Source of the DNA: Escherichia phage CMSTMSU
Sequence record: MH494197.1
Strand: one strand, 5' to 3'
DNA length: 64,000 bases
A model generated the notes under the pieces. That model was not told where the DNA came from, searched no databases, and worked only from the letters and a program-made list of their open reading frames with translations. Shown one piece after another: positions 1 through 64,000 of this stretch; within the stretch, counting starts at the first letter, position 1, and each line of letters opens with the position of its first letter. The position numbers and the translations under genes were made by a program.

Positions 1-2216
1 TCACATCAAACGTTACGTTACCACCATTAACCAGAGAACCACACAACATCTCTTTAGCTAGTGGAACACGGATGTTTTGCTCAATAGTGCGTTTCATTGG
101 ACGTGCACCCATCCCAACTTTAACACCATTTGTTGCCAACCACTCACGTGCCGCTTTAGTCAGGAAACTTTAACTTTGCGGTCTTTGATTTGTTCATTCA
201 GACTACCCATGAACTTATCAATGATGCTGTCAATCGCTTCGCTGCTTAGGTCTTTGAATGTCACAATACTATCGATACGGTTGATGAATTCAGGTGGCAA
301 GAATGCTTTAATCGCTTTATCTTGTGCTGTATCACTACCGCTCATCCCAATACTACGCTTGGTTGAATCTGCTGCACCAAGGTTAGTTGTCATAATAACA
401 GTTACGTTATTGAAGTAAACAGTTTTACCTTGTGAACCAGTCAAACGTCCTTCGTCCAGAACCTGTAGGAAGGTTAGTAGTACTTTACGATCAGCTTTTT
501 CGATTTCATCAAGCAACAGTACTGCATTCGGGAACTGCTCAATCTTGTCGAGTAGCAGACCGTTACCGGAATCGTGACCAACATAGCCGGAGGTGAACCA
601 ATCAGTTTAGCAACAGTATGTTCCTGTGAAAACTCGGACATATCGAAACGAATCAGTTCAGAGCCAGTTGCATCAGCCAGTGCTTTGGTAATTTCAGTTT
701 TACCAGTACCAGATGGCCCAACAAACATGAATGCACCTTGAACACTTGATTTATCACGCAGACCAGCACGAGCTACCATCACGTTATCAACCAGTTTCTG
801 TACTGCTTCTTCTTGACCGTATACACGAGAACGTAGTGCATCTGGTAGATTACGCATACGTTCACTTTCAGTGCAAGCAACCACGTTAATATCTAGGTTT
901 GCGATACCTGCAACAACTTCTTGAATCAGTGCAACAGTGATGATGTTATCATCAGTTTCACGAGAACGTACTTTCGCTGCTGCCGCATCCATTAGGTCGA
1001 TTGCTTTGTCAGGGAAGTGTTTGTTCTTCAGGAACTTATCACTTAGTGTAATAACTGCATCCATTGCTTCAGTACTGAACTCTACGTTATGGAAAGTTTC
1101 ATAAGTAGATTTCAAACCATTCACAATCGCACGGGTTTCATCAATTGTTGGCTCAACTACATCAATTTTCATGAAACGGCGAGTTAGTGCACTATCTTTT
1201 CGATGTTTTACGATATTCATCGTAAGTTGTTGCACCGATTACACGAATCTCACCACGAGATAGTGCAGGTTTGAGCATGTTACTCATATCCATAGAACCG
1301 TTGCTTGCTGAACCAGCACCAACCATAATATGGATTTCATCGATGAACACAATAGTGTTTTCACGTTTCTTCAGTTCTTTGAGTAGGTTATCGATACGTT
1401 CTTCGAACTCACCACGGTACTTAGTACCAGCAGTCAGTGCACCTACGTTCAGAGACAGAATTTCAACATCTTTAAGATGCTCTGGTACTTCACCATCAGC
1501 GATTGCCTGTGCTAGACCATCAATGATTTGAGTTTTACCAACACCAGCTTCACCAGTCAGGATGGCATTCTTCTTAGTCTTACGGGCCAGAGTTTCAATC
1601 AGTGCAGAAAGCTCTTTCTGGCGACCAATCATTGGTCAAGTTTACCTTCTTTGCAAGTGCGGTTAGGTTAGTGGTGTAATCTTCTAAACCTTTTGTTTGG
1701 ACGATGGTTGTTGTTGTGCCACTTTTTCTCCCCAGTTGGCTCATCACTAATGCTTTGAAGGTTGATTCCGTTGTCGATTGCTTCTACGTGCTTCTGTAAA
1801 GTTCGTGCTGCTTCAGTACAAGTGATACCCTCTTCACGCAATGCTGCTTCTAGTGCAGTATTTGGGAATGACAAACACTCAAACAGTACAAAATAAGCAT
1901 CAATTGAGAAATCATCACGTTTAAGTTGCTCAATTACTGATTTCTTAGAAAGTTCCTGAACTACACGGTTCACAAGAAGTGATGTGCGGTTCGCTTCATC
2001 ACCATCAGCACTTTTAGGTGCATGTGGAATGTTGTATTTTTCAGATATGCAATCAAACGACCGTGTAGGTTGTCTGCATCGATGTTCATATCTTCAAATA
2101 CTGCTTTGATGCTATCGATTGTCAGTACTGTAGCACTTAGATGGTCAATAGTCAAGAAGGTATGACCCAGAGAAGTTGCCAGTTCGTCGCTTTTTGAATA
2201 ATTGGGTAAGATTCAT
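1..2216 (-). CDS. clpA: ClpA-like AAA+ unfoldase (Clp N-domain plus two AAA modules); 3' end runs off the window start; frame broken into at least 5 pieces
   Basis: ORFs 1970-2155, 1668-1973, 1192-1632, 474-1235, 160-516 together follow ClpA order: N-domain [11 protein letters not shown], Walker A GEAGVGKT, Walker B IVFIDEIH, second module GPSGTGKTE and [29 protein letters not shown] before ATG at 2216. Confidence 0.8.
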
Positions 2217-2254
2217 GTATTCTCCTAAATGAGTAGTCACTCTAATTAATAAAC

Positions 2255-2282
2255 ATTATATCACATTCTTTGCGTTTGTCAA
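2255..2282 (-). promoter_or_regulatory. sigma70-like promoter TTGACA-N16-TGATATAAT upstream of clpA-like gene
   Basis: Reverse complement reads TTGACA aacgcaaagaatgtga TATAAT with TG extended -10, about 40 nt upstream of the ATG at 2216. Confidence 0.45.
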
Positions 2283-2286
2283 CAAG

Positions 2287-2302
2287 GTAAATAAAGATAT
2301 AC
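2287..2302 (+). promoter_or_regulatory. late-promoter-like motif GTAAATAAAGATATAC
   Basis: Resembles the CTAAATA..GTATA motif found upstream of the fibre and tube genes; lies about 25 nt upstream of the ATG at 2326. Confidence 0.3.
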
Positions 2303-2325
2303 CCGATTTATTTTGGAGACAAACA

Positions 2326-3812
2326 TGGCATATAGAATGTGGAAAAAGGTAGAACCAATGATTACAAGTTCATTGACTCTGCCATAGCAGAACAATACAA
2401 CATCGGTGGTGTTGACATGTGGCTTTATGCCTATGTCGGACCAAAACAAGTCGCTGATAACACTGATTTATCATATGGCGGTGATTATTATGGATCAGAT
2501 AGTACCGTTGTGTCAAGCATTGGTGATTTAATTTTGGTGACACTCCAAGTCGTAACTATAATCTCGAAGCTATCACCTTAAGTTGCGTCTACCAAGTCCA
2601 AGAAGCAACTCCTGACTTGAAAATCCCGATTGTTCTTCAACTTTAACACTATGGACATCACAATTCATTATAACACAATGATTCAGCGTTTGGGAAGAAA
2701 AATTATGCCGTGACGTAATCGAACTTCCTAACTTACGTGATTTTGATGTACTTGGTAAAGATTCTGGTTTAAACCGCTTCTATGTAGTACAAGATGGGTT
2801 TAGAACGTCAGAAGGTTACTCAGTTACATGGCAACATCACATTTACAAACTCCGTGTTAAACCTCTTACTGATTCACCAGAGTACTCTGACCTTCTAGGT
2901 AACAATAACTACCCTGATGACCCAGATGATCCAAACAACGGCAATGGTAATACTGATGATGGCTCTTCAGAGAACAGCAGCTATGGTAATGAAATGGATA
3001 TTATGAACCGTATCATTATGCAAGCTGATGATGAAGTACCATACATTCATTTTACTAACGAACACTTGTTCGATGACAGACCAGATACTGTTGATTTGTC
3101 TAAGTATATGCTAAATGGATACGAATTACCAGAGGAACCAGCAAATAAAATGTATTTCCTCAAGAAAACTTACCCAGTACTGAAAGAACTATCTAATGAT
3201 ACATGGATTTCTGTAGAAGTCAAGCGTGGAACAATCTTTCCTCGCAAACCGATGGATGGTGACTTCTTCTTTAAAGAAAACGAGGCTGATGTCACTGGCT
3301 TCTCATTGTATCAATACGATAAATCTGCCAAAAGTGGCTAAATTGTGATGTTGAGTATACTACAGAAAGCACACCACCACAAGGGGTTGATGATTTTTAT
3401 ATTGAATACAAAGAACCACACATTTATCAGTACTTAAATGGTAAATGGGGAGAACCAGAAGTAACTTACGTTAATGACCCATTCACTTCTAATAGTGTTT
3501 ATGGAAATATCGATTCACAACAAGATTATCGTCCTAAGATTCCTCCAGCACGAGGTACAGTTCCTGAAGGTAACATGTTCCCAAGTGATGCAGTTGATGG
3601 TGATTACTACTATCGTACCGATTATACACCAGTAACCCTATGGGAATACAGTGCGTCCAAGAATTCTTGGGTGATTTTCGATTACGGTGGTAGAAAACCG
3701 TGGAAGGTGCAGATCTTGCTCTAACAGAATTTGTTAATAGCCCGAACCGTGTGCCATTACATGATGCAGTTAAACCTAATACAGTGTATCGTATACATAA
3801 GGATTCAGAATG
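2326..3812 (+). CDS. hypothetical virion (baseplate/tail?) protein, about 495 aa, frame broken
   Basis: Same-strand ORF pieces (2339-2581, 2994-3341 and unlisted frames between) read as one protein with an Asp/Pro/Gly-rich linker; stop overlaps the next start as ATGA at 3810. Function not recognised. Confidence 0.4.
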
Positions 3813-5132
3813 AAAATAGATTATTATTATGATGGTCAATTTCGTCGAGTACTGAAACATCTTATCAGAGTGTTTGGTGAATTTCAAGTACAAAATGGTG
3901 TTGATGCTGACGGAAAACCAAAATATAAGAAAGTTCCTTGCCGCTATGCAGATATTTCACGTATGGCAGCAGCAATTATTAATGGTAACAGTGAGAACGT
4001 GCTTCCAACAGCACCAATCATGACCATTAGTGTAAACCAACTTAAACTAGATCGCAAGTCAGTTCGTTCAAACGCAAATGAAACATTGGTTATGGGGACT
4101 AACAAGTCCCGAATTAACGAATATACTAAAGACTTAGATAAACAGTATAAAGTAACTCGTCATAACCCAGTACCTTGGACATTTACTTTTGATGTTAATA
4201 TTTGGGTTACACAAACACAAACCAAAATGGAACTATTTGAGCAAATTTCAACATTGTTTGCTCCTAGTATTCAATTACAACTCTCCGAGAACCCATTGGA
4301 TTGGACATCATTGAGTGATGTGGAGTTAATTGACTGTCAATTTACTACTCGTGGTTTCCCACAAGGAACCGATAGTGATTTGGATATAATGATTTTGACA
4401 TTTGAAACAACAATTTGGTTCTCTTTGCCAGCTATTGTTGAGAAACCAAAACTTATTCAACAAATTACCACCAATATTAAAGGTGCTCGTGATGAACTTG
4501 ATTTTGAAATTGGTAATTACTCGGATATCATTACTGATGTATTCACACCAAAGAACTTATGTATTAAAGTTGATGAAATAACAAACTCTGAACTTAATAT
4601 TCCAGATACTTACCAACTCACTCTTGTTAGTCAATCACTATCAGAAACATCACCAAATGGTGGAATTTATTCATGGGAAAAATACCTTAAGTACTTGGAC
4701 CCAGAATATGAAGACAAGACGGTTGGTATCAAATTCCAACAAGCTATAGAAGAGGACAACCCACTAAAAGGACACATCTCTTCATTTGGTGAAGGTGCTG
4801 AATCTAACAAGATTGTAGTTCAGCTTGATAATAGTAATTATACTGTTGATTATACAATACATGGATTCATTAGTAAAAGCTCTTTGTTATATAACGCACT
4901 GCCTGAACAATATTATGTAAATAATAGCATACATAACATCATTTACAAAGAGACTGAAATCCCAGCGAACTATTTGTTTAAAATTACCAATGATGGAGCA
5001 GAACTTATTGAGCCATCACTAGTACACAACTATGTTTATAATATGGAAGATAGTGGATATTATAGATATAATGACAAATTCAAATGGCATAAGAGTATTA
5101 TGTCAGTATATCGTCAGGGTATTGGAAAATAA
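3810..5132 (+). CDS. hypothetical protein, 440 aa, probably structural
   Basis: Intact 440-aa ORF translationally coupled to the upstream gene inside the structural block; no motif recognised. Confidence 0.55.
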   Translation: MKIDYYYDGQFRRVLKHLIRVFGEFQVQNGVDADGKPKYKKVPCRYADISRMAAAIINGNSENVLPTAPIMTISVNQLKLDRKSVRSNANETLVMGTNKSRINEYTKDLDKQYKVTRHNPVPWTFTFDVNIWVTQTQTKMELFEQISTLFAPSIQLQLSENPLDWTSLSDVELIDCQFTTRGFPQGTDSDLDIMILTFETTIWFSLPAIVEKPKLIQQITTNIKGARDELDFEIGNYSDIITDVFTPKNLCIKVDEITNSELNIPDTYQLTLVSQSLSETSPNGGIYSWEKYLKYLDPEYEDKTVGIKFQQAIEEDNPLKGHISSFGEGAESNKIVVQLDNSNYTVDYTIHGFISKSSLLYNALPEQYYVNNSIHNIIYKETEIPANYLFKITNDGAELIEPSLVHNYVYNMEDSGYYRYNDKFKWHKSIMSVYRQGIGK

Positions 5133-5161
5133 CTTTCACTGACAAATAAGGAGGTGTTGTT

Positions 5162-5623
5162 ATGAATGAAGCAGTAGGTGCTATATTTTTATCTAAAAGT
5201 ACTGGACATATGATGTTAAACTTGAGATCAGAAAGAAGTACGTATTCTAACAACTGGGCATTTGTTGGTGGGAAGCTTGAGTATAATGAAACTCCGTTAC
5301 AGGGTCTTATGCGTGAGATTAAAGAAGAGCTAGGTGATTCTATTCCAACGATAATAGATATTATACCATTTGATGTATTCTGTACGAAGAATGGTAAATT
5401 TAAATATTATTCATTTGTCATTGTAGTTGAAAATGAATTCGTACCTACTTTAAATCATGAGAGTTCGGGTTATGCATGGGTTAAGATTGGCTCATGGCCC
5501 AAACCATTACATCCGTGCAAAAACACATTACTTAACACAAATTTAATGAAGGATTTCTATTCATTGTGGGAAAGTATACGACAAGGTACACAGTTTGTCA
5601 ACAGCTTACCATATCGATATTAA
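5162..5623 (+). CDS. NUDIX hydrolase
   Basis: Nudix box GGKLEYNETPLQGLMREIKEELG (GX5EX7REUXEEXGU); RBS AAGGAGG 8 nt upstream. Confidence 0.75.
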   Translation: MNEAVGAIFLSKSTGHMMLNLRSERSTYSNNWAFVGGKLEYNETPLQGLMREIKEELGDSIPTIIDIIPFDVFCTKNGKFKYYSFVIVVENEFVPTLNHESSGYAWVKIGSWPKPLHPCKNTLLNTNLMKDFYSLWESIRQGTQFVNSLPYRY

Positions 5624-5625
5624 TA

Positions 5626-5655
5626 AAAAGGAGCCAATGGCTCCTTTTTCTTTAT
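5626..5655. terminator. bidirectional intrinsic terminator hairpin between convergent genes
   Basis: aaaaaGGAGCCaatGGCTCCtttttc: GC stem flanked by A-run and T-run. Confidence 0.5.
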
Positions 5656-6327
5656 ACCCCAATTAGTGGGATACCTGTTATGTTAAGTAGAACAGATGCT
5701 TGAAGCTTAACTGACTCACCTGCCGAAAGGTTGTTTACTATACCATCGACGCGGAACCCTAAGTTTTTATTAGAGTTGAGAGAGTTAATCACCCAGTTTT
5801 CGTAATCCGCTTTTGTAATACCATTCGGATTTGGGAGAGTTGGATCAACATCATTAATTACCATAGAAACATCCCAATTCGGGCGACTACTTGTAATTAC
5901 ATCCTTGATTGATTCTAGTTGTGTAATGCGACGTGGATCTGGAATCTGACTTGCACCAATTGAACCGAAAAATGTACCTTGGTTATCAACATAGAACTGA
6001 CCTTTAATGAAAAATGTTTTGAATTATACGGAAGAGAAACAATTTCACCTGATGAATCACTAACTTCACGAATCATAATTTTCAATTCATAAAAATAGTT
6101 ACTACCAAATTCAAACACACCAGTACCATTTGTGAATGTTGTCCAGTTATTTGAATCAACCTGTGAAGTACCACCCATATTGAAGTACGCTAATGGCTTA
6201 GTACTGTTACTTTGTGTAAATTCAATATATTTCTTACCTGTATCATAGTTGATATCAAGTAGTGTTGAGTACTCTTTATTTTCTGGACGAGATGTTTGAA
6301 TTTCACGCCATTCTTTATTTTTCATTA
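5652..6327 (-). CDS. hypothetical tail/fibre-associated protein (two ORF pieces)
   Basis: ORFs 5915-6325 and 5652-5864 in the same orientation; start ATG overlaps the upstream stop (TAATG). Confidence 0.35.
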
Positions 6328-6746
6328 GGACACGAAGGAATCACCATTACTGGTAAGAACCATACGACCCATAATACTATTTTCACCATCTGGTACTGTG
6401 TTGAAAATTGAAATCATTGGGATAGATGCCCAGTCAGCTTCAGATGCAGTATCTACTGGCTGACGAGCATTATCAACTAATGCAAGAAGTAGTTCGCCAG
6501 TGTTGCCAGTATTTCTGTACCAAATCTGACCATTAACGTTACCACGAGGTGCAGTAGCTCCACTGAAGTTCTCAACCAAGTGGAGGAAGTTTTCGTTCCA
6601 TGCTTGACCGTAACCAACTTTATTTCGACCTGCAAAGTTTAACGGTACTGGGTTACTACCGTTGGTTTGGTCCTAATATTACGTTATTTGGAATGGTAGC
6701 ATAAACGCTACCATTACTTCTATAAATTGTATAACTTACACTCATA
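6325..6746 (-). CDS. hypothetical fibre-like structural protein, about 140 aa, frame broken near N-terminus
   Basis: ATG at 6746 then MSVSYTIYRSNGSVYATIP..., continuing after a frameshift into ORF 6325-6579 (NVNGQIWYRNTGNTGELLLAL). Confidence 0.35.
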
Positions 6747-6951
6747 TCATCACCTTATTATTGTAGTTGGACACGAACTGTGTATTTGATTTGCAAAACA
6801 CGGTTAGCACTTTTCTCAACTGGGTGAAAAATAATATGGGTAAGTGGAATACCGCTATCACCATTTGTATATAAACCCAATTCGTCAAATACATATGTCC
6901 CATCCATGCTAGTACCAGAGCTAACACCTTGGTCAGATGGCTCACCTAAAC

Positions 6952-7364
6952 CTAATGTGCAAATACAGACGATATCAGTGTAAGCTTGGCACGGAATGTG
7001 AACAGTTGTAATGTTGTTATATTGTGAATCAATACCAGCAGAGATACGTGGGTTGATTTTTTCAGATAAGTCTGAGAATATAGACCACCGAAAGAAGTAA
7101 CGCGTGGTTTCTTGTATGTGATACGACCAGTACTCAAAACTACTGTTCCACCATTACCAAAACGCATCTCACTAATAGATCCAATAGGAATACCAGTACT
7201 ATCTTGATTATAAGCCAACGCATTAGCAATAGCAGTACTCATATTTTCAGGGTGAATTGCGTTTGATTTATCCAAAACGATTTTTGGTTAGATGGATCAG
7301 TAACGTCAGTAATTAGTACATGACCCTTAACAAATAGTTTTGGTTGTTCTGTTTCTAATTTCAT
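6952..7364 (-). CDS. hypothetical structural protein (fragmented; 3' end uncertain)
   Basis: ORF 6952-7275 plus an upstream in-phase segment starting at ATG 7364 (MKLETEQPKLFVKGHV...). Confidence 0.3.
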
Positions 7365-7408
7365 TTCTAATCCTTAGTAGTTAATTAAAATTTGTTCTAA
7401 CTTACCAG

Positions 7409-7870
7409 CTAAACTTTTTGTACATCAGATGGATACTTGCTAATGTAATCACGGTCAATACCGACTTTCAGATAGGTAAAGTTTCCGGTTAAGGTTTCAG
7501 CGAATGTACCAGTTGTACCTTGTTCTCTAATAAGGTCACCGCCATTTGGGTTAAGAATGACATTATCAGTAAATTCAAGATAGAAGTTGCAGCTTTCGGT
7601 AAATTTAATTGGGAACCAATCATCGTCAGATGGATTACTTGCCAGTGTAGCGAGTACGTAAATTCTACCAATGAAGTTACGTAGGGTAAAGGATATTGTA
7701 TGTAATCCTGTAGTACTACCATAATAGCCGCCACTAGCTAATGGTAATGTTTGTTCGTTCCAATGATAATCTAAGTTAGCAGGATACCAGCTATCTGATT
7801 CAGGAAATTCTTGCCATGAACCATCTTTAGTTTTTCTTTTGAAGAGGAAGTCTTTTGATCTTAATGCCAT
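7409..7870 (-). CDS. hypothetical structural protein, 153 aa
   Basis: ORF with RBS-like AAAAGGG upstream; divergent from the 7980 gene. Confidence 0.4.
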   Translation of the reverse strand: MALRSKDFLFKRKTKDGSWQEFPESDSWYPANLDYHWNEQTLPLASGGYYGSTTGLHTISFTLRNFIGRIYVLATLASNPSDDDWFPIKFTESCNFYLEFTDNVILNPNGGDLIREQGTTGTFAETLTGNFTYLKVGIDRDYISKYPSDVQKV

Positions 7871-7935
7871 TGTTAAGCCCTTTTAGTAGTGAACTTTCAT
7901 TTATTTATTAATGGCAACGAAATGTATTTTGTACT

Positions 7936-7955
7936 GATAAATATTGGTATATGAC
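7936..7955 (+). promoter_or_regulatory. late-promoter-like motif TGATAAATATTGGTATATGA
   Basis: Shares the (C/G)TAAATA..GTATAT core with the fibre-gene upstream motifs; 25-45 nt upstream of ATG 7980. Confidence 0.3.
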
Positions 7956-7979
7956 ATTAACTCATACAAGGGAAATATT

Positions 7980-9105
7980 ATGACAATTTCATTCAACAAT
8001 GGGTCAGGTGGTTCATGTAATAATTCTGGCATCAAAAGTTTAGTTATTAACGCTGCTGGACATTTAATTGTAACCTATTCCGACAATACAATCCAAGACC
8101 TAGGTCTAGTGGTTGGACAAAATGGTGCTAACGGTAGAAACTTTTATCCAAATGAGATAGGTTTTGAAGTTCCTAATGAACTCTTCCGTGTTGGTGAAGA
8201 ACTAGGGTGGTGTTATCTTAGTCTTGCAAACGGCACTAGTACTTTATATTTTAAATCAAACGATGCCCAAGAAACAATTAGTACTTGGAACCGTGTAGAG
8301 TTTGGTAAAGGTGATACTGGTGAAGCTGGTAAACCATTCCACATTGACAGTTCTGGTACGGCGTTTCCAACAACTGGTCTTTTCGATAATTACACATTCT
8401 ATAATACTGAAGATGGTAAATTATATTTCTATCAAAGCGTAACTGCAACATGGAGTGATGGTATTCCTTTCCGTGGTGAACAAGGTCTACGTGGTCGTTT
8501 CCATATTGATAGTACTGGTAGTCAATTCCCAAGCATTGATAATCTACCACAAGATTATTGCTTCTATAACACGACAGATGGTAATTTGTATTATGTCGAT
8601 ATCGTAACTACATCATCAACCCCAACTAAAGAGTGGAGTGCTGGTATCTTATTCCGTGGAAAAGACGGTGAAGAAGGTAAGCAAGGTGAACAAGGTATTC
8701 AGGGTGAACGGTAAAGATACAGTTGTTATCATCAACACTATTGATCATTCATGGACTAACGCATTGTTAGTTATTGGTACATGCCCTGCTGGATACCTAG
8801 TAACTAATATCGAAGTTGATATTAACCAAGCATATGATGAACCAGTAAATGAAATGTTTGTACGTTTCGGTGGTGAAGCACAAGAAGATATTGGTGGTAC
8901 TGTAATTGCACCTGTTGATTATTTCGATATCAACCGCAAAATGCGTTACATTGTTAACGAAACCAACCACGAAGTATCAAGTAAAGATGAAATCATTTCT
9001 TGTGTATTCAATGATTCCGTAAACAACAGTTCATTTGGTGAAATGAAGATCGTTTGTACTTTATCATGGCAAGCACCTATTCAGCCTATTCAAGATAACA
9101 TTTAA
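7980..9105 (+). CDS. fibre protein with collagen-like Gly-X-Y stretch and internal ~50-aa tandem repeat (one frameshift near 8700)
   Basis: GKDGEEGKQGEQGIQGER Gly-X-Y run; repeated block HIDSSGTAFPTTGLFDNYTFYNTEDGKLYFY / HIDSTGSQFPSIDNLPQDYCFYNTTDGNLYYV; ORFs 7944-8714 and 8638-9105 overlap in different frames. Confidence 0.55.
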
Positions 9106-9118
9106 AGAGGGTTGATAA

Positions 9119-9150
9119 ATGGCAGTTTTTCCAATTTAGAAGGGACCATG
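9119..9150 (+). other. conserved leader cassette copy 1: 6-codon uORF MAVFPI with stop 8 nt before main start
   Basis: ATGGCAGTTTTTCCAATTTAGAAGGGACCATG; 30 of 32 nt identical to 11263-11294. Confidence 0.5.
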
Positions 9151-11283
9151 ATGCCAACATTCAAGTTGGGTAAACGTGGTGCTTCTATTAATTTTGTAAA
9201 CGATTCTGTCGCAATCAAAGACTTTTAGGCGAAACGTTCCTACCTGTTAAGGTGGGAACTCCTAATGACGATGATTCCGCAGTAAACGTTAGGTATCTTG
9301 AAGATAACCCAAATGCTTTATTTGGCGTACTTCCACCAACAAATGACATTGGTAAAAATAACAACACTTATTTTCAAGTTGATTCTGAGGGTATTGTTGA
9401 TATCTTTGCAAAACAAATGATGTTTGGGTAAAATCATTATACATTAATAAAAATGTCCTTTCCAGTGTTAACGGTGCTGATTATATCGGACTTATTACTG
9501 GAGGAACACTTCAACAGGCACAGTTTTACATAACACCAGAAGAGTTTGGTGCAAAGGTGATGGCATCACTGATGACACGGCGGCGTTAACGCATGTGCAG
9601 TTTATGCTAAAGAACACAAAATCCAAATTCAAGCTGGTGGTAATTATCGTATCAGAACTGCTGTTTATTTGAATGATATTCAATGGTTTGGTGGTACAAT
9701 CACTGGTAACGGTGGCACAATGGTATCGGTACTGAATAGTACAATCCAACAAGCAACATTAACAGGATGTTATTTAAAATTCTTTGGTGGTAATGGTAAA
9801 TTTTATTTTAATAAATTTATTAATATTACAAGTACTGCTGCATTTCTAATGCAAGGTATGACTGAATCAGGTACTATCGACTTCTGCTTTAATGAAATGA
9901 CACAATGTAAGTACGGTGTTCTTCAGCAAGGCACTGGTGAAAAATGACAGTTGGGCGTTATTCATACAACCACATCCATGATATATATGGTGATGCAATT
10001 GAATTGAACGTAGTCAACTCACATTACCCAGACGGATTTGTAATAGAAGGCAACTTGATTGAAAACGTAGATGGTACAAATGCACCAATTCCTCTTTCAA
10101 ACTGGGGTATTGGTATCGGTGTTGCAGGTTCTGGTCCTTATGATGTGAATGCTGATGATTCACAATATGTAAAAAATTCGTTATAAAAATAACCGCTTGT
10201 ACAATGTCCGTCAATGTATTCACGTTGAGTTGGGTAAAGACTTTAAAATTCTCAATAATGAAGTTTATCCATCAACGTTGGTATCAATTGGTACTGGTTT
10301 GACAACCGCTGGTGTAATTACTTATGGTTCTGTTGATTTTATTATTGATGGCCTATCTGGGCATCTATTAAATGATCCATCAGTAACTAACCGTATGGTT
10401 TCTATTAACTGGGGCGTAACATCTGGTAAATTTGCTGGTCCTCCACGAAACTTTAAATTATGTAATCTCCACATTCCTGAGTCGTCTATTATTGTGTATA
10501 CTTCAGGCTCTGATAATTGGCTAAATACTACTGAACTTTCTAATATTACATGTAGTAGAATTCAATGGCGTGGATTGCCGTCATCTTCCAAGTTTAATAA
10601 TATCAGTACTAAAGAACTTGATGTTATTGGACAACACCTTGCAACTGAAGGTGAAGGAGGGGCTTATATACTCGCTCTAAATATACATATACCAACTGGA
10701 CTAATTGTGTTGTTCAAGATGATTGTAACATATCAAAATATAGTTTCTCAAGAATGTATGTTGACCGTATTGACCAATCATCTAATAACTTTAAAGTAAC
10801 CACTGCAATTGATGGAACGGGTCATCGTGGACCTGTAGTAATACCTGTAGTTGAACAGTATTACGTGCCTTATGATGTTTTTCCGGTGGGAGATATTTCC
10901 CAACAGGAACAATTATCCATAAACAATCAGGTGGAAAATTTATTGTTACAGTAGGTGGTTCTTTCTTTGGTCGATATGACACAATTAGACAAACAGTTGC
11001 AGGACAAACTTATATCGAAGCATTGGGTGTATCATGGGGTGATAATCAATATGCTAAAGCTGCTGGAACCGAAATCCTAATCACAGGAGCAGGGGAAAAT
11101 GGCGAAGATTTAAAACATATATCACTAGAGCAGTTTATGTTGTTAATAATGCGTATCGTATCGATATTGCCGATCCGATTGTTACTGCTACCGCAGCAGG
11201 GCATTATTGAAAGCTGCTCAACCAATAACATATATCACCCTATCTTAAAGGAGATTATAAAAATGGCAGTTTTTCTAATTTAG
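9148..11283 (+). CDS. tailspike-like receptor-binding protein with pectate-lyase-type beta-helix motif (heavily frame-broken; 3' end uncertain)
   Basis: Motif PEEFGAKGDGITDDTAAL at about 9535-9595; N-terminus MMPTFKLGKRGA paralogous to the 11292 gene; ORF pieces 9669-9947, 9944-10186, 10197-10799, 10754-10954, 11023-11283. Confidence 0.5.
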
Positions 11284-11294
11284 AAGGAACCATG
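11263..11294 (+). other. conserved leader cassette copy 2: 6-codon uORF MAVFLI
   Basis: ATGGCAGTTTTTCTAATTTAGAAGGAACCATG. Confidence 0.5.
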
Positions 11295-12157
11295 AAGAAG
11301 ACCTTCATACTTGGTAAAAATGGTGCACAAATTGCCACTAATGGTAATGTTGTTCAAATCCAGAACTACACGGGTACACAACTTCTTCCTGTTTCAGCAG
11401 GTGACCCAACCGCAAATACACACTTGGTTACATTGGGTTATTTGAATACACATAGCGGTGGTGGTGGCGGTTCCGGTATTTTACGTGGAACTATTGCACC
11501 ATCTGAATCAATCGGTGTAGATGGTGACGCTTACTTCTTAGTTGACAGTACTAATATTATTCAGATCTATATTAAAGACCTTGGTGTTTGGAAGCCTCTC
11601 CAAAGCACAACTCCGTACTGATAGTTCTTACGTTACTACTGAAATCGTTCCTGTATCGGCATTTACATTAGTTCACGGAACAACAGATCAATATACTTAT
11701 TCTTTACCTGAATCAGTACATGGTCGTGGTCCAGATATTATGGTTCAGCTACAGGGTGATCCCGGTAACATCCCACTTGACACTGTATTCCAAACTAACG
11801 TCACTGTGAGTGGTATTGGTGACATTACGATTGATGTTATTGGTCAAATTACTGAATACACAAGTGTCAAAGTCAACATCATAGGAGCAACAACAATGAC
11901 AGTACCTTATAGTAAATTAATTAATATAGCAGATTGGGTAGCATCTGGTGATGATTACACCATTACTGTTCCAGCGTCAGAACATAACCAAACACCTGAC
12001 AATTTGTATATTTCTATATATTCAAATAAAACACCGCAGTACAGCAGCATCACCATTTGAACTGGTAATAACCGAAACTCAAATTGATGCAAGTGGTAAT
12101 GTTACATTCACTTCTGATGAAGCGTTTAGTGGTAAAATAGTAATTTCCGGTAAATAA
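11292..12157 (+). CDS. fibre protein paralog with poly-Gly linker (frame-broken)
   Basis: N-terminus MKKTFILGKNGAQIA matches the 9148 gene N-terminus; HSGGGGGSG linker; ORFs 11292-11621, 11542-12060, 11948-12157. Confidence 0.45.
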
Positions 12158-12165
12158 AAAATAAT

Positions 12166-12198
12166 CCAGACTGCGTTCCATCGAGTCTGGATTTTTAT
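12166..12198 (+). terminator. intrinsic terminator
   Basis: CCAGACTgcgttccatcgAGTCTGG followed by ATTTTTAT. Confidence 0.6.
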
Positions 12199-12205
12199 AT
12201 TAATA

Positions 12206-12226
12206 ACTAAATATATGTATATTAAC
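12206..12226 (+). promoter_or_regulatory. late-promoter-like motif ACTAAATATATGTATATTAAC
   Basis: Near-identical motif at 17281-17300 upstream of the paralogous fibre gene; 46 nt upstream of ATG 12272. Confidence 0.4.
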
Positions 12227-12271
12227 AAGGTCAAATGTATTTTATGCTTTTGCCTATTTGGAGGGAACTAA

Positions 12272-15200
12272 ATGTACTCGATTAAAACAGATCTAGATAT
12301 AACTGGTGGTGCAACGGTTGGTAAAGATCTTCTTGTGAAAGGCGATGCAGTATTCAATAAAAATCTAACAGTTAATGGAACTGTAACTTTTGCTGACGCT
12401 GTATTCACTGCAATTGAAGCAGGAACTGTAGACATTTCATCTACACTAGATGTTGCTGGTAAAGCATCATTGAATGGTGGAATTGAAGTTCATGGTAATT
12501 CCGTAATTGGTAATTTGCCTGTTGGCTCTGATACTGCAACGATTAATTCTAATGCACAATTCCAAAGCCCAGTATCAATGGCAGGTAACCTAACACAAAC
12601 CGCTGGCACTGCTGTACTAAAAGATACCCAAGTGGCATCAATGGATGTTCTTGGAACTTCTTCATTTAAAGGTAATATTACTGCTGAAACTGGCACTACC
12701 GCAGCATTTGACAAAATAACTGCAACTGATGCAACATTCACAAACACTGCAACTACTGATATCACATCAACTGGAACTGCAAACTTTAAAGATGTGAATA
12801 TTTCCGGTACACTAGGTGGAACATTTAGTCTATCTGATGTTAATGCAACAACTCTAACTGTTTCTGGTTTAACCAGTCTACAAGGTGGTGTTACATTAGG
12901 TTCCAACATTACTGGTGTGAATAGTAGTGCAAACTTCCGTGATATTAAAATTGGTTCCAATGCTGCAAACACTAACTACCGTTTGAGCTTTAACTATTCT
13001 GCTCCAAGTCTTCGCCCAACTGTAATTCTACAGAACGAAATCCAATCAGAATTGATGTCTCCAGCTACCCTAAGTGTATTGAAAACTGCATCTTTTGGTG
13101 ATTCGTCATTATCCACTTTTGGTATTACTGGTAATGGTCTAAACAAACTAGATTACCTAACAGTATCTGGTAACTCTGTTCAAGATCCAGCAACTCCACT
13201 ATTACAAGTAACTTCAGGTAAAACTAAAGTTCATGATTTCGAAGTAACAGGAACTGCAACTATTCCTAACATTGAAAGTACTGGTACTGCTAATTTTAAT
13301 AACATCAACGTATCTGGTACACTCGGCGGTACTTTCAGTCTTGATGATATTGAAGCAAACACTCTAACTGTTTCTGGATTAACTAGCCTTGTTGGTGGTG
13401 TAACTTTAGGTGCTGATATTTCCGGTGCTAATAGTACTGCTAATTTTAAAGCAGTAAGTTTAGGACAAAACGCAGCCGATGCTAACGTTAAGTATGGTTT
13501 TGCTTATTCTGCCCGGTGCTCGTCCAACTGTAATTCTACAAAATGAAATTCAGTCTGAACTAGTATCTCCAGCAGTACTAAATGTACAAAAACTGCTACC
13601 TTTGGTGATGCATCTCTTGCAACCTATGGTATCACAGGTAACGGTCTAAACAAACTAGATTATCTATCTATTACTGGTAATGGTACACAAAGTCCAGCTA
13701 CCCCACAACTACAAGTAGCTGGTAAATCAGTACTAAATGATGTTGAATTCACTGGTACTGTAACTGGTCTAACTGTTGATGTGAGTGGACAAGATCTAAC
13801 TCCTAAATCAGTAGTTGCTGCTGAAGCAATCAAAGGTCAAACCCTTGAATCAGTTGGTCAAACCACCGTAGGAACTAACCTACAAGTTGGTGGAACTGCT
13901 AATGTTGTTGGTGCACTAACTGGTACTGCTGCTACCTTCACTGGTGATGTAAGTGCTGCTAAAGGTACTTTCAGTGGTGATGTTAGCGTTACTGGTCAAA
14001 CTGTAACTGTACGTGATTTAGTAGTAACTGGTACAACTACTGGTGTAACTGCCCAAGCTGATGTTGATGGTCTTGATATCGCCCCAAATAAAGTTGATGT
14101 TACAACAACACTATCTGTTGCTGGGGACACTACTTTAGCTGGCCTAACTGCTAGTTCAGTAACCAGTACTGGTGATGTTACTGGTGCGTCTGTATCTGGT
14201 AATACAGTAACTGCGGCTGGTGCACTATCTGGTGGTTCTCTTGCAGTAACTGGTGCTGGTTCTATGGCTTCACTAACTGTTCCAAGTATTACTGGTGACA
14301 CTACTTTTGCTAATAACGTAACTATTACTGGAACACTAACTCCGAGTAGTATAGATTTAAGCACTACTGATGTAAGTGCTGCTTCTTTAACAACTACTGG
14401 TAACGTAACTGTTGGTGGTTCTCTTGCAGTAACTGGTGCTATTGATTTGTCTGCTGCTGATGTAGTAACAAAATCAGTTAGTGCAACTAACCCAAGTACA
14501 TTTGGTGTAATTAATGCATCTTCTGTTGTCGCAACTGGTGACGTTTCAGGTGGCACTCTAACTACTACTGGTGCAGCGAAAGTAGGAACACTAACTAGTA
14601 CTGGTGTAGTATCTGGTTCGCGTTTGTCTTCTGGTACTGCAACAATCTCAACTTCTGTAACAGTTCCAACTTTACAAGCTGAAGCTGCTGGTGCTGGTAC
14701 ACTAAATCTAGCAAGTAATGTTGTCGCGGCAAAGATCTAACTGTCACTGGTGTATTCAAACCTGAAGGTGGTCTTGACCTAACAACTGTTGATATTACTG
14801 CAAACTCACTAACTACTACTGCTGATGTTAATGTTGGTGGAAACTTAGTAGTTGATGGTACTTTTGACCTAAGTGCTGCTGATGTGTCTGTGAAATCTCT
14901 TGCAAGTGCAGAGACAATTACAAGTGCTGGTGTTATTACCGTTACCGATTCAACCAATACTAGTTCGTTACCTAAAATTACTTCAACTGATGCAACACTC
15001 TTTACAGTAAATGCAGGTACTATTAATGCAACTGGCAACAGTGTACTACAAAGTGTATCAGCTACTCAAGTAACTGCAACTAGTGCTGAATTGACTGGTG
15101 TTGGTCTTGGTCTTCAAGTCGATAATGATGCAAACGTTGGTGGTGCATTATCTGTTGGTGGAATCGCAACTGTTGGTTCTTTAACAACAACTGCTGCTTC

Positions 15201-17201
15201 TCTTAATATTGCAAAAATACTGCAATCACTGGTGATTTAGCTGTATCTGGCACACTAACTGCTGGTTCAATCGACCTAAGCAATACTGATGTAACCGTTA
15301 AATCTCTTGATTCACTAGGTAACGCACACATTGCTGGTGACCTAACTGTAGATGGTGCATTCGACTTAAGTGCAACTAACCTTGTAGCTGCAAGTCTAGC
15401 AAGTACTGGTTCTACTACTGTTGGAACTGATCTAGTACTAACAACTGGTGTTGTGACTGGTAGCCCAGCTATCTCTGGTAATACAACAATCGGTGGAACT
15501 CTTGGTGTAACTGGTGCTGTTAACCTAACTGATATTGTTAATATCGGTAAGAAAGTAACAGTGAGTACTGGTGGTATTCAGGTAGTTGATGGTGGTATCA
15601 ATACTAACACAATTAACGTTTCTGGTGCTTCTACTCTAGCAGGAACTTCCATTACTGGAACTTTAGGTGTAACTGGTGCTTCTACTCTAGCAGGTGTATC
15701 TGCGACATCACTAACAGTTTCTGGTGACAGTACTGTTCAGAAACTAACTGTCCAAGGTGAATTGATCCCACAAGGTGGTCTTGACCTAAGCGGTGCAGAC
15801 ATTACTGCTAATAGTCTAACTACTGCAACAACTATCAATGCAACTGGCCTAAGTACTCTAAGTGGTGGTGTTAGTACTTCTACTGTGACTGCATCTGGTC
15901 TAGCAACTGTTGGAAGTTTAACTTCTACTGCAAACGCATCAGTTGGTGGCAATTTGGGTGTAACTGGAACTCTAGATGTTACTGGTGCTACTACTGTATC
16001 TTCACTAACAGCTACTGGTGCAGTGAAAACTGGCACAACCCTAACTGTTGGTACTCCAGTTGGTGAACAACCTGAAACTGTACAGATCATTCCAGATACT
16101 TATATTGCTGGTAAATTGCGTGTAATCGGCGGTATTAACGCTGAAATCGACGTAAGTGGTCAAACACTAGAACCATATGCAATTGAAGCTGCTGCAACAC
16201 TATCTGCTGTTGGTAACATTACTTCTGGTGCAACCATCGTTTCTAAAGCTGCAACAATTGGTGATGTTGGTTCACAAAACAACAACCTAACTGTTAATGG
16301 TAACGTAGTAACTAATGGTGACTTCACCGTTACTGGTGTACTAAATGCACAATTGAACCAAGCAGATTCCGATGTAGCTGTTAAATCTTTAACTGCAACT
16401 AATAACGTTGCGGCTGGTACTTCAATCACTGCTGGAACATCCATCACTGCATCAGGCTTACTAAAAGGTAATTCGTTAGAAGTCACCACTACTGGTTCAT
16501 TTGGTGGTGCAGTAACTATGTCAAGTGGTGCAAACATCACTGGTACTGTTGGTATCACTGCTGGTGACCTAACAGTAGGTGGTAATATCTCTGCAACTGG
16601 GACTGCTGGATTCGGTGCAACAACCGTTTCTACCATTACAACATCAGGTTTAGCTACACTTGCAAGTGCATCTGTAACTGGTGCTCTAACTGTAGGTGGT
16701 ACATTAACTGCAAATGGTAACACTGTGATTGGTGATGCTGCTGCTGATACTTTAACTGTAAATGCAACATCGACATTTAAAGAGAACGCAACATTTGATA
16801 AGAACCTAACAGTGACTGGTTCTATTAACACCACCACTGCAAACTTCACCACAAACAACATGGTAACTAAGAAATATTCTGTTATCCCTGCTAGTGTTAC
16901 TGCTTCTACTGCTGCTGTAGGTGGTACTTGGACACCAGATGGTACTACTAACGTATATCGCTTAACTCTTGACCAAAGTGTTACAATGGATTCCATCGCG
17001 GGTCTAATTGGTAGTGGTCAAGCATGTTCAGTGTATATCTATGTAACTCCATCTGTTGCTGATACTACTTTCACCTTCGGTGGTGCATACTCTGTAGTTT
17101 CTGGTACAGTAAGTGCTGTAGTTGGTCAAACAAGTATTATCCAAGTAATCTATGATGGTTTCAGTACTGTGTTTGATACCTTCGTTGCACAACGTGTATA
17201 A
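12272..17201 (+). CDS. giant tail fibre protein 1 (about 1640 aa; Thr/Gly/Ser/Val-rich repeats; several frameshifts)
   Basis: Same-strand ORFs 12272-13546, 13781-14740, 14884-15240, 15453-17201 with in-phase unlisted segments between; repeated LTVSG/VTGT motifs; C-terminal tip ...VYIYVTPSVADTTF...VIYDGFSTVFDTFVAQRV; RBS GGAGGGA. Confidence 0.7.
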
Positions 17202-17220
17202 CATTTTAAATTAATAATTA

Positions 17221-17250
17221 AAGCCAACTAAAATAGTTGGCTTTTTCTTT
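17221..17250 (+). terminator. intrinsic terminator
   Basis: AAGCCAACTaaaatAGTTGGCTTTTTCTTT. Confidence 0.55.
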
Positions 17251-17280
17251 GTATTAGATAATAGTGTTTTGTGAATTAAA

Positions 17281-17300
17281 CTAAATATAAGTATATTAAC
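17281..17300 (+). promoter_or_regulatory. late-promoter-like motif CTAAATATAAGTATATTAAC
   Basis: Matches 12206-12226. Confidence 0.4.
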
Positions 17301-17347
17301 AAAAGATGGGTTATGAATATATAGTTCATCGTTATAGGAGGGACTCT

Positions 17348-20300
17348 ATGTACTCGATTAAAACGGATCTTGATGTATCTGGTAATTCCACGGTAGGTAA
17401 GGATCTTTTGGTCAAAGGTAATGCAGTATTCAGTAATGACCTAACGGTTAATGGGGAAGTGTCTTTTGCTAACGCAGTATTCACTGCAATTACCGCTGGT
17501 TCTGTGAATGTCACAGGTGCATTGGATGTTGCTGGTAAGGCAACCTTATCCGGTGGTGCTGATGTTTCAGGTGCTGCGACATTTGCAGGAAACATTACTG
17601 CTGCTGACGGCACAACTGCAAAATTTGATAACTTAGAAGCTAATTCAGGATCATTTAATTCTGTTGAATCAACTGATATTACTTCAACTGGCACAGCAAC
17701 TTTTAAAGATGTAAACATTTCTGGTACACTTGGTGGTACTTTTAATCTTTCTGATATTAATGCTACAACACTTAATGTGTCTGGTGCTTCAGCACTAACT
17801 GGTTCAGTCACATTGGGTGCAAATATCACTGGTCTTGCAAGTACTGCAAACTTCCGTGATATTCGTATCGGGCCTAATGAAGAAGGTCAAGCATATAGAC
17901 TAAACTTTGGTTACACCGTTCGGACAACGACCAACCGTTCTTCTACAGAACGAAGTTCAATCCGAACTAATGTCTCCTGCTAAGTTGAATGTTCTACAAA
18001 CTGCAACATTTGGTGATTCTTCACTTTCAACTTACGGTATTACAGGTAATGGTTTAAACAAATTAGATTATGTAACTATTTCTGGTAACGCAATTCAATC
18101 ACCAACCACTCCTTTACTTGAAGTAACTAAAGGTAAAACTAAAGTTGTTGATTTAGAAGTGACTGGCGTAGCAACTATTCCTAATATCGAAAGTTCTGGT
18201 ACTGCAAACTTTAACAACATCAACGTATCTGGTACTATTGGTGGTAGTTTTGATTTAGATGATATCCAAGCAACAACATTATCAGTATCCGGTGCTTCAG
18301 CACTAACTGGTGCAGTTACATTGGGTGCAAACATCACTGGTCTAGCAAGTACTGCAACATTCAAAGCAATCAATTTGGGTCAAAATACCGCTGATGCTAA
18401 CGTTAAGCTAGGTTTTGCATATACTGCACCTAGTGCACGTCCAACAGTCTTGTTAGCAAACGAAGTTCAATCTGAACTAATGTCTCCTGCTAAGTTGAAC
18501 GTTCTACAAACTGCAACCTTCGGTTCTGCTGCACTATCTACCTATGGTATTACTGGTAATGGTCTAAACAAATTAGATTATCTAACAATTACTGGTAACG
18601 CAACACAAAACCCTGCTACTCCACAACTTCAAGTTGGTGGTAAAGCAATTCTTAATGATGTTGAATTTACAGGTACTGTAACTGGCCTAACTGTTGATGT
18701 GAGTGGACAAGATCTAACTCCTAAATCAGTAGTTGCTGCTGAAGCAATCAAAGGTCAAACTCTTGAATCAGTTGGTCAAACAACTGTAGGTTCATCTCTA
18801 CAAGTTGGTGGTACTGCAACTGTTACTGGTGCATTATCTGCTGCCGCTGGTACTTTCAGTGGTGATGTTAGTGGTTCTAAAGGTATCTTCAGTGATAGCG
18901 TATCCGGTACAAGTGCAACCTTTACTGGGGATGTTAGCGGTGATAACGCAACCTTTAGTGGCGATTTATCTGCTGTAGCTGGCACTTTCAGTGGTGATGT
19001 AACCGTAACTGGTCAAACAATCACTGTTAAAGACTTGGTAGTAACTGGAACTTCAACTGGTGTAACTGCAATCGCTGACGTTGACGGTCTTGATATTGCT
19101 CCAAACAAAGTTGATGTTACAACAACTCTATCTGTTGCTGGTGAATCAACTCTTGCTGGTGTTACAGCAACTTCAATCAATAGTACTGGTGCAATTGCAG
19201 GTACTGCAATTTCTGGCTCTACTATTACAGCAACTGGTGAAATTTCTGGTGCATCATCTGTAGTAACTGGTCTTTCTAAATCTGGTAGCGTTGAAACTGG
19301 TGCTCTAAAGGCATCTTCTGTTGAAACTGCAATCATTAGCAACACTGCTGGTGTGTCAATAACAAACAACACTTCAATTGCAGGTAATCTATCTGTAACT
19401 GGAACTGTTACCCCGTGCAATTGACCTAAGTACTACTGATATTGATGCTAAGTCTCTAACAACTACTGAAGGTGCTAACATTGGTGGTGACCTAGTTGTT
19501 GCAGGTACAGTTGATCTAAGTGCTGCTGACGTTGCTGTTAAATCTCTAACCAGTACTGGTGCAGTTATTAGTTCTGAAGGTACAGTAAGTAGTGTTCTAC
19601 CTAAACTTTCCAGTACTGAAGCTAATATTACCACAGTAACTGCAACCACTGCAAATGCTACCACACTAAATGTAACTGGTACATCAACTCTAGCTGGTGT
19701 TAACGCTTCTGGTGCTATTACTTCTGCAACTAACATTACCGCTACTGGTGTATTAAAGGTGCATCTGTTGAAACTGCGTCAATCAGCAATGCTGATGGTG
19801 TAGCAATTAACAATAACACTACAATCACTGGTAATTTGGACGTATCTGGGACATTGACCCGTGCAATTGACCTAAGTACTACTGATATTAGTTCTAAGTC
19901 TCTAACCACAACTGAAGGTGCTACAATTGGTGGCGATCTTGTGGTAGCAGGTACTGTTGATCTAAGTGCTGCTGATGTGTCGGTGAAATCTCTTGCAAGT
20001 GCAGAGACAATTACAAGTGCTGGTGTTATTACAGTTTCGGATACAGTGAATTCTAGCACTCTACCAAAACTAATTACTACTGATGCAACTATTGGTGCTG
20101 TCCATGCAGCTACTATTGAAACAACTGGTTCAAGTACACTAAAACAAGTATCTGCTACTGAAGTAACAGCTACAAGTATTGTACTAAATTCAGTTGGTGA
20201 AGGTTTACGTGTTGACAATAATGCAAACATTAATGGTATATTAAGTGTTAATAATATTACTTCTACCAATGATACTATTGCAATTGCGAAAAGTGCTGCT

Positions 20301-23050
20301 ATTACTGGTGATCTGACCGTATCTGGAACTGTTACCCCGGTGCAATTGACCTAAGTACTACCGATATTAGTTCTAAATCCTAAGTACTACTGAAGGTGCT
20401 ACAATTGGTGGTGACCTAGTTGTTAATGGTTCAATTGATTTAAGTTCTTCCAATGTTTCAGCAATTACCCTTGCTAGTTCTGGTAATACTACCGTTGGTG
20501 GTAACCTAGTACTAACAACTGGTGTTGTGACTGGCAGCCCATCTGTATCTGGTAACCTTTCAGTTGCAGGTACTGCGGCAGTAACTGGTGCAACTACCTA
20601 ACTGATATCGTAAATATCGGTAAGAAAGTAACTGTAAGCACTGGTGGTATTCAAGTAGTTGCAGGTGGTATTAATACCGACGCTATATTAGTATCCGGTG
20701 ATACAACTTTAAACAACACTACTGTAAACACTACCTTAAATGTAACTGGTCAAAGTACAGTTGCTGCACTAAGTGCTGCATCTTTGAATGTATCTGGTGA
20801 TAGTACTGTTCAAAACTAACAGTTGAAGGTGAATTGGTTCCACAAGGTGGTATCGACCTAACTGGTGCAGATATTTCTGCTAATAGTCTTGCAACTGCTT
20901 CAACAATCACTGCAACTGGACTAAGCACACTAAGTGGTGGTGTAAGTACTACTAATGTTACTGCATCTGGTACAGTGAATGCTGGTAGTTTGGATGTTAC
21001 TAACAACGCAACCGTTGGTGGTAATTTGGGTGTAACTGGTTCATTAACTTCTGGACCATTGAGTGTAACAGGCATTGCGAATATTACTGGTGTAACAACT
21101 GTTGGTTCATTGGTTTCCGGTGCTGTATCTGGTAGTACTGGTACATTTAGTTCAACATTAGGTGTAACTGGTGCAGCTACATTTGACAATGACGTAACTG
21201 TTGAAGGTGTATTCACCCCAGCAGGTGGTTTAGACCTAACAACTTCTGATATTACAGCTAAGAGTTTGTCAGTATCTGAAACTATTCACTCTGATGGTGC
21301 AGCTTCCTTTGGTGGTAACACAACAGTAGGTGGTACATTGGGTGTAACTGGTGCAGTAACTGCTCCATCGGCAACCCTAAGCGGTACTGGTACTGCACTA
21401 GCAGTAACTAATAATGCAACTATTGGTGGTACATTGGGTGTAACTGGTCAAGCAACACTTGGTTCTATAGTAACTTCTGGTGTATCTGCAACAAGTGGCT
21501 CTTTCAGTACTACTCTTGGCGTTACTGGTGCTGCGACATTTGGAAACGATGTAACTGTAGTTGGAACACTAACTCCGGTAGCTTAGATCTAACTGGTGCA
21601 GATATCTCTGCTAAAACACTAACTCTATCTGAAACATTAAATGCGACAGGTAATACTACCCTTGGTGGAACATTAGGTGTAACTGGTTTAGCAACAATTG
21701 GTGGAACACTAACGTCTGGTGCAGTAACTGCTCCATCTGCAACCTTGAATGGTTCAGGAACTGGTCTAGCAGTAACTAACAACGCAACCGTTGGTGGTAC
21801 ATTAGGTGTAGTTGGTCAAACAACACTAGGTTCTGTTAAAACTGGTGCAACTCTAACAGTTGGTACACCATTAGGTGAGCAGCCTGAAACTGTACAGATT
21901 ATGCCAGACACTTATATTGCTGGTAAACTACGTGTTGAGGGTGGTATTAACGCAGATATCGATGTTGGTGGACAAACACTAGAACCGTTTGCAGTAATAG
22001 CATCTGATTCTTTATCTTCTGCTGGTAATATTACTGCTGGTGCGGCAATTATTTCAAGTTCTGCAACAATTGGTGAAGTCGGTTCACAAAACAACAACCT
22101 AATCGTTAATGGTAACGTTGTAAACAACGGTAACTTCACTGTTACTGGTGTACTAAATGCACAATTGAACCAAGCAGATTCCGATGTAGCTGTTAAGTCT
22201 TTGACTGCAACTAACAACGTAGCTGCTGGAACCACATTAAGTGCAGGTACTGCAATTACTGCTGGTACTTCCATCACTGCAACTGGATTACTTAAAGGTA
22301 ATACTTTATTACTACTACTGGTTCATTTGGTGGTGCAGTAACTATGTCAAGTGGTGCAAACATCACTGGTACAGTGGGTATTACTGCTGGTAACCTAACA
22401 GTGGGTGGTGATATCTCTGCAACTGGCACTGCTGGATTCGGTGCAACAACCGTTTCTACAATTACAACATCAGGTTTGGCTACACTTGCAAGTACATCCG
22501 TTACTGGTAACGCAACAGTAGGTGGAACACTAGCAGTAACAGGAGCACTAACTGCGAATGGTAACGTAACATTAGGTGACGCAGCGGCTGACGTTCTAAC
22601 CGTTAATGCAACTTCATCATTTAAAGAAAATGCTGTGTTTGATAAGGCAGTAACAGTAACTGGTGAACTAACCACTACTAATGCTAACTTAACTACTACA
22701 ACAGTAACTACCAAAAGTATGATGTAATCCCAACTCAAGTTACATCATCAGTAATTGCTCCAACCGGAACATGGACTCCAGATGGTACAAGTAACGTGTA
22801 CTTCATCACTCTAGACCAAGATACCACGTTGGCTCCAATTACTGGCCTAATTGGTGGCGGTAAAGCTGCATCAGTATACATCTATGTTAAACAAGATACA
22901 ACTGGTAACAGAAACTTTACAACTGATGGTACTTATGCTGTTGTTGATGGTGAACTAAACAAAACTGCTGGTAGCGTGACCATTTACCAAGTAATTTATG
23001 ATGGTGTAAGTCCAGTTACTGATTTGTTCATTGCACAACGTACTGCTTAA
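17348..23050 (+). CDS. giant tail fibre protein 2 (paralog of fibre 1; about 1900 aa; several frameshifts)
   Basis: N-terminus MYSIKTDLDVSGNSTVGKDLLVKG matches fibre 1 MYSIKTDLDITGGATVGKDLLVKG; long near-identical nucleotide blocks shared with fibre 1; divergent but homologous C-terminal tip ending VIYDGVSPVTDLFIAQRTA. Confidence 0.7.
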
Positions 23051-23114
23051 TAATTATAATAAAAAACGGTGTCATCAATTATGGTGACACCATCTTAACA
23101 AGTGAGGTAGTTAT

Positions 23115-23891
23115 ATGTTTACATATGTAAAAGGTAGTTCTAAAGAAAATTATGAATTGGGTAACATCATCTCCAACCCAGTTGGTGTTAAGGGTTTAAA
23201 AGAACGCCGGGCAACTCCAGATGATGAACAAACATATCGTTATTTGTACAGTGATATTCGTGCACTTTATGGTATTTCAAGTAAAGATGGTTCTGAAATT
23301 GAACCTAATAACGCTGTTCGCAAAGAAGAGGGTTTCTGGTGGTTGGAATATAAGAATGTTGGTAATGTGAACGCAATTAATGAGAATTTGGAATATATTA
23401 AACTACAAGATAGTAATCAACCAGTCATCACATTCTTAGAAGAAGCAGAAGGTGAATATAAAGAGTTAACAGTACTGAAAACTTATAATTATGTTGATAT
23501 GGACATTGCAGCAGTTAAATCTGATCTGAAAGCACGCACAGTATCATCTCGTAGTGATCGTATTAATGCTGGTTATATGTTTAACGGTCATCGTTATAGT
23601 ACTGATCTAGCTGGTCGTCAAATGCTTCTTAATTATTATACACAAGTAACTTCCGGTTCAGATAGCGTTTCGATTTTCCTTGATGACGCAATTGTAAAAC
23701 TATCTGCTGCTGAAATGACTCAACTATACACTGAAGCATTTGCTATGGTTGAATCCCTATTTGCAGAGTGTAATAAGCAATGTGCTGACATTGATGCAGT
23801 TCCTGATGCTGATGAAGATGCAATTTATAAAGCACAACAGGCGGCTGTATGGGTATATGAAGGTATTGATATTCCTGAGCGTACTCGTTAA
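23115..23891 (+). CDS. hypothetical protein, 258 aa, immediately downstream of fibre 2 (possible fibre assembly/accessory protein)
   Basis: Intact ORF with RBS GAGG; position only; no motif recognised. Confidence 0.5.
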   Translation: MFTYVKGSSKENYELGNIISNPVGVKGLKERRATPDDEQTYRYLYSDIRALYGISSKDGSEIEPNNAVRKEEGFWWLEYKNVGNVNAINENLEYIKLQDSNQPVITFLEEAEGEYKELTVLKTYNYVDMDIAAVKSDLKARTVSSRSDRINAGYMFNGHRYSTDLAGRQMLLNYYTQVTSGSDSVSIFLDDAIVKLSAAEMTQLYTEAFAMVESLFAECNKQCADIDAVPDADEDAIYKAQQAAVWVYEGIDIPERTR

Positions 23892-23902
23892 TTTATATTT
23901 TT

Positions 23903-23936
23903 TTAAAGGTCAACTATGGTTGGCCTTTTCTTTTAT
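23903..23936 (+). terminator. probable intrinsic terminator
   Basis: AAAGGTCAACtatgGTTGGCCTTTTCTTTT (one G-U pair). Confidence 0.4.
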
Positions 23937-23982
23937 CTAAAATAAATACTTAATATATAATCTATTCTGAGGAAATATTTAA

Positions 23983-25943
23983 ATGAGTATAAATCGAATT
24001 AGAGGTGATGGTGGTGTAATTATAGATAGTCAGGCATTTCTAGAATTACCTAAAGCACCGACTAAAGAAACCGCTGATGTGGTTAGATCAGGGATGATTA
24101 GATACAATAAAGGATGGAAAGCATTTGAAGGTGTACTAGACTTTGAAGATGGTTCAATGGCATATCGACGTTTTGCAAACCTAGATGCAAACGGTAAACT
24201 TCTTACTTCCCAATTACCAGATTCAGTAACTAGTGGTTTACAATTTGTTGGTACATATAATCCCATCCCAGATGATATCGATCCACCTTTAGCACAAACT
24301 CCACTACCAGCACCATCACCATCGCTTAATGGTGATTATTATGTCGTTCGTGGTATAATGGATGCCGCACAAGCACATTATGAAGCAAATAATCCACAAA
24401 CAAGTCCTGTTACATTTACACCTACAAATCCAACTGGACAAGGTAATTGGATTGAAATTTTATATTATGTTGACTCTAATCCAAATATATCTGGTGCTAA
24501 ACTAGTAACATACGCTTTTGCTAGAATTATTACTGCATCTATTCCCAGTACTGGACATGATGGCCTTGAAAATTTAGCAACAGATACTGACTTGACCAAA
24601 CCATTTGCATCTGGTGTTCCAATGAACCAAACTGCACTTTCAGATGGCGATTGGATTATTATAACTGAAGATAAGAATATACGTCTTCGTCAGTCAAGAA
24701 CAAGCATTTCCGCTGCTTCAGTATTATATGACAATACTGTAATGATTGCAAATCATCGTCAATTTAGAACAAACGCAGGGACCGTTCAAACATCCATAGA
24801 TAACGTTGTGATTGAGTGTTTACGTAGAACTGGCGATTCCATGTATAATGATGGAACAGACGGCTCTGGGCGTTTTGGGGTGGTGTATGGCAGTGCAGCA
24901 GCACCAGCATTGACATTTAATAATAATCCGTTTGACCCAACGAACAACCCGTAATGACCCAACTAAGTGGTCCGATGCTAATACTGGTATATTCCATCCA
25001 GCAGATGATGCAATTGGTTTTACAACAGCCGGAACTGAGCGTGTTCGAATTAATAATGGAACACTAACATTATTCCAAACTACCGCTACACCAGCAGCTA
25101 CGCCAGTAATACGTTTTGATAATGCATCAAACACAAACGTAGGGATAAGTGCAAGTAGTAATATTATTTCTTTAAGTTCAATGAATAAAATTCAAGTTGA
25201 ATTTAAAAATGGTGAATCACATTTTCATGGAAATATTATTGTAGATGGATCAACATCACTAACAGGTGATTTAAACGCAGGTAACATCACTGCCAGCGGA
25301 ATTTAGTTGTTAAAGGTAATACAACACTAGGCGACACTACTGGCGACACTATTACAGTTAATGGTGTTAGTACTTATAATGCAAATACTAATTTCAATGG
25401 AACTAATAACAAATTCAAAACATAAACTTACTAGAGAATGGTGTATTCACATTAGAAAGTACTACAAACCAAAGTGATATAAAACTACTTGGTGCAGACT
25501 TACGTTTCACTATGGGAAGTTATGCTGATGTAAGTATATATGATAACGGTGTTATTCGTACTCGTTTCAACCGATATGGTATTCAATTACCAGTACTGGC
25601 TACAATTGATAACTCAGTTGGTGTTGATGGTATGATTGCATACTCAAATACCGAACGTACATCGATGCAGAAGGTCCAAGGACAATGGGTTCCAATTGGT
25701 TCTGGTTCTGTACGTACTGACCCGTTTACTGCGTCAGCGTGGGTTTTAAACGGCTCATATTACACATTAACAGTAACTGCTAGTAACATAGTAACTGCTG
25801 AAATTCAAGAACTCGTAAGTACTGGTGTTTACACTCGTGTTGAAGTTGATAGTGTCACATTCAATGGAACAAGCGTAGTGTTCAGTATTCCTGCAACTCC
25901 TGATGTGAGATTTGCCGGACGTACACTGGTTACATTAAGATAA
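23983..25943 (+). CDS. fibre-like protein (frame-broken)
   Basis: ORFs 23983-24954, 24932-25306, 25512-25943 on the same strand; Thr/Asn/Gly-rich fibre-like composition (GIFHPADDAIGFTTAGTERVRINNGTL). Confidence 0.45.
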
Positions 25944-25945
25944 TA

Positions 25946-25975
25946 AAAAGGAGACTTATGTCTCCTTTTCTTTAT
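25946..25975. terminator. bidirectional terminator hairpin between convergent genes
   Basis: aaaaGGAGACttatGTCTCCtttt; sequence context very similar to the 5626 hairpin. Confidence 0.5.
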
Positions 25976-26962
25976 ACAGCCATTGGTGCTTTGATCGTTG
26001 GCATTGGATCGTAATTAACTAATTTGAAAGAATCCATAGTGAAATCTTCAATATCAGTAATAGTAGGATCTAACCATAATTCTGGTAATGTACGTGGTTC
26101 ACGTTGGAGTTGCTCTTTTACTTGTTCAATATGGTTTTGATAGATATGGCAGTCGCCACCATTCCAAATAAATTCACCAACATCTAACCCTGTAATTTGT
26201 GCAATCATATGAGTTAGTAGTGAGTAACTACTAATATTAAATGGCACACCAAGGAATAGATCAGCACTACGTTGATGAAGAATACAACTTAGTTTACCCT
26301 GTACAACACAAAACTGCACAAAGCTATGACAGGGTGGCAAAGTCATAGCATCAAGCTCACCAACGTTCCATGCACTTAGAATGTGACGACGACCATATGG
26401 ATCAGTATTGATACCTTCAATAACTTGTTTTAGCTGGTCAGTTACGACGCATAATAACACCATGTGAACCAGTATAATCAATAACTTTATACCCTTTATC
26501 TTTTAGTTCTTGAATTTCTTCAGTACTGGAACTGAATTTATAATCTTCCCATTCACGCCATTGTTTACCATAAACTGGGCCAAGCTCACCATCAGAATAC
26601 CCAAGGCTTACACCTTGATTAAGGTAGTTGTCTGTCCAAATTGTTTTCTTTTCTACATCACGTGTCCCGTGTAAAATTTCACACAGACGACGCTCATCGT
26701 GAGAACCTTCAATAAACCATAACAATTCTGAAGTCATTGCTTTCCAAGCTAAACGTTTAGTAGTTACTGCTGGGAAACCTTCTTTTAGGTCAAAACGCAT
26801 TTGTTGTCCGATTAGCTTGATAGTGCCAACACCAGTACGATCAACGCTTTCGACACCTTGATCCAGAATTCTTTGATATAGTTCTTGTAGTTGTTTCATT
26901 TTACGTCCTTGAAAAATGTAATAAAGTGTTCCATGTGTTTTGTGTAGCATTACGTGAACCAA
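25972..26962 (-). CDS. thyA: thymidylate synthase (one frameshift near 26440-26480)
   Basis: N-part [36 protein letters not shown] and C-part [42 protein letters not shown] in adjacent frames. Confidence 0.85.
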
Positions 26963-27493
26963 TCCCAGTCCAGTTACCGTGTGGTGCTGGTATTGAGAAT
27001 GTTTCAGTAAACTCTTTCAGTACTGTATCATAATAAAATACAGAGCGAGTGTTCATATCATAACAATATATTTCTGGATTGTCAACTGAATCCATATACA
27101 TCTGTACGGCCCATGCAGTTCCACCTGAAACTTGCGTAGGTGATGTAATATTTGCAATACAATATACTCTTTTGTATTAAGTATCTGGTAACTATTCCTT
27201 GCAAGTAAGTTATATACATACGAACCGCTTAGGAACTTTACGGCGTAAAGAGTAACATGCAATGTTTAATTGTTTTAATATTGAACTATCACAAAGGATA
27301 TTGGGTGGAATTTCTAATATAGTATTTTCATCTACGCTGCTTTGGTGACCCTTGAATGAAAAATTTATTACTTCAAATCCATTGTCTTTTGCATAGATAG
27401 AAAAAGGCGGTCAGCACCTGCTGCCCGCCACTGAAACATACATTAGATAAACCATTGATTGCTTCATCTAATTCTATTTTATTCATTTATATT

Positions 27494-28143
27494 ATTTTGC
27501 TTTACGTTCTGCAAATGCCTGTTTAACTTTCTCAATTGCTTTGGTTTGTGAAATTCCTTCTGGGATTTCAATATAGAAAGTTTTGCTATCAGGTGCTACA
27601 GGTGTTGCTTGAACTTGTGGACGTAGAGATGGTTCTAAGTTGTAAGCACGTTCAAAGTGCTCTTTAGCCAACTGCTCATAACGTTGTGCATCTTTAAGTA
27701 GTTGCTCAACAATGGTAGCTTCTTCAACAGAAGTATCAACTTCTTGTGGCTTGAATGGGTTGTATTCTTTAACTTTACCATCTTCATGTTTTTAGCATCA
27801 TTATCATTGATTGCGTTGTTTAGAACATCAAGAGAAATCTTACTGTTTCCACCAACATGCATATCAATATCACAAGTACGTGCACGACGCAAATGTTGTA
27901 GATTATGAAGAACATCTAGCATTTTGCGACCGTCTAGATGACCAATCTTATGCATAACTTCCCACAAATCTACATTCGATTGACCTTGATTCATTACTAA
28001 ATCTGCAACAGATTGAGCATATGCTTCAGGAAGTGAGTCGCGATAAACAATGAGACAATGTTCTGGATCATCAGGAGTGAACGCCATACCACAAATACTC
28101 GTGAACCCGTATTACGTACTACACCAACGTGACGAATAGCCAT
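27494..28143 (-). CDS. hypothetical protein (frame-broken)
   Basis: ATG at 28143 with RBS GGAG (MAIRHVGVV...), continuing into ORF 27635-28087; function not recognised. Confidence 0.3.
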
Positions 28144-28176
28144 TATTATTCTCCTTTATTTTGTTCAGCAGCAGCT

Positions 28177-28377
28177 TGTGCAGCATCAGCTTCTTCTTGT
28201 GCTTTGATATCTTCGAGTGCAGAGTTAGCAAACTCAACAAACTTAGATACGACTGGAGCAACATCAACAAGTTCTTCGACTTTAAATGAATTACGAGCCA
28301 CAGCAGCTTCCATGATTTTAGCAGCGTTGATTAGGTCGATTAGTGTTAGTTGAATTTTTCTGGTTCTTGTTCCATTT
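28177..28377 (-). CDS. small acidic helical protein (below ORF-track size cutoff)
   Basis: MEAAVARNSFKVEELVDVAPVVSKFVEFANSALEDIKAQEEADAAQAAAEQNKGE; the overlapping plus-strand ORF 28129-28353 is low-complexity Ser/Ala and looks antisense. Confidence 0.3.
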
Positions 28378-28410
28378 TAATACTCTCCATGTATGTTGTT
28401 ACAAATATAA

Positions 28411-28440
28411 TTATATCACCTTTTTCCAAGCTGTCCCGCT
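28411..28440 (-). promoter_or_regulatory. sigma70-like extended -10 promoter (TGATATAAT) with CGGGACA upstream element
   Basis: Reverse complement gCGGGACAgcttggaaaaaggTGATATAAT; same architecture at about 59374-59405. Confidence 0.35.
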
Positions 28441-28445
28441 GAAAA

Positions 28446-28475
28446 AGTAGAAACGGAATTTTCCGTTCTCATTAT
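28446..28475 (-). terminator. intrinsic terminator after the VWA-domain gene
   Basis: Minus-strand hairpin AACGGAaaatTCCGTT followed by TCTACTTTTTC. Confidence 0.45.
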
Positions 28476-29889
28476 TTAGTACTTAGCTACGTTGACGCTT
28501 TTGTCAGCTTCATATTCGTAGTGTACAGTTTCGCCAAATGGTGCTTGTTTGTTAGGATTGCTGTGGATAACAAACAGTGTCTTACAGTAATCAGGATCAC
28601 CCCATGACTGCCACGGCTCACCATCGGTAAACATAATAAGCTGTTTAGGCTTATAGTTGTCATGCTTCATATGAACCCATACTGCTTCAAAGTCAGTACC
28701 ACCACCACCTTTCACTGGATATTCGAGAATCTTACTCTCTTCACCAGTTTTGTAATCTTTCACAGTATAAACTTCAGTATCGAACGTCATGATACGGATT
28801 TTAAATTGTTTAAACTGCTTAGTGATACCCAGTACTTCACTGATGAAATCACGGAGCATATCTTCAGAGATAGAACCGGATGCATCTAGTGCAATTGCAA
28901 TATCAATATCATCATCTGGTTTCATACCGGGAAGATTGGATTCCCGTAGAATGAACCAGAACTACCAAAACCAGCACCCCATGAACGACGATTAGGATTT
29001 TGATAAGTTGCATCAGACTTCAACCAGCTACGCAGTGTGCGGTGAAGTTTAGAACGCCAGTCAATCTTAGGTTCTTTGAAGTTGTTAATCATACGTGCGA
29101 TTTCAGCAGGAGTACCACCTGCACGAGCAGCATTCATCATTGCTGTTTTGAAATCATCCATATAATCACGTTTTTGTTTCTCACTTGAACCACCCTCTTG
29201 ACCTTCTTGTGGAACGTCATGCTGGTCGATTGTTGTACCTTTGCCTTTACCATCTTTGATATCACCAAAAGTACCGCGTGATTTACCTTCACCCTCACCA
29301 CTACCAGCCTGTGGATTTCCTTCACCTTCTCCGTCTTGATCCTGCTTATCTTCTTCTTCGAGAATATTATAAATCTCTTCAGCAGTCATACCATCGTACT
29401 TTTTATCGTACAGCCATTGGCTTTGGATTTTACCAATTTTATCACGAACAAGAATCTGGTTAATTGCATAGTCAGCAGCACGGTTATAACGCTGCGGGTC
29501 ACGCATACCACGACGCAAGAAGTGGTCATATGCACAGTGAAGAATTTCATGACAAATAACTGCAATCAGGTTTTCATCAGTCAAACCTTCTGTCATTTCT
29601 TTAAGTTGTTCTTCAGTTACTTCAGGATGTTTCTCACGAATTGCTTCTTCGTATGCTGACTTTTGGATTGGTCCTGAATACCCATGATGAATTCTACGTT
29701 GTAGAATAAATGCTTACCATCTACAGCCAAAGTACGACACCATGTGTTGTTTGCAACTGGACGCAGACGAGAAGCCAGTACACCAAAGAATGGGAATGTT
29801 AGCATTAAAGATGTGCGAGCTAAGATCAGACGATCTTGACATTCTTTCTGGAGAGCCGGAGTAACATCACTGAAACGTTTATCTGACAT
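28476..29889 (-). CDS. VWA-domain protein with N-terminal HExxH metallopeptidase-like domain (DUF2201-type; frame-broken)
   Basis: HEILH in AVICHEILHCAYDHF (ORF 28922-29596); VWA-like DIDIAIALDASGS...TDG (ORF 28476-28925); N-terminal LTFPFFG segment (ORF 29617-29889). Confidence 0.65.
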
Positions 29890-29962
29890 TTGTATTTCCT
29901 CGTTTAGTTAAGATAAAGAAGGATACCATGTGGTATCCTCCTTGTCAACACTCTTTTAATTA

Positions 29963-31288
29963 TTAACCAAGAGAGCGTGCTTTACGTACTAGGTCAGAGT
30001 ACTTCATAACGAAGTCTTTAAACGCTGGTACATCTTTAATCGTAATCGCTACTTTATGAAGCGTGATGGTACGAATCGCCAGTACTGCCAGTTCTGCTTG
30101 AGTTGCAGAGAAGTTATGGTCTAGGAAGGTGATGAAGTTGTTGCACAGCTTACCCCAATCTTCCACTGGTAGACGTTGTTCTTGCTTCTCATTGTAGAGG
30201 TCGATAATTTTGTAAACCAGATTCAGAGTGATGAAGTAGTTCGCGGAAATATCGAGCGAAGCATCAATCTCTTTAATCTCACCCTGTAGGATGGACATGG
30301 TATCTGGTAGTTTAGCTACGTTATCAACATACTCGATGTATTCAGTTGCTACGCCTTCACCAACACGACCTGCAATCATCGCACGGAACACTTCTTTATC
30401 AATGTTCTTAACTTTCTTCAGATCTTCGTAGCGTGCTACTGCTTCCCATGAACGTGGAGAAGTACCACCACAGTGAGAAGGATCTTGTGGGCTAAGGGTG
30501 TTGAAGTGTTTAGCACCAGTGTTGTTGATGAACGCTACAGTTGCTGGGTTCAAACGCTTGCCAATCGCATAATCGTTAATCCAATCTTGATGATAAGGAA
30601 TCATTTCGATGTGGGTCATACGGTCACGCAGTGGTGTAGCTAGAGAGAACGTTACACCGCCATCAGTTTCACGGTTACCTGCTGCGAGAATCAGTGCAGT
30701 CTTAGGTAGCTTCATCTCACCAACACAACGGTCGAGGATTAGCTGATAAGACGCTGCCTGTACAATCGGCATTGCAGAGTTGATTTCGTCAAACAGAATA
30801 ACACCTTTCCAATCTGGAGACAGTTTCAGTACTTTAGGTGCTGCCCACACAACTGCTGTTTCAGCGATGTAATCTTGTGCACTAGCCAGTTCAGATTCAA
30901 TCAGTTGCTTACCATCCATATCAAGGAACACTTTCTCTGGAACTGGGATACCACGAAGGTCACTTGGTTCAATCTGAGACAAACGGAAATCGATAAAGTT
31001 AGTGTCTTGGTCGATTAGTTTGGCTTCAAACGCTGCCAGTTCACGGCGAAGTTGATCAGCATTTTCAGTATCAGCTTCGATTTGTTGTTTCATGAACTCA
31101 ATTTTGCCACGTTATCTTTACGCAGTGGGTAGTTCTCATCAGCGTATTGACGTGCGATAGCAGATTTACCGATACGGGCTACCCCAAATCATCAGGCTAT
31201 CTTGAATCATGTCAGCCAGTGCCATTGCTTCTTTAGCTTTCTTAGGAGTCAGTTTTACGTTCAGGATATCGTTGTTTTGAGTAGACAT
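29963..31288 (-). CDS. MoxR/CobS-like AAA+ ATPase (frameshift near N-terminus)
   Basis: Walker B VILFDEINSA, sensor-like ATPLRDRMTH in the 376-aa ORF; GKS-containing Walker A-like segment (IGKSAIARQYA) in a shifted frame upstream; ATG 31288 with RBS AAAGGAAA. Confidence 0.7.
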
Positions 31289-31455
31289 GTATATTTTCCT
31301 TTTGTTGGATAAAATCGTTTAGGTTTCTATTATAGCCAATCCGTGGGCAAAGTAAAGGAACTGTGTTAAAAGAATTTTAACTTATCAGTTCCTTTGTTAC
31401 TTCATGAATCATCCGTGTATTTAAAAGGCATTTCTCTTTGCCGTCTTGATGTGTC

Positions 31456-31483
31456 ATTATATCACATCGTTCAGGCTTGTCAA
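31456..31483 (-). promoter_or_regulatory. sigma70 consensus promoter TTGACA-N16-TGATATAAT (proximal of tandem pair)
   Basis: Reverse complement TTGACA agcctgaacgatgtga TATAAT. Confidence 0.5.
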
Positions 31484-31545
31484 CAACTTTTTTATTTCTT
31501 TTCAATCTCACATCTTGTGATTTTGAAAACTTGCTTCGTGGTGGT

Positions 31546-31574
31546 CATTATAACACATCATTCGGCGTTGTCAA
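31546..31574 (-). promoter_or_regulatory. sigma70 consensus promoter TTGACA-N16-TGTTATAAT (distal of tandem pair)
   Basis: Reverse complement TTGACA acgccgaatgatgtgt TATAAT; lies in the second of two ~53-nt direct repeats (31453-31505, 31543-31596). Confidence 0.5.
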
Positions 31575-31977
31575 CATCTTTTTCTTTATTTTCGAAGCTA
31601 CATGTGCATCGAAAATAACATTCTAAAATCATCACCACACAATGTTAACTCTGTAACTATCATTTGCGTCGAGAGGTATATGTACTGCCCTTCTACATAG
31701 TAGGGTGAAGTACATATCCTATCAAGCGATGTAAAGATTATAGAACTTTTGAACTCTCTTTGCAAGGGGATTTTTGTAAATTCGTAAAGAATGTTTTCTT
31801 TACAAATTGTATATCCAAACTTGCTAAGTCTTAAACCACCGCCAGTTCTGAAATTTTCAAAATTGACATCAGAAGCATACGGTCTGTTAATTCAGCGTCT
31901 GATCCATGTACTTCTCTAACTTTTAAAAGTACATCGTTTTGAAATTCAGTACTGTTGTGTGGTTCAGGAATCATAAA

Positions 31978-33351
31978 TTACATCCCCACGAAACCCTGTC
32001 TTGCTGCATATGAAGGAGCATCTTTAACTTTATAGTCTTGGACACCATCTTTACCAATTTTCGGACCCATATCTTTGGTTCCGAAGCAGCAATCAGTGGA
32101 TTCATCAACTTCTTCAGTACTTTCATCATTATATCGAACATCCGATAAAATGTCACACGCTTTTGAAGCTTTTCTACGATTTCTTTTGATCTTCACCTGA
32201 TTTAACCTTATCCACAATGTGGATAAGGCATTCGGTGATATCTTTAAGTAAATCGGTGGCAACAGCATCAGAAGGAGTCTCAACTGCAAAACTTTCTTCT
32301 TCAGTAGATTCTTCACTAGAAGTGATTTCATCTAATGCTTCAACCAATTCACGATAATTATATCCCATCTTATTTGTCCCTAGAAATTGTTGATATTTCT
32401 TCTGGAGACTTTCGAAAATGTCTTCGACTTCTTCATCGCTTTCATCTTCTAGTTCTTCGTTACCTTCCACGGACTCATCACTCTCATTAACATTGAGTGG
32501 GTTGTCACCTAGAGCAGTACACGGAAACTTAGGTTCAAATTTGTGAACACGGTTCTCGTTACCGTCATTGTCATAGTACTCTGGTTCAGGACGATTGTCA
32601 ACATCTTCATCAACGACACGTCTCCAGTAGAACTTGTTACCCTTGGTAATAACAACAAAGTGGTCACCTTCTACACCATTAGTTTTAGCTTGACCGTCAC
32701 GAACAGCATCAGCTTCAGTGTTGTAAGGGCCAAAATCAGTACTGTCACCTTGTTCTTCATCTTCAGAGATGGTTAGGTCTGGTAGGAAAGTGTTTTCTTC
32801 AACTTTAACTTCAGTATCTGGGTTACCTTCTACAGAATATTCATCTTCTGGTTCGTCTTGAAGACCAGCTAGAGATAGCATACGACTGAAATCGAATTCT
32901 TCTTCGATGATTTCTTCTTCTTCCTCTTCTTCAACTGATTCTAGTTGAGGTTGACCGGAAAGATCTAAAGAAAACTCTTCTTCATCTGCAACACGGCTCT
33001 TCGAACTCTGCATCCATACTTACTTCTTCAGAATCACCACCAAAATCACCAGCTTCAGCAGATAGTGAGTCAGCAGCAACTTCTAATGGGTCTTCAACAG
33101 GTGCATCAATTGCACCATCCATTGAACCACCAACTTCTTCTTCTGCACCAGCACCAATTGAATCCATATCGAGTGGTGCGATTGGTGTAGAAAGGGTCAT
33201 TGACCCATAGAAGGAACTGGAGCAGCAACAGGAGAAGCTTGACGCTCGGCTTGACCAGCTAGTGCAAGCATACGAGATAGTGTTTCTAGATCTTCAGATT
33301 CTAGTCCTGCGATATCGATTTTAACTTGTGCTTCATTAATTTTTTAGCCAT
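31978..33351 (-). CDS. large highly acidic (Glu/Asp-rich) protein, about 450 aa (frame-broken)
   Basis: ORFs 32982-33200, 32174-33013, 31978-32331 plus N-terminal piece from ATG 33351; runs such as EEEEEEEIIEEEFDF; an A6 run near 33340 breaks the start. Confidence 0.5.
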
Positions 33352-33474
33352 TTTAAATAAATCCTTTTAGTTATCAATCATTCTTATTTAATGATTTTAA
33401 AATTTGCACTGTTTCATCCTTTTTACCAGATAGTAAAATGTCAGCAGCAATTAGAGAAACCTCATCACCACGCG

Positions 33475-34880
33475 TTAAGAGTACTGTAATTTTCTTAGCG
33501 TAAGGTGATTCTTTAATTCGTGAAGCCAATGATTGAACTTCATCACCGGAGCAGGAACTTCAGGTTCTGGCTCTGATACAGGTTCTGGTTCTTTAGTAGG
33601 TTCAGCTTTTGGTTCAACTACATCAGTACTTGATACTTCAGCATCTACTTTATCTTCAGGTTCTTCTTCTTTCTTATCAGCACGTTCTGCATCATAACGA
33701 GCAAGAATGTCATCAGCAGTTGATTTTGGAATCAATTTACCATCAGCACTAATAAAGCGGTTACCACCGATATAAGAATACTCTGTGCCTTTCTTAGATT
33801 TTACTTTAGTTCCGATTTTCATTGCACCAGAACTATTATGGCGAATTATATCACGTTGAGCAGCACGTTCAACACTTTTGCAGCACTAGAATTTAGTTGT
33901 TTTTAGTTTCTACATCAAACCATGCATTTTTTGTTTAATGTATGTTTTACCTTTATTTGAAGTAATGCGGTAACCATGTGGAACCACAACAGATTCAGTT
34001 TCTTCAATCTCTTCATCTGCTTCATTAATGGATTCTTTTGTTGCGAATACTGGCTGTTTTACTGGTTGTTTAGGTTGTTCTGGCTTTTCACCTGAACCAA
34101 AACGTTGTTCACCTGATTCATGATCACCAGTTAGTGAAGGAAAATCACCGGGTTAGCCTTAACAAATTGTTGATATGCATTAAAGATTACATGTGCATTT
34201 TGTTCTGGAATTACAACATTACCATCATTATCACAAAATTCTTTACCATTCCATTCTGAACGAGTATTACCTTGTACTAATGTAGATTTAATTGGAATTA
34301 GTTTGTTTTTGGTGCTAATTGGCGAGCAATACGCATACCTTCATCGGAAAGTTTACGTGTCATTGCTGGGTCAACTGGACGTCCAGATTTTGCATCAACA
34401 AAACGGTGATTTTAGGGATGAATTTAAATCCACTAACTTCCATACCTGCTGGAATAGAAATATCATCAGCATATGGTGGAAGGATATAGAATTTTAGGGA
34501 GTTCCATTCTTTTGTAGAGTTTCTTTTGAAACATTATATACACGGTGGTCATCTGCCATTAGTTCAGTGATAATTTCACTTTCAGTTAGTAGAATTCCAT
34601 CTTTAGAATTGAAACGATTTTCACCAAGAAATGTACACTCTTTACCTTCAAGAATATATTTTTACCAATTTTATATTCACTAGAAGATAGATTGTGCTCA
34701 ACAATCTGTTGTCGAGCACTTGCGTACATGGATGGGTATTTTTAGGGTCTACCATTAACATATTATTGTCGTTAAACCAGAAACCTTCTAGAAATACATA
34801 TTTGCCACCAGTGTGAGAAGTATATACATATCCATTAGGTACTGTGGTAGTTTCAGTACTGAAAAAATTATCCATGTGTT
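33475..34880 (-). CDS. hypothetical protein with Glu/Pro/Lys-rich linker (frame-broken; limits uncertain)
   Basis: ORFs 34648-34917 and 33475-33822 plus in-phase unlisted segments between them. Confidence 0.3.
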
Positions 34881-35079
34881 GATTCTCCTTAAGAAAGCAT
34901 ACGCAAAAGTTGTTCACGCTGCTCTGGACTTAATTTTTGTAGAGCATCAGGATACTAGAACCTTGTGCTTTTGGCTGTTCCTGTGGTGCTGGTTGTGGAG
35001 CATTGTCAGGTTGAGCTTGTGGTGCAGGACGTTGTTGTTCTTCACCTTTATCATCATCACGATAATCATTCATCAAGTC

Positions 35080-35431
35080 ACGTGCTGCTGCCAATAGAGC
35101 AGAACCAACATCTTTAGGAGTAAAAGTACGACGACTGTTATTTCCCGTGTTTTATATCAAGGTTATTTCCTTTGAAGAATTGTGCAACATCAGCATATGG
35201 TACTGATGGCTGTGCTTTACCGTATTTGCGACCAACATAGCGTTTAAATTCAGCCCAAAGACGGTTTGCTTCTGCACCAACTTCTTGTGCACCTTGTTCT
35301 ACTTGACCACTACCGAAAAAGCCTTTTACTTTTCCTTTTGCACTATCTACTGCACTTTGTGAACGACTATATGGACGAGCTTCATTTAGCTCTTCATCAT
35401 TATAGTCTAACATTTCATTAAGTATACTCAT
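35080..35431 (-). CDS. hypothetical protein (Gln/Pro-rich C-terminus)
   Basis: ORF 35138-35431, likely extended by a frameshift. Confidence 0.3.
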
Positions 35432-35960
35432 GTCTCAATCCTTTTACCAAAACCAGCACTCATATATTGAGAGTATTTATTGTCACTTTTAACTGCTTCA
35501 ATCGCATCTTTAACTGCGGTTACAGCACGTTCTTCACCAGCTAAATCATGGCTGTCTTCTGGTTTGCCAAAATCAACACCAATTACTGGTTCGTAATCGT
35601 CAAAGTCAATATCATCTTCGAGTTCGGTCATTTCTTGTTGACGTGGTTCATCTTTACTACGTACACGGATTAGAGCTTCAGTCATACTTAGTAGGTTGCC
35701 AATTTCATACATTAGTACGTTTGATTGAACACCACGGTGGCATTTGAAATCAAACATCCAAATTTCACCACAATCTAATTCATAAAAATCTAGTGGTCTT
35801 TCCATGAAAATAGTTTTCTTTAGTGCACCAATATCAAATGCATCATAACGATCCATTAGGCGTTGTGATACTTTACTTAGTTGCTCATTGGTAGGTTCAA
35901 CTGCAAACTTGACTCGGTATTCAAAACTGGTTTTTATCCGTTAGGATTTGTTGTAATCTA
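35428..35960 (-). CDS. hypothetical protein
   Basis: ORF 35428-35856 with upstream in-phase extension. Confidence 0.35.
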
Positions 35961-35989
35961 TTCATTTTAATAACTCCATAAGGTCGTTT

Positions 35990-36530
35990 AAGTTATTTAT
36001 TTCTGTTCATTGCTGCAAGCATTTCATTGCAGGTTTTATGTGCTACCGCCTGTCCTTCGATGGCTGTTGGGTCACCAACTGATTCAGGTTTCTTAGTTTT
36101 AAGGTTTAGATCGATTTCCATCTTATCTTTCTTGAGTTGAAGATCTACTAATTTAACGTCAGAATCAATGATTTTTGCATGAGCATCGAGAGCAATTTTA
36201 ACATAGAGTTTGCAGCGTTAATCATTTCTGCTGCAAAACGGTCTTCACAGTTGAAAGCACGGTCGAAAATATCTTCAAACTTACGTTCTGCCATCTGTGC
36301 TAAACGATCTAATTGAGTTTTTCTTGCTGTAATATCTGGAAGTTCACGCAACTGAACACGCATAGCTTTCAATTTTTCCATTGCAGCTTTTGCCTCTTCT
36401 AGTGAAATTTCAGTTTCACTCTGTTCATCTTCGTCATCCTGATACAAATCCATCTCTGTATCTTCTTCAGGCTCGGCCTGTCATTTCCATCCATTGTTTA
36501 GCACTAGGTAATCCCAGTGCTTCATCTACT
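35990..36530 (-). CDS. hypothetical acidic coiled-coil-like protein (scaffold-like?)
   Basis: ORF 36148-36453 plus flanking frames; charged helical sequence EEAKAAMEKLKAMRVQLRELPD. Confidence 0.3.
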
Positions 36531-36539
36531 TGTTGTTTA

Positions 36540-37004
<465 letters not shown>

Positions 37005-38094
37005 TTAAAAATCTCCTAATATGTTGCCTAATCCGAATTTTGAGCTTGCAGAAGAAACGATGCTTCCTAAACCAATAGCATTTGCACCTCTTGTCACTGC
37101 GGAACCTATGTTTCGGATGGTATCAGGAGTAATGTCACCACGAAGGATATCACCAGCACTACTGATTATATCACTAACTGATGTTCCTGCTCGGATAATT
37201 TTACCAACTGTCGAAATTCCTTTAGTTTTGTCATCAAGTTCACCAAAGTACTTAAAGAATCCACTCACACCAAGACCTTCAGTATCGGTGATGAGTTGTG
37301 CAATTTCCATTGTAGGGACACCAATACTCAAGTACCCTTCAGGACCAAAGTTGTTACACGCTTCATAACGCATAGTCAAAGATAATAGTGCTGGGTCACC
37401 TTCACTTTCCATAGATTTAGTTTCTAATTGTATATCTTCGATGAATACATTTATCATGTTATGAACTGTATAGGTTTCATTATCAATTTCATAGATATTA
37501 ATTGATTTGAAAAGTACTGGTTGTCGTAGTTACCATTGTTCATTACAGAACGACCCCAGTTTCCACCTAAACCATTGAAATTTTCTGGTGTACTGAGTAC
37601 GTCATTTCGGTAAGATTGTGGGTTCTTGTCAAAGAAGTCACCATAGTAGAACTTACGATATGCGTCCATTAAAAGATATCCAGCACCATCGACGGTATCA
37701 TAGAAAACAACATTACTGGGTTTATAAACAATATCACCAGTAACTAAACGTTTTTGTTGTATTGGTTTACGGTTTCAACACTGAAAGAAAAGCTAGGAAG
37801 TGTTACGTCTTTTACAAAGCACGATACATTATTAACATCAAAATCAGTATGTGTATCTGGGAGTTGAGTTTTAATAAAGTTCTTTGCGAACGGGTTAGTA
37901 CAAATTCGATAATAAAACTGTTCTTAAATTTTGGTAAATTATAGAATGAAAAACCCATTTCACCTGCTGTACCAAACACTCGTTGTGCAGCGTTATAATT
38001 TTCAAAAGCTGGATCTCTAATGATGTTGATATTGTCAATAACACCATTAACTATACTAGTTCCAGTACTGACAAATGAATCAAAAAATCACTCA
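37005..38094 (-). CDS. hypothetical tail/baseplate structural protein (frame-broken)
   Basis: ATG 38094 with RBS AAGGAG; ORFs 37454-37669 and 37005-37457 in phase after indels; sits between the tube genes and head-side genes. Confidence 0.4.
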
Positions 38095-38106
38095 TGGGTT
38101 ATCTCC

Positions 38107-38883
38107 TTATAATCCAATGCTACCGAAAACACGGTCAATGATATCTAATCCTTGGTTTACGTTTTCAGGTAAAAGTGAATTTATTCTAGTACTGTACATT
38201 TCTTCGATATTATCGAATTGGATACAATTATCAGGTTTTATTGTAATAACCATTTCAACAGGAGAACTTGAACTATAGTCAAGTGAATCATATGATATAT
38301 TTTGTATAACACATCCTGTTAGTACAAAGTACTCCATAACGCCAGCACTATTGTATGATGATCCACCAATGAACTGATCAACAGCGTTGACTAATCCAGT
38401 ATTGTTGGTAGCGGCAGTTGTTGCATTAACTAATGTGTTTCTTCCCAAGTCTTCTAGTGTATCATCAGAGTTGCGACCATTCAACATCTGAATGACAATT
38501 CCGAACTTATATGAACCATAATCATGGTCAGTTCTGGAAGTAATTCTTCGTTGAAAATCTAATTGTTTCTGTAATTGTCTTGACAAGGCTTTTGCTGATG
38601 CATTACCAACTGAATCACGGATAGTTAAAGTAATTGGGTCCCAATCGTGACTACCAATGTAAGATGTATTTGTTGTAAATTGATATAGTTTATGAGTACT
38701 GAAAGTAACAGTAGGTCTATCAACTTTATCAACATCTAATGCAATGTGATCACGCTCATCTATATCAGTACCGAAATTATATACAATAACACGAAATTTG
38801 TATTTTGCTTTCGGTTGTAACATTGAACGGTTACGTCCTGATGGTAGAGGAACGCCATATTTATTAATCATGTTATTTGCCAT
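38107..38883 (-). CDS. tail tube-like protein (gp19-like), 258 aa
   Basis: Directly downstream of sheath gene; N-terminus KAKYKFRVIVYNFG; C-terminal segment DSLDYSSSSPVEMVITIKPDN resembles the T4 tube C-terminus as I recall it; RBS AAAGAGG. Confidence 0.5.
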   Translation of the reverse strand: MANNMINKYGVPLPSGRNRSMLQPKAKYKFRVIVYNFGTDIDERDHIALDVDKVDRPTVTFSTHKLYQFTTNTSYIGSHDWDPITLTIRDSVGNASAKALSRQLQKQLDFQRRITSRTDHDYGSYKFGIVIQMLNGRNSDDTLEDLGRNTLVNATTAATNNTGLVNAVDQFIGGSSYNSAGVMEYFVLTGCVIQNISYDSLDYSSSSPVEMVITIKPDNCIQFDNIEEMYSTRINSLLPENVNQGLDIIDRVFGSIGL

Positions 38884-38905
38884 AGCAACCTCTTTTATTT
38901 TATAA

Positions 38906-38925
38906 GGTATTATACTTTATTTAGC
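38906..38925 (-). promoter_or_regulatory. late-promoter-like motif GCTAAATAAAGTATAATACC
   Basis: Same core as the fibre-gene motifs; 23-43 nt upstream of ATG 38883. Confidence 0.4.
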
Positions 38926-38955
38926 ATAAAAAGCCCCGAACTAGTTCGAGGCTTA
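38924..38955 (-). terminator. intrinsic terminator between the two tube paralogs
   Basis: Minus-strand hairpin AAGCCTCGAACtagTTCGGGGCTT followed by TTTTATG. Confidence 0.5.
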
Positions 38956-38970
38956 CGTTTAAAAGAAAAA

Positions 38971-39655
38971 TTAATTTTCGTAGAAGTTACTATCTGGTAG
39001 AGTAGTACTACTAATGTTGGTTTGTGCACCACTAATAGAGGTAGCAGTGGATGGGTTACCGAAACCAGTAATTTCATCACCGAACGCTTCACCATTAGGA
39101 CCGAGTTTTGCACAGCCGTCTGGTTGAATTGTCATAGAAATAACTTGTGCTTCACTTGAGGAATAATCCCAGTCACCAAAGTTACTAGATTCGATAAAGC
39201 AGCCTTGACATACCCAAGTACTCAAAGTACCTTCAAAAGGTTAGAAGTGTTTTCACTATTGGAGCCATCTAGCTCTTGAATCCACATTTCAAATTTGAAC
39301 TGGGAATCAGTCATACGAGATTCTTGACTGTAATAGTTAAATTCTTTACGCATTTGGTTATAAAGAGCTTTAGCAGAAGCATTACCAACTGAATCACGGA
39401 AAGCCACATCAATAGTATCCCAAGTATACTTACCTTTATAGTGAGCAGAACTGTTATAACTATGCACAGTGACGTTTTCATGTGATACAGATACAGCACC
39501 AACGGTGTTGGTATCTAGGTAATCATATTGCCATCGTCGTTAGCACCGAAGCCAAAGAAAACAACACGGAATTTATATTTTGCTTTAGGTTGTTTCATAG
39601 AGATACGACCACCGCCAGCGAGCGGAACGCCATATCGATCAAGCATTGTAGCCAT
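38971..39655 (-). CDS. tail tube-like paralog (frame-broken)
   Basis: N-terminus MATMLDRYGVPLAGGGRISMKQPKAKYKFRVV and internal RDSVGNASAKAL both match the 38107-38883 protein; RBS CAGGAGAA. Confidence 0.5.
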
Positions 39656-39997
39656 TTATATTCTCCTGTTATGGAATGACATCTTTATATTATTTATCTA
39701 TTACTTACACTTTTATTGAAGTATCTCATCAACAGGAAACCAATCTATATTCACACAATACAAGTACTTTTTCTTGTTTATGATCTGTATAGTTTACACC
39801 AACCGACCATTTACCATTTGTGTAAACATTGTATTCTCGAATTATACCGACAATGTTCCAAATTTTGTATAAAAGCTTTAAGGATTTTACGGCATCGTCC
39901 TGTGTCGCTACAGTTTTACTTACATCTTGTAATGTTTTTAAGTATTTCTTCCATATTATTCCTGATCGTTGAATTAATAACATAACGTATTTAATTT

Positions 39998-40027
39998 TAA
40001 ACAATAAAAGGAACCAAAAGGTTCCTT
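39998..40027 (-). terminator. intrinsic terminator after sheath gene
   Basis: Minus-strand GGAACCttttGGTTCC followed by TTTTATTGTTT. Confidence 0.5.
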
Positions 40028-40033
40028 AGTGTT

Positions 40034-42688
40034 TTATTGAGTCTTTTCAATACGAATAGGTACGTAAATGAAGTTGATAGACTTAGTAGGTTGGATTGCA
40101 ATATCCATCCAAAGTTCGTTACGGTCAATACGTTCAGAAGTGTTGTTACTTTCGTCACAAACTACTGCGAAGTTGTATAGACCTTGTTGTTGAACGATTT
40201 CAGCTAGAAGCTATTCACTACACCACTGAATTCCTGACGAGTACTTGGAGTATTCAAACGGAATAGGAATGGTTCAGAGATGATTTCTAGTTGACGACGA
40301 ATGTAAACAACCAAACGAGCAACGTTAACACGGCTTAGTGCAGAGGTTTGGTTAGCAGATAGTGTTTTATCACCATATACTAGCAAGCCACGGTTAGGAC
40401 GCATTGCAATTGGGTTAATGTTGTTGGTATACATCACGTCACGTTGACCTTGGTTGTATACTACTGGTTGATATTCACCTTCACTGTTAATGAAACCAGT
40501 ACTTGCAGCGTTGGTTACAACACCACGAGTAGTACCAGCAGGTGGATACCATACAAAACTAACACTATCACTGTACGCATAGGTACGCATTGCAACAGTA
40601 CTGCCGGAACCGCTACTTCTTCACCATCAACGTTAGTACTTAGACACCAGCCCATGTACTGAGCAGCATAATCATATGCAGAAGTACGGCCTACTGAACC
40701 ATTACTTGGTGCGTTATTCGCGTTAGTAGCCCATTCTTGAACTGCACTACCGTTTCCGGTTGGGTTCAAACGAGCAGGTACATCAGTTACAATGAACGCT
40801 GTTTCTTTACGATCAGTGTTTAGGGTAATACATTCATCTAGAGTTTCTACATAACCGGAACACAGATTAGGTTGAAGTCGATGAATTCAGAACGGATATC
40901 ATCATTACCGACGATTACAGCAGCTAGTGCTTCAACGATTAGTTTGCGTTGTGCTGCACGACCGAATAGACCTGCACCATCAAGACTAACACCACTAACA
41001 ACTTGCCATTGACCATTAACCATTTTCTTAACAACACCTTCGGTATTACCGAGGTCAATTGCAAGCATACCATTCTGATAAAGAGCAGCAGAAGCAACTT
41101 GTTCAGGGAAGTTAAAGTCAGCGAAAATCATACCGTTTAGAGTACTTTGGTCAGTATTGTCTAGTTTAACCCACTCACCATCAACGTTACGATAGAAATC
41201 ATAACCATCAATGCCTTGAGATAGAGGGCGTACCCAAATTAGGCGGTCAGCCGATGGCTCATCAACTTGAACGTATTTGTTATCTTCTTGTACTAGATCC
41301 CATTCGTCATTTGCAACATCTGCAATGTACATGGTAACAGTTAGGTTATCTGAATTACCGAAATCATACCAAATAGTACCGTCTTTAGCAATACTACGTG
41401 GAACAGAAGAGCTAACACGCAAGTTATTAACGTTAACTAGAGAATAGTTGTTACTATCTACAGTTAGTTTAGCTAGTTCATTCGCTGCAAAAATATCATC
41501 ACCGCTTTGGGTAACTTTAAAGCTATAACCTTTGGTGTTTGTAACTACCAAACCGCCATTAGATTCACGTTTGAATTTGAATCCATCATTGATAAGATCA
41601 GCACTAACATTTAGATTATCGATGATAGTTTGAGTATTAATTACGCCACCTTGTGGTACTGCAAGTACTTTAACAGATTTGTTTAGGTAAGCGAAAGTCA
41701 AATAACTATTTTCACCAGCTTGCTCAATAACAGTTTCACCTAGTGGTACTGCTGGAGCACTAATTGCTGATAGTTTTGCACTTTGAATATAGAAAGAGAA
41801 ACTCTTACTATCGTCATCAAAACGGCAAGCAATATAACTGTTGTTTAGTACACCACTCTTAGCTTCAACTTCTTGGAAAGAATTACCAGTATATGCTGGA
41901 ACGATATTCCAAACTTGAGTTAGAGATGCATAACGTTTTAGAACAAAGCGAGTGCCAAAATAGTTTGAACCATTTTGAGTATAACCATCACGAATCCATA
42001 CGTTACCTTGTTCAACAGTTGAACCAACTGGAACTTTGTTGATTGGTGATAGATAAGTTTCAACCTGTACTAGACCAGATGCTGCACGTTTGTACATAAG
42101 CATTTGACCATTACTTGGCTTATAACGTAGAACTAGATCATCAACGTTTAGACCAACTAGGCTAACATCGTCAACTTCTTCAGAACTTACGATGGTAACA
42201 GGCTTCAATTGCCAGTCATAGAAGCTGCTTGGGCTGTCTTTCTTAGCAACATAAGCTTCAATTTGTGATTGAGCAGCATCAAACCATAGAGTACCATTTG
42301 GTACTGGGCCAGTTGGTGCAGTTGCACTTGGTGATAGTTGAGCCAAATCGATATCAGCACGAATAACATATGCACGGTTGGTGATACCTAGATAAGAATA
42401 TACAGCATGTAGACCATATTCGTTTAGTTCGTCACCTTGAACAACTGAACCATTGTTCATTTGGAAAATTGGTGAGCCAAATGTATCTAGTGAGCTTTTC
42501 TGTGATGTTAGTAGCTGTAGTTTACCAGCGTTTGCTTTAGTGGTTCCGCAGCGATTGCACTGCTACCGGAACAAGTTTGTCTTCAGCAGTAGCGATTACA
42601 AATAGTGGTACTGTGCGAGCAGCAGCAGTACTCATACTTTCATCAGTTACTGAAATGGAAACGCCGGTGAGAGTAGATCTCCTGCCAT
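40034..42688 (-). CDS. tail sheath protein (about 880 aa; frame-broken)
   Basis: N-terminal region resembles the gp18 family (LLSP..., LHAVYSYLGITNRAYVIRA); C-terminus RVNVARLVVYIRRQLE and NELWMDIAIQPTKSINFIY; RBS GGAGG before ATG 42688. Confidence 0.85.
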
Positions 42689-42782
42689 ATTAAATCCTCC
42701 AAAAATAATTGGTTATTCGAATTATATTCGTATAGTCTTATTTATTGAAGGATTTGAATGTCAAGTCCTAATTGTTTTAATT

Positions 42783-43404
42783 TCACTTATTGGCATAAAT
42801 AACGCTCAATGCTTGTTGGTGCAACGCTTCAATTGTGCTATTATTTTGTACAATGATATCAGGATTATTGATACCAATCCACGCCCATTCAGATTCATGA
42901 ACTGATTCTAACTCAATTGGTTTCATGCTAATATCACCTTTATTAAAAGATGCTGCTAAACCATACCAGTGTGGGAGGGTACGCTGAACTTCAATCACAA
43001 TACCATTTAATGAACGAATCATTTTTAGTTCATTTGGGAATCGACAGTCAGTAATGATAATATTCCTTCAACAGATTGCATTGACTTCTAAACTATGGAC
43101 CCAAATATCATTATGAAAGTACTTACGCAAAATATTAGTACCGTAATTCTGTAATACCCATCGAGGGAAACATCATCACGCCCCAACTTCTCGCACCAGT
43201 ACTGGTCTGGCTCTTCACGGAGTTTACGACTTTCCTTAGTCGAACCCTCAAGCATTTCACGATCCATCCAAAGATAGCAGCAACTGAATCTTTAAGATTA
43301 GTTGCAAATGACATTCTTGTGTAACCATTATTGATAAAAGTTTCACCAAAAGTATCTTTGCCACTACCGATAGTACCGTTAATTGCAATTATTTGTCTTT
43401 CCAT
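42783..43404 (-). CDS. dNMP kinase-like P-loop protein (gp1-like; frame-broken)
   Basis: INGTIGSGKDTFGE ... KDSVAAIFGW resembles the T4 gene 1 N-terminus; RBS GGAGAAG. Confidence 0.5.
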
Positions 43405-43422
43405 AATACTTCTCCATGTATA

Positions 43423-43701
43423 TTATATAAGTACTACTAAATCCTTTCCTACTAAACATTCAAGTAATCCAACTATAAACTCACTCCCATAATATATAGT
43501 AACATAAGTGATGTAGAATGTTTCACCATTATCATCACGACATATACTCGCCCACGCGTTTATTCGATCTCTACCGAAAACATCTACGATTGATTCTTTT
43601 ATAAATTTCCAGTTCTTTTCGGTTGATTCATAATCCAATGTAGGTGCTCCACAAGTATATTTGTTATACATTGCATACACTGCATCTATGTTGTTATTCA
43701 T
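43423..43701 (-). CDS. hypothetical protein, 92 aa
   Basis: ORF only. Confidence 0.35.
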   Translation of the reverse strand: MNNNIDAVYAMYNKYTCGAPTLDYESTEKNWKFIKESIVDVFGRDRINAWASICRDDNGETFYITYVTIYYGSEFIVGLLECLVGKDLVVLI

Positions 43702-43744
43702 GTCAGGTTCCTTTAGATTAATATTATCATTATATCACAACATA

Positions 43745-43778
43745 TAAAAAGACCCCATATAGAGTCTTTTTTGTTTTA
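43745..43778 (-). terminator. hairpin with U-tracts on both strands (likely bidirectional terminator)
   Basis: aaaaAGACcccatatagaGTCTtttttgtttt. Confidence 0.4.
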
Positions 43779-43789
43779 TCCGATAATCA

Positions 43790-44563
43790 TTCCAAGTGGA
43801 TCACCACCATCTTTGTATCTCTTCAACTGTTCTTTAAGCTGTTCTTGAAGTTGTGCACCTTCATTACGTAATGTATCACCATCCATAGAGAATGTACCCT
43901 GTGGTCCGCAATGTAGCAAATTTAGCACGGTTGCGACCCAACATAATCATAGCTTCAGACAATGCCCAGTCACGTAGCCAAGGATAGCTTTGTTGACGTT
44001 GGAATAGCAATGGTTCAGGTATATTATGATATACATGTAATAGCACTTCTTCAGTACCACGAATATCACGGTCAATTATTAGTTTTTGGTCATTGGGTTG
44101 AACTGGAAGATGATTTCTCTACCAAACATACGCCCAACTAATTCTTGGAACTGAAAACTAAAATCATAAGTAGTTAAGTCATAACCACCAGCGTTACGTG
44201 CAGACGTTAAAAGGTAAGTGTTGGTAAATGCGAGTGAAAAAGGGTCTACTGAGTTACCACTTCCAGAACTTAGATAACCGTTACCATAACGATAAATCTG
44301 TTTGACAATTTCAACTTCAGTAGGGAGCATGTATACAGATTGTGAATCATAGAATTTCATGTTCAAGAATGCTTCTTCTTTGAAGCAGAACTCCATGCTC
44401 GGTAGTTTGATACCGCATTATCAATTGCAATTTCCAATTGACCATCAGTAATTTCAACTTCAACTGCACCAGCACCTAACATTTGAGTGATAACATCTTT
44501 CAGTTTTTCACGATGATCAAAGTTTGGAGCATCTGGGTTTCCACCCATATAATCGTAAGACAT
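43790..44563 (-). CDS. hypothetical late protein (frame-broken)
   Basis: ORFs 44363-44593 and 44079-44396; RBS GAGGTG; preceded by a late-type motif. Confidence 0.4.
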
Positions 44564-44581
44564 AAAAAGCACCTCATTAAT

Positions 44582-44601
44582 GTTTATATACATTATTTAG
44601 A
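44582..44601 (-). promoter_or_regulatory. late-promoter-like motif CTAAATAATGTATATAAACA
   Basis: Closest match to the fibre-gene motif CTAAATATATGTATATTAAC. Confidence 0.4.
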
Positions 44602-44770
44602 GGTGCTAATAGTTATTTGGAATTATACAAGCAATACAAGTATACCATAGGAGCAAAATGTTCGGTATCAACTAAGTATATTAACTGGGTGTCATATATA
44701 CCGTACAAATCTCGAAATTTATCTCTGTACAGCAACAATGACTTATTGTTGTGTGGGTCAACCCAGTACT

Positions 44771-45199
44771 TTAAGTCATTGTAGTGCAACGTGTTATTAC
44801 GGTAACCTGATAATATTTGTTTTTAGCCAACTTTTTACAATTACTTAGTAAATGCATGATGGCATCAGCGGTAAATGGTCCCAGTACTAAAACTTCTTCT
44901 CCATTACCGAAGATACTCAATGGTACAGATTGTTGTCCTGCTAGATATTCGATTTGTTCTAATTCGAAAATGTCATCAGCAGCATAAACAACCTGTTCCA
45001 TTTCATTATCTTTAATCCATGACTGCCAATGTTCTTTAAACTGCTTCGCTTCGTATTCCAGTACATAGTTAGGTGATTCTGGATTGTACTGATGTAGCAT
45101 TGTCATACCAGCCATAACCAGTTCTTTTGGTGATGGAGTAGAATCTTTCAGTACTACGATAGCTTGGATAGTTTTAACTTTAACGTTTTGAGCAGCCAT
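44771..45199 (-). CDS. hypothetical protein, 142 aa
   Basis: ORF only. Confidence 0.35.
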   Translation of the reverse strand: MAAQNVKVKTIQAIVVLKDSTPSPKELVMAGMTMLHQYNPESPNYVLEYEAKQFKEHWQSWIKDNEMEQVVYAADDIFELEQIEYLAGQQSVPLSIFGNGEEVLVLGPFTADAIMHLLSNCKKLAKNKYYQVTVITRCTTMT

Positions 45200-45535
45200 T
45201 AGATACCTCTATTATAGAATGATTTTGTTATCAGGAACAATCAGTGCTGGTTTTTCTTCGATAGCCTTGATTGCTTCAACATAAGCTTCAACTAGTGCAG
45301 GGTTTGCATCGCTGATGCTAATGATGTTGGATTTATAAAAATAACGCCTTTTTCAGAACTAATGAATTCTAGGTAATCACGTAGAATGATTTCACCTTGT
45401 TCGTCAGTACCTAGCTGTGCTGGGTAGTTAACTACTACTGCTTCTGGTGCATCATTTTGTAGAATTGCTAGTACTGCCAACGCTGTTGATGTTTAGTAGT
45501 TTAACGGTCATAGTCATTTTGTCAAGTCCTTTTGT

Positions 45536-46012
45536 TTATTTTAGAAAGTATAAGTGTTTTTCTGCATTAACCAGTCTGTGGTCAATGATTTCTTTGATAA
45601 CGTTCCAGTTACCACCGCCTAAATCGGCTCCAATTTTCGGGAAGTGTACATGAACAGTGCGTTCAACGTTACATAAGTAATTGAGTTGTTTGAAAACATC
45701 ATCGATTGCATCATAACTCACATACTTAGAACCGTCATTACCATAGTACTTTTGGGTAATGCAGTTTGCGATAAGCAAATCATCACTTATAGAAGAATAT
45801 GAAATTTGTCCTGTTCTTAGAAATCCCATTTCCTTTTCATATGCTTTATAATCATCATATGCCATCGGATAACGATTTCTTAGTTCTTTTGCAAAACCCG
45901 AACCCATCTTACCCTGTGCATTACAACCATGAGCGATTATATGCAACGCGGTTTGATCATCAGTAACAGTGTTGAACAATTCAAACAAATTACCTAGGTG
46001 TTCATGTATCAT
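45536..46012 (-). CDS. macro domain protein, TARG1/OARD1-like
   Basis: IIAHGCNAQGKMGSGFAKEL and HFPKIGADLGGGNWNVIKEII match the two conserved segments of TARG1-type macro domains as I recall them. Confidence 0.6.
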   Translation of the reverse strand: MIHEHLGNLFELFNTVTDDQTALHIIAHGCNAQGKMGSGFAKELRNRYPMAYDDYKAYEKEMGFLRTGQISYSSISDDLLIANCITQKYYGNDGSKYVSYDAIDDVFKQLNYLCNVERTVHVHFPKIGADLGGGNWNVIKEIIDHRLVNAEKHLYFLK

Positions 46013-46055
46013 TATATTCTCCGAAAGAAAGGACTCTGTAATCAGAGTCCTTAAT

Positions 46056-46319
46056 TTATATTTTATTCTTCTTCACCGAATCGAATTTTTTCAATTCTTT
46101 TCGTTGTTTGCGAGCAATGGTACTTTTGTGAAGTCTATTACCACGTTTTGTGTCTTTCGTAATGTACCATGAATCTTCTGGTGCATCATAATCACAATAA
46201 CCATCTTCTGTAATCGTCCCTAAGAAAGCAGACTTTTTAGGAATGGATGTTTGAGCTTTAGCAGCGAATTGGCCTTTTGCTAATTGTTCACGAAAACTGA
46301 GCATAATAGTATCTCCCAA
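46056..46319 (-). CDS. hypothetical basic protein, 87 aa
   Basis: ORF only; Lys/Arg-rich C-terminus. Confidence 0.3.
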   Translation of the reverse strand: MGDTIMLSFREQLAKGQFAAKAQTSIPKKSAFLGTITEDGYCDYDAPEDSWYITKDTKRGNRLHKSTIARKQRKELKKFDSVKKNKI

Positions 46320-46349
46320 ATTGTTACGAAGAACTTGTGTTCTTCATTA

Positions 46350-46592
46350 TTATTTAGGGTTGCTCGAAACCTCTACTGAAGCGATGAATGCCAAAATATC
46401 ATCTTTACTGAAAGCTTCAATAATATAAGCAACCGCTTTATCGTACTGTTCTTTCTTAGTAGTGTATTCTTTCATTTTGTGAATTTTACGTTGTGCTTTA
46501 ACTTTTGCAGCTTCCATATCAGGCATTTTAAATTCAACACCCAATGTGTCAGCTAAATGTTTTGCACGAGATGATACTTTATCAATATTCAT
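46350..46592 (-). CDS. hypothetical protein, 80 aa
   Basis: ORF only. Confidence 0.3.
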   Translation of the reverse strand: MNIDKVSSRAKHLADTLGVEFKMPDMEAAKVKAQRKIHKMKEYTTKKEQYDKAVAYIIEAFSKDDILAFIASVEVSSNPK

Positions 46593-46609
46593 TAATTCCA
46601 GCGACCTTC

Positions 46610-46849
46610 TTTAAGACCTTCAACGAAACCAGTACAGCCACGGAACGTAAACATCGTTTACGAAAATTTGTGGAACCTGTCGTACTGGCTCACCACATAG
46701 TTCAGATAGTTTAGCACCATCAATACCAGCGGTAACATATCGATAAACTCCATATCAAATTTGTTATTTTCACATACTGCTTTAGCAGTGTCGCAGAATT
46801 TACAACCAGTAGTGCGACCATAAATTTTAACTTTCATTTCTTTTCCTTT
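46610..46849 (-). CDS. glutaredoxin/NrdH-like redoxin (frame-broken)
   Basis: MKVKIYGRTTGCKFCDTAKAV with C-x-x-C; C-terminal part in a shifted frame. Confidence 0.5.
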
Positions 46850-47046
46850 ATTTCGTTGAAACATCGTAACAGCCTTTATTATACTGTTACACATTCGTTC
46901 AGTCAAATACTTTTGACAATCTAGTACATCAATGTACATGAACTTATCCAATTCTGGGTGACTTCTACCATATCTGTTTGTGTAAGTACTTTTACACTCC
47001 AACTCTTCTGGTATAGGCTTATCTTTGGCTGTATAGAAAAATAAAA

Positions 47047-47288
47047 CTAAACGTTTCCCTTTCTATACGATACATCACCAAGAAACAGAAGATCATCTTC
47101 ATCGATTTCATATCCTGTCTCTTCGTAGCATTCACGTACAGCAGCCTCTTTAAATGTTTCTGTACCTTCAGTTTTACCTTTAGGTAAGTCCCAGTGATTC
47201 TGTCCGTGTTGTATGCCCGATAAGTATCTGACCATCACGATAAAATATTATACCACAGCTATAACGCATAATCTTATCTCTTTATCAT
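47047..47288 (-). CDS. NUDIX hydrolase (second copy; frameshift near N-terminus)
   Basis: Nudix box GKTEGTETFKEAAVRECYEETGYEI. Confidence 0.6.
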
Positions 47289-47344
47289 CAAGTGATGTTC
47301 AGATACTAGTAATTATATCAGAAGATGTTAACTTGTCCCAGCTT

Positions 47345-48578
47345 TTAGAACATTTGCTTGATTGCTTCAATACGCAATTCAGCAACAAAATCACGAATCT
47401 CCGATGTTTGGAGTTCACCATCTTTCACTAACTGCTGAATATCAGGTAATTCAACATCAGTATAACGATCATAAACTTTAATAATCAAATCTTCAAGTTC
47501 AGAATCAATTTCTTTGTTCAAAATGAAGTTTTCCAGTACTTTGTAAAGGAAATCTTCACCACCATTGTTTTTGATATTCATATCCAGTAAGATTTGTCCC
47601 ATTTCAACTGGGGTCTTCTTACGGAAGGTTTTAATATCTTCACGGAAACGCTTGATGTAATTATAAACTTCACGTACTTAACTGGAACCTTAATGGAACC
47701 GTTAAGTACTGAATCATTATTTACTTCTTCATTTTCAAGAAGTACTGTCCATAAGAAATATGGTTTATATTCTTCTGTACAATTTACAGAGATAGAATCA
47801 ATTAATTCCAGACGTTTCTTGGTAACTGGAACTGTAGTAAATGCCTTTTCGTAATAACCAAATTGTACCAGAGTTTTGATAAACTTGGAAGGGTTTTCTT
47901 CAGAAAGTGCTTTTCGAATTCAACAAAACACGATCTGGAACTAGATGGTCTAGTTCACCAGTACTAACCATATCTTTACACATTGTCATAGTATCATCAT
48001 GGATTGTAAAGTCGGAGTAACGCGTAGCGAAACGGGCCAAACGTAGAACACGCAATGGATCTTCTTTAAAGTGTTCTGATACATGACGAAGTACTTTGTT
48101 CTTGATATCAGCTTTCCCGCCATAAGGGTCGATGTGAATCTGGAGTACTGGATCATATGCAATACTATTGATTGTGAGATCACGACGATATAGATCTTGT
48201 TCTAGTGTCACACCTTTGTATTCACTTCGAAACCACCATATCCAGTACCAGTTTTACGCTCAGTACGGGCTAATGCGTGTTCATTACCTTCTGGACTTAG
48301 ATATACAGGAAATCCTTACCTACTTGCTTGTATCCAATACTTTGCAAGTATTTAATATCGGATTCGGTAGCACCGACAATAACATAATCTTTGTCTTTTG
48401 CACGGATGCCCATTAAACGGTCACGAACGTAGCCACCAACCAAATACTTTTTCATATCATTCCCCATCAACCAATCACGTAGACGTTCCCAGAAGCCTTT
48501 TGGCTGATATTCTGGATATTCATATTCATCTGTTCCTTGCTCGGAAACACCCCAATCTTCTTCTAATACTGTAATCAC
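47345..48578 (-). CDS. CCA-adding tRNA nucleotidyltransferase family enzyme (frame-broken)
   Basis: [49 protein letters not shown]; preceded in frame by a 40-codon segment that is duplicated at 49587-49706. Confidence 0.7.
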
Positions 48579-48636
48579 AATGCCTCCAATTAAATTAATC
48601 TATCACGTAGACGGTCGTAATATTTTGCATGTATAT

Positions 48637-49011
48637 CTAGTATACACTGAAATGACGGATAGTCAATACTAAATGTATCATCAATGAACATGTACTGATC
48701 AAGTGTTTCAGGACCATTATCATAAACTGGCAATGAACCTTCTTTTTTAACAGTGTGTTCCACATCAAATCACATGTAGTATCGAAAATTGCGTATGCTA
48801 ATTCTATCTTACTTTTTCTAAGTGTAATTAATAATTCATCATTCTCTACTAACGCGTTTCGTATTTTTACACGTACTGTACCCTGAAATTTATTAGTGGT
48901 TAGTACTCTATATTGATTATACGAAATCATGCCTCGTATTTCAGTACTGATTTCTTGTTCAGAAAAGTACCTTAATGTACTGTGGAAATTTGGTATTTTA
49001 CGAATGTCCAT
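48637..49011 (-). CDS. hypothetical protein, member of a tandem paralog set
   Basis: C-terminal frame DQYMFIDDTFSIDYPSF parallels YLQYQFIDDTFGFDFELYN of the 48998-49408 ORF. Confidence 0.35.
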   Translation of the reverse strand: MDIRKIPNFHSTLRYFSEQEISTEIRGMISYNQYRVLTTNKFQGTVRVKIRNALVENDELLITLRKSKIELAYAIFDTTCDLMWNTLLKKKVHCQFMIMVLKHLISTCSLMIHLVLTIRHFSVY

Positions 49012-49408
49012 TCAAATTCCTTTCGTATATATGGTATACGTTCATTATACTATTATATAGTTCAAAGTCAAATCCAAATGTGTCATCAATGAACTGATAT
49101 TGTAGATACTCTTCATATGAAGCATCAATTGGTAATGAGCCAGAACGAATATCATCTGATTTAAAATCGTCAATATATCTTAATGTTATTTCTTCATCAA
49201 CAGTGATATCTATCATCAACGTATCGTCACTGTACCAAAGGTTATGTATACGGATGTAAAGTTTCTTAGCACGATTAAAACTAGATACATTGGTATTGCG
49301 ATGGAGTTTATCTAAGTTGAAGTAAAACCGGCTCGTTTTACTTATGTTTTTCATATGTTCTGCAATCGAATCAATTATATAATCAATGTTGAATGTTCTC
49401 ATAAACAA
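48998..49408 (-). CDS. hypothetical protein, tandem paralog
   Basis: See 48637-49011. Confidence 0.35.
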   Translation of the reverse strand: MFMRTFNIDYIIDSIAEHMKNISKTSRFYFNLDKLHRNTNVSSFNRAKKLYIRIHNLWYSDDTLMIDITVDEEITLRYIDDFKSDDIRSGSLPIDASYEEYLQYQFIDDTFGFDFELYNSIMNVYHIYERNLNGHS

Positions 49409-49508
49409 ATCTCATAGCGGTTTGTGTTTGGATTGTAGCAATAGGTATCATTAATTTTAACACGGTTTAAGTGTTATTGTTGTTCCTACTTCAGTACTGG
49501 GTTCTGCA

Positions 49509-49706
49509 TCACAATAAATCATCACACCAACGCCACAGATTAAAGCTAAGATACAAATAATAGCACATATTATATATTCCATCACTCCCCATCAGCCAAT
49601 CAAAGAGACGTTCCAAGAAGCCATTAGGCTTGTATTCTGGTTCTTTGTTCACGTCGGTTTCTTGTTCATAAACACCCAAATCTTCTTCAAGTATAATTGT
49701 ATTCAT
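49509..49706 (-). CDS. small acidic protein sharing its 40-aa N-terminus with the ORF upstream of the CCA gene
   Basis: MNTIILEEDLGVYEQETDVNKEPEYKPNGFLERLFDWLMG vs [39 protein letters not shown]. Confidence 0.35.
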   Translation of the reverse strand: MNTIILEEDLGVYEQETDVNKEPEYKPNGFLERLFDWLMGSDGIYNMCYYLYLSFNLWRWCDDLL

Positions 49707-50089
49707 TATATATTATACTCTATTATACCATCATCACTTTCACCAGACAACCACTTAATGTAATTTACTTTGTAGAAATTAATCAATGCATAAGTGCTGT
49801 ACTCAATCAACAAGTGATCTCTCAAGAATTCGTCTTGAGCATATCCATCTTCATCCAAATCTGTTGGAATATCAGTTTCTTTGTCTTGAATGTGTAAAGT
49901 TATTGTGTCTTTTGTTATACAAATTTTTATATGATTACAAATAGTAATGATGATTATGCTATATGTTCTATTGAAATATATTGTGAAATCTTCATTAATA
50001 TTATATCTTCGACTTTCTTCATATTTCTGATATGGGTCGAAATGTGATAAATTAACTTTAATTAATGTATTTCTCAACTTACACCTCAA
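49706..50089 (-). CDS. hypothetical protein, 127 aa
   Basis: ORF only; possibly related to the 48637-49408 paralogs. Confidence 0.3.
   Translation of the reverse strand: MRCKLRNTLIKVNLSHFDPYQKYEESRRYNINEDFTIYFNRTYSIIIITICNHIKICITKDTITLHIQDKETDIPTDLDEDGYAQDEFLRDHLLIEYSTYALINFYKVNYIKWLSGESDDGIIEYNI
49722..49755 (-). promoter_or_regulatory. sigma70-like promoter TTGTCT-N17-TGGTATAAT
   Basis: Extended -10 TGGTATAAT on the minus strand immediately upstream of ATG 49706. Confidence 0.35.
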
Positions 50090-50602
50090 TCATATAAAGT
50101 AATTATACATTTTATTGTACAATATAAAAGGTCTTTCACATTATCATAAGTAATATCAGATATATCATGAATTAATGATAACTGAAAAATGAAGCTTCGT
50201 CTATCTCTACTGGGATTATAACATCATAGTCTTCGTCAATTTTATGGGTGTAGTATTTTATGTGATCAGCATTCAACACAAGGTTGTATTTTGTATCATC
50301 TTCAATTAATCCGACAAATTGAGATTTTTGATTAATAAAAATCCAATCCCAACACAACGGTTATCTGGATATGGATAGTACCATCTATTAATAACTAGGT
50401 GTTCAGGTAAGTCCATATCATGTGTTGATATTAAAGATTTTACAATTCCCATCCGGAATAATTCATAATTAAAACTCCATAAGAAAAGGGACAGAATAAT
50501 CTCTGTCCCTTTATTATATCTTACTCTTCGTCTTCAGTCAAGTCTTCTTGAACTGGATGTTCGGGTGGTTACGGCGATGCAATTTGATGCTTTTGTCTTT
50601 AC

Positions 50603-50851
50603 CTAAGACAGTTTCCATTTTTCAAATGAATCACCAATTGCTTTGTATAAATCTGCATCATCGGCGGTGACAATCTTACCACCTGATGTTAAAGTTACGG
50701 AATATTGATTCTTATGCTCTTTCTTCACATGAACACCGATATAAAGTACTGAAGAATCACTAAATTTCGTTAGTACATTTGCTTCTGCATGAATCGCGTC
50801 ATTGATTGCTGGAGTAATATCAACATTACCTTGGATAACTAAATCTAGCAT
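50603..50851 (-). CDS. hypothetical protein, 82 aa
   Basis: ORF only. Confidence 0.3.
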   Translation of the reverse strand: MLDLVIQGNVDITPAINDAIHAEANVLTKFSDSSVLYIGVHVKKEHKNQYSVTLTSGGKIVTADDADLYKAIGDSFEKWKLS

Positions 50852-50865
50852 AATTTACCTACCTT

Positions 50866-51741
50866 TTAGAGTGAGCTTAACAGCAAATCCGCTCTGTTTG
50901 TAACTTGGCGATACCACAAGGAATTCATGATTTCTTTCTTGAACTTCTTAGGGTTATCCATTTTAACACTTTTCCAAAGTTTGTCAAATGTTGCCAACTT
51001 ATCAACGCCCATTGTGTATGACATTTCAAACAGGATACGCTGCTGTTCTTTTGTCAGATTAACTGCATCTTTCTTCTGCATCAATAGTGTAAAGTCCTCG
51101 TAAGTCCTTTTCATATCTTGCATTAAAAGTTTGTTGGCCTGTGCTTTGGTAATCCCGTTTCTGTACTTCATTGCATCAGAATCTTTCTTACCCAAATAAT
51201 GCCCATAACCAATTGTATAATTACCTTTCATGTCCTTATAGGGATGAAATTTAGAATTGTGGAAAGGAACTCCAACTTTCCCACCAAGTAATTTACGTTT
51301 GTTCTTGGACTGAAATTCAATAGAACCTTCAGCTTCTTTGATGTGATCGACAATTTCTGGATCTTTATAATCAAACAGTACAGTCACATCTGGTAACAAT
51401 ACGTTCTTCAAATCCTCTTTGTTGGGATAAAGATACCTGAGAAGTATGAAGAGTTGCATTTAAGTTGATATTCTTCAACAAAATGACATAATCTTCAATC
51501 TGTACATTTTAGGTTTAAATTTCTGTGCAATAGAATAATAACTATCTCCGGTTGAACCGTATAATGTTTCTCGCTGCTTGGAACTGCCTTTGGTACTGAT
51601 ACCTTTAGTAGTTCCTGCTTTTGAATTTACAACTTGTGGTTTTAAATTATGCACCTGACTTTCGTCTAATGATGATGCACGATCACTTTGAGAAAAACCA
51701 TAAAATCCAATCGCAGCGAATAGGGCTGATGAAACTAACAC
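50866..51741 (-). CDS. GH24 (T4-lysozyme-like) muramidase with LysM-like motif and N-terminal hydrophobic segment (one frameshift)
   Basis: GNYTIGYGH and SLWYRQVTNRADLL match T4 lysozyme motifs; LysM-like YGSTGDSYYSIAQKF; N-terminal Gly/Ala-rich LVSSALFAAIGFYGF. Confidence 0.7.
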
Positions 51742-51951
51742 GCCTATGGCAATTTTAGTTTTCAGTGCTTTTTCGCTTTTTCAAAACGCCTCCTTTGTTG
51801 GTTGTTAACAATGAGCAATCACAAAGAGGGCAAAGAGGCCATTTGCAAAAGCCTCATTGGACTTTCTACAGTACTCATTTGTTCTTTGGAACATTTAAGT
51901 AGTATAGCATACTTTTTAGTTATATCAAGACCTATTTACCAAATAACCACA

Positions 51952-52358
51952 TTAATCGTAGTATGTTCTACCAATGGTGATGTGATATTTGAAATATTTA
52001 GATGCCAAACCCAGTTCATTACGAATATGTGCAATGAAATCATCTTCAAACTCTATGATAAAGAATGACCGGTTTCTTATTGTCTTTTACTTCTTCGATG
52101 AAAGGATCGAACTTAATCTTAACTTTCATACCATCGTACTTTTCCAGTACTCTGGATTTGGTGGCACTTCACCACGAACGATACTGACATGTGCTCCCCA
52201 TTGTGGGTCTTTAATATCAATATGTAAGTCAGTTCTGATGAAGTACTGGTAGTATCGAACCAACTGTAATGGAAGTTGCAGTACTAACCAGAAGTCCTTC
52301 TTCTTTTCATAGTGCCACGATCTGGATCATACACCAGAGTTCCTTCCATTTCAATCAT
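51952..52358 (-). CDS. 2H phosphoesterase-like protein, about 135 aa (Acb1/LigT-like candidate; frame-broken; below track cutoff)
   Basis: Two H-x-S/T-x motifs, AHVSIV and YHITIG, about 68 residues apart, assembled from three frames on the minus strand. Confidence 0.4.
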
Positions 52359-52572
52359 ATTTTACCTATAAATTTACATATATATTTTTATTTTCAATAC
52401 GAACATAAGTTTCTAAAACATCTTTCGGAATTTTATTACTTGTTTTGTACCATGTAGTATTATCTACTAAAACAAAAGTTTCACCTTCAGTTTCACCAAA
52501 TGTACTTAGTGCATAAATGAAGTAGTTTGGTGATGCACTACAATAAACATCAGCATTAATTTCAATCATATT

Positions 52573-52704
52573 TTACACCACAATAAAGCTTAATACAACG
52601 AGTGTAATAAACACACCCACAATGGCGGTCATTTCAGGGTTAGCATCGTATGTATAACGGATGCACTTTAGAAAATCTTTACCAAACTTTTTTAGTCCAT
52701 TCAT
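52573..52704 (-). CDS. small membrane protein, 43 aa (below track cutoff)
   Basis: MNGLKKFGKDFLKCIRYTYDANPEMTAIVGVFITLVVLSFIVV with RBS AAAGGAAAA. Confidence 0.3.
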   Translation of the reverse strand: MNGLKKFGKDFLKCIRYTYDANPEMTAIVGVFITLVVLSFIVV

Positions 52705-53456
52705 ATATTTTCCTTTCATTTCTTGTGTAAAGGGTCGGCACTTTCATAATAGATTGTATCATTGTTTCGCTCAATAGTAAAACTCTTTTGACACAACTCT
52801 TCAGCTAAACCCTTAGCATAGTTTAATACATCTCGGTTGAGATATACTTCTTCTTTTGGGAAGCGTGGGTACTGAATAATACGAGCACACATTCCACTTT
52901 CAAGACCACCCGTGTAGATGTATTCACACGGAATCAATTGTACACAAAATCCAAGCTTGAATGCAAACTTTCGTGTGTACTCTCTTGCTGTTTGATATCA
53001 CCAGCAATATGAATATTCCAGTACTGTGTTTCAACTGTACCTTTGTCGATGTATTTCATACTCATCTCCAATTATAGCATAAAAATCCTACTTGCCCAAA
53101 TCTTCTATAATTCTTTTATGATATCATTGTTTTCCAGACATAAAGTACTGAAATTTCTACCTGTTTTTCATTGAGTTCATTAATCTCAAGCATAAGATAA
53201 CCATAAGTGATATCTTGAACCCTACTTCGTTTTACCCTTGAGTACAGTCTGATGGGTACAGATACGCGAGTATTCAAAAGAATTCTGATAAATCATAACG
53301 ATATACGGTATTCATTCTTGTAACGTTTACGACTGTACGATTCTAAACACTGTGGAAACGTCTATCAAACATACTACTTCTTAGTTGAAGTATGATTGGA
53401 TCTAACTTATGCGAGAAATACTTTTGATTATTTTATTAAATCTTGTTACATGTCGT

Positions 53457-53948
53457 TTACGCCATCTCATAATCAAACCTTAAAAATATAATAGGAAAGT
53501 ATTTTGTTTCCGAATCTGAAATACTGTTACAGTAATCTTTCAATTCATCATGGATAACATTCAAATGAATAGTAGGATAGTTCATAGGTTTCTGTACTGG
53601 GCCAGTGGCATATACGCAATCTGTTCTATCCCAACTTACATATTGGGTTGGGTAATTATCTTTAGTACGTTCTTCAATAATAATATTATATTCTGGTGTA
53701 TTGAATACATACATATCACATTGTGAAATGTACTGAACATTAAAATCACCATCAGTTAGATGGATCATGTTCCCATCGCAATATAAGCATGATGGTTCAG
53801 TGTATCCTAAAATTGAAGATAAAGTTCTGAAGTTTGCTCGGACCCAAATATACCAAATTCGTGTGTAAACAAATATCAATGAAACGTTTGAAGACTTCAG
53901 TTTCGTTATGCATATAGATACCTTAAAAGACCCACATAGTGAGGTCAA
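53457..53948 (-). CDS. hypothetical protein (probably frame-broken at N-terminus)
   Basis: ORF only. Confidence 0.3.
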   Translation of the reverse strand: MTSLCGSFKVSICITKLKSSNVSLIFVYTRIWYIWVRANFRTLSSILGYTEPSCLYCDGNMIHLTDGDFNVQYISQCDMYVFNTPEYNIIIEERTKDNYPTQYVSWDRTDCVYATGPVQKPMNYPTIHLNVIHDELKDYCNSISDSETKYFPIIFLRFDYEMA

Positions 53949-53965
53949 ACACTTTTAAACGTTAT

Positions 53966-54185
53966 CATCATCCAAAGCTTCACGGTAAACATAATAAACA
54001 TGCGTACCTAGAAGAACAATGAGTACAATGAATACTAACCAGAATGGTACAAAATGCAGTACAAGTGCAAATGCCATTACGGTAATAACCATCACTACTG
54101 AACTAAAAATAAGACTAGTCGCTTTTTAAATCCAGATAGTACATCATTCAAAACGCGTTTCATAAATGAATCAACCATTTTATTC
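53966..54185 (-). CDS. small two-TM membrane protein, about 73 aa (frame-broken)
   Basis: MVDSFMKRVLNDVLSGFKK then VVMVITVMAFALVLHFVPFWLVFIVLIVLLG; RBS AGGA overlapping the tdk 3' end. Confidence 0.3.
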
Positions 54186-54750
54186 CTCATATAATCCATA
54201 TAGCAAGTTCTGCATAGACTCTTGTATGATTCATCACCACCAATAAAGACTTTATCAGTACTTTCAACTATACGGGCATTCATAGTGGCTTCTTTGCCAC
54301 ACTTCTGATTCTCACACACGTTCTTAAGTTCATGTATGTCATCAGCTATTTCGAACAGTCTTTGTGAACCTTCAAAAGATTGATTCAAAATCTGTTCGTA
54401 TTCCATAACAGGAAACATCAACACCATAATTATCTGCTATATCAGCTAAATGGTCAATTTGTTCTCTGTTTAAAATTGACATTCATCAACATAGATACTG
54501 TTAATGTCAACGTCATTTTTGAGTGTTTCTTTAACTTTAAGAAGAACACTAATGTCATTTTTGGAATTACTTCAGCCACAGCTTCGATGCCAATTCTTGA
54601 AGTAATCTTTCCTGTTCCATAACGATCATCAAGTGCACTGGTTAAGTAAATTACCTTCATTCCATTTTTCTTATGGTTATATGCTTTTTGTAAAAGATGA
54701 GTACTTTTACCACTAGACATACTACCATAGTAATATACTAATTTACCCAT
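54095..54750 (-). CDS. tdk: thymidine kinase (frame-broken; 3' limit uncertain)
   Basis: P-loop YYYGSMSSGKST, DDRYGTGKITSRIG, C-terminal Cys cluster CGKEA...C..C; RBS AAGGA before ATG 54750. Confidence 0.8.
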
Positions 54751-55189
54751 TTTAATCCTTAAGTACGTGTGCTTACATTTTAATCTATTACCATAGGATG
54801 AAATTGGGATATTGAACATTTCTATTTTACCCTCTTTTAAAAGACGTAAAATATCTGGATCGTTTTGGTTTGTACACAATGAAGACCATTGACTTGAATT
54901 TCTAAACCATTCTTCAGAAATTCATAAATCTTCTGTCTACGCTTCCCACCGAAACTTTCATTTCGGATAACATCTCTTAGGTCTTTATATTCTTGTTTTA
55001 ATTTCCTGTCAAAAGTGTTCCATCTTTCTTTCTGATTTCTTCAATACACTTATATTGAGTTTGTCCTCTAAGAGCCATATTTGACCTCGTTGGGATATTT
55101 CTTCATTAACTCATGTAAACGTTGAATTTCCTGATTTTTCTTATGTTCTTCATCATACTTCTTAGAAAGATTCTTTCTTGTATTTGTTT

Positions 55190-55546
55190 CTAATAATCTA
55201 AAATTAGTACAGAATCTATCATTTTTAGCAACGTTCTTACGTAACGCATCAAAACAGTACTGAAATAGTTATCCAATGGAAAAGAAGTATCAGTGTAATT
55301 ATAAAAATCCATTACATTTGTCATGTTCACATGTTCAATTACCGCACCATTGTGCGTTACAATAAACATTATATCACCATAATTACAATTTGCATCAGTA
55401 CGGTACAGATATAAATGATCACGTAAATAATCTTTTAATTTATGTTCAATACCACTTTGTTCAGTACTTTGAAATACCAAAACTTCACCATAGATTGTAT
55501 TACCTTCATAATCATTTGGTTCGCGGATAATTGTAAGGTTATACAT
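55190..55546 (-). CDS. hypothetical protein
   Basis: ORF only. Confidence 0.35.
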   Translation of the reverse strand: MYNLTIIREPNDYEGNTIYGEVLVFQSTEQSGIEHKLKDYLRDHLYLYRTDANCNYGDIMFIVTHNGAVIEHVNMTNVMDFYNYTDTSFPLDNYFSTVLMRYVRTLLKMIDSVLILDY

Positions 55547-55554
55547 ATAACTCC

Positions 55555-55845
55555 TTATACCGGAGATACGGTACTCAGCATTAGTAGAGCAGTGTTTTCA
55601 TCAATTTCATGTTGATTGTCGCACACTAGTGTTTCCAATAGGTCTGGATTGTAATAATAATGTTCATAATCTGTATCATTTGGAATATGGTGATAGGTGA
55701 ATACAATGTCAAATACATCATCATCATTTTCACTTTTGAAACGCTTTAATTCTTCTACACTTTCAACAAAACCATACTCTTCAAAAGCAGTAGTACCATC
55801 AGTAAGTTTCATCCATGCACTTGCGACAATTTTCATAAATTTCAA
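55555..55845 (-). CDS. hypothetical acidic protein
   Basis: ORF only. Confidence 0.35.
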   Translation of the reverse strand: MKFMKIVASAWMKLTDGTTAFEEYGFVESVEELKRFKSENDDDVFDIVFTYHHIPNDTDYEHYYYNPDLLETLVCDNQHEIDENTALLMLSTVSPV

Positions 55846-55904
55846 ATCCTTATTCTTTTGTAATGTTTAGTTTAGAAACGAAATGGTTTTTGCTTCTTCA
55901 AATG

Positions 55905-56432
55905 TCATTGAAGTATATACTGGTTCCAATTATCGTCAAGATCTGTAAGTACTTTAACTTCCATTACATCTTCAGGTGTGTAGAATTGCCATGTGTTATG
56001 ATCTGGTTCATAATTAGGGTCTAGTGTGAAAACTGTTCCATTCTGACCATAAACTTGTCCATCCTCTAATAGCTCACGAAATAAGTCTTCCCCAGTTGTT
56101 GGGTCTTCGTATGCATTATAAAAGGAAAACAACATTCTCAACATCAGTTCGGTAGTACCATCGTCTTCATCATATTCAACCAAACGGTCCTGATGAAATA
56201 CTAGGTCAATAGCACCAATGCGAGGTTTATTATGTGGAGTTTTGATTTCTTGCTGGGAATTGTAATCCATACGTTCAGTACTGATGAATACACCACTTGG
56301 TGTGATTTCAATACCAGATACATTTTCTGGTGAATAATAAGAGTCACACATATCATCAATATGCATGTGCTCATGATACACTTCCATTTCAGGGTTCTGC
56401 ATCAACAGTGCTGCTAGGTCTTTTGCTTTCAA
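55905..56432 (-). CDS. hypothetical protein, paralog of 57204-57782
   Basis: Shared N-terminus MKAKDLAALLMQNPEMEVYH vs MKSHDLAKLLLSQPNLDIYH and shared ITPSGVF / YTPEDV motifs. Confidence 0.4.
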   Translation of the reverse strand: MKAKDLAALLMQNPEMEVYHEHMHIDDMCDSYYSPENVSGIEITPSGVFISTERMDYNSQQEIKTPHNKPRIGAIDLVFHQDRLVEYDEDDGTTELMLRMLFSFYNAYEDPTTGEDLFRELLEDGQVYGQNGTVFTLDPNYEPDHNTWQFYTPEDVMEVKVLTDLDDNWNQYILQ

Positions 56433-57021
56433 TCTTCAATCTCCATAGAGTCATCACTTTCGTAATCATCACTAGTGTACTTAGTTTTACCTCAATACCA
56501 TTCTCATGAAGGTATGTGATAAAGCCATTACCATGAACGAATTGATTATAATATGTATTTTCTTCTACATGTGAGTCATAATCATCTTCGTAATATGTGG
56601 GCATTGTAACATCATGACCAGCACTTTGCAAGTACTGGAACAATTCTTTCAGAACTACTTCGATATCACCTTCTTCTGTGCCATAACAATATGCAGGTTC
56701 ACCGTGAGTGAATTTGAATCCTTTACAGGAAACTGTATAAATGTCACTCATGTTCATACCACAATCATCACATTCATGTATAGAACAATGCTGGTGGAAT
56801 TTAATCTTTTGATTTGCATTTAGAAAATCCTGTAAAGATGTAGTAGACATTGGACTATCAGCACCATCATACCACAGTGATGTATATGGCTGAACTGAAC
56901 TAATATCAATACAGAATCCTTCACGCTCACATTTTCGAGCGAATTCTTCAGTAGTTAGTTTGTTACCAAAAGAAATCTCAAATTCATAACTAGACATATC
57001 AATATCAGTACTGTAAATCAA
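56389..57021 (-). CDS. hypothetical Cys/His-rich protein
   Basis: ORF; cluster HQHCSIHECDDCG. Confidence 0.35.
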   Translation of the reverse strand: MIYSTDIDMSSYEFEISFGNKLTTEEFARKCEREGFCIDISSVQPYTSLWYDGADSPMSTTSLQDFLNANQKIKFHQHCSIHECDDCGMNMSDIYTVSCKGFKFTHGEPAYCYGTEEGDIEVVLKELFQYLQSAGHDVTMPTYYEDDYDSHVEENTYYNQFVHGNGFITYLHENGIEVKLSTLVMITKVMTLWRLKIESKRPSSTVDAEP

Positions 57022-57203
57022 TGTACCATCATATGTAATATGGAGTTTAGAATCTGCGTCAAAAGACGATCTGAAATAGCTTCATAATCATCTTCAGGAA
57101 CTGCTTCAATAAGACGGGCCATTAGTCCAGATGTTACGCGTAATCACTCATTTTTAATCCTTTTTTTATTTTTCAAGTTTATCAATAATAGAAGGTGATA
57201 CTT

Positions 57204-57782
57204 TTACATTGAATTCAGAATCAGGAAAATCTTTAGAAAATGAATCAATTTGTTCTTGTGAAAGTTCTTCTTTTGTGGAAATAACATTTTAACTAAATTT
57301 TTACCACATTCAATTGCTTCATCATACGACATAGTTTCCCATGTTCCATGCCAAGTACTAGGTTCATATTCTGTCAGTACAGAAATGAAATCAATATCAT
57401 CGGGTGTATACCAAACAGCATTTTGATTCCCTGATGGTGCTGATTGATTTTTACCTAATAAAACAATTGGCTTTTCATAAGGAATGTTAAATATCAACCC
57501 AGATTCTAAGTTAAGAACAGTTTGAATAGATGAACCCTCCAATTTTGGAGTAATAGTACCATCCTTAAAGAAAATTTGTACATGACCCAAGAGTGGGGTT
57601 TCATATGGTGTAAGTACATTTTCAGAAACTGATGTGGGTTTTGCCGTTGTGAAAATACCAGATGGGGTGACCATTAATTTATTATCAAAATTCTGATAAT
57701 GCAATTCACTATCCACATCATAATGATAAATGTCTAGATTTGGTTGAGATAGTAGTAATTTTGCTAAATCATGAGATTTCAT
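57204..57782 (-). CDS. hypothetical protein, paralog of 55905-56432
   Basis: RBS GGAGA before internal ATG (MKSHDLAKLL). Confidence 0.4.
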   Translation of the reverse strand: MKSHDLAKLLLSQPNLDIYHYDVDSELHYQNFDNKLMVTPSGIFTTAKPTSVSENVLTPYETPLLGHVQIFFKDGTITPKLEGSSIQTVLNLESGLIFNIPYEKPIVLLGKNQSAPSGNQNAVWYTPDDIDFISVLTEYEPSTWHGTWETMSYDEAIECGKNLVKMLFPQKKNFHKNKLIHFLKIFLILNSM

Positions 57783-57810
57783 TTTATTTCTCCAAAGAAA
57801 AGGAGAGTCA

Positions 57811-57832
57811 CAATGACTCTCCATATATTTTA
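57811..57832 (-). terminator. intrinsic terminator (perfect 9-bp stem)
   Basis: GGAGAGTCAttgTGACTCTCC followed on the minus strand by TTTTCTTT. Confidence 0.5.
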
Positions 57833-57837
57833 TTGTA

Positions 57838-58268
57838 AAACTTTGAGTTTGTAAAGCATTCCTTCACAAAAACTCATAATGTCTTCTAGCGTGTTAGTAC
57901 TACCATAGTCTTCAGCCTCTTCTAGCATAGCATGAATGGCTTTACATTGACTAACATATTCTTCAAGAATTGGTACACAATCCTCGATAGGGTAAAACGA
58001 TAACTGTTACCAGTACCTACCTGCAATGCCCGCGAGTGTTCATAATACCCTCTACAAATGCATCAACGTACTCAGGTAACTCTTTGTATAGTTCATCCAA
58101 TTGTAGGTGCTTCGTGTAGAAATGGCTCTGTAAATGCCAGTTGTGAGCAGCAGCACTTAAAAATAAACTATTCTCAATAAATGTAAGTAGTACTTCATCA
58201 TAAGAACTATCTTCTTCAGTATCTCCGATAAAGTCCATTACATGTCGTAAATCATTAATATTTTCCAT
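57838..58268 (-). CDS. Dps/ferritin-like four-helix-bundle protein (one frameshift)
   Basis: AAAHNWHLQSHFYTKHLQLDELYKELPEYVDAFVEGI resembles the Dps helix pair; RBS AAGGAGAG. Confidence 0.4.
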
Positions 58269-58444
58269 AAATCTCTCCTTAGAGTTATTCTATGGTATTT
58301 AGTTAATAATAAAGGTAACTTCAGGATTCATTTCTGAAACTGCATTTCTCTTACTTCTATTCCATAGTACTCTATTGTTATATAATGAAGAATCACAAAT
58401 TATAAGTAAGCAATTCCTTAATCTACTTACAGTACTTTGATTAC

Positions 58445-58726
58445 TTAAATCAGTTTCTGTAACAAAAATACATTATCAGGAACTTCTACAGGAATTGATT
58501 TATCAAAGAAGAAAACTACAATAGGTCTGTTTGTATGAACTAAATTAATAAAGTCTAAAATACTGTTATAAAATTCAGTTCCTTTGTTTAAACTTAATGG
58601 ATCTTTGATTCTCTTCAAATAGGTCTGAACCAAATTATGATCGCTTTTGATTTGATACTCAAAATATTCTTTGAATAACATTTGTGTTAATTCAGATGTA
58701 TTGGATATTTTCGTTGTGTTACTCAT
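58445..58726 (-). CDS. hypothetical protein, 93 aa
   Basis: ORF only. Confidence 0.3.
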   Translation of the reverse strand: MSNTTKISNTSELTQMLFKEYFEYQIKSDHNLVQTYLKRIKDPLSLNKGTEFYNSILDFINLVHTNRPIVVFFFDKSIPVEVPDNVFLLQKLI

Positions 58727-58918
58727 TCACTTCGTTCTCTCGTAACTCAAGAAGTCACTACGTTTACTTCGTAAACTAGTTCCTTCTGAAAATGATAATG
58801 TACTTTAAAAGCTTGACGGATTTGTTGAGGACTATTTCATCCCCGAGGAAGAAGGTAATAAAAAGAGACAATTAAGTCTCTCTGACGATGATGGCATCGG
58901 ATATTATCGAATTGCGAA

Positions 58919-59097
58919 TTTCTCAAATTTTGGACGGATCTTTCCTGTACCAAAATTTAGAGAAAAGCGGGTTGCTCGGTTTCTCTCTATCGCAGTCATA
59001 TGCAACGGTCGCTGGTCTTTTCATCAACAGCACTCAGTACTAAACTCTATTCGATCAAAGTAGTACCTGTTCTCAAATTTTGGACGCAACTTTCTTG
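58919..59097. repeat. two copies of a ~28-nt direct repeat (TTCTCAAATTTTGGACG...) about 150 bp apart in a relatively GC-rich noncoding stretch
   Basis: 58919-58946 atttctcaaattttggacggatctttcctg and 59070-59097 gttctcaaattttggacgcaactttcttg; each contains its own hairpin. Confidence 0.5.
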
Positions 59098-59295
59098 TAA
59101 AATCGCGTCCACAATCCTGAACTCCTTAGCAAATTCGTAAGGTGCGAACCTTATACATCTATCTAGGAACTCTCTGTGTGCTTGGAGTTCTTTATACAGC
59201 CGTGTCGCCGTGATTCGTGGTCTTATCTCGTGTTTGTTTGATTGCCAGTACTCTAACAGGTTTCTTTTGCTGTTCGCTACAACGGTAAAGCTCAT
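59047..59295 (-). CDS. hypothetical basic protein, 82 aa
   Basis: ORF with RBS AAGGA; preceded at about 59374-59405 by CGGGACA-N14-TGATATAAT. Confidence 0.35.
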   Translation of the reverse strand: MSFTVVANSKRNLLEYWQSNKHEIRPRITATRLYKELQAHREFLDRCIRFAPYEFAKEFRIVDAILQESCVQNLRTGTTLIE

Positions 59296-59565
59296 CTATC
59301 CTTTACATTTTCAAGAGAAGTAGGTTCTCATTATCCATTTTTCAATGTCCGTTGTCATTTTACAATATACATTATATCACTAGGATGTATTATGTCCCGT
59401 TACATGTATACCTTTTTCAAATCCTTGGAACAACGGTCAAAATTGTGTTGATGAATTCGACATCCTCTTTGATATTGGAGTCTATAGCATCATTCTCGTT
59501 TCTTGTTGTGTTCCTGTATTTGTGTTCAGGGTGATTGTATACCACCTTGACTACATTATTTAGGT

Positions 59566-59811
59566 CTACAAAAATGACGATTTTTGCGTATAGGAAGCCT
59601 GAAGCTTGATGAGTTTACCATCGTTTTGTAGATTAGTCTTGTGAATTAGTTCTTCAATACCATCTAAATGGCTATAGCTATCCTGTTCTTTGACGAATGT
59701 AACAGTTACCAGTACTGACTTCTCATCTCCAAAGTCAGAGATATTTTTAACAGCACTGATGATTTCTAAGTTTGAAAAATCTAATTCTTTTAGCATTACA
59801 AATATTTCCAC
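59566..59811 (-). CDS. hypothetical protein
   Basis: ORF only. Confidence 0.3.
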   Translation of the reverse strand: MEIFVMLKELDFSNLEIISAVKNISDFGDEKSVLVTVTFVKEQDSYSHLDGIEELIHKTNLQNDGKLIKLQASYTQKSSFL

Positions 59812-60152
59812 AAAGTTCGATAAGTGATAATTTCTTCTCTGGTAACAGAAACTTCATAGCACTTAACACCATCAGTTTCATTTCTGAATGGTTCTGCTGG
59901 TCTATCTTCTGTTAAACCTCGTTCATACGTACAATGATAATATTTGTTCGTGTTCATGTCAAGAAAAACTAGATCAAATTCTTCTGTCCATCGTCTATGC
60001 CCTTTACTTTCATTACTAATGATTTTGTACTTAACATCGGGATTGAATGATTCAGTACTGTCATCCCATGTACCATAGTCAGTATATTCATCATCTTCAT
60101 CTAACTCTGCCAGATGCCACATTAACTGTGGTAAAAAGATTTTAGATTTCAT
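59796..60152 (-). CDS. hypothetical acidic protein
   Basis: ORF only. Confidence 0.35.
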   Translation of the reverse strand: MKSKIFLPQLMWHLAELDEDDEYTDYGTWDDSTESFNPDVKYKIISNESKGHRRWTEEFDLVFLDMNTNKYYHCTYERGLTEDRPAEPFRNETDGVKCYEVSVTREEIITYRTLWKYL

Positions 60153-60402
60153 TTATTTTCTCCAAAAATAGGGACTCGATTTCTCAAGTCCCTATCATAA
60201 CATATTAATTGTGATTATTCAATTTCTTTTGTTCTTTTTAGAGCTTTCATATGTCAAAATCACGAACATGCCATATATGGTCGGTTTCCCATAGTTCTGT
60301 ACGTAAACGGCGTTCTTCCAATTCTTCTGGAGTAGGAATTTTAGATTTCTTCTTATCTTTATTGAAAAATCATTCATATGTTCTTCCAGTAGATTTCTAC
60401 CC

Positions 60403-60807
60403 TTAACTTTTTCGGAATTCATCTACTGATTCAGTTTTATTAGAACGAAGACTGTTACAACGTGAACACATGGTGTTGTAATTTGACTCTAAATCAGGTC
60501 CACCCTTAGATGCTAGTTGGTTATGATCTACTGTCATCAGTACTTCATATAGACCACAAACTGCATAGACATTTAAGTGAGGTTTACCATATACCGGATC
60601 AGTGCTATGTGAACGCTCAATGCGAACTTCAGTGGCTTCAATACCACACGCAACGCATTTACAATTCTTAACGAATGTAAGTACTTTTTGTGGGAAGTAT
60701 CGGAAAGTAACACCGTTATATGTATAGCGTTTCATCTGTGTACTTCTTTGATTTAACTCATCAAGAAGTGATAGTTTGGCAACATAGTAGACCTGATATT
60801 TTGACAT
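60403..60807 (-). CDS. HNH endonuclease
   Basis: HNH core TVDHNQLASKGGPDLESNYNTMCSRCNSLR plus upstream Cys pair CKCVAC. Confidence 0.7.
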   Translation of the reverse strand: MSKYQVYYVAKLSLLDELNQRSTQMKRYTYNGVTFRYFPQKVLTFVKNCKCVACGIEATEVRIERSHSTDPVYGKPHLNVYAVCGLYEVLMTVDHNQLASKGGPDLESNYNTMCSRCNSLRSNKTESVDEFRKS

Positions 60808-60919
60808 TTTTAATCCTCGGATTTAATTTTAACCTTAACATCTTGATTTTGTAAATCACGAATAGTTTTAATTAATGCATCATGTTTTAGTGCACAGTCA
60901 TTGTACATTGCATCCCATT

Positions 60920-61123
60920 TTACGAGTACTGCAAGAATTTCAGCACCATCATATCCTCTGAACCCGTTTTATCGACCATGATTTTACTTGGTAGTGGTGT
61001 ATTTTCGTCACAACGTTCAAGTAAGATTTCTTGTTCTACAATTGGTTTAGGTTGATACTTAATTTCTTCAGCACAACCACTAATTAATAGAAAAGAAATT
61101 GCAAATACTAAAGCGTATTTCAT
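60920..61123 (-). CDS. small lipoprotein (o-spanin-like candidate)
   Basis: Signal peptide plus lipobox MKYALVFAISFLLISGC; Pro-containing mature part; start ATG overlaps upstream stop (ATGA). Confidence 0.5.
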   Translation of the reverse strand: MKYALVFAISFLLISGCAEEIKYQPKPIVEQEILLERCDENTPLPSKIMVDKTGSEDMMVLKFLQYS

Positions 61124-61492
61124 TTGAATTTATTCCTCGCTGCAAGGGAATTCTGTTTAAGTTCATTCAGAAGTTTAACGCCATCTTCATCTAGACATAC
61201 GTTTTTGTAAACTTCTCTTTCTACTATAATAGGCACTTGTGTCTCGATAACTTTAGCATTATCTTGCATTATCTTTTTGGTTTCTATATAGTTTTTGCAT
61301 TTTCTTGCTGCATCTTAGCGAGTGCAGAATCAACTTTCTTTTCTATTTTTGGTCAATACTTTCTTTATAACCAGTATAATAAGTATTTGCTGACCATCCA
61401 CCGTAAACACAACCTGCCATTACTCCTACTACCAAAATTGGTTTCCAATATGGTATTAAAACTTTTGAAACAATAATTTCTAGTACACTCAT
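61121..61492 (-). CDS. type II membrane protein with N-terminal TM and charged helical domain (i-spanin-like candidate; frame-broken)
   Basis: MSVLEIIVSKVLIPYWKPILVVGVMAGCVYGGW then Lys/Glu/Gln-rich segment; RBS AGGAGA. Confidence 0.4.
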
Positions 61493-61717
61493 AATAACAT
61501 CTCCTATAGTTGGTAATATTATTTAGAGTGTACTATATTATATGTTTACAACATTTTTGAATATGATCTACGAGTTTATACAGTTTAGTGTTTTCATTCT
61601 CGTATTCCAAATCAACTTCAACTTTGAATTCTTCTTCAAGTTCCATGATCATTTCAATCCAGTCAAGCCAATCGAATTTAAATTTTTCCACGACTTCACA
61701 TTTAGTAAGATGGAAGT

Positions 61718-63159
61718 TCATTGATACATCTTTTTCGGATGCATTTTGTCGCGACTTGTAATGAATTTGACAATTGCTTTTTCAACGTCAGTTAGTTCAC
61801 GTGTGCGATATTCTGGTTCAAGATACCATTCGCCATTATTGATAGCTTCCAACGAAAGTCTAAGTTCATGCATTAGTTTATAACGATCAGTACTTTTATG
61901 GATGCGGTTAACTTCGCGATTCAGTACACGTAGTGCGTCTTTGATTTGTTCGTTTAGCATAACAATCCTCTTATTTTTTCTGTACCATTGCATTTCACGG
62001 ATATCTAATAGTACCTTCGTAGCCAACTTTATGTTTGGTCGCTTCGGTAGATGGGTCTTATGATACGCCACATTTCGGATGTAGCCTTTTCGTTGAAATA
62101 ATCCATAACTTCTTGATACAACCACTTCCCGTTACGAATGTCCATCAACATAGCAGCATCCGGTCGGTGAACTTGGATGATGCCAGTTTCAAGTGCTTCC
62201 TGTGCTGTATTCAGCAGCCTGATTATGCATAGCATGTTTGCAGTCATAACCGTGGTGTGATTCAAGAATAGCACGTTTGGCATTACGATTCTGCTTCCAT
62301 TTGTGATAACTCTTACGGTTCTCACTATTTTCTTTGTATTCCTTTTCATTGAATTTTACAATGAGTTCAGGACGAACTTTCAATTCTTCTGTAGTACGTT
62401 CTTTGTTGAAGTAACGTAGTGAACCATCAGCATTCACTGTACTTTCATTCGGGTTGATAATTACCCCAAAGATGTTTTCACCGTAATGGATTAGTTCATA
62501 TCCAGAATTGTAATTCAATAAATTGAAATCACGATCTAATACTTTATCAGTACTATAATTATGTACTAAACGTACAAAATGATATTGTTTCAATGCTTGT
62601 GTTGAAACTTAATAAGTATCACGCATGTATTTTTCAAAATCAATTTTTGTAGCATTGAATGGGTGAAGATTGGATTTATTCAAACGTCAGAATATCATTC
62701 GTCAACTGGATGTTCTTCTAAAATTTCATTTAGTTTACGTTCAGCAATTCGTTCCTTATCGAGCCAGCCGTGGTGATTAGACATACGCTTAACCTGATTG
62801 TATGCATATCCACTGTATGAGTGTGCAATCTTTGAACTCAATAATTGCTGATTGAATGAGCGTAGATAGTCATAGATTTCAGTACTTTCTACGATGTGTT
62901 CCGGTTTAACCCATAGTGATTCAAGAATGTTTGGGTTAGCTTCAGTATGAACTTAAGTACTGATTGATTTCATAAAATTTAGTATCTTCTTCAGAAGTAT
63001 CTGAAACTTCCTTAACATTAAAAAAGGAGTTAGGATATATTCTTTGTTTGCAAGGAAGATACCACGATAATCTGTATCACTTTCTGGTGTGCTTGTGCCA
63101 TACGCCTGTGAACCAGCTAAGTGTTTCACAATAGTTTGTTCTAGAAAATTGTTTTTCAT
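61718..63159 (-). CDS. nucleotidyltransferase-fold (Pol-beta-like) protein, about 480 aa (heavily frame-broken)
   Basis: N-terminal LAGSQAYGTSTPESDTDYRGIF fits the G[GS]x9-13 D-h-[DE] motif; ORFs 62953-63159, 62189-62593, 62029-62349, 61718-62125 on the same strand. Confidence 0.35.
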
Positions 63160-63586
63160 AAGTAAATCGTTAACTCCTTTAGAAAACCATTATAGTATCG
63201 TTTAAAATCATGATCCAGTACTTGATAGTCATTGTAACTAAATCCAAGATTGATGATGGTATCTTCTTGGAAGAATTTCTCTTCATTCATTACTTCGATG
63301 GGTTCGTATTCTTTCCCACCTTTATATACTTTGTAAAGAACATACCATCATTGTTAATTTCAACGTACATGAAATTATTTTCTGGATCTCGTGGACACAC
63401 AATGTTTAGTGAACTTGTCCCATTGTTATTATATTCGTATGAAATAATATCAAAAGAATCGATACCATAACATTTGGACTTTTCTTTGTCACCAAGACTT
63501 TTCTATCTGTACTCATATTGCGTATAGTACTGTAGATATCATCGATTGTAGTCATAATTAACCACCGTACTTTGACTTATATGTTT

Positions 63587-63979
63587 CTAAAGATAAAGAA
63601 ATGCGATTTTGCTTTTAATTCTTTCATCAATATCCTTTGAATTCTTAACACTTCTGTATACATCAGCTAATAAATTATAATCTTCTTTATTTGAGCTATG
63701 TAATGCCCAACCTATATCTGTTTTGATTCGAACATATGCTTTATTTGATGTGAAATAAAAATTGAATCCGTTAGACCCATCAAAAATATCATAAGTATTT
63801 ACCCAATCTCCATAAGGAAAACTCATTGGTACTGACTCATAATCAATGGTGATATCCGATAAATTTTTAGAACAGTACTTTACAAAGTGGTAAACAATCG
63901 GATCACATTTTGATAATTCGTATTTGTATTCAATGATAGTTTTTCTATTAGTATCATTGATGGCATATTCTTTTATCAA
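63587..63979 (-). CDS. hypothetical protein, 130 aa
   Basis: ORF only. Confidence 0.35.
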   Translation of the reverse strand: MIKEYAINDTNRKTIIEYKYELSKCDPIVYHFVKYCSKNLSDITIDYESVPMSFPYGDWVNTYDIFDGSNGFNFYFTSNKAYVRIKTDIGWALHSSNKEDYNLLADVYRSVKNSKDIDERIKSKIAFLYL

Positions 63980-64000
63980 TGGACTTTTTGATGATAAGAG

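What the first reader, a model, noticed from the sequence alone, without database searches (positions are those of the whole stretch)
58740..59410. Relatively GC-rich noncoding island with two 28-nt direct repeats and hairpins
A ~300-bp ORF-free stretch has visibly higher GC than its surroundings. It carries TTCTCAAATTTTGGACG... twice (58919-58946 and 59070-59097), each with an internal inverted repeat, plus the hairpin GAGACaattaaGTCTC. It could be a small RNA, protein binding sites, or the scar of an inserted element, and an HNH endonuclease lies about 1.3 kb away.
Basis: seen in the sequence. Interest (0 to 1): 0.5.

Follow-up and report, generated by a model that had tools for sequence, protein, structure and literature searches.

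The report
Large structured RNA gene, jumbo phage
The flagged gap in this giant E. coli phage is a gene for a roughly 500-600-base, intricately folded non-coding RNA that matches no catalogued RNA family and is kept in three or four copies per genome across a whole clade of jumbo phages; its function is unknown.

Summary
The window is an Asteriusvirus-like jumbo coliphage of the 121Q/PBECO4 group. The finding sits in a 673-nt gap with no conserved ORF, between two minus-strand genes.

The two 30-nt direct repeats and the hairpins are real. The "GC-rich island" is weak: the element is 39-41% GC against a window mean of 37%.

The gap is not a scar or a set of operators. It is one copy of a conserved non-coding unit on the minus strand:
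- a phage-type promoter (TGnTATAAT);
- a ~480-nt core with at least 14 helices and two pseudoknots;
- a terminator-like hairpin;
- an invariant G-rich hairpin block;
- a tail hairpin.

I collected 53 distinct homologues from Asteriusvirus, Mimasvirus, Eneladusvirus, Alcyoneusvirus, Munch-like phages and metagenomes. Genomes carry 3-4 paralogous copies whose neighbouring genes differ from one copy type to another.

Covariation is strong. 98% of cells are paired, against 79% in shuffles and 38-46% in slid controls. 42 of 61 pairs show compensatory changes.

Nothing matches in Rfam 15, and no paper I found describes it.

Function is unknown. I favour a stand-alone, trans-acting structured RNA. 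The rivals are a cis-acting leader and an RNA-primed replication origin.

The parts
59371..59400 (-). Promoter: -35-like ACGGGAC (CTGGACA or TGAAACG in relatives) and an extended -10, TGATATAAT (59371-59379). The -35 overlaps the stop codon of the upstream gp515 homologue (59400-59402).
   Evidence: 10 of 12 match, with TG. Conserved in the family: -10 in 49 of 50 and -35-like in 48 of 50. Same class as CBB 'Promoter 1', TGAAACG-N13-TGnTATAAT (PMC5259590 Table S6).
58881..59364 (-). Core of the structured RNA. The 5' end is inferred at about 7 nt after the -10. The core ends in the invariant ...CAUCAUCGUCAG.
   Evidence: nhmmer 425 bits. CM R1 hits 58880-59067 at 112.7 bits, E 3e-28. Covariation.
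59349..59355 (-). P1 5' strand, ACAACGG. It pairs with the loop of hairpin H3 (CCGUUGU, 59279-59285), forming pseudoknot 1.
   Evidence: mean 6.96 contiguous pairs against 4.74 for shuffled loops, with at least 10 different compensatory versions. first helix listed (alignment columns 112-119 with 198-206).
59276..59296 (-). Invariant GAUGAG followed by hairpin H3, whose loop is the P1 3' strand.
   Evidence: helix 3 (100% paired, 2 of 3 pairs covary). Invariant columns.
59299..59318 (-). Hairpin H1, with a GAAAAnGUA loop.
   Evidence: helix 1: all 5 pairs have compensatory changes.
59196..59273 (-). Helices H4 (59269-59273 with 59196-59200) and H5 (59256-59259 with 59208-59211). They enclose a variable arm and the conserved AAGAAACCyGU and CACGGCrAyrCGGC segments.
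   Evidence: helices 4 and 5: 100% paired; 4 of 5 H4 pairs covary.
59167..59190 (-). Hairpin H6.
   Evidence: helix 6: all 6 pairs show compensatory changes, with all four Watson-Crick pair types.
59121..59166 (-). Conserved junctions CUnGAUAGAyaUAUAAGG and UAAGGGAG. The window has lost one G here and reads UAAGGAG.
   Evidence: Invariant or near-invariant columns. Deletion at 59126.
59070..59119 (-). Modular hairpin, position 1. In the positional orthologues from Mimasvirus, Eneladusvirus and Erwinia phage Kaldavass a short GCCAGAAAUGGC-type hairpin occupies this place. Most other paralogue types carry the module here.
59039..59066 (-). Hairpin H7. Its loop AUCGAAU (59049-59055) pairs with AUUCGAU at 58906-58912 (H8, pseudoknot 2).
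   Evidence: helices 7 and 8: 99% paired; 4 of 4 and 7 of 7 pairs covary.
58964..59031 (-). Most conserved core: H9, the invariant GACCGUUGC, H10, the H11 5' strand, and H12 (GAGAGAAACnGrGCAACCCGCUUUC). The window lacks 3 nt of the H12 3' strand.
   Evidence: 88% identical as far as RaK2; helices 9-12. Deletion at 58964.
58920..58963 (-). H13 plus the modular hairpin at position 2.
   Evidence: helix 13: all 3 pairs covary.
58906..58917 (-). 3' strands of H11 (58913-58917) and of pseudoknot helix H8 (58906-58912).
   Evidence: helices 8 and 11.
58857..58886 (-). Terminator-like hairpin GAGAGAC-uuaauu-GUCUC(U)C followed by a U-run.
   Evidence: Sequence. Present in 31 of 50 family members by inspection. 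Not called by the terminator scan. Its CBB counterpart is absent from that paper's terminator list.
58808..58855 (-). G-rich hairpin block: UUCAUUCCCC-ugc-GGGGGGAUGAAAuaGUCCUCAACAAAUCCCGUCAAG. The window copy is damaged by deletions of 5 and 1 nt.
   Evidence: Present in 50 of 50 members. helix 14: 99% paired, but only C-G to U-G changes. Deletions.
58721..58771 (-). Tail hairpins with the loop motif rAACGnAGUGA (58755-58765 and 58727-58737). The second one encloses the ATG of the gp517 homologue (58724-58726).
   Evidence: The exact motif occurs only here in the window. The stems covary across the family: GUAC/GUAC, UAAC/GUUA, GAAU/AUUC, AAAU/AUUU and others.

Best explanation
The gap is a gene for a large, highly structured non-coding RNA of a family I found in neither Rfam 15 nor the searchable literature. 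It is read from the window's minus strand.

SHOWN
- The unit is conserved in every Rak2-like jumbo phage I examined, with 3-4 paralogous copies per genome.
- It folds into at least 14 helices, including two pseudoknots in which a hairpin loop pairs with a distant strand. Abundant compensatory substitutions support the fold.
- The unpaired junctions are nearly invariant.
- Each copy has its own promoter of the phage's TGAAACG...TGnTATAAT class.
- The neighbouring genes differ between copy types.
- One copy type lies convergent with the genes downstream of it.

INFERRED
- Host RNA polymerase transcribes it as a separate unit. The promoter class is the one reported in front of the DNA-synthesis genes of phage CBB.
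- The ~480-nt core folds into a compact tertiary structure closed by long-range pairings. It acts in trans during infection as a stable RNA (scaffold, RNP component or ribozyme). It does not regulate one particular neighbour.
The module can sit at either or both of two insertion points. It most likely mediates a tertiary or intermolecular contact, or binds a protein.

The biochemical function is not known.
For: HOMOLOGY AND DISTRIBUTION
- blastn found the gap in 70 jumbo-phage records, usually with nothing annotated beneath it.
- Profile searches gave 53 non-identical full-length copies.
- There are several copies per genome at about 30-40, 175-190, 250-270 and 330-340 kb.

STRUCTURE
- RNAalifold: 38 of 57 predicted pairs have double changes.
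- The count of structure pairs: 98.1% paired against 79.0% in shuffles (0 of 500 reach it) and 38-46% when partners are slid. 42 of 61 pairs have compensatory changes against 12-17 slid. The covariation score is 0.567 against 0.07-0.11.
- The first pseudoknot is supported.

STRAND
- 207 G.U cells. 98.1% of cells are canonical on the sense strand against 91.6% on the antisense strand.

NOT CODING
- The longest ORFs per member have a median of 56 aa.
- The ORF annotated in 121Q (gp516) is interrupted by stops and frameshifts outside Asteriusvirus.

OWN PROMOTER
-. The promoter class is described in PMC5259590 Table S6.

INDEPENDENT OF NEIGHBOURS
- Flanking proteins cluster only within positional orthologues.
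- In 121Q the copy at 326.6-327.2 kb lies on the plus strand between minus-strand genes (endonuclease VII and the baseplate hub).

NOT A KNOWN FAMILY
- No Rfam hit at gathering score across the window, and none at E up to 10 over the element itself or inside it in 13 related loci.
Against: - There is no expression data for any phage that carries the element, so the transcript and its ends are inferred from sequence alone.
- 19 of 50 members lack the terminator-like hairpin.
- The G-rich block and the tail hairpin lie downstream of that hairpin yet are conserved, and the tail covaries. The real RNA may therefore be longer, or may read into downstream genes in some copies. That would allow a cis role.
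- The G-block hairpin shows only C-G to U-G changes, so it is weak evidence for pairing.
- No partner protein or target was identified.
- The window copy has deletions in invariant positions. If these are real rather than errors, this copy would be defective.
Confidence: 0.6

Rival explanations
1. A cis-acting RNA. The structured transcript would be a long leader that controls the genes downstream. It could do so by attenuation at the internal terminator-like hairpin, or by making RNA polymerase terminator-resistant, as with HK022 put or EAR-type processive antitermination.
For: In three of the four copy types the element is co-oriented with the downstream genes. 19 of 50 members have no terminator hairpin, so transcription should continue. 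The motif pairs GAUGA and AUCnCGUCA each occur twice, which allows alternative pairings. In the window the tail hairpin encloses the start codon of the next gene.
Against: The B-type copy is convergent with its downstream genes in 121Q. The other B-type loci likewise have no same-strand ORF of 60 aa or more within 500 nt (often over 1 kb) downstream. Downstream genes are unrelated between copy types. In CBB and many other members a separate sigma-70-type -35/-10 promoter follows the tail (Porf_524; TTGACA). Known antitermination RNAs are 70-120 nt, not ~500 nt (my own knowledge).
Confidence: 0.13
2. An RNA-primed replication origin. The promoter-driven structured transcript would form a persistent RNA-DNA hybrid at the G-rich block or the AT-rich spacer and prime leading-strand synthesis. 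This would work like T4 oriF/oriG or ColE1 RNA II, and the four copies would be the multiple origins of a 350-kb genome.
For: There are four dispersed copies per genome. The promoter belongs to the class reported before DNA-synthesis genes in CBB (PMC5259590). An invariant G6 run on the RNA-like strand is followed by an AT-rich stretch of variable length. These phages have T4-like replication proteins, UvsW and RNase H (PMC5259590). At ~550 nt the RNA resembles ColE1 RNA II in length (my own knowledge).
Against: T4 origins need only a promoter and an unwinding element, with no conserved RNA fold (my own knowledge). A primer role does not explain invariant junctions and two pseudoknots held across genera. 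The cumulative GC skew shows no turning point at the element within the window. No iterons or antisense regulator are evident, although I did not search for them systematically.
Confidence: 0.12
3. A purely DNA-level regulatory region, with operators or protein-binding repeats between two promoters.
For: The two 30-nt direct repeats are 150 bp apart. Promoter-like sites lie at both ends of the gap.
Against: The repeats are hairpin modules that are present once, twice or shifted in different homologues. The conservation pattern is compensatory base-pairing with G.U pairs on one strand only.
Confidence: 0.04
4. A scar or cargo of a mobile element linked to the nearby HNH homing endonuclease, or a degenerate intron.
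For: An HNH endonuclease gene lies 0.8-1.4 kb away. GC is slightly raised.
Against: The same element occurs at orthologous positions across genera and at three other loci where no HNH gene is annotated beside it. There was no hit to group I or group II intron models or any other Rfam family. The element is intergenic, so no host gene is interrupted.
Confidence: 0.02
5. Several very small protein genes, as some GenBank records annotate them (121Q gp516; WPEC5 CDS0465-0468; Yen9-04 g347/g348).
For: Short ORFs of 23-62 aa are annotated in the gap in some records.
Against: The annotations disagree in strand and position between records. The gp516 frame contains stops and frameshifts in other genera. 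Length differences between copies are not multiples of three.
Confidence: 0.02

Closest known systems
GOLLD and ROOL (large ornate RNAs common in phages and prophages; Rfam; cryo-EM in 10.1101/2024.12.08.627333, abstract seen)
   Same: Several hundred nucleotides long. Many covarying helices and pseudoknots with highly conserved junctions. Carried by phage genomes, with no linked protein gene and unknown function. This is the nearest 'kind'.
   Different: No sequence or structure match (cmscan). This family is restricted to Rak2-like jumbo phages of Enterobacterales and close relatives. It is present as 3-4 diverged paralogues per genome, each with a phage-specific promoter, a G-rich hairpin block and a tail hairpin. 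None of the nine loci scanned, each holding a copy, contains a tRNA gene. Oligomerisation was not tested.
The four RNA-seq-defined 'lncRNAs' of the related jumbo phage PA5oct (PMC7318152)
   Same: Transcribed ORF-free regions of 236-619 nt in a distant relative of these phages. There are four per genome, and two are very abundant.
   Different: Not homologous by nhmmer (ncRNA001/002) or by the covariance model (ncRNA001-004). Conserved motifs are also absent from an unannotated 911-nt gap in the same phage. No structure has been proposed for them.
ColE1 RNA II and the T4 oriF/oriG primer transcripts
   Same: A promoter-driven non-coding transcript of about 550 nt (RNA II). A G-rich RNA segment near the 3' end. 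Several dispersed sites per genome (T4).
   Different: Those RNAs lack an invariant, pseudoknotted multi-domain fold. No origin activity, RNase H site or antisense RNA is known here.
phi29 pRNA (packaging RNA)
   Same: A phage-encoded stand-alone structural RNA whose hairpin loops mediate intermolecular contacts.
   Different: pRNA is 174 nt, single-copy and unrelated in sequence. The Rfam scans, whose library I believe includes a pRNA model, found nothing. There is no evidence that the RNA here is linked to packaging.

Membership tests
Any Rfam 15 family (GOLLD, ROOL, HEARO, OLE, raiA, group I/II introns, RNase P, tmRNA, 6S, pRNA, hammerhead and others) | Covariance-model score at or above the family gathering threshold | tested here: not met
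   No match at gathering score in the whole window. At E up to 10, only chance-level hits to snoRNA, miRNA and sRNA models in the element. No hit inside the element in 13 related loci.
Structured non-coding RNA (generic) | Base pairs maintained by compensatory substitutions beyond controls that preserve relatedness | tested here: met
   98.1% paired against 38-46% slid. 42 pairs with compensatory changes against 12-17. 586 cells with double changes against 40-59.
Structured non-coding RNA (generic) | No conserved reading frame | tested here: met
   Length differences between copies are not multiples of three. Annotations are inconsistent between records.
Structured non-coding RNA (generic) | Detected transcript with defined ends | not testable with these tools
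   No transcriptome of a phage carrying the element was found.
Sigma-70 extended -10 promoter / CBB 'Promoter 1' class (TGAAACG-N13-TGnTATAAT) | TGnTATAAT with a TGAAAC-like element about 13-16 nt upstream | tested here: met
   Window: GGGACA-16-TATAAT with TG. Family: -10 in 49 of 50 and -35-like in 48 of 50. The class is defined in PMC5259590 Table S6. Promoter activity itself was not tested.
Intrinsic (Rho-independent) terminator | G+C-rich stem-loop followed directly by a U-run | tested here: inconclusive
   A GAGAC/GUCUC stem with a 6-nt loop and UUUUUAUU is visible. The scan tool called no terminator. The stem has only 3 G-C pairs. 19 of 50 homologues lack the hairpin.
ColE1 RNA II-type or T4 oriF/G-type origin | Promoter plus transcript that forms a persistent hybrid and primes DNA synthesis at a defined site; a DNA unwinding element | not testable with these tools
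   Only circumstantial features: a G6 run, an AT-rich spacer and four dispersed copies. No skew turning point in the window.
CRISPR array or iteron cluster | Three or more regularly spaced direct repeats | tested here: not met
   Only two copies, 150 nt apart. The number and position of the module vary between homologues.
Mobile element or homing-endonuclease cargo | Patchy presence, terminal repeats or target duplication, and linkage to the nuclease | tested here: not met
   Present in all sampled Rak2-like genomes at orthologous sites and at loci without an annotated HNH gene. Only short, imperfect inverted repeats flank it.

The most novel reading that the evidence does not exclude
This would be a new class of large, complex-folded RNA of about 500-700 nt, on a par with GOLLD, ROOL or OLE. 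Rak2-like jumbo phages would keep it as a four-member paralogous gene family, and it would have a biochemical role of its own. Candidate roles are a ribozyme, a self-assembling hetero-oligomeric RNA scaffold built through the modular hairpin loops, or the RNA subunit of a phage RNP used in replication, packaging or counter-defence.
Probability: 0.5. Interest if true: 0.85.

Novelty: categorically new. Interest (0 to 1): 0.78.

Why it matters
Only about a dozen bacterial or phage RNA classes longer than ~400 nt with complex conserved folds are known (my own knowledge). Those whose roles have been worked out are ribozymes or RNP cores, and the rest remain long-standing puzzles.

This one is unusually tractable:
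- It occurs in culturable E. coli, Klebsiella, Salmonella, Cronobacter, Erwinia and Yersinia phages.
- It has four diverged paralogues per genome, which gives built-in covariation and allows genetic dissection.
- It has a recognisable promoter.

There is also a practical consequence. Dozens of GenBank records annotate spurious hypothetical proteins over it, and some of these jumbo phages have been proposed for therapeutic or biocontrol use.

If the origin hypothesis were right instead, it would give the first replication-origin map for this clade.

Tried and rejected
- tRNA/tmRNA scan of the window and of nine loci holding copies: nothing.
- Rfam at gathering and at permissive thresholds: nothing.
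- Hammerhead idea (GAUGAG...CGAA). Dropped because no Rfam hammerhead model hit the element, the intervening segment is the loop partner of P1, and by my reading the core U4 position is an A.
- RNase P idea. Short resemblances to M1 RNA motifs (GCAACAGAGAGCAAACCG, GGUAAGGG) are recalled from memory only. They are not collinear, and no RNase P model hit the element.
- Homology to PA5oct ncRNA001-004 and to an unannotated 911-nt PA5oct gap: none.
- Extra ORF-free flanks around the B-type copies. In 121Q the upstream one holds an opposite-strand gene and the first annotated downstream genes are also on the opposite strand, so I saw no need for further RNAs.
- Pattern scans of bacterial genomes and metagenomes returned mostly chance matches. 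nhmmer kept only jumbo-phage-like contigs, including a few binned into Buttiauxella and Enterobacteriaceae MAGs.
- One literature query was too broad and yielded nothing useful. The 2026 'Minerva' preprint listed could not be opened, so I cannot exclude that it mentions this RNA.
- My automated count of terminator hairpins was confounded by a loose pattern. I replaced it with inspection of the alignment.
Full report
WHAT THE WINDOW IS

The 1.6 kb around the finding is 98-99% identical to Asteriusvirus jumbo coliphages (EC.P1, Ecwhy_1, fEgEco12, WPEC5) and 93.5% identical to 121Q. Genes here run on the minus strand.

In 121Q the finding corresponds to the gap between gp515 ('structural protein') and gp517. 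In the window, the gp515 homologue stops at 59400-59402 and the gp517 homologue starts at 58726. That leaves 673 nt.

The window itself is error-prone. Against WPEC5 it shows 34 deletions and no insertions in 5.1 kb, mostly in homopolymers. These break the flanking ORFs and the nearby HNH gene. They also hit several positions of the element that are invariant everywhere else.

CHECKING THE OBSERVATION

- The direct repeat is real: 58920-58949 and 59070-59099, 27 of 30 identical. It is unique in the window.
- Both copies lie in hairpins. The GAGAC...GTCTC hairpin is present.
- The 'GC-rich island' is weak. The element is 39.1% GC and its core 40.7%, against a window mean of 37.0%. 27% of all 600-nt windows are as high or higher. 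The contrast comes mainly from the AT-rich gene next door.
- Error correction does not create a gene. Relatives without the window's deletions have no conserved ORF either. The 51-aa ORF annotated in 121Q (gp516, on the opposite strand) carries stops and frameshifts outside Asteriusvirus.

WHAT IS THERE

A sensitive blastn of the gap found it in 70 jumbo-phage records: Escherichia, Salmonella, Klebsiella, Cronobacter, Pectobacterium, Erwinia, Serratia, Yersinia and Xanthomonas phages. There were several 'places' per record, and usually nothing was annotated underneath.

In GAP32, CBB, Yen9-04, Kaldavass, Serratia BF, Munch and RaK2 the match always falls in a 600-900-nt gap with no credible gene. 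In two records only very short hypothetical ORFs are annotated there.

Two conserved-motif scans of IMG/VR, followed by profile searches, showed 3-4 copies per genome at about 30-40, 175-190, 250-270 and 330-340 kb. In 121Q, for example, copies lie at 192.9, 247.5 and 326.9 kb. Metagenome and MAG contigs added more. In total I have 53 non-identical full-length copies, about 49-100% identical to each other.

Copies cluster by genomic position across genera, so the paralogues are old. Flanking proteins are conserved within a positional type but unrelated between types.

IT IS AN RNA, ON THE MINUS STRAND

RNAalifold on a 50-sequence alignment predicts 57 pairs, 38 of them with double (compensatory) changes. 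I added one crossing hairpin, giving 61 pairs in 14 helices, and counted them against controls:

| Measure | Observed | Shuffled | Partners slid 1-3 columns |
|---|---|---|---|
| Cells paired | 98.1% | 79.0% (0 of 500 reach it) | 38-46% |
| Pairs with compensatory change | 42 | 30.5 (0 of 500 reach it) | 12-17 |
| Cells with double change | 586 | 162 (0 of 500 reach it) | 40-59 |

Two helices are pseudoknots of the same type:
- The loop of hairpin H7 (window 59049-59055) pairs with 58906-58912. This helix is 7 bp, all pairs covary, and 99.4% of cells are paired.
- The loop of H3 (59279-59285) pairs with a 5' strand (59349-59355). At least ten different complementary versions occur. The mean contiguous pairing is 6.96 bp against 4.74 for shuffled loops.

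207 G.U cells make the fold 98.1% canonical on this strand but only 91.6% on the other. Between the helices lie nearly invariant segments: GAUGAG, AAGAAACCCGU, CACGGCAAUGCGGC, UAUAAAG, GAUAGACAUAUAAGG, UAAGGGAG, GACCGUUGC and GAGAAACnGrGCAACCCGCUU.

A covariance model of the 3' domain, built without the window sequence, finds the window copy at 112.7 bits.

ANATOMY OF THE UNIT (RNA SENSE)

1. Promoter. The window has GGGACA-16-TGATATAAT. Across the family it is TGAAAC(G)-N13-TGnTATAAT, with the -10 in 49 of 50 and the -35-like element in 48 of 50. This is the 'Promoter 1' class that the CBB paper reported mainly in front of DNA-synthesis genes (PMC5259590). TGnTATAAT occurs 16 times on the window's minus strand and once on the plus strand.
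2. The ~480-nt core.
3. A hairpin plus U-run that looks like a weak terminator. It is present in 31 of 50 copies and absent from most of the A-type (methylase-linked) and D-type (330-340 kb) copies, among others.
4. An invariant block: CCCC-loop-GGGGGGAUGAAAAUGnCCUCAACAAAUCUCGUCA, present in 50 of 50.
5. A variable AT-rich spacer.
6. A tail hairpin with loop GAACGnAGUGA whose stem covaries. The exact motif occurs only here in the window. In many phages a TTGACA-type -35 for the next gene follows it (Porf_524).

On the RNA strand the repeated sequence is UACAnGAAAGnUnCGUCCAAAAUUUGAGAA, which is the loop and 3' arm of a hairpin. Across the family the same module (loop consensus UACAAUAUAGAUCCGUC) sits after UAAGGGAG (position 1), inside H13 (position 2), or at both.
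- The Asteriusvirus copy in this window has both, hence the direct repeat.
- Its positional orthologues in GAP32, CBB, Yen9-04 and Kaldavass have only position 2.
- The Serratia BF copy at about 30 kb, like the other methylase-linked copies, has only position 1.

It is therefore a movable peripheral module, not a pair of operators.

HOW IT PROBABLY WORKS

Shown: a conserved, multi-copy unit carrying its own promoter, with a complex fold and invariant junctions, and independent of neighbouring genes.

In 121Q the copy at 326.6-327.2 kb lies on the plus strand between minus-strand genes (endonuclease VII, and gp595 plus the baseplate hub). The other copies of this type likewise have no same-strand ORF of 60 aa or more within 500 nt (often over 1 kb) downstream. 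The unit therefore cannot in general be a leader for downstream genes.

I infer a stand-alone RNA gene whose product acts in trans as a scaffold, RNP subunit or ribozyme. The modular hairpin would serve tertiary or intermolecular contacts, or bind a protein.

Two rivals remain open.
- A cis role (attenuation or processive antitermination) in the co-oriented copies. Missing terminators, duplicated GAUGA/AUCnCGUCA segments and the tail hairpin over the start codon suggest this.
- An RNA-primed origin in the manner of T4 oriF/G or ColE1 RNA II. Four dispersed copies, the promoter class linked to replication genes, and the G6 run followed by AT-rich DNA suggest this.

Neither rival explains an invariant, doubly pseudoknotted ~480-nt fold as well as a functional RNA does.

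COMPARISON WITH WHAT IS KNOWN

- Nothing matches in Rfam 15 at gathering score across the window, nor at E up to 10 over the element or inside it in 13 related loci.
- The four RNA-seq 'lncRNAs' of the related phage PA5oct (PMC7318152) are not homologous.
- Genome papers on CBB and fEgEco12 do not mention the element. My literature searches found no description of it. One 2026 preprint on mining non-coding elements could not be read.
- In kind it resembles GOLLD and ROOL: large ornate phage-borne RNAs of unknown function. It is not a member of those families.

VERDICT

I found no description of this RNA class in Rfam 15 or in the searchable literature.

My confidence that it is a structured RNA gene is about 0.9. 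My confidence in the full stand-alone, trans-acting reading is 0.6.

Noticed in passing
window 57797-62698 (and probably the whole window): Against WPEC5 the window has 34 deletions and no insertions in 5.1 kb, mostly in homopolymer runs. They split or truncate the homologues of gp515 (59417-59811), gp517 (58445-58726 instead of about 58299-58726) and the HNH endonuclease (60219-60807). This looks like an unpolished long-read assembly.
   Followed up: partly
window, minus strand: 59379, 55376, 53079, 50223, 49730, 47320, 47255, 43737, 37173, 33853, 31555, 31464, 28418, 5368, 2675, 2263: The extended -10 motif TGnTATAAT occurs 16 times on the minus (coding) strand and once on the plus strand. 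This fits the phage-specific promoter class described for CBB and GAP32 (TGAAACG -35-like element).
   Followed up: partly
GenBank records: 121Q gp516; WPEC5 CDS0465-0468; Yen9-04 g347/g348; Kaldavass CDS0296-0298: Short 'hypothetical protein' CDSs (23-86 aa) are annotated on top of the RNA element. They differ in strand and position between records and are very likely spurious.
   Followed up: partly
L013, L007, L011, L018, L036, L012, L039, L045 (methylase-linked copies), directly after the -10: These copies begin with a perfect hairpin followed by a U-run, for example GGACAGUAUGAUGUACUGUCC-UUUUUUAAUU, right at the predicted 5' end. This could be a 5' attenuator or a stabilising hairpin. It is absent from the window's copy.
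   Followed up: no
L009 and L015 (Klebsiella phage RaK2, about 280 kb and 191 kb): In the alignment the two RaK2 copies read identically through several long stretches of the middle and 3' part, including the tail, but differ in the 5' domain. This suggests recent gene conversion between paralogues.
   Followed up: no
L051:5811-6721 (PA5oct record 12,810-13,720): A 911-nt unannotated gap in PA5oct gave two weak covariance-model hits (E = 0.11 and 9). It contains none of the family's conserved motifs, so it is probably an unrelated non-coding region.
   Followed up: yes
window 30100-31250 and 62000-62300: These are the most GC-rich stretches of the window (up to 45.8% and 44.5%), clearly above the flagged 'island'. 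I did not examine them.
   Followed up: no
L069, L114, L161 (contigs assigned to Buttiauxella and Enterobacteriaceae MAGs): These 'bacterial genome' contigs carry full-length copies of the element with extra insertions (740-790 nt). They are probably jumbo-phage contigs binned into MAGs.
   Followed up: no

What the first reader, a model, noticed from the sequence alone, without database searches (positions are those of the whole stretch)
60920..61492. Spanin-like pair (TM plus helical protein, then overlapping lipoprotein) located about 10 kb from the lysozyme
A type II membrane protein with a charged helical periplasmic domain ends in TGA overlapping the ATG of a small lipobox protein (LISGC). 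This is the architecture of separate i-spanin/o-spanin pairs. The only recognisable muralytic enzyme (50866-51741, with LysM and a hydrophobic N-terminal segment) lies far away, so lysis functions appear dispersed. The lipoprotein could alternatively be a superinfection-exclusion factor.
Basis: partly seen in the sequence, partly recalled or inferred. Interest (0 to 1): 0.5.

Follow-up and report, generated by a model that had tools for sequence, protein, structure and literature searches.

The report
Known jumbo-phage spanin pair, frameshifted
This is the two-gene "spanin" device that a giant E. coli phage very probably uses to break the host's outer membrane at the end of infection. The same gene pair was already catalogued in closely related phages in 2018, and its broken reading frames in this window are sequencing errors.

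Summary
The window is an Asteriusvirus-type jumbo coliphage, 99% identical to Ecwhy_1, vB_Ec-M-J and fEgEco12. On the minus strand, 61492-61120 encodes a 124-aa membrane-anchored helical protein. 61123-60810 encodes a 104-aa lipoprotein with lipobox LISGC. The two genes are joined by an ATGA overlap.

In the window both genes are broken by single-base homopolymer deletions. These are assembly artefacts. All indels against the nearest relative are deletions in the window, nearly all runs of 6 or more bases are shortened, every CCWGG site is corrupted, and tail sheath and tail tube genes are broken as well.

The spanin reading is supported. The first protein matches PHROG 1152 (Rz-like spanin, E = 1e-26). 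The pair stays adjacent across at least five genera. Distant homologues of both proteins sit directly after lysozyme or CHAP endolysin genes in small phages and prophages.

The 121Q and PBECO4 orthologues (78% and 71% identity) are listed as a "separated" spanin pair in Kongari et al. 2018. GenBank already labels identical copies "Rz-like spanin". The distance from the LysM-lysozyme endolysin matches gene positions in relatives whose homologous endolysin is published, and it parallels T4. Function has not been tested for this family. The finding is ordinary and of low interest.

The parts
61120..61492 (-). i-spanin gene. It is 124 aa when two 1-nt homopolymer deletions near 61346 and 61292 are restored. 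It has an N-terminal TM segment and a helical periplasmic domain with the conserved motif VPxIVEREVYKNVCLDEDG.
   Evidence: frames and correction; PHROG 1152, E = 1.3e-26; hydropathy; AF2 helices 16-85 and 103-123; conservation
61391..61459 (-). Predicted transmembrane segment of the i-spanin, about residues 12-34 (LIPYWKPILVVGVMAGCVYGGWS).
   Evidence: Kyte-Doolittle peaks at residues 6-24 and 19-33; Kongari supplement: 121Q orthologue has a 33-residue N-terminal/TMD part and a 91-residue periplasmic part
61120..61123 (-). ATGA. The o-spanin start codon overlaps the i-spanin stop codon by 4 nt. This counts as 'separated' architecture under Kongari's criteria.
   Evidence: -4 in 9 of 12 relatives; 121Q and PBECO4 recorded as sep, -4
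60810..61123 (-). o-spanin gene. It is 104 aa when the 1-nt deletion near 60967 is restored. It has a signal peptide with lipobox and an 87-88 aa mature lipoprotein with two further invariant Cys (C38, C77).
   Evidence: PHROG 2425, E = 2e-22; invariant C17, C38, C77, DTPxP, W70, Y74; Pfam LysC sub-threshold in 9 of 12
61073..61087 (-). Lipobox L-I-S-G-C (residues 13-17). Cys17 is the predicted acylation site. Ala at +2 implies sorting to the outer membrane.
   Evidence: (+2 is A/N/S/G in all 12 relatives, never D)
61501..61526 (-). Upstream signals. The motif CTAAATAAT (61526-61518) resembles the T4 late promoter TATAAATA. The Shine-Dalgarno AGGAG lies at 61505-61501.
   Evidence: [CT]TAAATA lies 25-35 nt before the ATG in all 12 phages and follows a terminator hairpin in 8; (CBB paper: ATAAATA late motif and a gp55-like sigma factor). 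Promoter function is inferred, not shown.
50866..51790 (-). Probable endolysin, also frameshifted in the window. It has an N-terminal TM/SAR-like segment, a LysM domain and a GH24 Phage_lysozyme domain. It lies about 9 kb from the spanins.
   Evidence: (CBB_187 described as the endolysin, with 121Q gp532, RaK2 gp506 and GAP32 gp180 named as homologues)

Best explanation
The locus is the two-component spanin of an Asteriusvirus-type jumbo coliphage.

The upstream gene makes a type II inner-membrane protein (i-spanin). It has an N-terminal TM anchor, a long periplasmic helix, a conserved hinge/contact motif (VPxIVEREVYKNVCLDEDG) and a second helix.

The downstream gene is translationally coupled through ATGA. 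It makes a lipoprotein that is acylated at Cys17 and sorted by Lol to the outer membrane (o-spanin).

By analogy with lambda Rz/Rz1 and T4 PseT.3/PseT.2, the two proteins would join through their C-terminal parts into a complex spanning the periplasm. Disulfides involving the conserved cysteines (i: C100; o: C38, C77) would probably stabilise it. Once the separately encoded SAR-like LysM-lysozyme has removed the peptidoglycan mesh, the complex would fuse or disrupt the inner and outer membranes to complete lysis.

Shown here: the sequence features, family membership, conserved pairing and the lysis-cassette context of homologues. Inferred: the topology, the complex, the disulfides, late expression and the membrane-fusion step.

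The broken frames in the window are nanopore-type assembly errors, not biology.
For: Identity of the window: 99% to jumbo coliphages, where the same genes are intact and annotated 'Rz-like spanin' twice over.

Family hits: PHROG 1152 at E = 1.3e-26 and PHROG 2425 at E = 2e-22. Pfam LysC (Rz1-like) is hit below threshold in 9 of 12 members.

Anatomy: one TM segment; a signal peptide with a lipobox; Ala at +2. AF2 gives a helical i-spanin with a break at the conserved motif.

Conservation across Asteriusvirus, Alcyoneusvirus, Mimasvirus, Eneladusvirus and Munch-like phages: the lipobox Cys and two more Cys are invariant in the o-spanin. The i-spanin Cys is present in 11 of 12. The gap between the genes ranges from -4 to +11 nt.

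Co-occurrence: 10 of 12 additional loci carrying an i-spanin homologue have an o-spanin HMM hit next to it. The other two (L028, L030) have a lipobox ORF there, and L030's shows the same two-Cys pattern.

Context of distant homologues: holin (PF16082), then Phage_lysozyme, then the i-spanin homologue with an overlapped o-spanin ORF in fEg-Aba01. Phage_lysozyme lies directly upstream in L028 and CHAP in L030.

Literature: 121Q_511/512 and the PBECO4 pair are listed as separated i-/o-spanins. T4's unlinked separated pair complements lambda Rz/Rz1.

Artefact evidence: against L003, 109 indels in 18 kb, all deletions in the window. 26 of 28 runs of 6 or more bases are shortened. 9 of 9 CCWGG sites are corrupted, and the whole window contains no CCWGG. 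Tail sheath, tail tube, neck and terminase genes are also frameshifted.
Against: - No member of this particular family has been tested for lysis.
- There is no detectable sequence homology to the experimentally studied lambda Rz/Rz1 (no Pfam hit at E <= 1). Against T4 PseT.3/PseT.2, only the signal peptide aligns.
- The AF2 model of the o-spanin is poor (pLDDT 50), so its fold and its contact with the i-spanin are unknown.
- No holin has been identified.
- GenBank records of CBB and XbC2 call the homologues 'structural protein', and fEgEco12 calls them 'FtsB' and 'lytic conversion lipoprotein'.
- The late-promoter assignment rests on a short AT-rich motif. The sigma-70 promoter and terminator scan was no better than chance.
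Confidence: 0.87

Rival explanations
1. The lipoprotein is a superinfection-exclusion or lytic-conversion factor of the T5 Llp or Cor type. It would block a receptor from the periplasmic side, and the upstream membrane protein would be unrelated to lysis.
For: The fEgEco12 record labels the identical protein 'lytic conversion lipoprotein'. The protein is a small outer-membrane lipoprotein encoded far from the endolysin.
Against: PHROG and Pfam scans at E <= 1 hit no family annotated as exclusion or Llp/Cor. They hit only PHROG 2425 and sub-threshold LysC. The lipoprotein is always coupled to a PHROG 1152 i-spanin, including inside holin-endolysin cassettes of small phages and prophages. A late-type motif lies upstream rather than an early promoter. 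T5 Llp itself was not compared directly.
Confidence: 0.04
2. The genes are truly frameshifted in this phage. It would then lack working spanins and rely on another route, such as a disruptin-like or unimolecular system, for outer-membrane disruption.
For: As written, the window contains three frame-breaking deletions in the pair.
Against: The deletions follow a systematic error pattern: only deletions, 91-100% of runs of 6 or more bases shortened, and all Dcm CCWGG sites corrupted. They hit essential tail sheath, tail tube, neck and terminase genes at about the same rate. Close relatives at 98-99% identity have intact genes.
Confidence: 0.03
3. The pair is a virion-associated or other envelope-interacting membrane complex, for example one acting at entry, rather than a lysis device.
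For: The CBB_164/165 and XbC2_158 homologues are annotated 'structural protein'. The pair lies beside tail-fibre and structural genes in 121Q.
Against: CBB's own virion mass-spectrometry table does not list CBB_164 or CBB_165, so the label appears to be transferred. A TM anchor plus a Lol-sorted lipoprotein is not a known virion architecture. Homologues sit in lysis cassettes.
Confidence: 0.04

Closest known systems
PBECO4/121Q spanin pair (PBI_121Q_511 i-spanin, PBI_121Q_512 o-spanin) in the census of Kongari et al. 2018 (PMC6139136)
   Same: These are orthologues at 78% (i) and 71% (o) identity. Lengths are the same or nearly so (124 aa; 102 vs 104 aa). They share the -4 ATGA junction, the AGGAG and GAGGA ribosome-binding sites, the xISGC lipobox (LISGC here, IISGC in 121Q) and the cysteine positions. 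GAP32 is placed in the same o-spanin family.
   Different: They come from a different species-level lineage of Asteriusvirus. The window copy carries sequencing frameshifts. Neither pair has been tested experimentally.
T4 PseT.3 / PseT.2 (separated two-component spanin)
   Same: It has the same 'separated' architecture with a 4-nt overlap. It is unlinked to the endolysin and holin genes. Its i-spanin has two periplasmic helices. Its o-spanin is comparatively long, with a C-terminal helix and two conserved periplasmic Cys.
   Different: There is no detectable sequence homology. hhalign aligns only the signal peptide/lipobox for the o-spanin (probability 25%) and nothing for the i-spanin. T4 PseT.3 has no periplasmic Cys, whereas this i-spanin has a nearly invariant one (C100).
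Lambda Rz / Rz1
   Same: It has the same functional design: a type II inner-membrane protein with helical periplasmic domains separated by a linker, an outer-membrane lipoprotein, and periplasmic cysteines (established knowledge).
   Different: In lambda, Rz1 is embedded within Rz, is about 40 aa when mature, and is proline-rich and unstructured. Here the genes are separate and the mature o-spanin is 87-88 aa with predicted helices. There is no Pfam Rz or Rz1 hit.
P2 LysB / LysC (Pfam PF23793, LysC)
   Same: Nine of 12 o-spanin homologues give weak LysC hits over the lipobox and the following ~25 residues (best E = 9e-5).
   Different: The window-type protein is below the gathering score (17.3 vs 27 bits). 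P2's genes overlap extensively. No match to a P2 LysB-type family appeared in the Pfam scans of the i-spanin.
Overlapped spanin pairs of small Acinetobacter phages (fEg-Aba01; Kongari's curators noted that the 121Q i-spanin 'blasts to ... presley')
   Same: The i-spanin is 37% identical and shares the VERxVYKxxCxDDDG motif. The o-spanin is 24% identical and has the same two-Cys pattern.
   Different: There the o-spanin gene overlaps the i-spanin gene by about 100 nt. The pair sits directly after holin and lysozyme genes, and the o-spanin ORF is unannotated in MT344103.

Membership tests
Two-component spanin (functional class, criteria of Kongari et al. 2018) | i-spanin: a single N-terminal TMD (type II) followed by a periplasmic domain | tested here: met
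   Hydropathy shows one N-terminal peak. AF2 gives a helix over residues 16-85. The orthologue is recorded with a 33-residue TMD part and a 91-residue periplasmic part. TMHMM and SignalP were not available.
Two-component spanin (functional class, criteria of Kongari et al. 2018) | o-spanin: SPase II lipobox with Cys, and no inner-membrane retention signal (no Asp at +2) | tested here: met
   MKYALVFAISFLLISG|C fits the PROSITE-style rule. The Cys is invariant, and +2 is A/N/S/G in all 12 relatives.
Two-component spanin (functional class, criteria of Kongari et al. 2018) | The two genes are adjacent in embedded, overlapped or separated architecture | tested here: met
   A 4-nt ATGA overlap counts as 'separated'. 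Spacing ranges from -4 to +11 nt in 12 relatives.
Two-component spanin (functional class, criteria of Kongari et al. 2018) | Periplasmic cysteine(s) available for intermolecular disulfides | tested here: met
   The o-spanin has invariant C38 and C77. The i-spanin C100 is present in 11 of 12 and is invariant in alignment A5. Actual disulfide formation was not tested.
Two-component spanin (functional class, criteria of Kongari et al. 2018) | Required for outer-membrane disruption; complements lambda Rz/Rz1 amber mutants | not testable with these tools
   This needs an experiment. No report for this family appeared in the four literature searches run, none of which was aimed at functional tests of the family.
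PHROG 1152 'Rz-like spanin' | Full-length HMM match | tested here: met
   E = 1.3e-26, residues 9-122 against profile positions 2-123 of 127. The distant homologue in L018 also matches (E = 8.6e-12).
PBECO4/121Q/GAP32 spanin families of Kongari et al. 2018 | Sequence similarity to the listed members, with the same architecture | tested here: met
   78% and 71% identity to the 121Q pair. The sequences and the -4 junction are printed in the paper's supplement.
Lambda Rz / Rz1 (Pfam Rz and Rz1 families) | Match to the Pfam models | tested here: not met
   No Rz or Rz1 family was reported at E <= 1 for either protein or at E <= 0.1 for any of the 12 homologues.
P2 LysC (PF23793) | Score at or above the gathering threshold (27 bits) | tested here: not met
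   17.3 bits, E = 0.0045, covering only residues 12-43. Nine of 12 homologues hit weakly, best E = 9.1e-5. A distant relationship is possible but unproven.
T4 PseT.3 / PseT.2 | Detectable homology of the periplasmic domains | tested here: not met
   hhalign gave probability 0.3% for the i-spanin and 24.6% for the o-spanin, the latter limited to the signal peptide.
Superinfection-exclusion lipoproteins (T5 Llp, Cor) | Sequence match to such a family, or stand-alone early or moron-type gene context | tested here: not met
   No such family appeared in PHROG or Pfam hits at E <= 1. The gene is always coupled to an i-spanin gene. T5 Llp was not compared directly, and the exclusion phenotype cannot be tested here.

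The most novel reading that the evidence does not exclude
This spanin lineage may use a different covalent arrangement from the two studied systems. It has one nearly invariant Cys in the i-spanin contact motif (NVCLDEDG) and two invariant Cys in the o-spanin. This could mean a heterotypic i-o disulfide, or an isomerisation relay, that locks the complex. In lambda the links are homotypic, and in T4 they occur only between o-spanins. Combined with its own late-type promoter and a SAR-like LysM endolysin with no recognised holin, jumbo-phage lysis could be timed differently from the lambda and T4 paradigms.
Probability: 0.15. Interest if true: 0.3.

Novelty: already known. Interest (0 to 1): 0.1.

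Why it matters
The finding matters little beyond annotation. It confirms that RaK2-like jumbo phages carry a conventional two-component spanin unlinked to their endolysin, as T4 does. It also links PHROG 2425, currently labelled 'unknown function', to o-spanins.

On the practical side, several GenBank records mislabel or leave these genes unlabelled ('FtsB', 'lytic conversion lipoprotein', 'structural protein', 'hypothetical'). In addition, any gene-level reading of this window must first correct systematic homopolymer and CCWGG deletions.

Tried and rejected
- AF2 of the o-spanin from a 7-sequence alignment gave pLDDT 50. That is too poor for a fold search, so none was run.
- PDB profile searches with both family alignments found nothing meaningful; the best E-values were 0.09 and 0.3.
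- NCBIfam returned no hit for either protein.
- Profile comparison with T4 PseT.3/PseT.2 showed no homology.
- The sigma-70 promoter and intrinsic-terminator scan of 59500-62500 found 14 promoter-like sites against 12.3 expected, and 0 terminators. It was not informative.
- The exact motif CTAAATAAT occurs 5 times in the window, all on the minus strand, against 1.4 expected. Two of 100 shuffles reached 5, so this is only suggestive.
- The search for homologous proteins returned mostly close relatives because of its word index. The three distant i-spanin hits and the viral-contig scan supplied the useful outgroups.
- The 'structural protein' label of CBB_164/165 was checked against the CBB paper and is not supported by its mass-spectrometry table.
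- The T4 rows of the Kongari supplement are cut in the stored files, so the T4 sequences were taken from NC_000866.

Full report
**What is in the sequence**

The finding lies on the minus strand. Six-frame reading of 61492-60920 shows no intact first gene.
- An ORF at 61492-61343 (MSVLEIIVSKVLIPYWKPILVVGVMAGCVYGGW...DQK*) carries the hydrophobic segment.
- The text continues in another frame (...KIEKKVDSALAKMQQENAKTI*).
- It then continues in the third frame as the ORF at 61269-61120 (...VPIIVEREVYKNVCLDEDGVKLLNELKQNSLAARNKFK*).
- The lipoprotein ORF starts at 61123 with ATG inside ATGA (MKYALVFAISFLLISGC...). It appears to stop at 60920.
- A 32-aa fragment ORF at 60908-60810 continues it in another frame.

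**Origin of the window and nature of the frameshifts**

The region is 99% identical to Escherichia jumbo phages Ecwhy_1, vB_Ec-M-J and WPEC3, and 98.6% identical to fEgEco12. Asteriusvirus is the genus given for vB_Ec-M-J. In those records the genes are intact at 375 nt (124 aa) and 315 nt (104 aa).

Alignment to OQ718158 shows that the window lacks one T in three T-runs, at about 61346, 61292 and 60967. This is not specific to the locus.
- Against fEgEco12 there are 109 indels in 18 kb, all of them deletions in the window.
- Runs of 5 bases are shortened in 41% of cases, runs of 6 in 91%, and runs of 7 or more in 100%.
- All 9 CCWGG sites in the aligned part are corrupted, and the whole 64-kb window contains no CCWGG.
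- Tail sheath, tail tube, neck and small terminase genes carry frameshifting deletions too.

Homopolymer compression plus errors at Dcm sites is the known signature of unpolished nanopore assemblies (my own knowledge). The frameshifts are therefore artefacts.

**Anatomy after correction**

The 124-aa protein has one N-terminal hydrophobic segment, about residues 12-34. An AF2 model from 18 homologues (mean pLDDT 70) gives a continuous helix over residues 16-85, a poorly modelled break at 86-102, and a second helix at 103-123. The break coincides with the most conserved stretch of the family, VPxIVEREVYKNVCLDEDG. That stretch is almost unchanged even in homologues with about 35% overall identity.

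The 104-aa protein has a signal peptide and a lipobox (LISG|C, Cys17) that fits the PROSITE-style rule, with Ala at +2. The mature part is 87-88 aa and charged, and it has two further Cys. Its AF2 model is poor (pLDDT 50), showing only helices at 60-74 and 81-91.

**Family evidence**

The i-spanin candidate matches PHROG 1152 'Rz-like spanin' over its full length (E = 1.3e-26). The lipoprotein matches PHROG 2425, labelled 'unknown function' (E = 2e-22). Pfam gives only a sub-threshold LysC (Rz1-like) hit, which recurs in 9 of 12 homologues. No Rz or Rz1 Pfam family, NCBIfam family or PDB relative was found.

**Conservation**

tblastn finds both proteins in 70-75 phage records. Almost all are RaK2-like jumbo phages of Escherichia, Klebsiella, Salmonella, Erwinia, Yersinia, Serratia, Cronobacter, Pectobacterium and Xanthomonas.

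In 12 representatives from five or more genera the two genes are always adjacent, with spacing from -4 to +11 nt.
- In the o-spanin alignment, C17 (lipobox), C38, C77, the T42, P43 and P45 positions (with D41 nearly invariant, the DTPxP motif), W70 and Y74 are invariant. The +2 residue is never Asp.
- The i-spanin Cys100 is present in 11 of 12; Munch has Ser.
- Upstream, a [CT]TAAATA motif lies 25-35 nt before the ATG in all 12. It follows a terminator-like hairpin in eight.

The CBB paper reports an ATAAATA motif before structural genes and a gp55-like sigma factor, and it interprets the motif as a T4-like late promoter. Late expression of the pair is therefore plausible but inferred.

**Context of distant homologues (the key functional argument)**

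- Acinetobacter phage fEg-Aba01 (34 kb) has this order: holin (PF16082), then Phage_lysozyme (PF00959), then an i-spanin homologue (37% identity, E = 4e-14). That gene contains an unannotated overlapped lipoprotein ORF (24% identity, E = 9e-9, same two-Cys pattern). attP and an integrase follow.
- In two Logan contigs, PHROG 1152 and PHROG 2425 proteins are again adjacent.
- Nine IMG/VR loci were found with the i-spanin profile. Seven of them (and three of the other three loci, 10 of 12 in all) have an o-spanin HMM hit at the 3' end of the i-spanin gene. The other two IMG/VR loci (L028, L030) have a lipobox ORF there, and L030's shows the same Cys pattern.
- Directly upstream lie a Phage_lysozyme in L028 and a CHAP-domain protein in L030.

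So the pair accompanies three different muralytic enzyme genes in compact lysis cassettes.

**What is already known**

Kongari et al. 2018 list (PBECO_4, 121Q) as a 'separated' i-spanin family and (PBECO_4, 121Q, GAP32) as an o-spanin family. Their supplement prints PBI_121Q_511 and 512, which are the orthologues (78% and 71% identity), with the -4 junction. GenBank and RefSeq label the homologues as follows:
- 'Rz-like spanin' in vB_Ec-M-J (both genes);
- 'i-spanin' and 'o-spanin' in K64-1;
- 'i-spannin' and 'o-spannin' in Munch.

The endolysin with an N-terminal TM segment, LysM and a lysozyme domain is described for CBB_187, with 121Q gp532, RaK2 gp506 and GAP32 gp180 named as homologues. 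The window's copy at about 50866-51790 has the same domains. T4's spanins are likewise unlinked to the endolysin gene e and the holin gene t, and they complement lambda Rz/Rz1. The 'dispersed lysis genes' are thus real but expected.

**Relation to studied spanins**

The design matches lambda Rz/Rz1 and, more closely, T4 PseT.3/PseT.2. Shared points with T4 are the separated genes, the two-helix i-spanin, and the long o-spanin with a C-terminal helix and two Cys. Profile comparison nevertheless finds no homology to T4 beyond the signal peptide. The locus works like an Rz/Rz1 system and belongs to the PBECO4/121Q family. It is not a member of the lambda, P2 or T4 sequence families.

**Rivals**

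- A superinfection-exclusion lipoprotein is supported only by an automatic label in fEgEco12. Obligatory pairing with the i-spanin and the lysis-cassette contexts contradict it.
- Genuine pseudogenes are contradicted by the window-wide error pattern.
- A virion role ('structural protein' in CBB and XbC2) is not backed by CBB's own mass-spectrometry table.

**Verdict**

No experiment exists for this family, so the mechanism rests on analogy.

Noticed in passing
whole window (quantified on 1-64000 against PP777464): There is a systematic error signature. Against fEgEco12 over window 46089-64000, all 109 indels are deletions in the window, at about 6 per kb. Homopolymers of 6 or more bases are shortened in 26 of 28 cases. 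All CCWGG (Dcm) sites are corrupted, and none is left in the 64 kb. Almost every gene, including tail sheath and tail tube, is frameshifted. This is typical of an unpolished nanopore assembly.
   Followed up: yes
window ~61546-61960 (-), and L001 4152-4568: The acyl-carrier-protein-like gene conserved just upstream of the spanins has lost the phosphopantetheine-attachment serine in some lineages. In place of DSLD, the window type and 121Q have DWLD, JNE01 has DNCD, and K64-1 has DTWD. Munch, GAP32, CBB, XbC2, fHe-Yen9-04 and BF keep DSLD. These copies probably cannot carry acyl groups. Their function is unknown.
   Followed up: partly
window 61518-61526 (-); same position in L004-L014: A conserved [CT]TAAATA motif, similar to the T4 late promoter TATAAATA, lies 25-35 nt upstream of the i-spanin start in all 12 jumbo phages. 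It is preceded by a GC-rich hairpin and T-run in eight of them. This suggests the spanin pair is its own late transcription unit.
   Followed up: partly
L015 (MT344103, Acinetobacter phage fEg-Aba01) 2739-2984 (+): An unannotated o-spanin ORF (MKCKRSWSVLFISLAVLMMTGC...) overlaps the 3' end of fEgAba01_23, which is itself annotated only as hypothetical. The pair completes the holin-lysozyme cassette.
   Followed up: yes
window ~60200-60807 (-): An HNH endonuclease gene abuts the o-spanin stop codon in Asteriusvirus, Alcyoneusvirus, Munch and Hallingskeid. It is absent at that position in GAP32, CBB, XbC2 and BF. This is consistent with a mobile homing-endonuclease insertion next to the spanins.
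   Followed up: no
L003 11860-12084 (fEgEco12 g268; corresponds to window ~54000-54250, -): A 74-aa protein with a very hydrophobic double-TM-like core (SLIFSSVVMVITVMAFALVLHFVPFWLVFIVLIVLLG) lies about 2 kb from the endolysin gene. It is a possible holin or pinholin candidate for the SAR-like endolysin. No holin is annotated in these phages.
   Followed up: no
L008 1109-1788 (KU574722 CBB_164/165), L009 1088-1456, L002/L003 (PP777464 g251/g252): Public annotation of this pair is inconsistent. Labels include 'structural protein' (CBB, XbC2), 'cell division protein FtsB' with 'lytic conversion lipoprotein' (fEgEco12), and 'hypothetical' in many records. The 2020 Eneladusvirus paper (PMC7760394) states that no i-spanin could be found, although a homologue sits directly upstream of their o-spanin.
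   Followed up: partly

Follow-up and report, generated by a model that had tools for sequence, protein, structure and literature searches.

A gene broken by sequencing deletions in an Asteriusvirus-type jumbo phage encodes an RlaP-family nucleotidyltransferase with a likely role in tRNA-end repair

The minus strand of the window (the whole stretch of 64,000 nucleotides analysed here) encodes, near its end, a Pol-beta nucleotidyltransferase (NTase) of the RlaP family. The gene looks oversized and broken because sequencing deletions fill the window. The explanation that best accounts for the locus as a whole, and that we hold to be probable, is that of an RlaP gene of 412 aa with artefactual frameshifts and a product that would act in the repair of tRNA ends. 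Two parts of it are almost certain: the identity of the gene as RlaP, and the origin of its frameshifts as homopolymer-type deletion errors left across the window by an unpolished assembly. Neither the family nor the gene is new: several public Asteriusvirus genomes already contain an intact copy, labelled an RlaP-superfamily nucleotidyltransferase, and the protein probably functions in repairing RNA (tRNA) ends.

The interval 61718-63159 had been described in an earlier note as coding for one large protein of ~480 codons. As given, this DNA is divided among five ORF pieces in three different frames and contains no single ORF, and the one-protein reading was rejected on the evidence of intact relatives, which show two genes over the same DNA. 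The first, an intact CDS of 1239 nt in the relatives, is annotated in WPEC5 as 'nucleotidyltransferase' with the note 'RlaP superfamily'. The second starts 10 nt past it, has 417 nt, and is annotated in relatives as 'acyl carrier protein' or 'D-alanyl carrier protein'; it has weak NCBIfam ACP matches, and its PHROGs assignments are phrog_18343 and phrog_5934 (we call it ACP-like). In the window, it is frameshifted at about 61748 and 61559, and its 5' part (61718-61960, the first ~80 codons) makes up the last ~250 nt of the interval. The NTase seems fused to it because a 1-nt deletion at 61980 throws the NTase stop out of frame, and the figure of ~480 codons ending at 61718 arose because the frame runs on into the ACP-like gene. 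Hence, the true product has 412 aa, and the excess belongs to its neighbour. On the other side, the stop of a 133-aa gene overlaps the NTase start, which suggests co-transcription and translational coupling. The genes of the locus are the following:

63156-63555, minus strand: upstream gene of 133 aa, function unassigned (phrog_22376), stop overlapping the NTase start (ATGA)
61971-63159, minus strand: RlaP-family nucleotidyltransferase gene (alignment to WPEC5 and fEgEco12, PF10127, phrog_388)
61546-61960, minus strand: separate ACP-like gene of 138 aa (CDS of the relatives and tblastn mapping)

In a megablast search, positions 61400-63400 are 96-99% identical to eight Escherichia jumbo phages, among them WPEC5, EC.P1, Ecwhy_1, fEgEco12, and vB_Ec-M-J, the last of which is classified in Asteriusvirus. 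The window is Asteriusvirus-type E. coli jumbo phage DNA, 98-99% identical to WPEC5 and fEgEco12. The base-by-base alignment of the NTase gene with that of WPEC5 reveals seven deletion events in the window, all seen relative to two independent close relatives (WPEC5 and fEgEco12):

About 63026, minus strand: deletion of 1 nt
About 62950, minus strand: deletion of 2 nt
About 62690, minus strand: deletion of 34 nt
About 62614, minus strand: deletion of 6 nt
About 62225, minus strand: deletion of 2 nt
About 62085, minus strand: deletion of 4 nt
About 61980, minus strand: deletion of 1 nt

Over the 24 kb between 40000 and 64000, the comparison with fEgEco12 (99.0% identical) gives 121 indel events (88 of 1 nt and 23 of 2 nt), every one a deletion in the window and none an insertion. 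Homopolymer runs of at least five bases hold 59% of the 1-nt deletions, against 2.7% of the positions. The same events recur in the comparison with WPEC5. At least one frameshifting deletion is present in 39 of the 48 annotated CDS of this part of the window, including the tail sheath gene. The seven indels could also be taken at face value, as belonging to a true pseudogene of the phage. We find this scarcely credible: the deletion-only, homopolymer-biased pattern affects those 39 genes, with essential genes such as that for the tail sheath among them; a phage with such defects could not be viable; and all of the close relatives, at least 30, retain the intact ORF. The near-identical public proteins (more than 30) are all intact at 412 aa. 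A protein identical to the intact copy of WPEC5 is present on 25 public contigs, and the window encodes fragments only. We therefore used as corrected protein one identical to the WPEC5 product (P0001). Any frameshifted, fused, or oversized ORF in this window should be compared with polished relatives before it is interpreted.

The Pol-beta NTase motif that had been noticed at the N-terminus is real. The N-terminal motif region, MKNNFLEQTIVKHLAGSQAYGTSTPESDTDYRGIF, is encoded on the minus strand from 63159 downward, and the signature itself, GSQAYGTSTPESDTDYRG, comprises G16-S17, D28-x-D30, and R32-G33. The corrected protein matches the Pfam RlaP profile (PF10127) at an E-value of 3.8e-17, with 63.3 bits for a cutoff of 23. 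A 68-aa fragment of the window matches it on its own (E-value 6.8e-5, 23.1 bits), as does a second fragment (E-value 7.9e-4). Because the window fragments and the corrected protein each match this profile, the N-terminal motif is no chance match. The match spans residues 14-131 only (positions 25-144 of the 249-position profile) and leaves positions 145-249 unmatched. Similarity to characterised and compact RlaPs ends at about residue 135, a point against the mechanism proposed below, and the C-terminal two-thirds could therefore give a different acceptor specificity. In PHROGs, residues 3-411 match phrog_388, 'nucleotidyltransferase', over the full length (E-value 2.7e-75). All but one of the 120 homologues listed carry PF10127, the exception being a 287-aa partial match (P0088). 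The NTase has no match in NCBIfam or PADLOC, against which both flanking genes were scanned as well, and searching PDB sequences with either the single protein or a 52-sequence profile returned nothing meaningful. The NTase matches neither PF01743 (the PolyA_pol head) nor PF12627; another gene of the region carries both. Describing the substrate as unknown and some 400 residues as unrecognised was an overstatement: the protein is a PF10127 member whose close relatives are already annotated as RlaP, phrog_388 covers it end to end, and its C-terminal part folds in a HEPN-like manner.

We aligned 52 sequences to identify invariant residues. In the N-terminal part these are G16, S17, Y20, G21, T22, S27, D28, D30, R32, G33, D59, E64, N76-P-N78, E81, G118-Y-A, Q123, R126, and H130; in the C-terminal part they are W302, N305-R-N307, R310, E314, D320, K322, H326, R329, R347, D349, R357, and G359. 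They include every element of the Pol-beta signature (hG[GS], DxD, and a third conserved Asp), represented by G16, S17, D28, D30, and D59, which lie on the expected strand-helix-strand elements of the structural model. The paired acidic residues are thus present after frame correction, as the earlier note expected, together with a third invariant Asp, D59, which by the canonical layout of Pol-beta NTases is the probable third catalytic carboxylate. The AlphaFold2 (AF2) model, built on the same alignment, has a mean pLDDT of 91.6 and a pTM of 0.81. It consists of an NTase core of alpha/beta type (residues 1-110), a long helix (112-150), a helical insertion (about 150-205), a beta-rich subdomain (206-285), and a six-helix C-terminal domain (286-412). 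The corresponding features in the window are:

63061-63114, minus strand: NTase signature (direct read, invariant in 52 sequences)
62969-62986, minus strand: D59-E64 (DTKFYE), in a stretch frameshifted in the window; D59 and E64 are invariant, at the start of AF2 strand 60-64
62773-62937, minus strand: helix with NPN...E81 and long helix with G118-Y-A-x2-Q-x2-R-x3-H130 (alignment and AF2)
62588-62760, minus strand: helical insertion of ~70 residues (135-205), a gap in homologues of 340-365 aa and helical in AF2
62348-62587, minus strand: beta-rich subdomain, residues 206-285 (AF2 strands 210-215, 235-241, 244-249, 280-284)
61974-62347, minus strand: C-terminal HEPN-like helical domain, residues 286-412, with the invariant set W302...R357

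With the long helix carrying G118-H130, similarity to the Pfam RlaP profile and to the T4-type NrdC.11 comes to an end. The helical insertion is specific to the Asteriusvirus/Rak2-like branch, and the 34-nt and 6-nt deletions fall within it. The beta-rich subdomain is found throughout the phage clade and is absent from compact RlaPs; the profile stretch 197-407 matches clade members. As modelled, the architecture is that of a Pol-beta NTase followed by a HEPN/KNTase_C-like helical domain. We considered a HEPN RNase at the C-terminus and rejected it, the conserved Rx4-6H motif being absent from the 52-sequence alignment. Because this motif is missing, the domain is probably not a nuclease but a substrate-binding wall, like KNTase_C. 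The isolated C-terminal 121 residues have no Pfam match even at E ≤ 10. Foldseek searches of the PDB gave weak, generic NTase matches only, which include MNT-HEPN complexes, ANT(4'), LinB, and AadA, with CdnE and TUTase structures at E-values of 0.85-2.5 and TM below 0.12. The structural matches in BFVD are phage and giant-virus 'nucleotidyltransferases'.

By the Pfam criterion the protein is a member of PF10127, and its sequence places it in a large, phage-dominated clade with C-terminal two-thirds of its own. A word-indexed search identified 574 homologues, and 1,565 phage records carry a homologue; the profile search of 1.84 billion representative proteins yielded 10,418 clusters at E ≤ 1e-3, 1,844 of them at E ≤ 1e-30. 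In every clade member tested, the match takes in the N-terminal half of the Pfam RlaP profile and no more. Homologues of ~700 aa were rejected as informative domain fusions, their extra length being due to intein insertions. The intein interrupts the invariant GYD|[TC]KHAMH after D320 and before C/T321, with Cys at its start, GN at its end, and T or C at +1, and in one member (P0123) it has a LAGLIDADG match. Genuine additions exist elsewhere in the clade: several members (P0148, P0168, P0197) have an RNase T-type DEDD 3'-5' exonuclease fused at their C-terminus, and one protein (P0262) contains a canonical RlaP and a clade NTase in tandem. Taken as sequence evidence, the inteins, the RNase T fusions, and the tandem protein point to an important C-terminal module and to a function at RNA ends.

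The genomic context had been brought into the earlier interpretation through nearby CCA enzyme, macro, NUDIX, and 2H genes. The CCA and NUDIX assignments are solid; those of macro (20.2 bits for a cutoff of 22) and 2H (2H-SAK, 23.5 for 27) stay below the Pfam thresholds. These genes lie 10-17 kb and dozens of genes away and hence form no operon with the NTase; the CCA-adding enzyme (PolyA_pol and RNA-binding domain) is at about 14 kb. Beyond the upstream 133-aa gene are three tandem paralogues (phrog_18641, phrog_7868), and downstream of the ACP-like gene are spanin and HNH genes. No repair gene is found within 10 kb on either side of the NTase in WPEC5 or in a 59%-identical relative. The Asteriusvirus gene adjoins no repair gene, and its immediate neighbours are functionally unassigned, a second point against the mechanism given below. 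Elsewhere, WPEC5 encodes a Pfam-confirmed T4-type Pnkp (kinase and HAD_PNKP) and an Rnl1 (RNA_lig_T4_1 and T4_Rnl1_C) that is 35% identical to T4 RnlA. Both are at 309-312 kb, about 36-38 kb from the NTase; RNA ligase is absent from the annotation of the 0-200 kb region. Rnl1 requires 3'-OH and 5'-P ends, a requirement compatible with the RlaP product.

Linkage is tighter in other members of the clade. In the Vequintavirinae BIS47 and Av-05, a same-strand cluster runs from the CCA enzyme through a PTH2-like hydrolase and DUF7205 to the NTase, and Av-05 encodes a member of the RNA ligase family at another site in its genome. The DUF7205 gene and the upstream 133-aa gene of the window, which occupy equivalent positions, show no homology. 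We surveyed the neighbourhoods of 80 IMG/VR clade loci, many of them short, by BLAST-level detection with no background control, so that the counts are supportive, not quantitative: a same-strand repair gene (CCA enzyme, Rnl1, or Pnkp) lies within 0.1-8 kb in 11 of the 80. The CCA enzyme is 0.1-2.1 kb away on the same strand in six loci. In four of these six a PTH2-like gene occurs at most ~3 kb upstream of the NTase, and in three it stands between the CCA enzyme and the NTase; the loci with the CCA, PTH2-like, and NTase cassette are L061, L071, L082, and L090. Pnkp is found 4-8 kb away in two of the six CCA-enzyme loci, and Rnl1 2.5-4.4 kb away in five of the 80 loci.

In jumbo phages, RlaP has been described as the commonest repair NTase (Iyer et al. 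2021, PMC7824862). According to the same work, it is distributed in parallel with RNA ligases and is predicted to put back, ahead of ligation, the nucleotides that cleaved RNA ends have lost (PMC7824862). The enzymes of P. fluorescens and P. aeruginosa (PfRlaP and PaRlaP) add one or two NMPs or dNMPs onto RNA 3'-OH ends and leave DNA and protein unlabelled, rely on Mn2+ as their preferred metal, act preferentially on the 5' half when given a cleaved-tRNA mimic, and improve the aminoacylation of a repaired tRNA that had been missing one nucleotide (PMC12776372, December 2025 preprint). In the PfRlaP crystal structure, the N-terminal NTase and a C-terminal helical domain form a cleft, and three Asp are strictly conserved; the same study lists T4 NrdC.11 as a phage RlaP (PMC12776372).

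For the phage protein, we infer the substrate, the number of nucleotides added, and the biological role from the family. [quoted passage not shown] The N-terminal core would bind an NTP and a divalent metal (Mn2+ is the preferred metal of characterised RlaPs), with G16-S17 and D28/D30/D59 as the expected catalytic residues. The cleft between this core and the HEPN-like domain, with its invariant WxxNRNxxR...E...GYD[C/T]KHAMHxxR, would hold the RNA 3'-OH end while one or two untemplated nucleotides are added. In the infected cell, such additions would replace nucleotides that damaged tRNA ends have lost to trimming, whether at breaks in the anticodon loop, at acceptor 3' ends, or at both; the repair could then be completed by the T4-type Pnkp and Rnl1 of the phage together with its CCA-adding enzyme, and host tRNA-targeting defences would be countered.

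The clade-specific C-terminal module may change the acceptor specificity, and this is where the proposed mechanism is least certain. It is conceivable, if on the unlikely side, that the phrog_388-type clade, with at least 1,844 representative clusters at E ≤ 1e-30, is a functionally distinct subfamily of the same RlaP family in which this module (beta subdomain and HEPN-like domain) alters the acceptor. The CCA-enzyme, PTH2-like, and NTase cassette may then rebuild tRNA acceptor 3' ends, e.g., discriminator or 3'-terminal nucleotides after exonuclease or toxin damage, in place of filling anticodon-loop gaps. The tight same-strand cassettes of the Vequintavirinae and of four IMG/VR loci would fit such a role, as would the fusions to RNase T-type exonuclease, a family active in trimming the 3' ends of tRNA. 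A C-terminal module of its own also sets the clade apart, and the tandem of a canonical RlaP with a clade NTase suggests non-redundant activities. Yet other clade members lie close to Rnl1 (the five loci above), and RNA ligases occur in both phage lineages examined, so that a ligase-coupled role fits equally well. If true, a distinct subfamily would amount to a second, ligation-independent route of tRNA repair in phages.

The remaining readings are poorly supported, as is that of a pseudogene. The earlier note had offered RNA repair or nucleotide-signal interference; the former is the likely role, given family and linkage, and the latter fares badly. It would have the NTase act in counter-defence by making free oligonucleotides or cyclic nucleotides, or by otherwise disturbing host nucleotide signals, as a decoy for instance, with a HalB-like oligodeoxyadenylate keeping a Hailong-type effector silenced. 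We regard this as very improbable. The likeness to HalB is confined to the generic NTase core, PADLOC has no match, CD-NTases and OAS-like enzymes come far down the structural ranking (Foldseek E-values above 0.8), the sequence places the protein in RlaP and outside the signalling NTase families, and gene linkage favours tRNA enzymes. It is just as improbable that the NTase acts on a protein or a small molecule, by MNT-like AMPylation of host HEPN RNase toxins or ANT/Lnu-like modification, despite the structural matches to MNT-HEPN, ANT(4'), LinB, and AadA and the HEPN-like C-terminal domain.

We return to tRNA-end repair by an RlaP enzyme. The addition of one or two nucleotides onto RNA 3'-OH ends by this family was already reported in 2025, and the residual interest of the gene lies in a large phage clade with a conserved C-terminal module. 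Because its members are linked to genes for the CCA-adding enzyme, a PTH2-like protein, Rnl1, and Pnkp, the clade is a candidate well suited to studying how phages mend tRNAs that host defences have damaged.

The protein can be compared with several named systems. The CD-NTases and OAS are distant (no PADLOC match, Foldseek E-values of 0.85-2.5). Hailong HalB (PDB 9dbh), an NTase that synthesises oligodeoxyadenylate, is 14% identical with no sequence-level relationship; it has 217 aa and works with the HalA effector in bacterial defence, and neither close structural and sequence similarity nor such a partner or context is found in the phage. ANT(4'), LinB, and the MNT-HEPN modules resemble the phage protein in that a HEPN/KNTase_C-like helical bundle either follows the NTase domain or pairs with it. 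Class II CCA-adding enzymes (PF01743, PF12627) share the Pol-beta superfamily and template-independent addition to RNA 3' ends, but the phage NTase lacks the PF01743 match, and a separate, bona fide CCA enzyme is encoded about 14 kb away.

With the RlaP family, the protein shares a score above the PF10127 gathering threshold, the hG[GS]...DxD signature with its third Asp, and the order of an N-terminal NTase and a C-terminal helical domain, and the phage genome also encodes an RNA ligase and Pnkp. It differs in that its C-terminal domain misses Pfam positions 145-249 and that its gene is outside an RtcB-RtcA operon, with the ligase about 37 kb off. The T4-type NrdC.11 of JSE (232 aa) is a phage RlaP, matching the Pfam model over positions 24-198, and is encoded with Rnl1 and Pnkp in the same genome. 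By hhalign, its homology to the phage protein extends over residues 9-135 (probability 97%, E-value 5e-11), but identity is about 27%, over the N-terminal part only, and it has neither the beta subdomain nor the WxxNRN...GYD[TC]KHAMH module. The Vequintavirinae NTases (BIS47_147, Av05_0062) lack the ~70-residue insertion (135-205) and sit in a tight cluster with the CCA enzyme, PTH2-like, and DUF7205 genes, from which the Asteriusvirus copy is dispersed. They and the phrog_388 members are homologous to it along the full length: they are about 35% identical over 97-99% of the protein and have the same domain order and the same invariant residues.

Over the 24 kb at positions 40000-64000, the window differs from close relatives by 121 deletions, biased towards homopolymers, and by no insertion; 39 of the 48 coding sequences in this region are frameshifted. 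The deletion-only pattern probably extends over the whole window, and odd open reading frames anywhere in it should be treated as possible assembly artefacts. Two BFVD/UniProt proteins, A0A2Z5HFQ2 with 432 aa and A0A2Z5HJ75 with 134 aa, match parts of the NTase at 99-100% identity, which suggests that this gene is also split or frameshifted in a second deposited phage genome.

The features around the NTase, elsewhere in the window and in the close relative WPEC5 are the following.

Window ~63560-64000 (in-window part; locus L001, 4242-5842): three paralogous genes in tandem, 170-190 aa each (phrog_18641, phrog_7868)
Window ~62242-62244: equivalent of the intein site of NTase homologues, D320/C321
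Window ~61546-61960 (L001, 7492-7908), (-): 138-aa gene after the NTase, with a C-terminal ACP-like domain
Window ~45.5-48.4 kb and ~52 kb (locus L003, 4854-8503 and 12023-12433): loosely clustered genes related to tRNA and nucleotides
PV654397.1 (WPEC5) 26.6-45 kb, outside the window: ~14 tandem paralogues of ~1.1 kb each

The three tandem paralogues adjoin the 133-aa gene and the NTase on the upstream side. In the WPEC5 array, the annotation calls several genes chromosome condensation regulator (RCC1/ATS1 superfamily) and the others hypothetical. On the downstream side, the 138-aa protein has an N-terminal extension of ~70 residues besides its ACP-like domain, which weakly matches TIGR00517 and phrog_5934. 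Because its phosphopantetheine-attachment motif reads DWLD in place of DSLD, the protein is predicted to be probably unable to act as a carrier protein. The loose cluster includes a NUDIX protein, a class II CCA-adding enzyme, a macro-like protein (match below threshold) and a 2H-SAK-like protein (weak match); a Pfam search with its annotated aminoacyl-tRNA hydrolase returned no match.

Six NTase homologues (P0121, P0123, P0124, P0130, P0132, P0145), and probably also P0138, carry an intein of ~330-410 aa in the C-terminal domain, always at the same site within the invariant motif GYD/[TC]KHAMH (slash, insertion point). Each intein begins with Cys and ends with GN, and the +1 residue is T or C; P0123 has a LAGLIDADG match. 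In P0148, P0168 and P0197, and probably in P0165 and P0203, the clade NTase carries a DEDD 3'-5' exonuclease of the RNase T type as a natural C-terminal fusion. Unlike these, P0262 has two NTases in a row: first a full-length RlaP of the canonical type, then a copy of the clade NTase.

In other phages, an RlaP-clade NTase recurs in a same-strand cassette, in the order CCA-adding enzyme, PTH2-like hydrolase, NTase:

L011 (BIS47) 2703-7074: cassette, genes on the same strand
L012 (Av-05) 2931-7047: cassette, genes on the same strand
IMG/VR loci L061, L071, L082 and L090: cassette, genes on the same strand

Pnkp is also present within 4-8 kb in L082 and L090, and the Vequintavirinae version of the cassette has DUF7205 between the PTH2-like hydrolase and the NTase.
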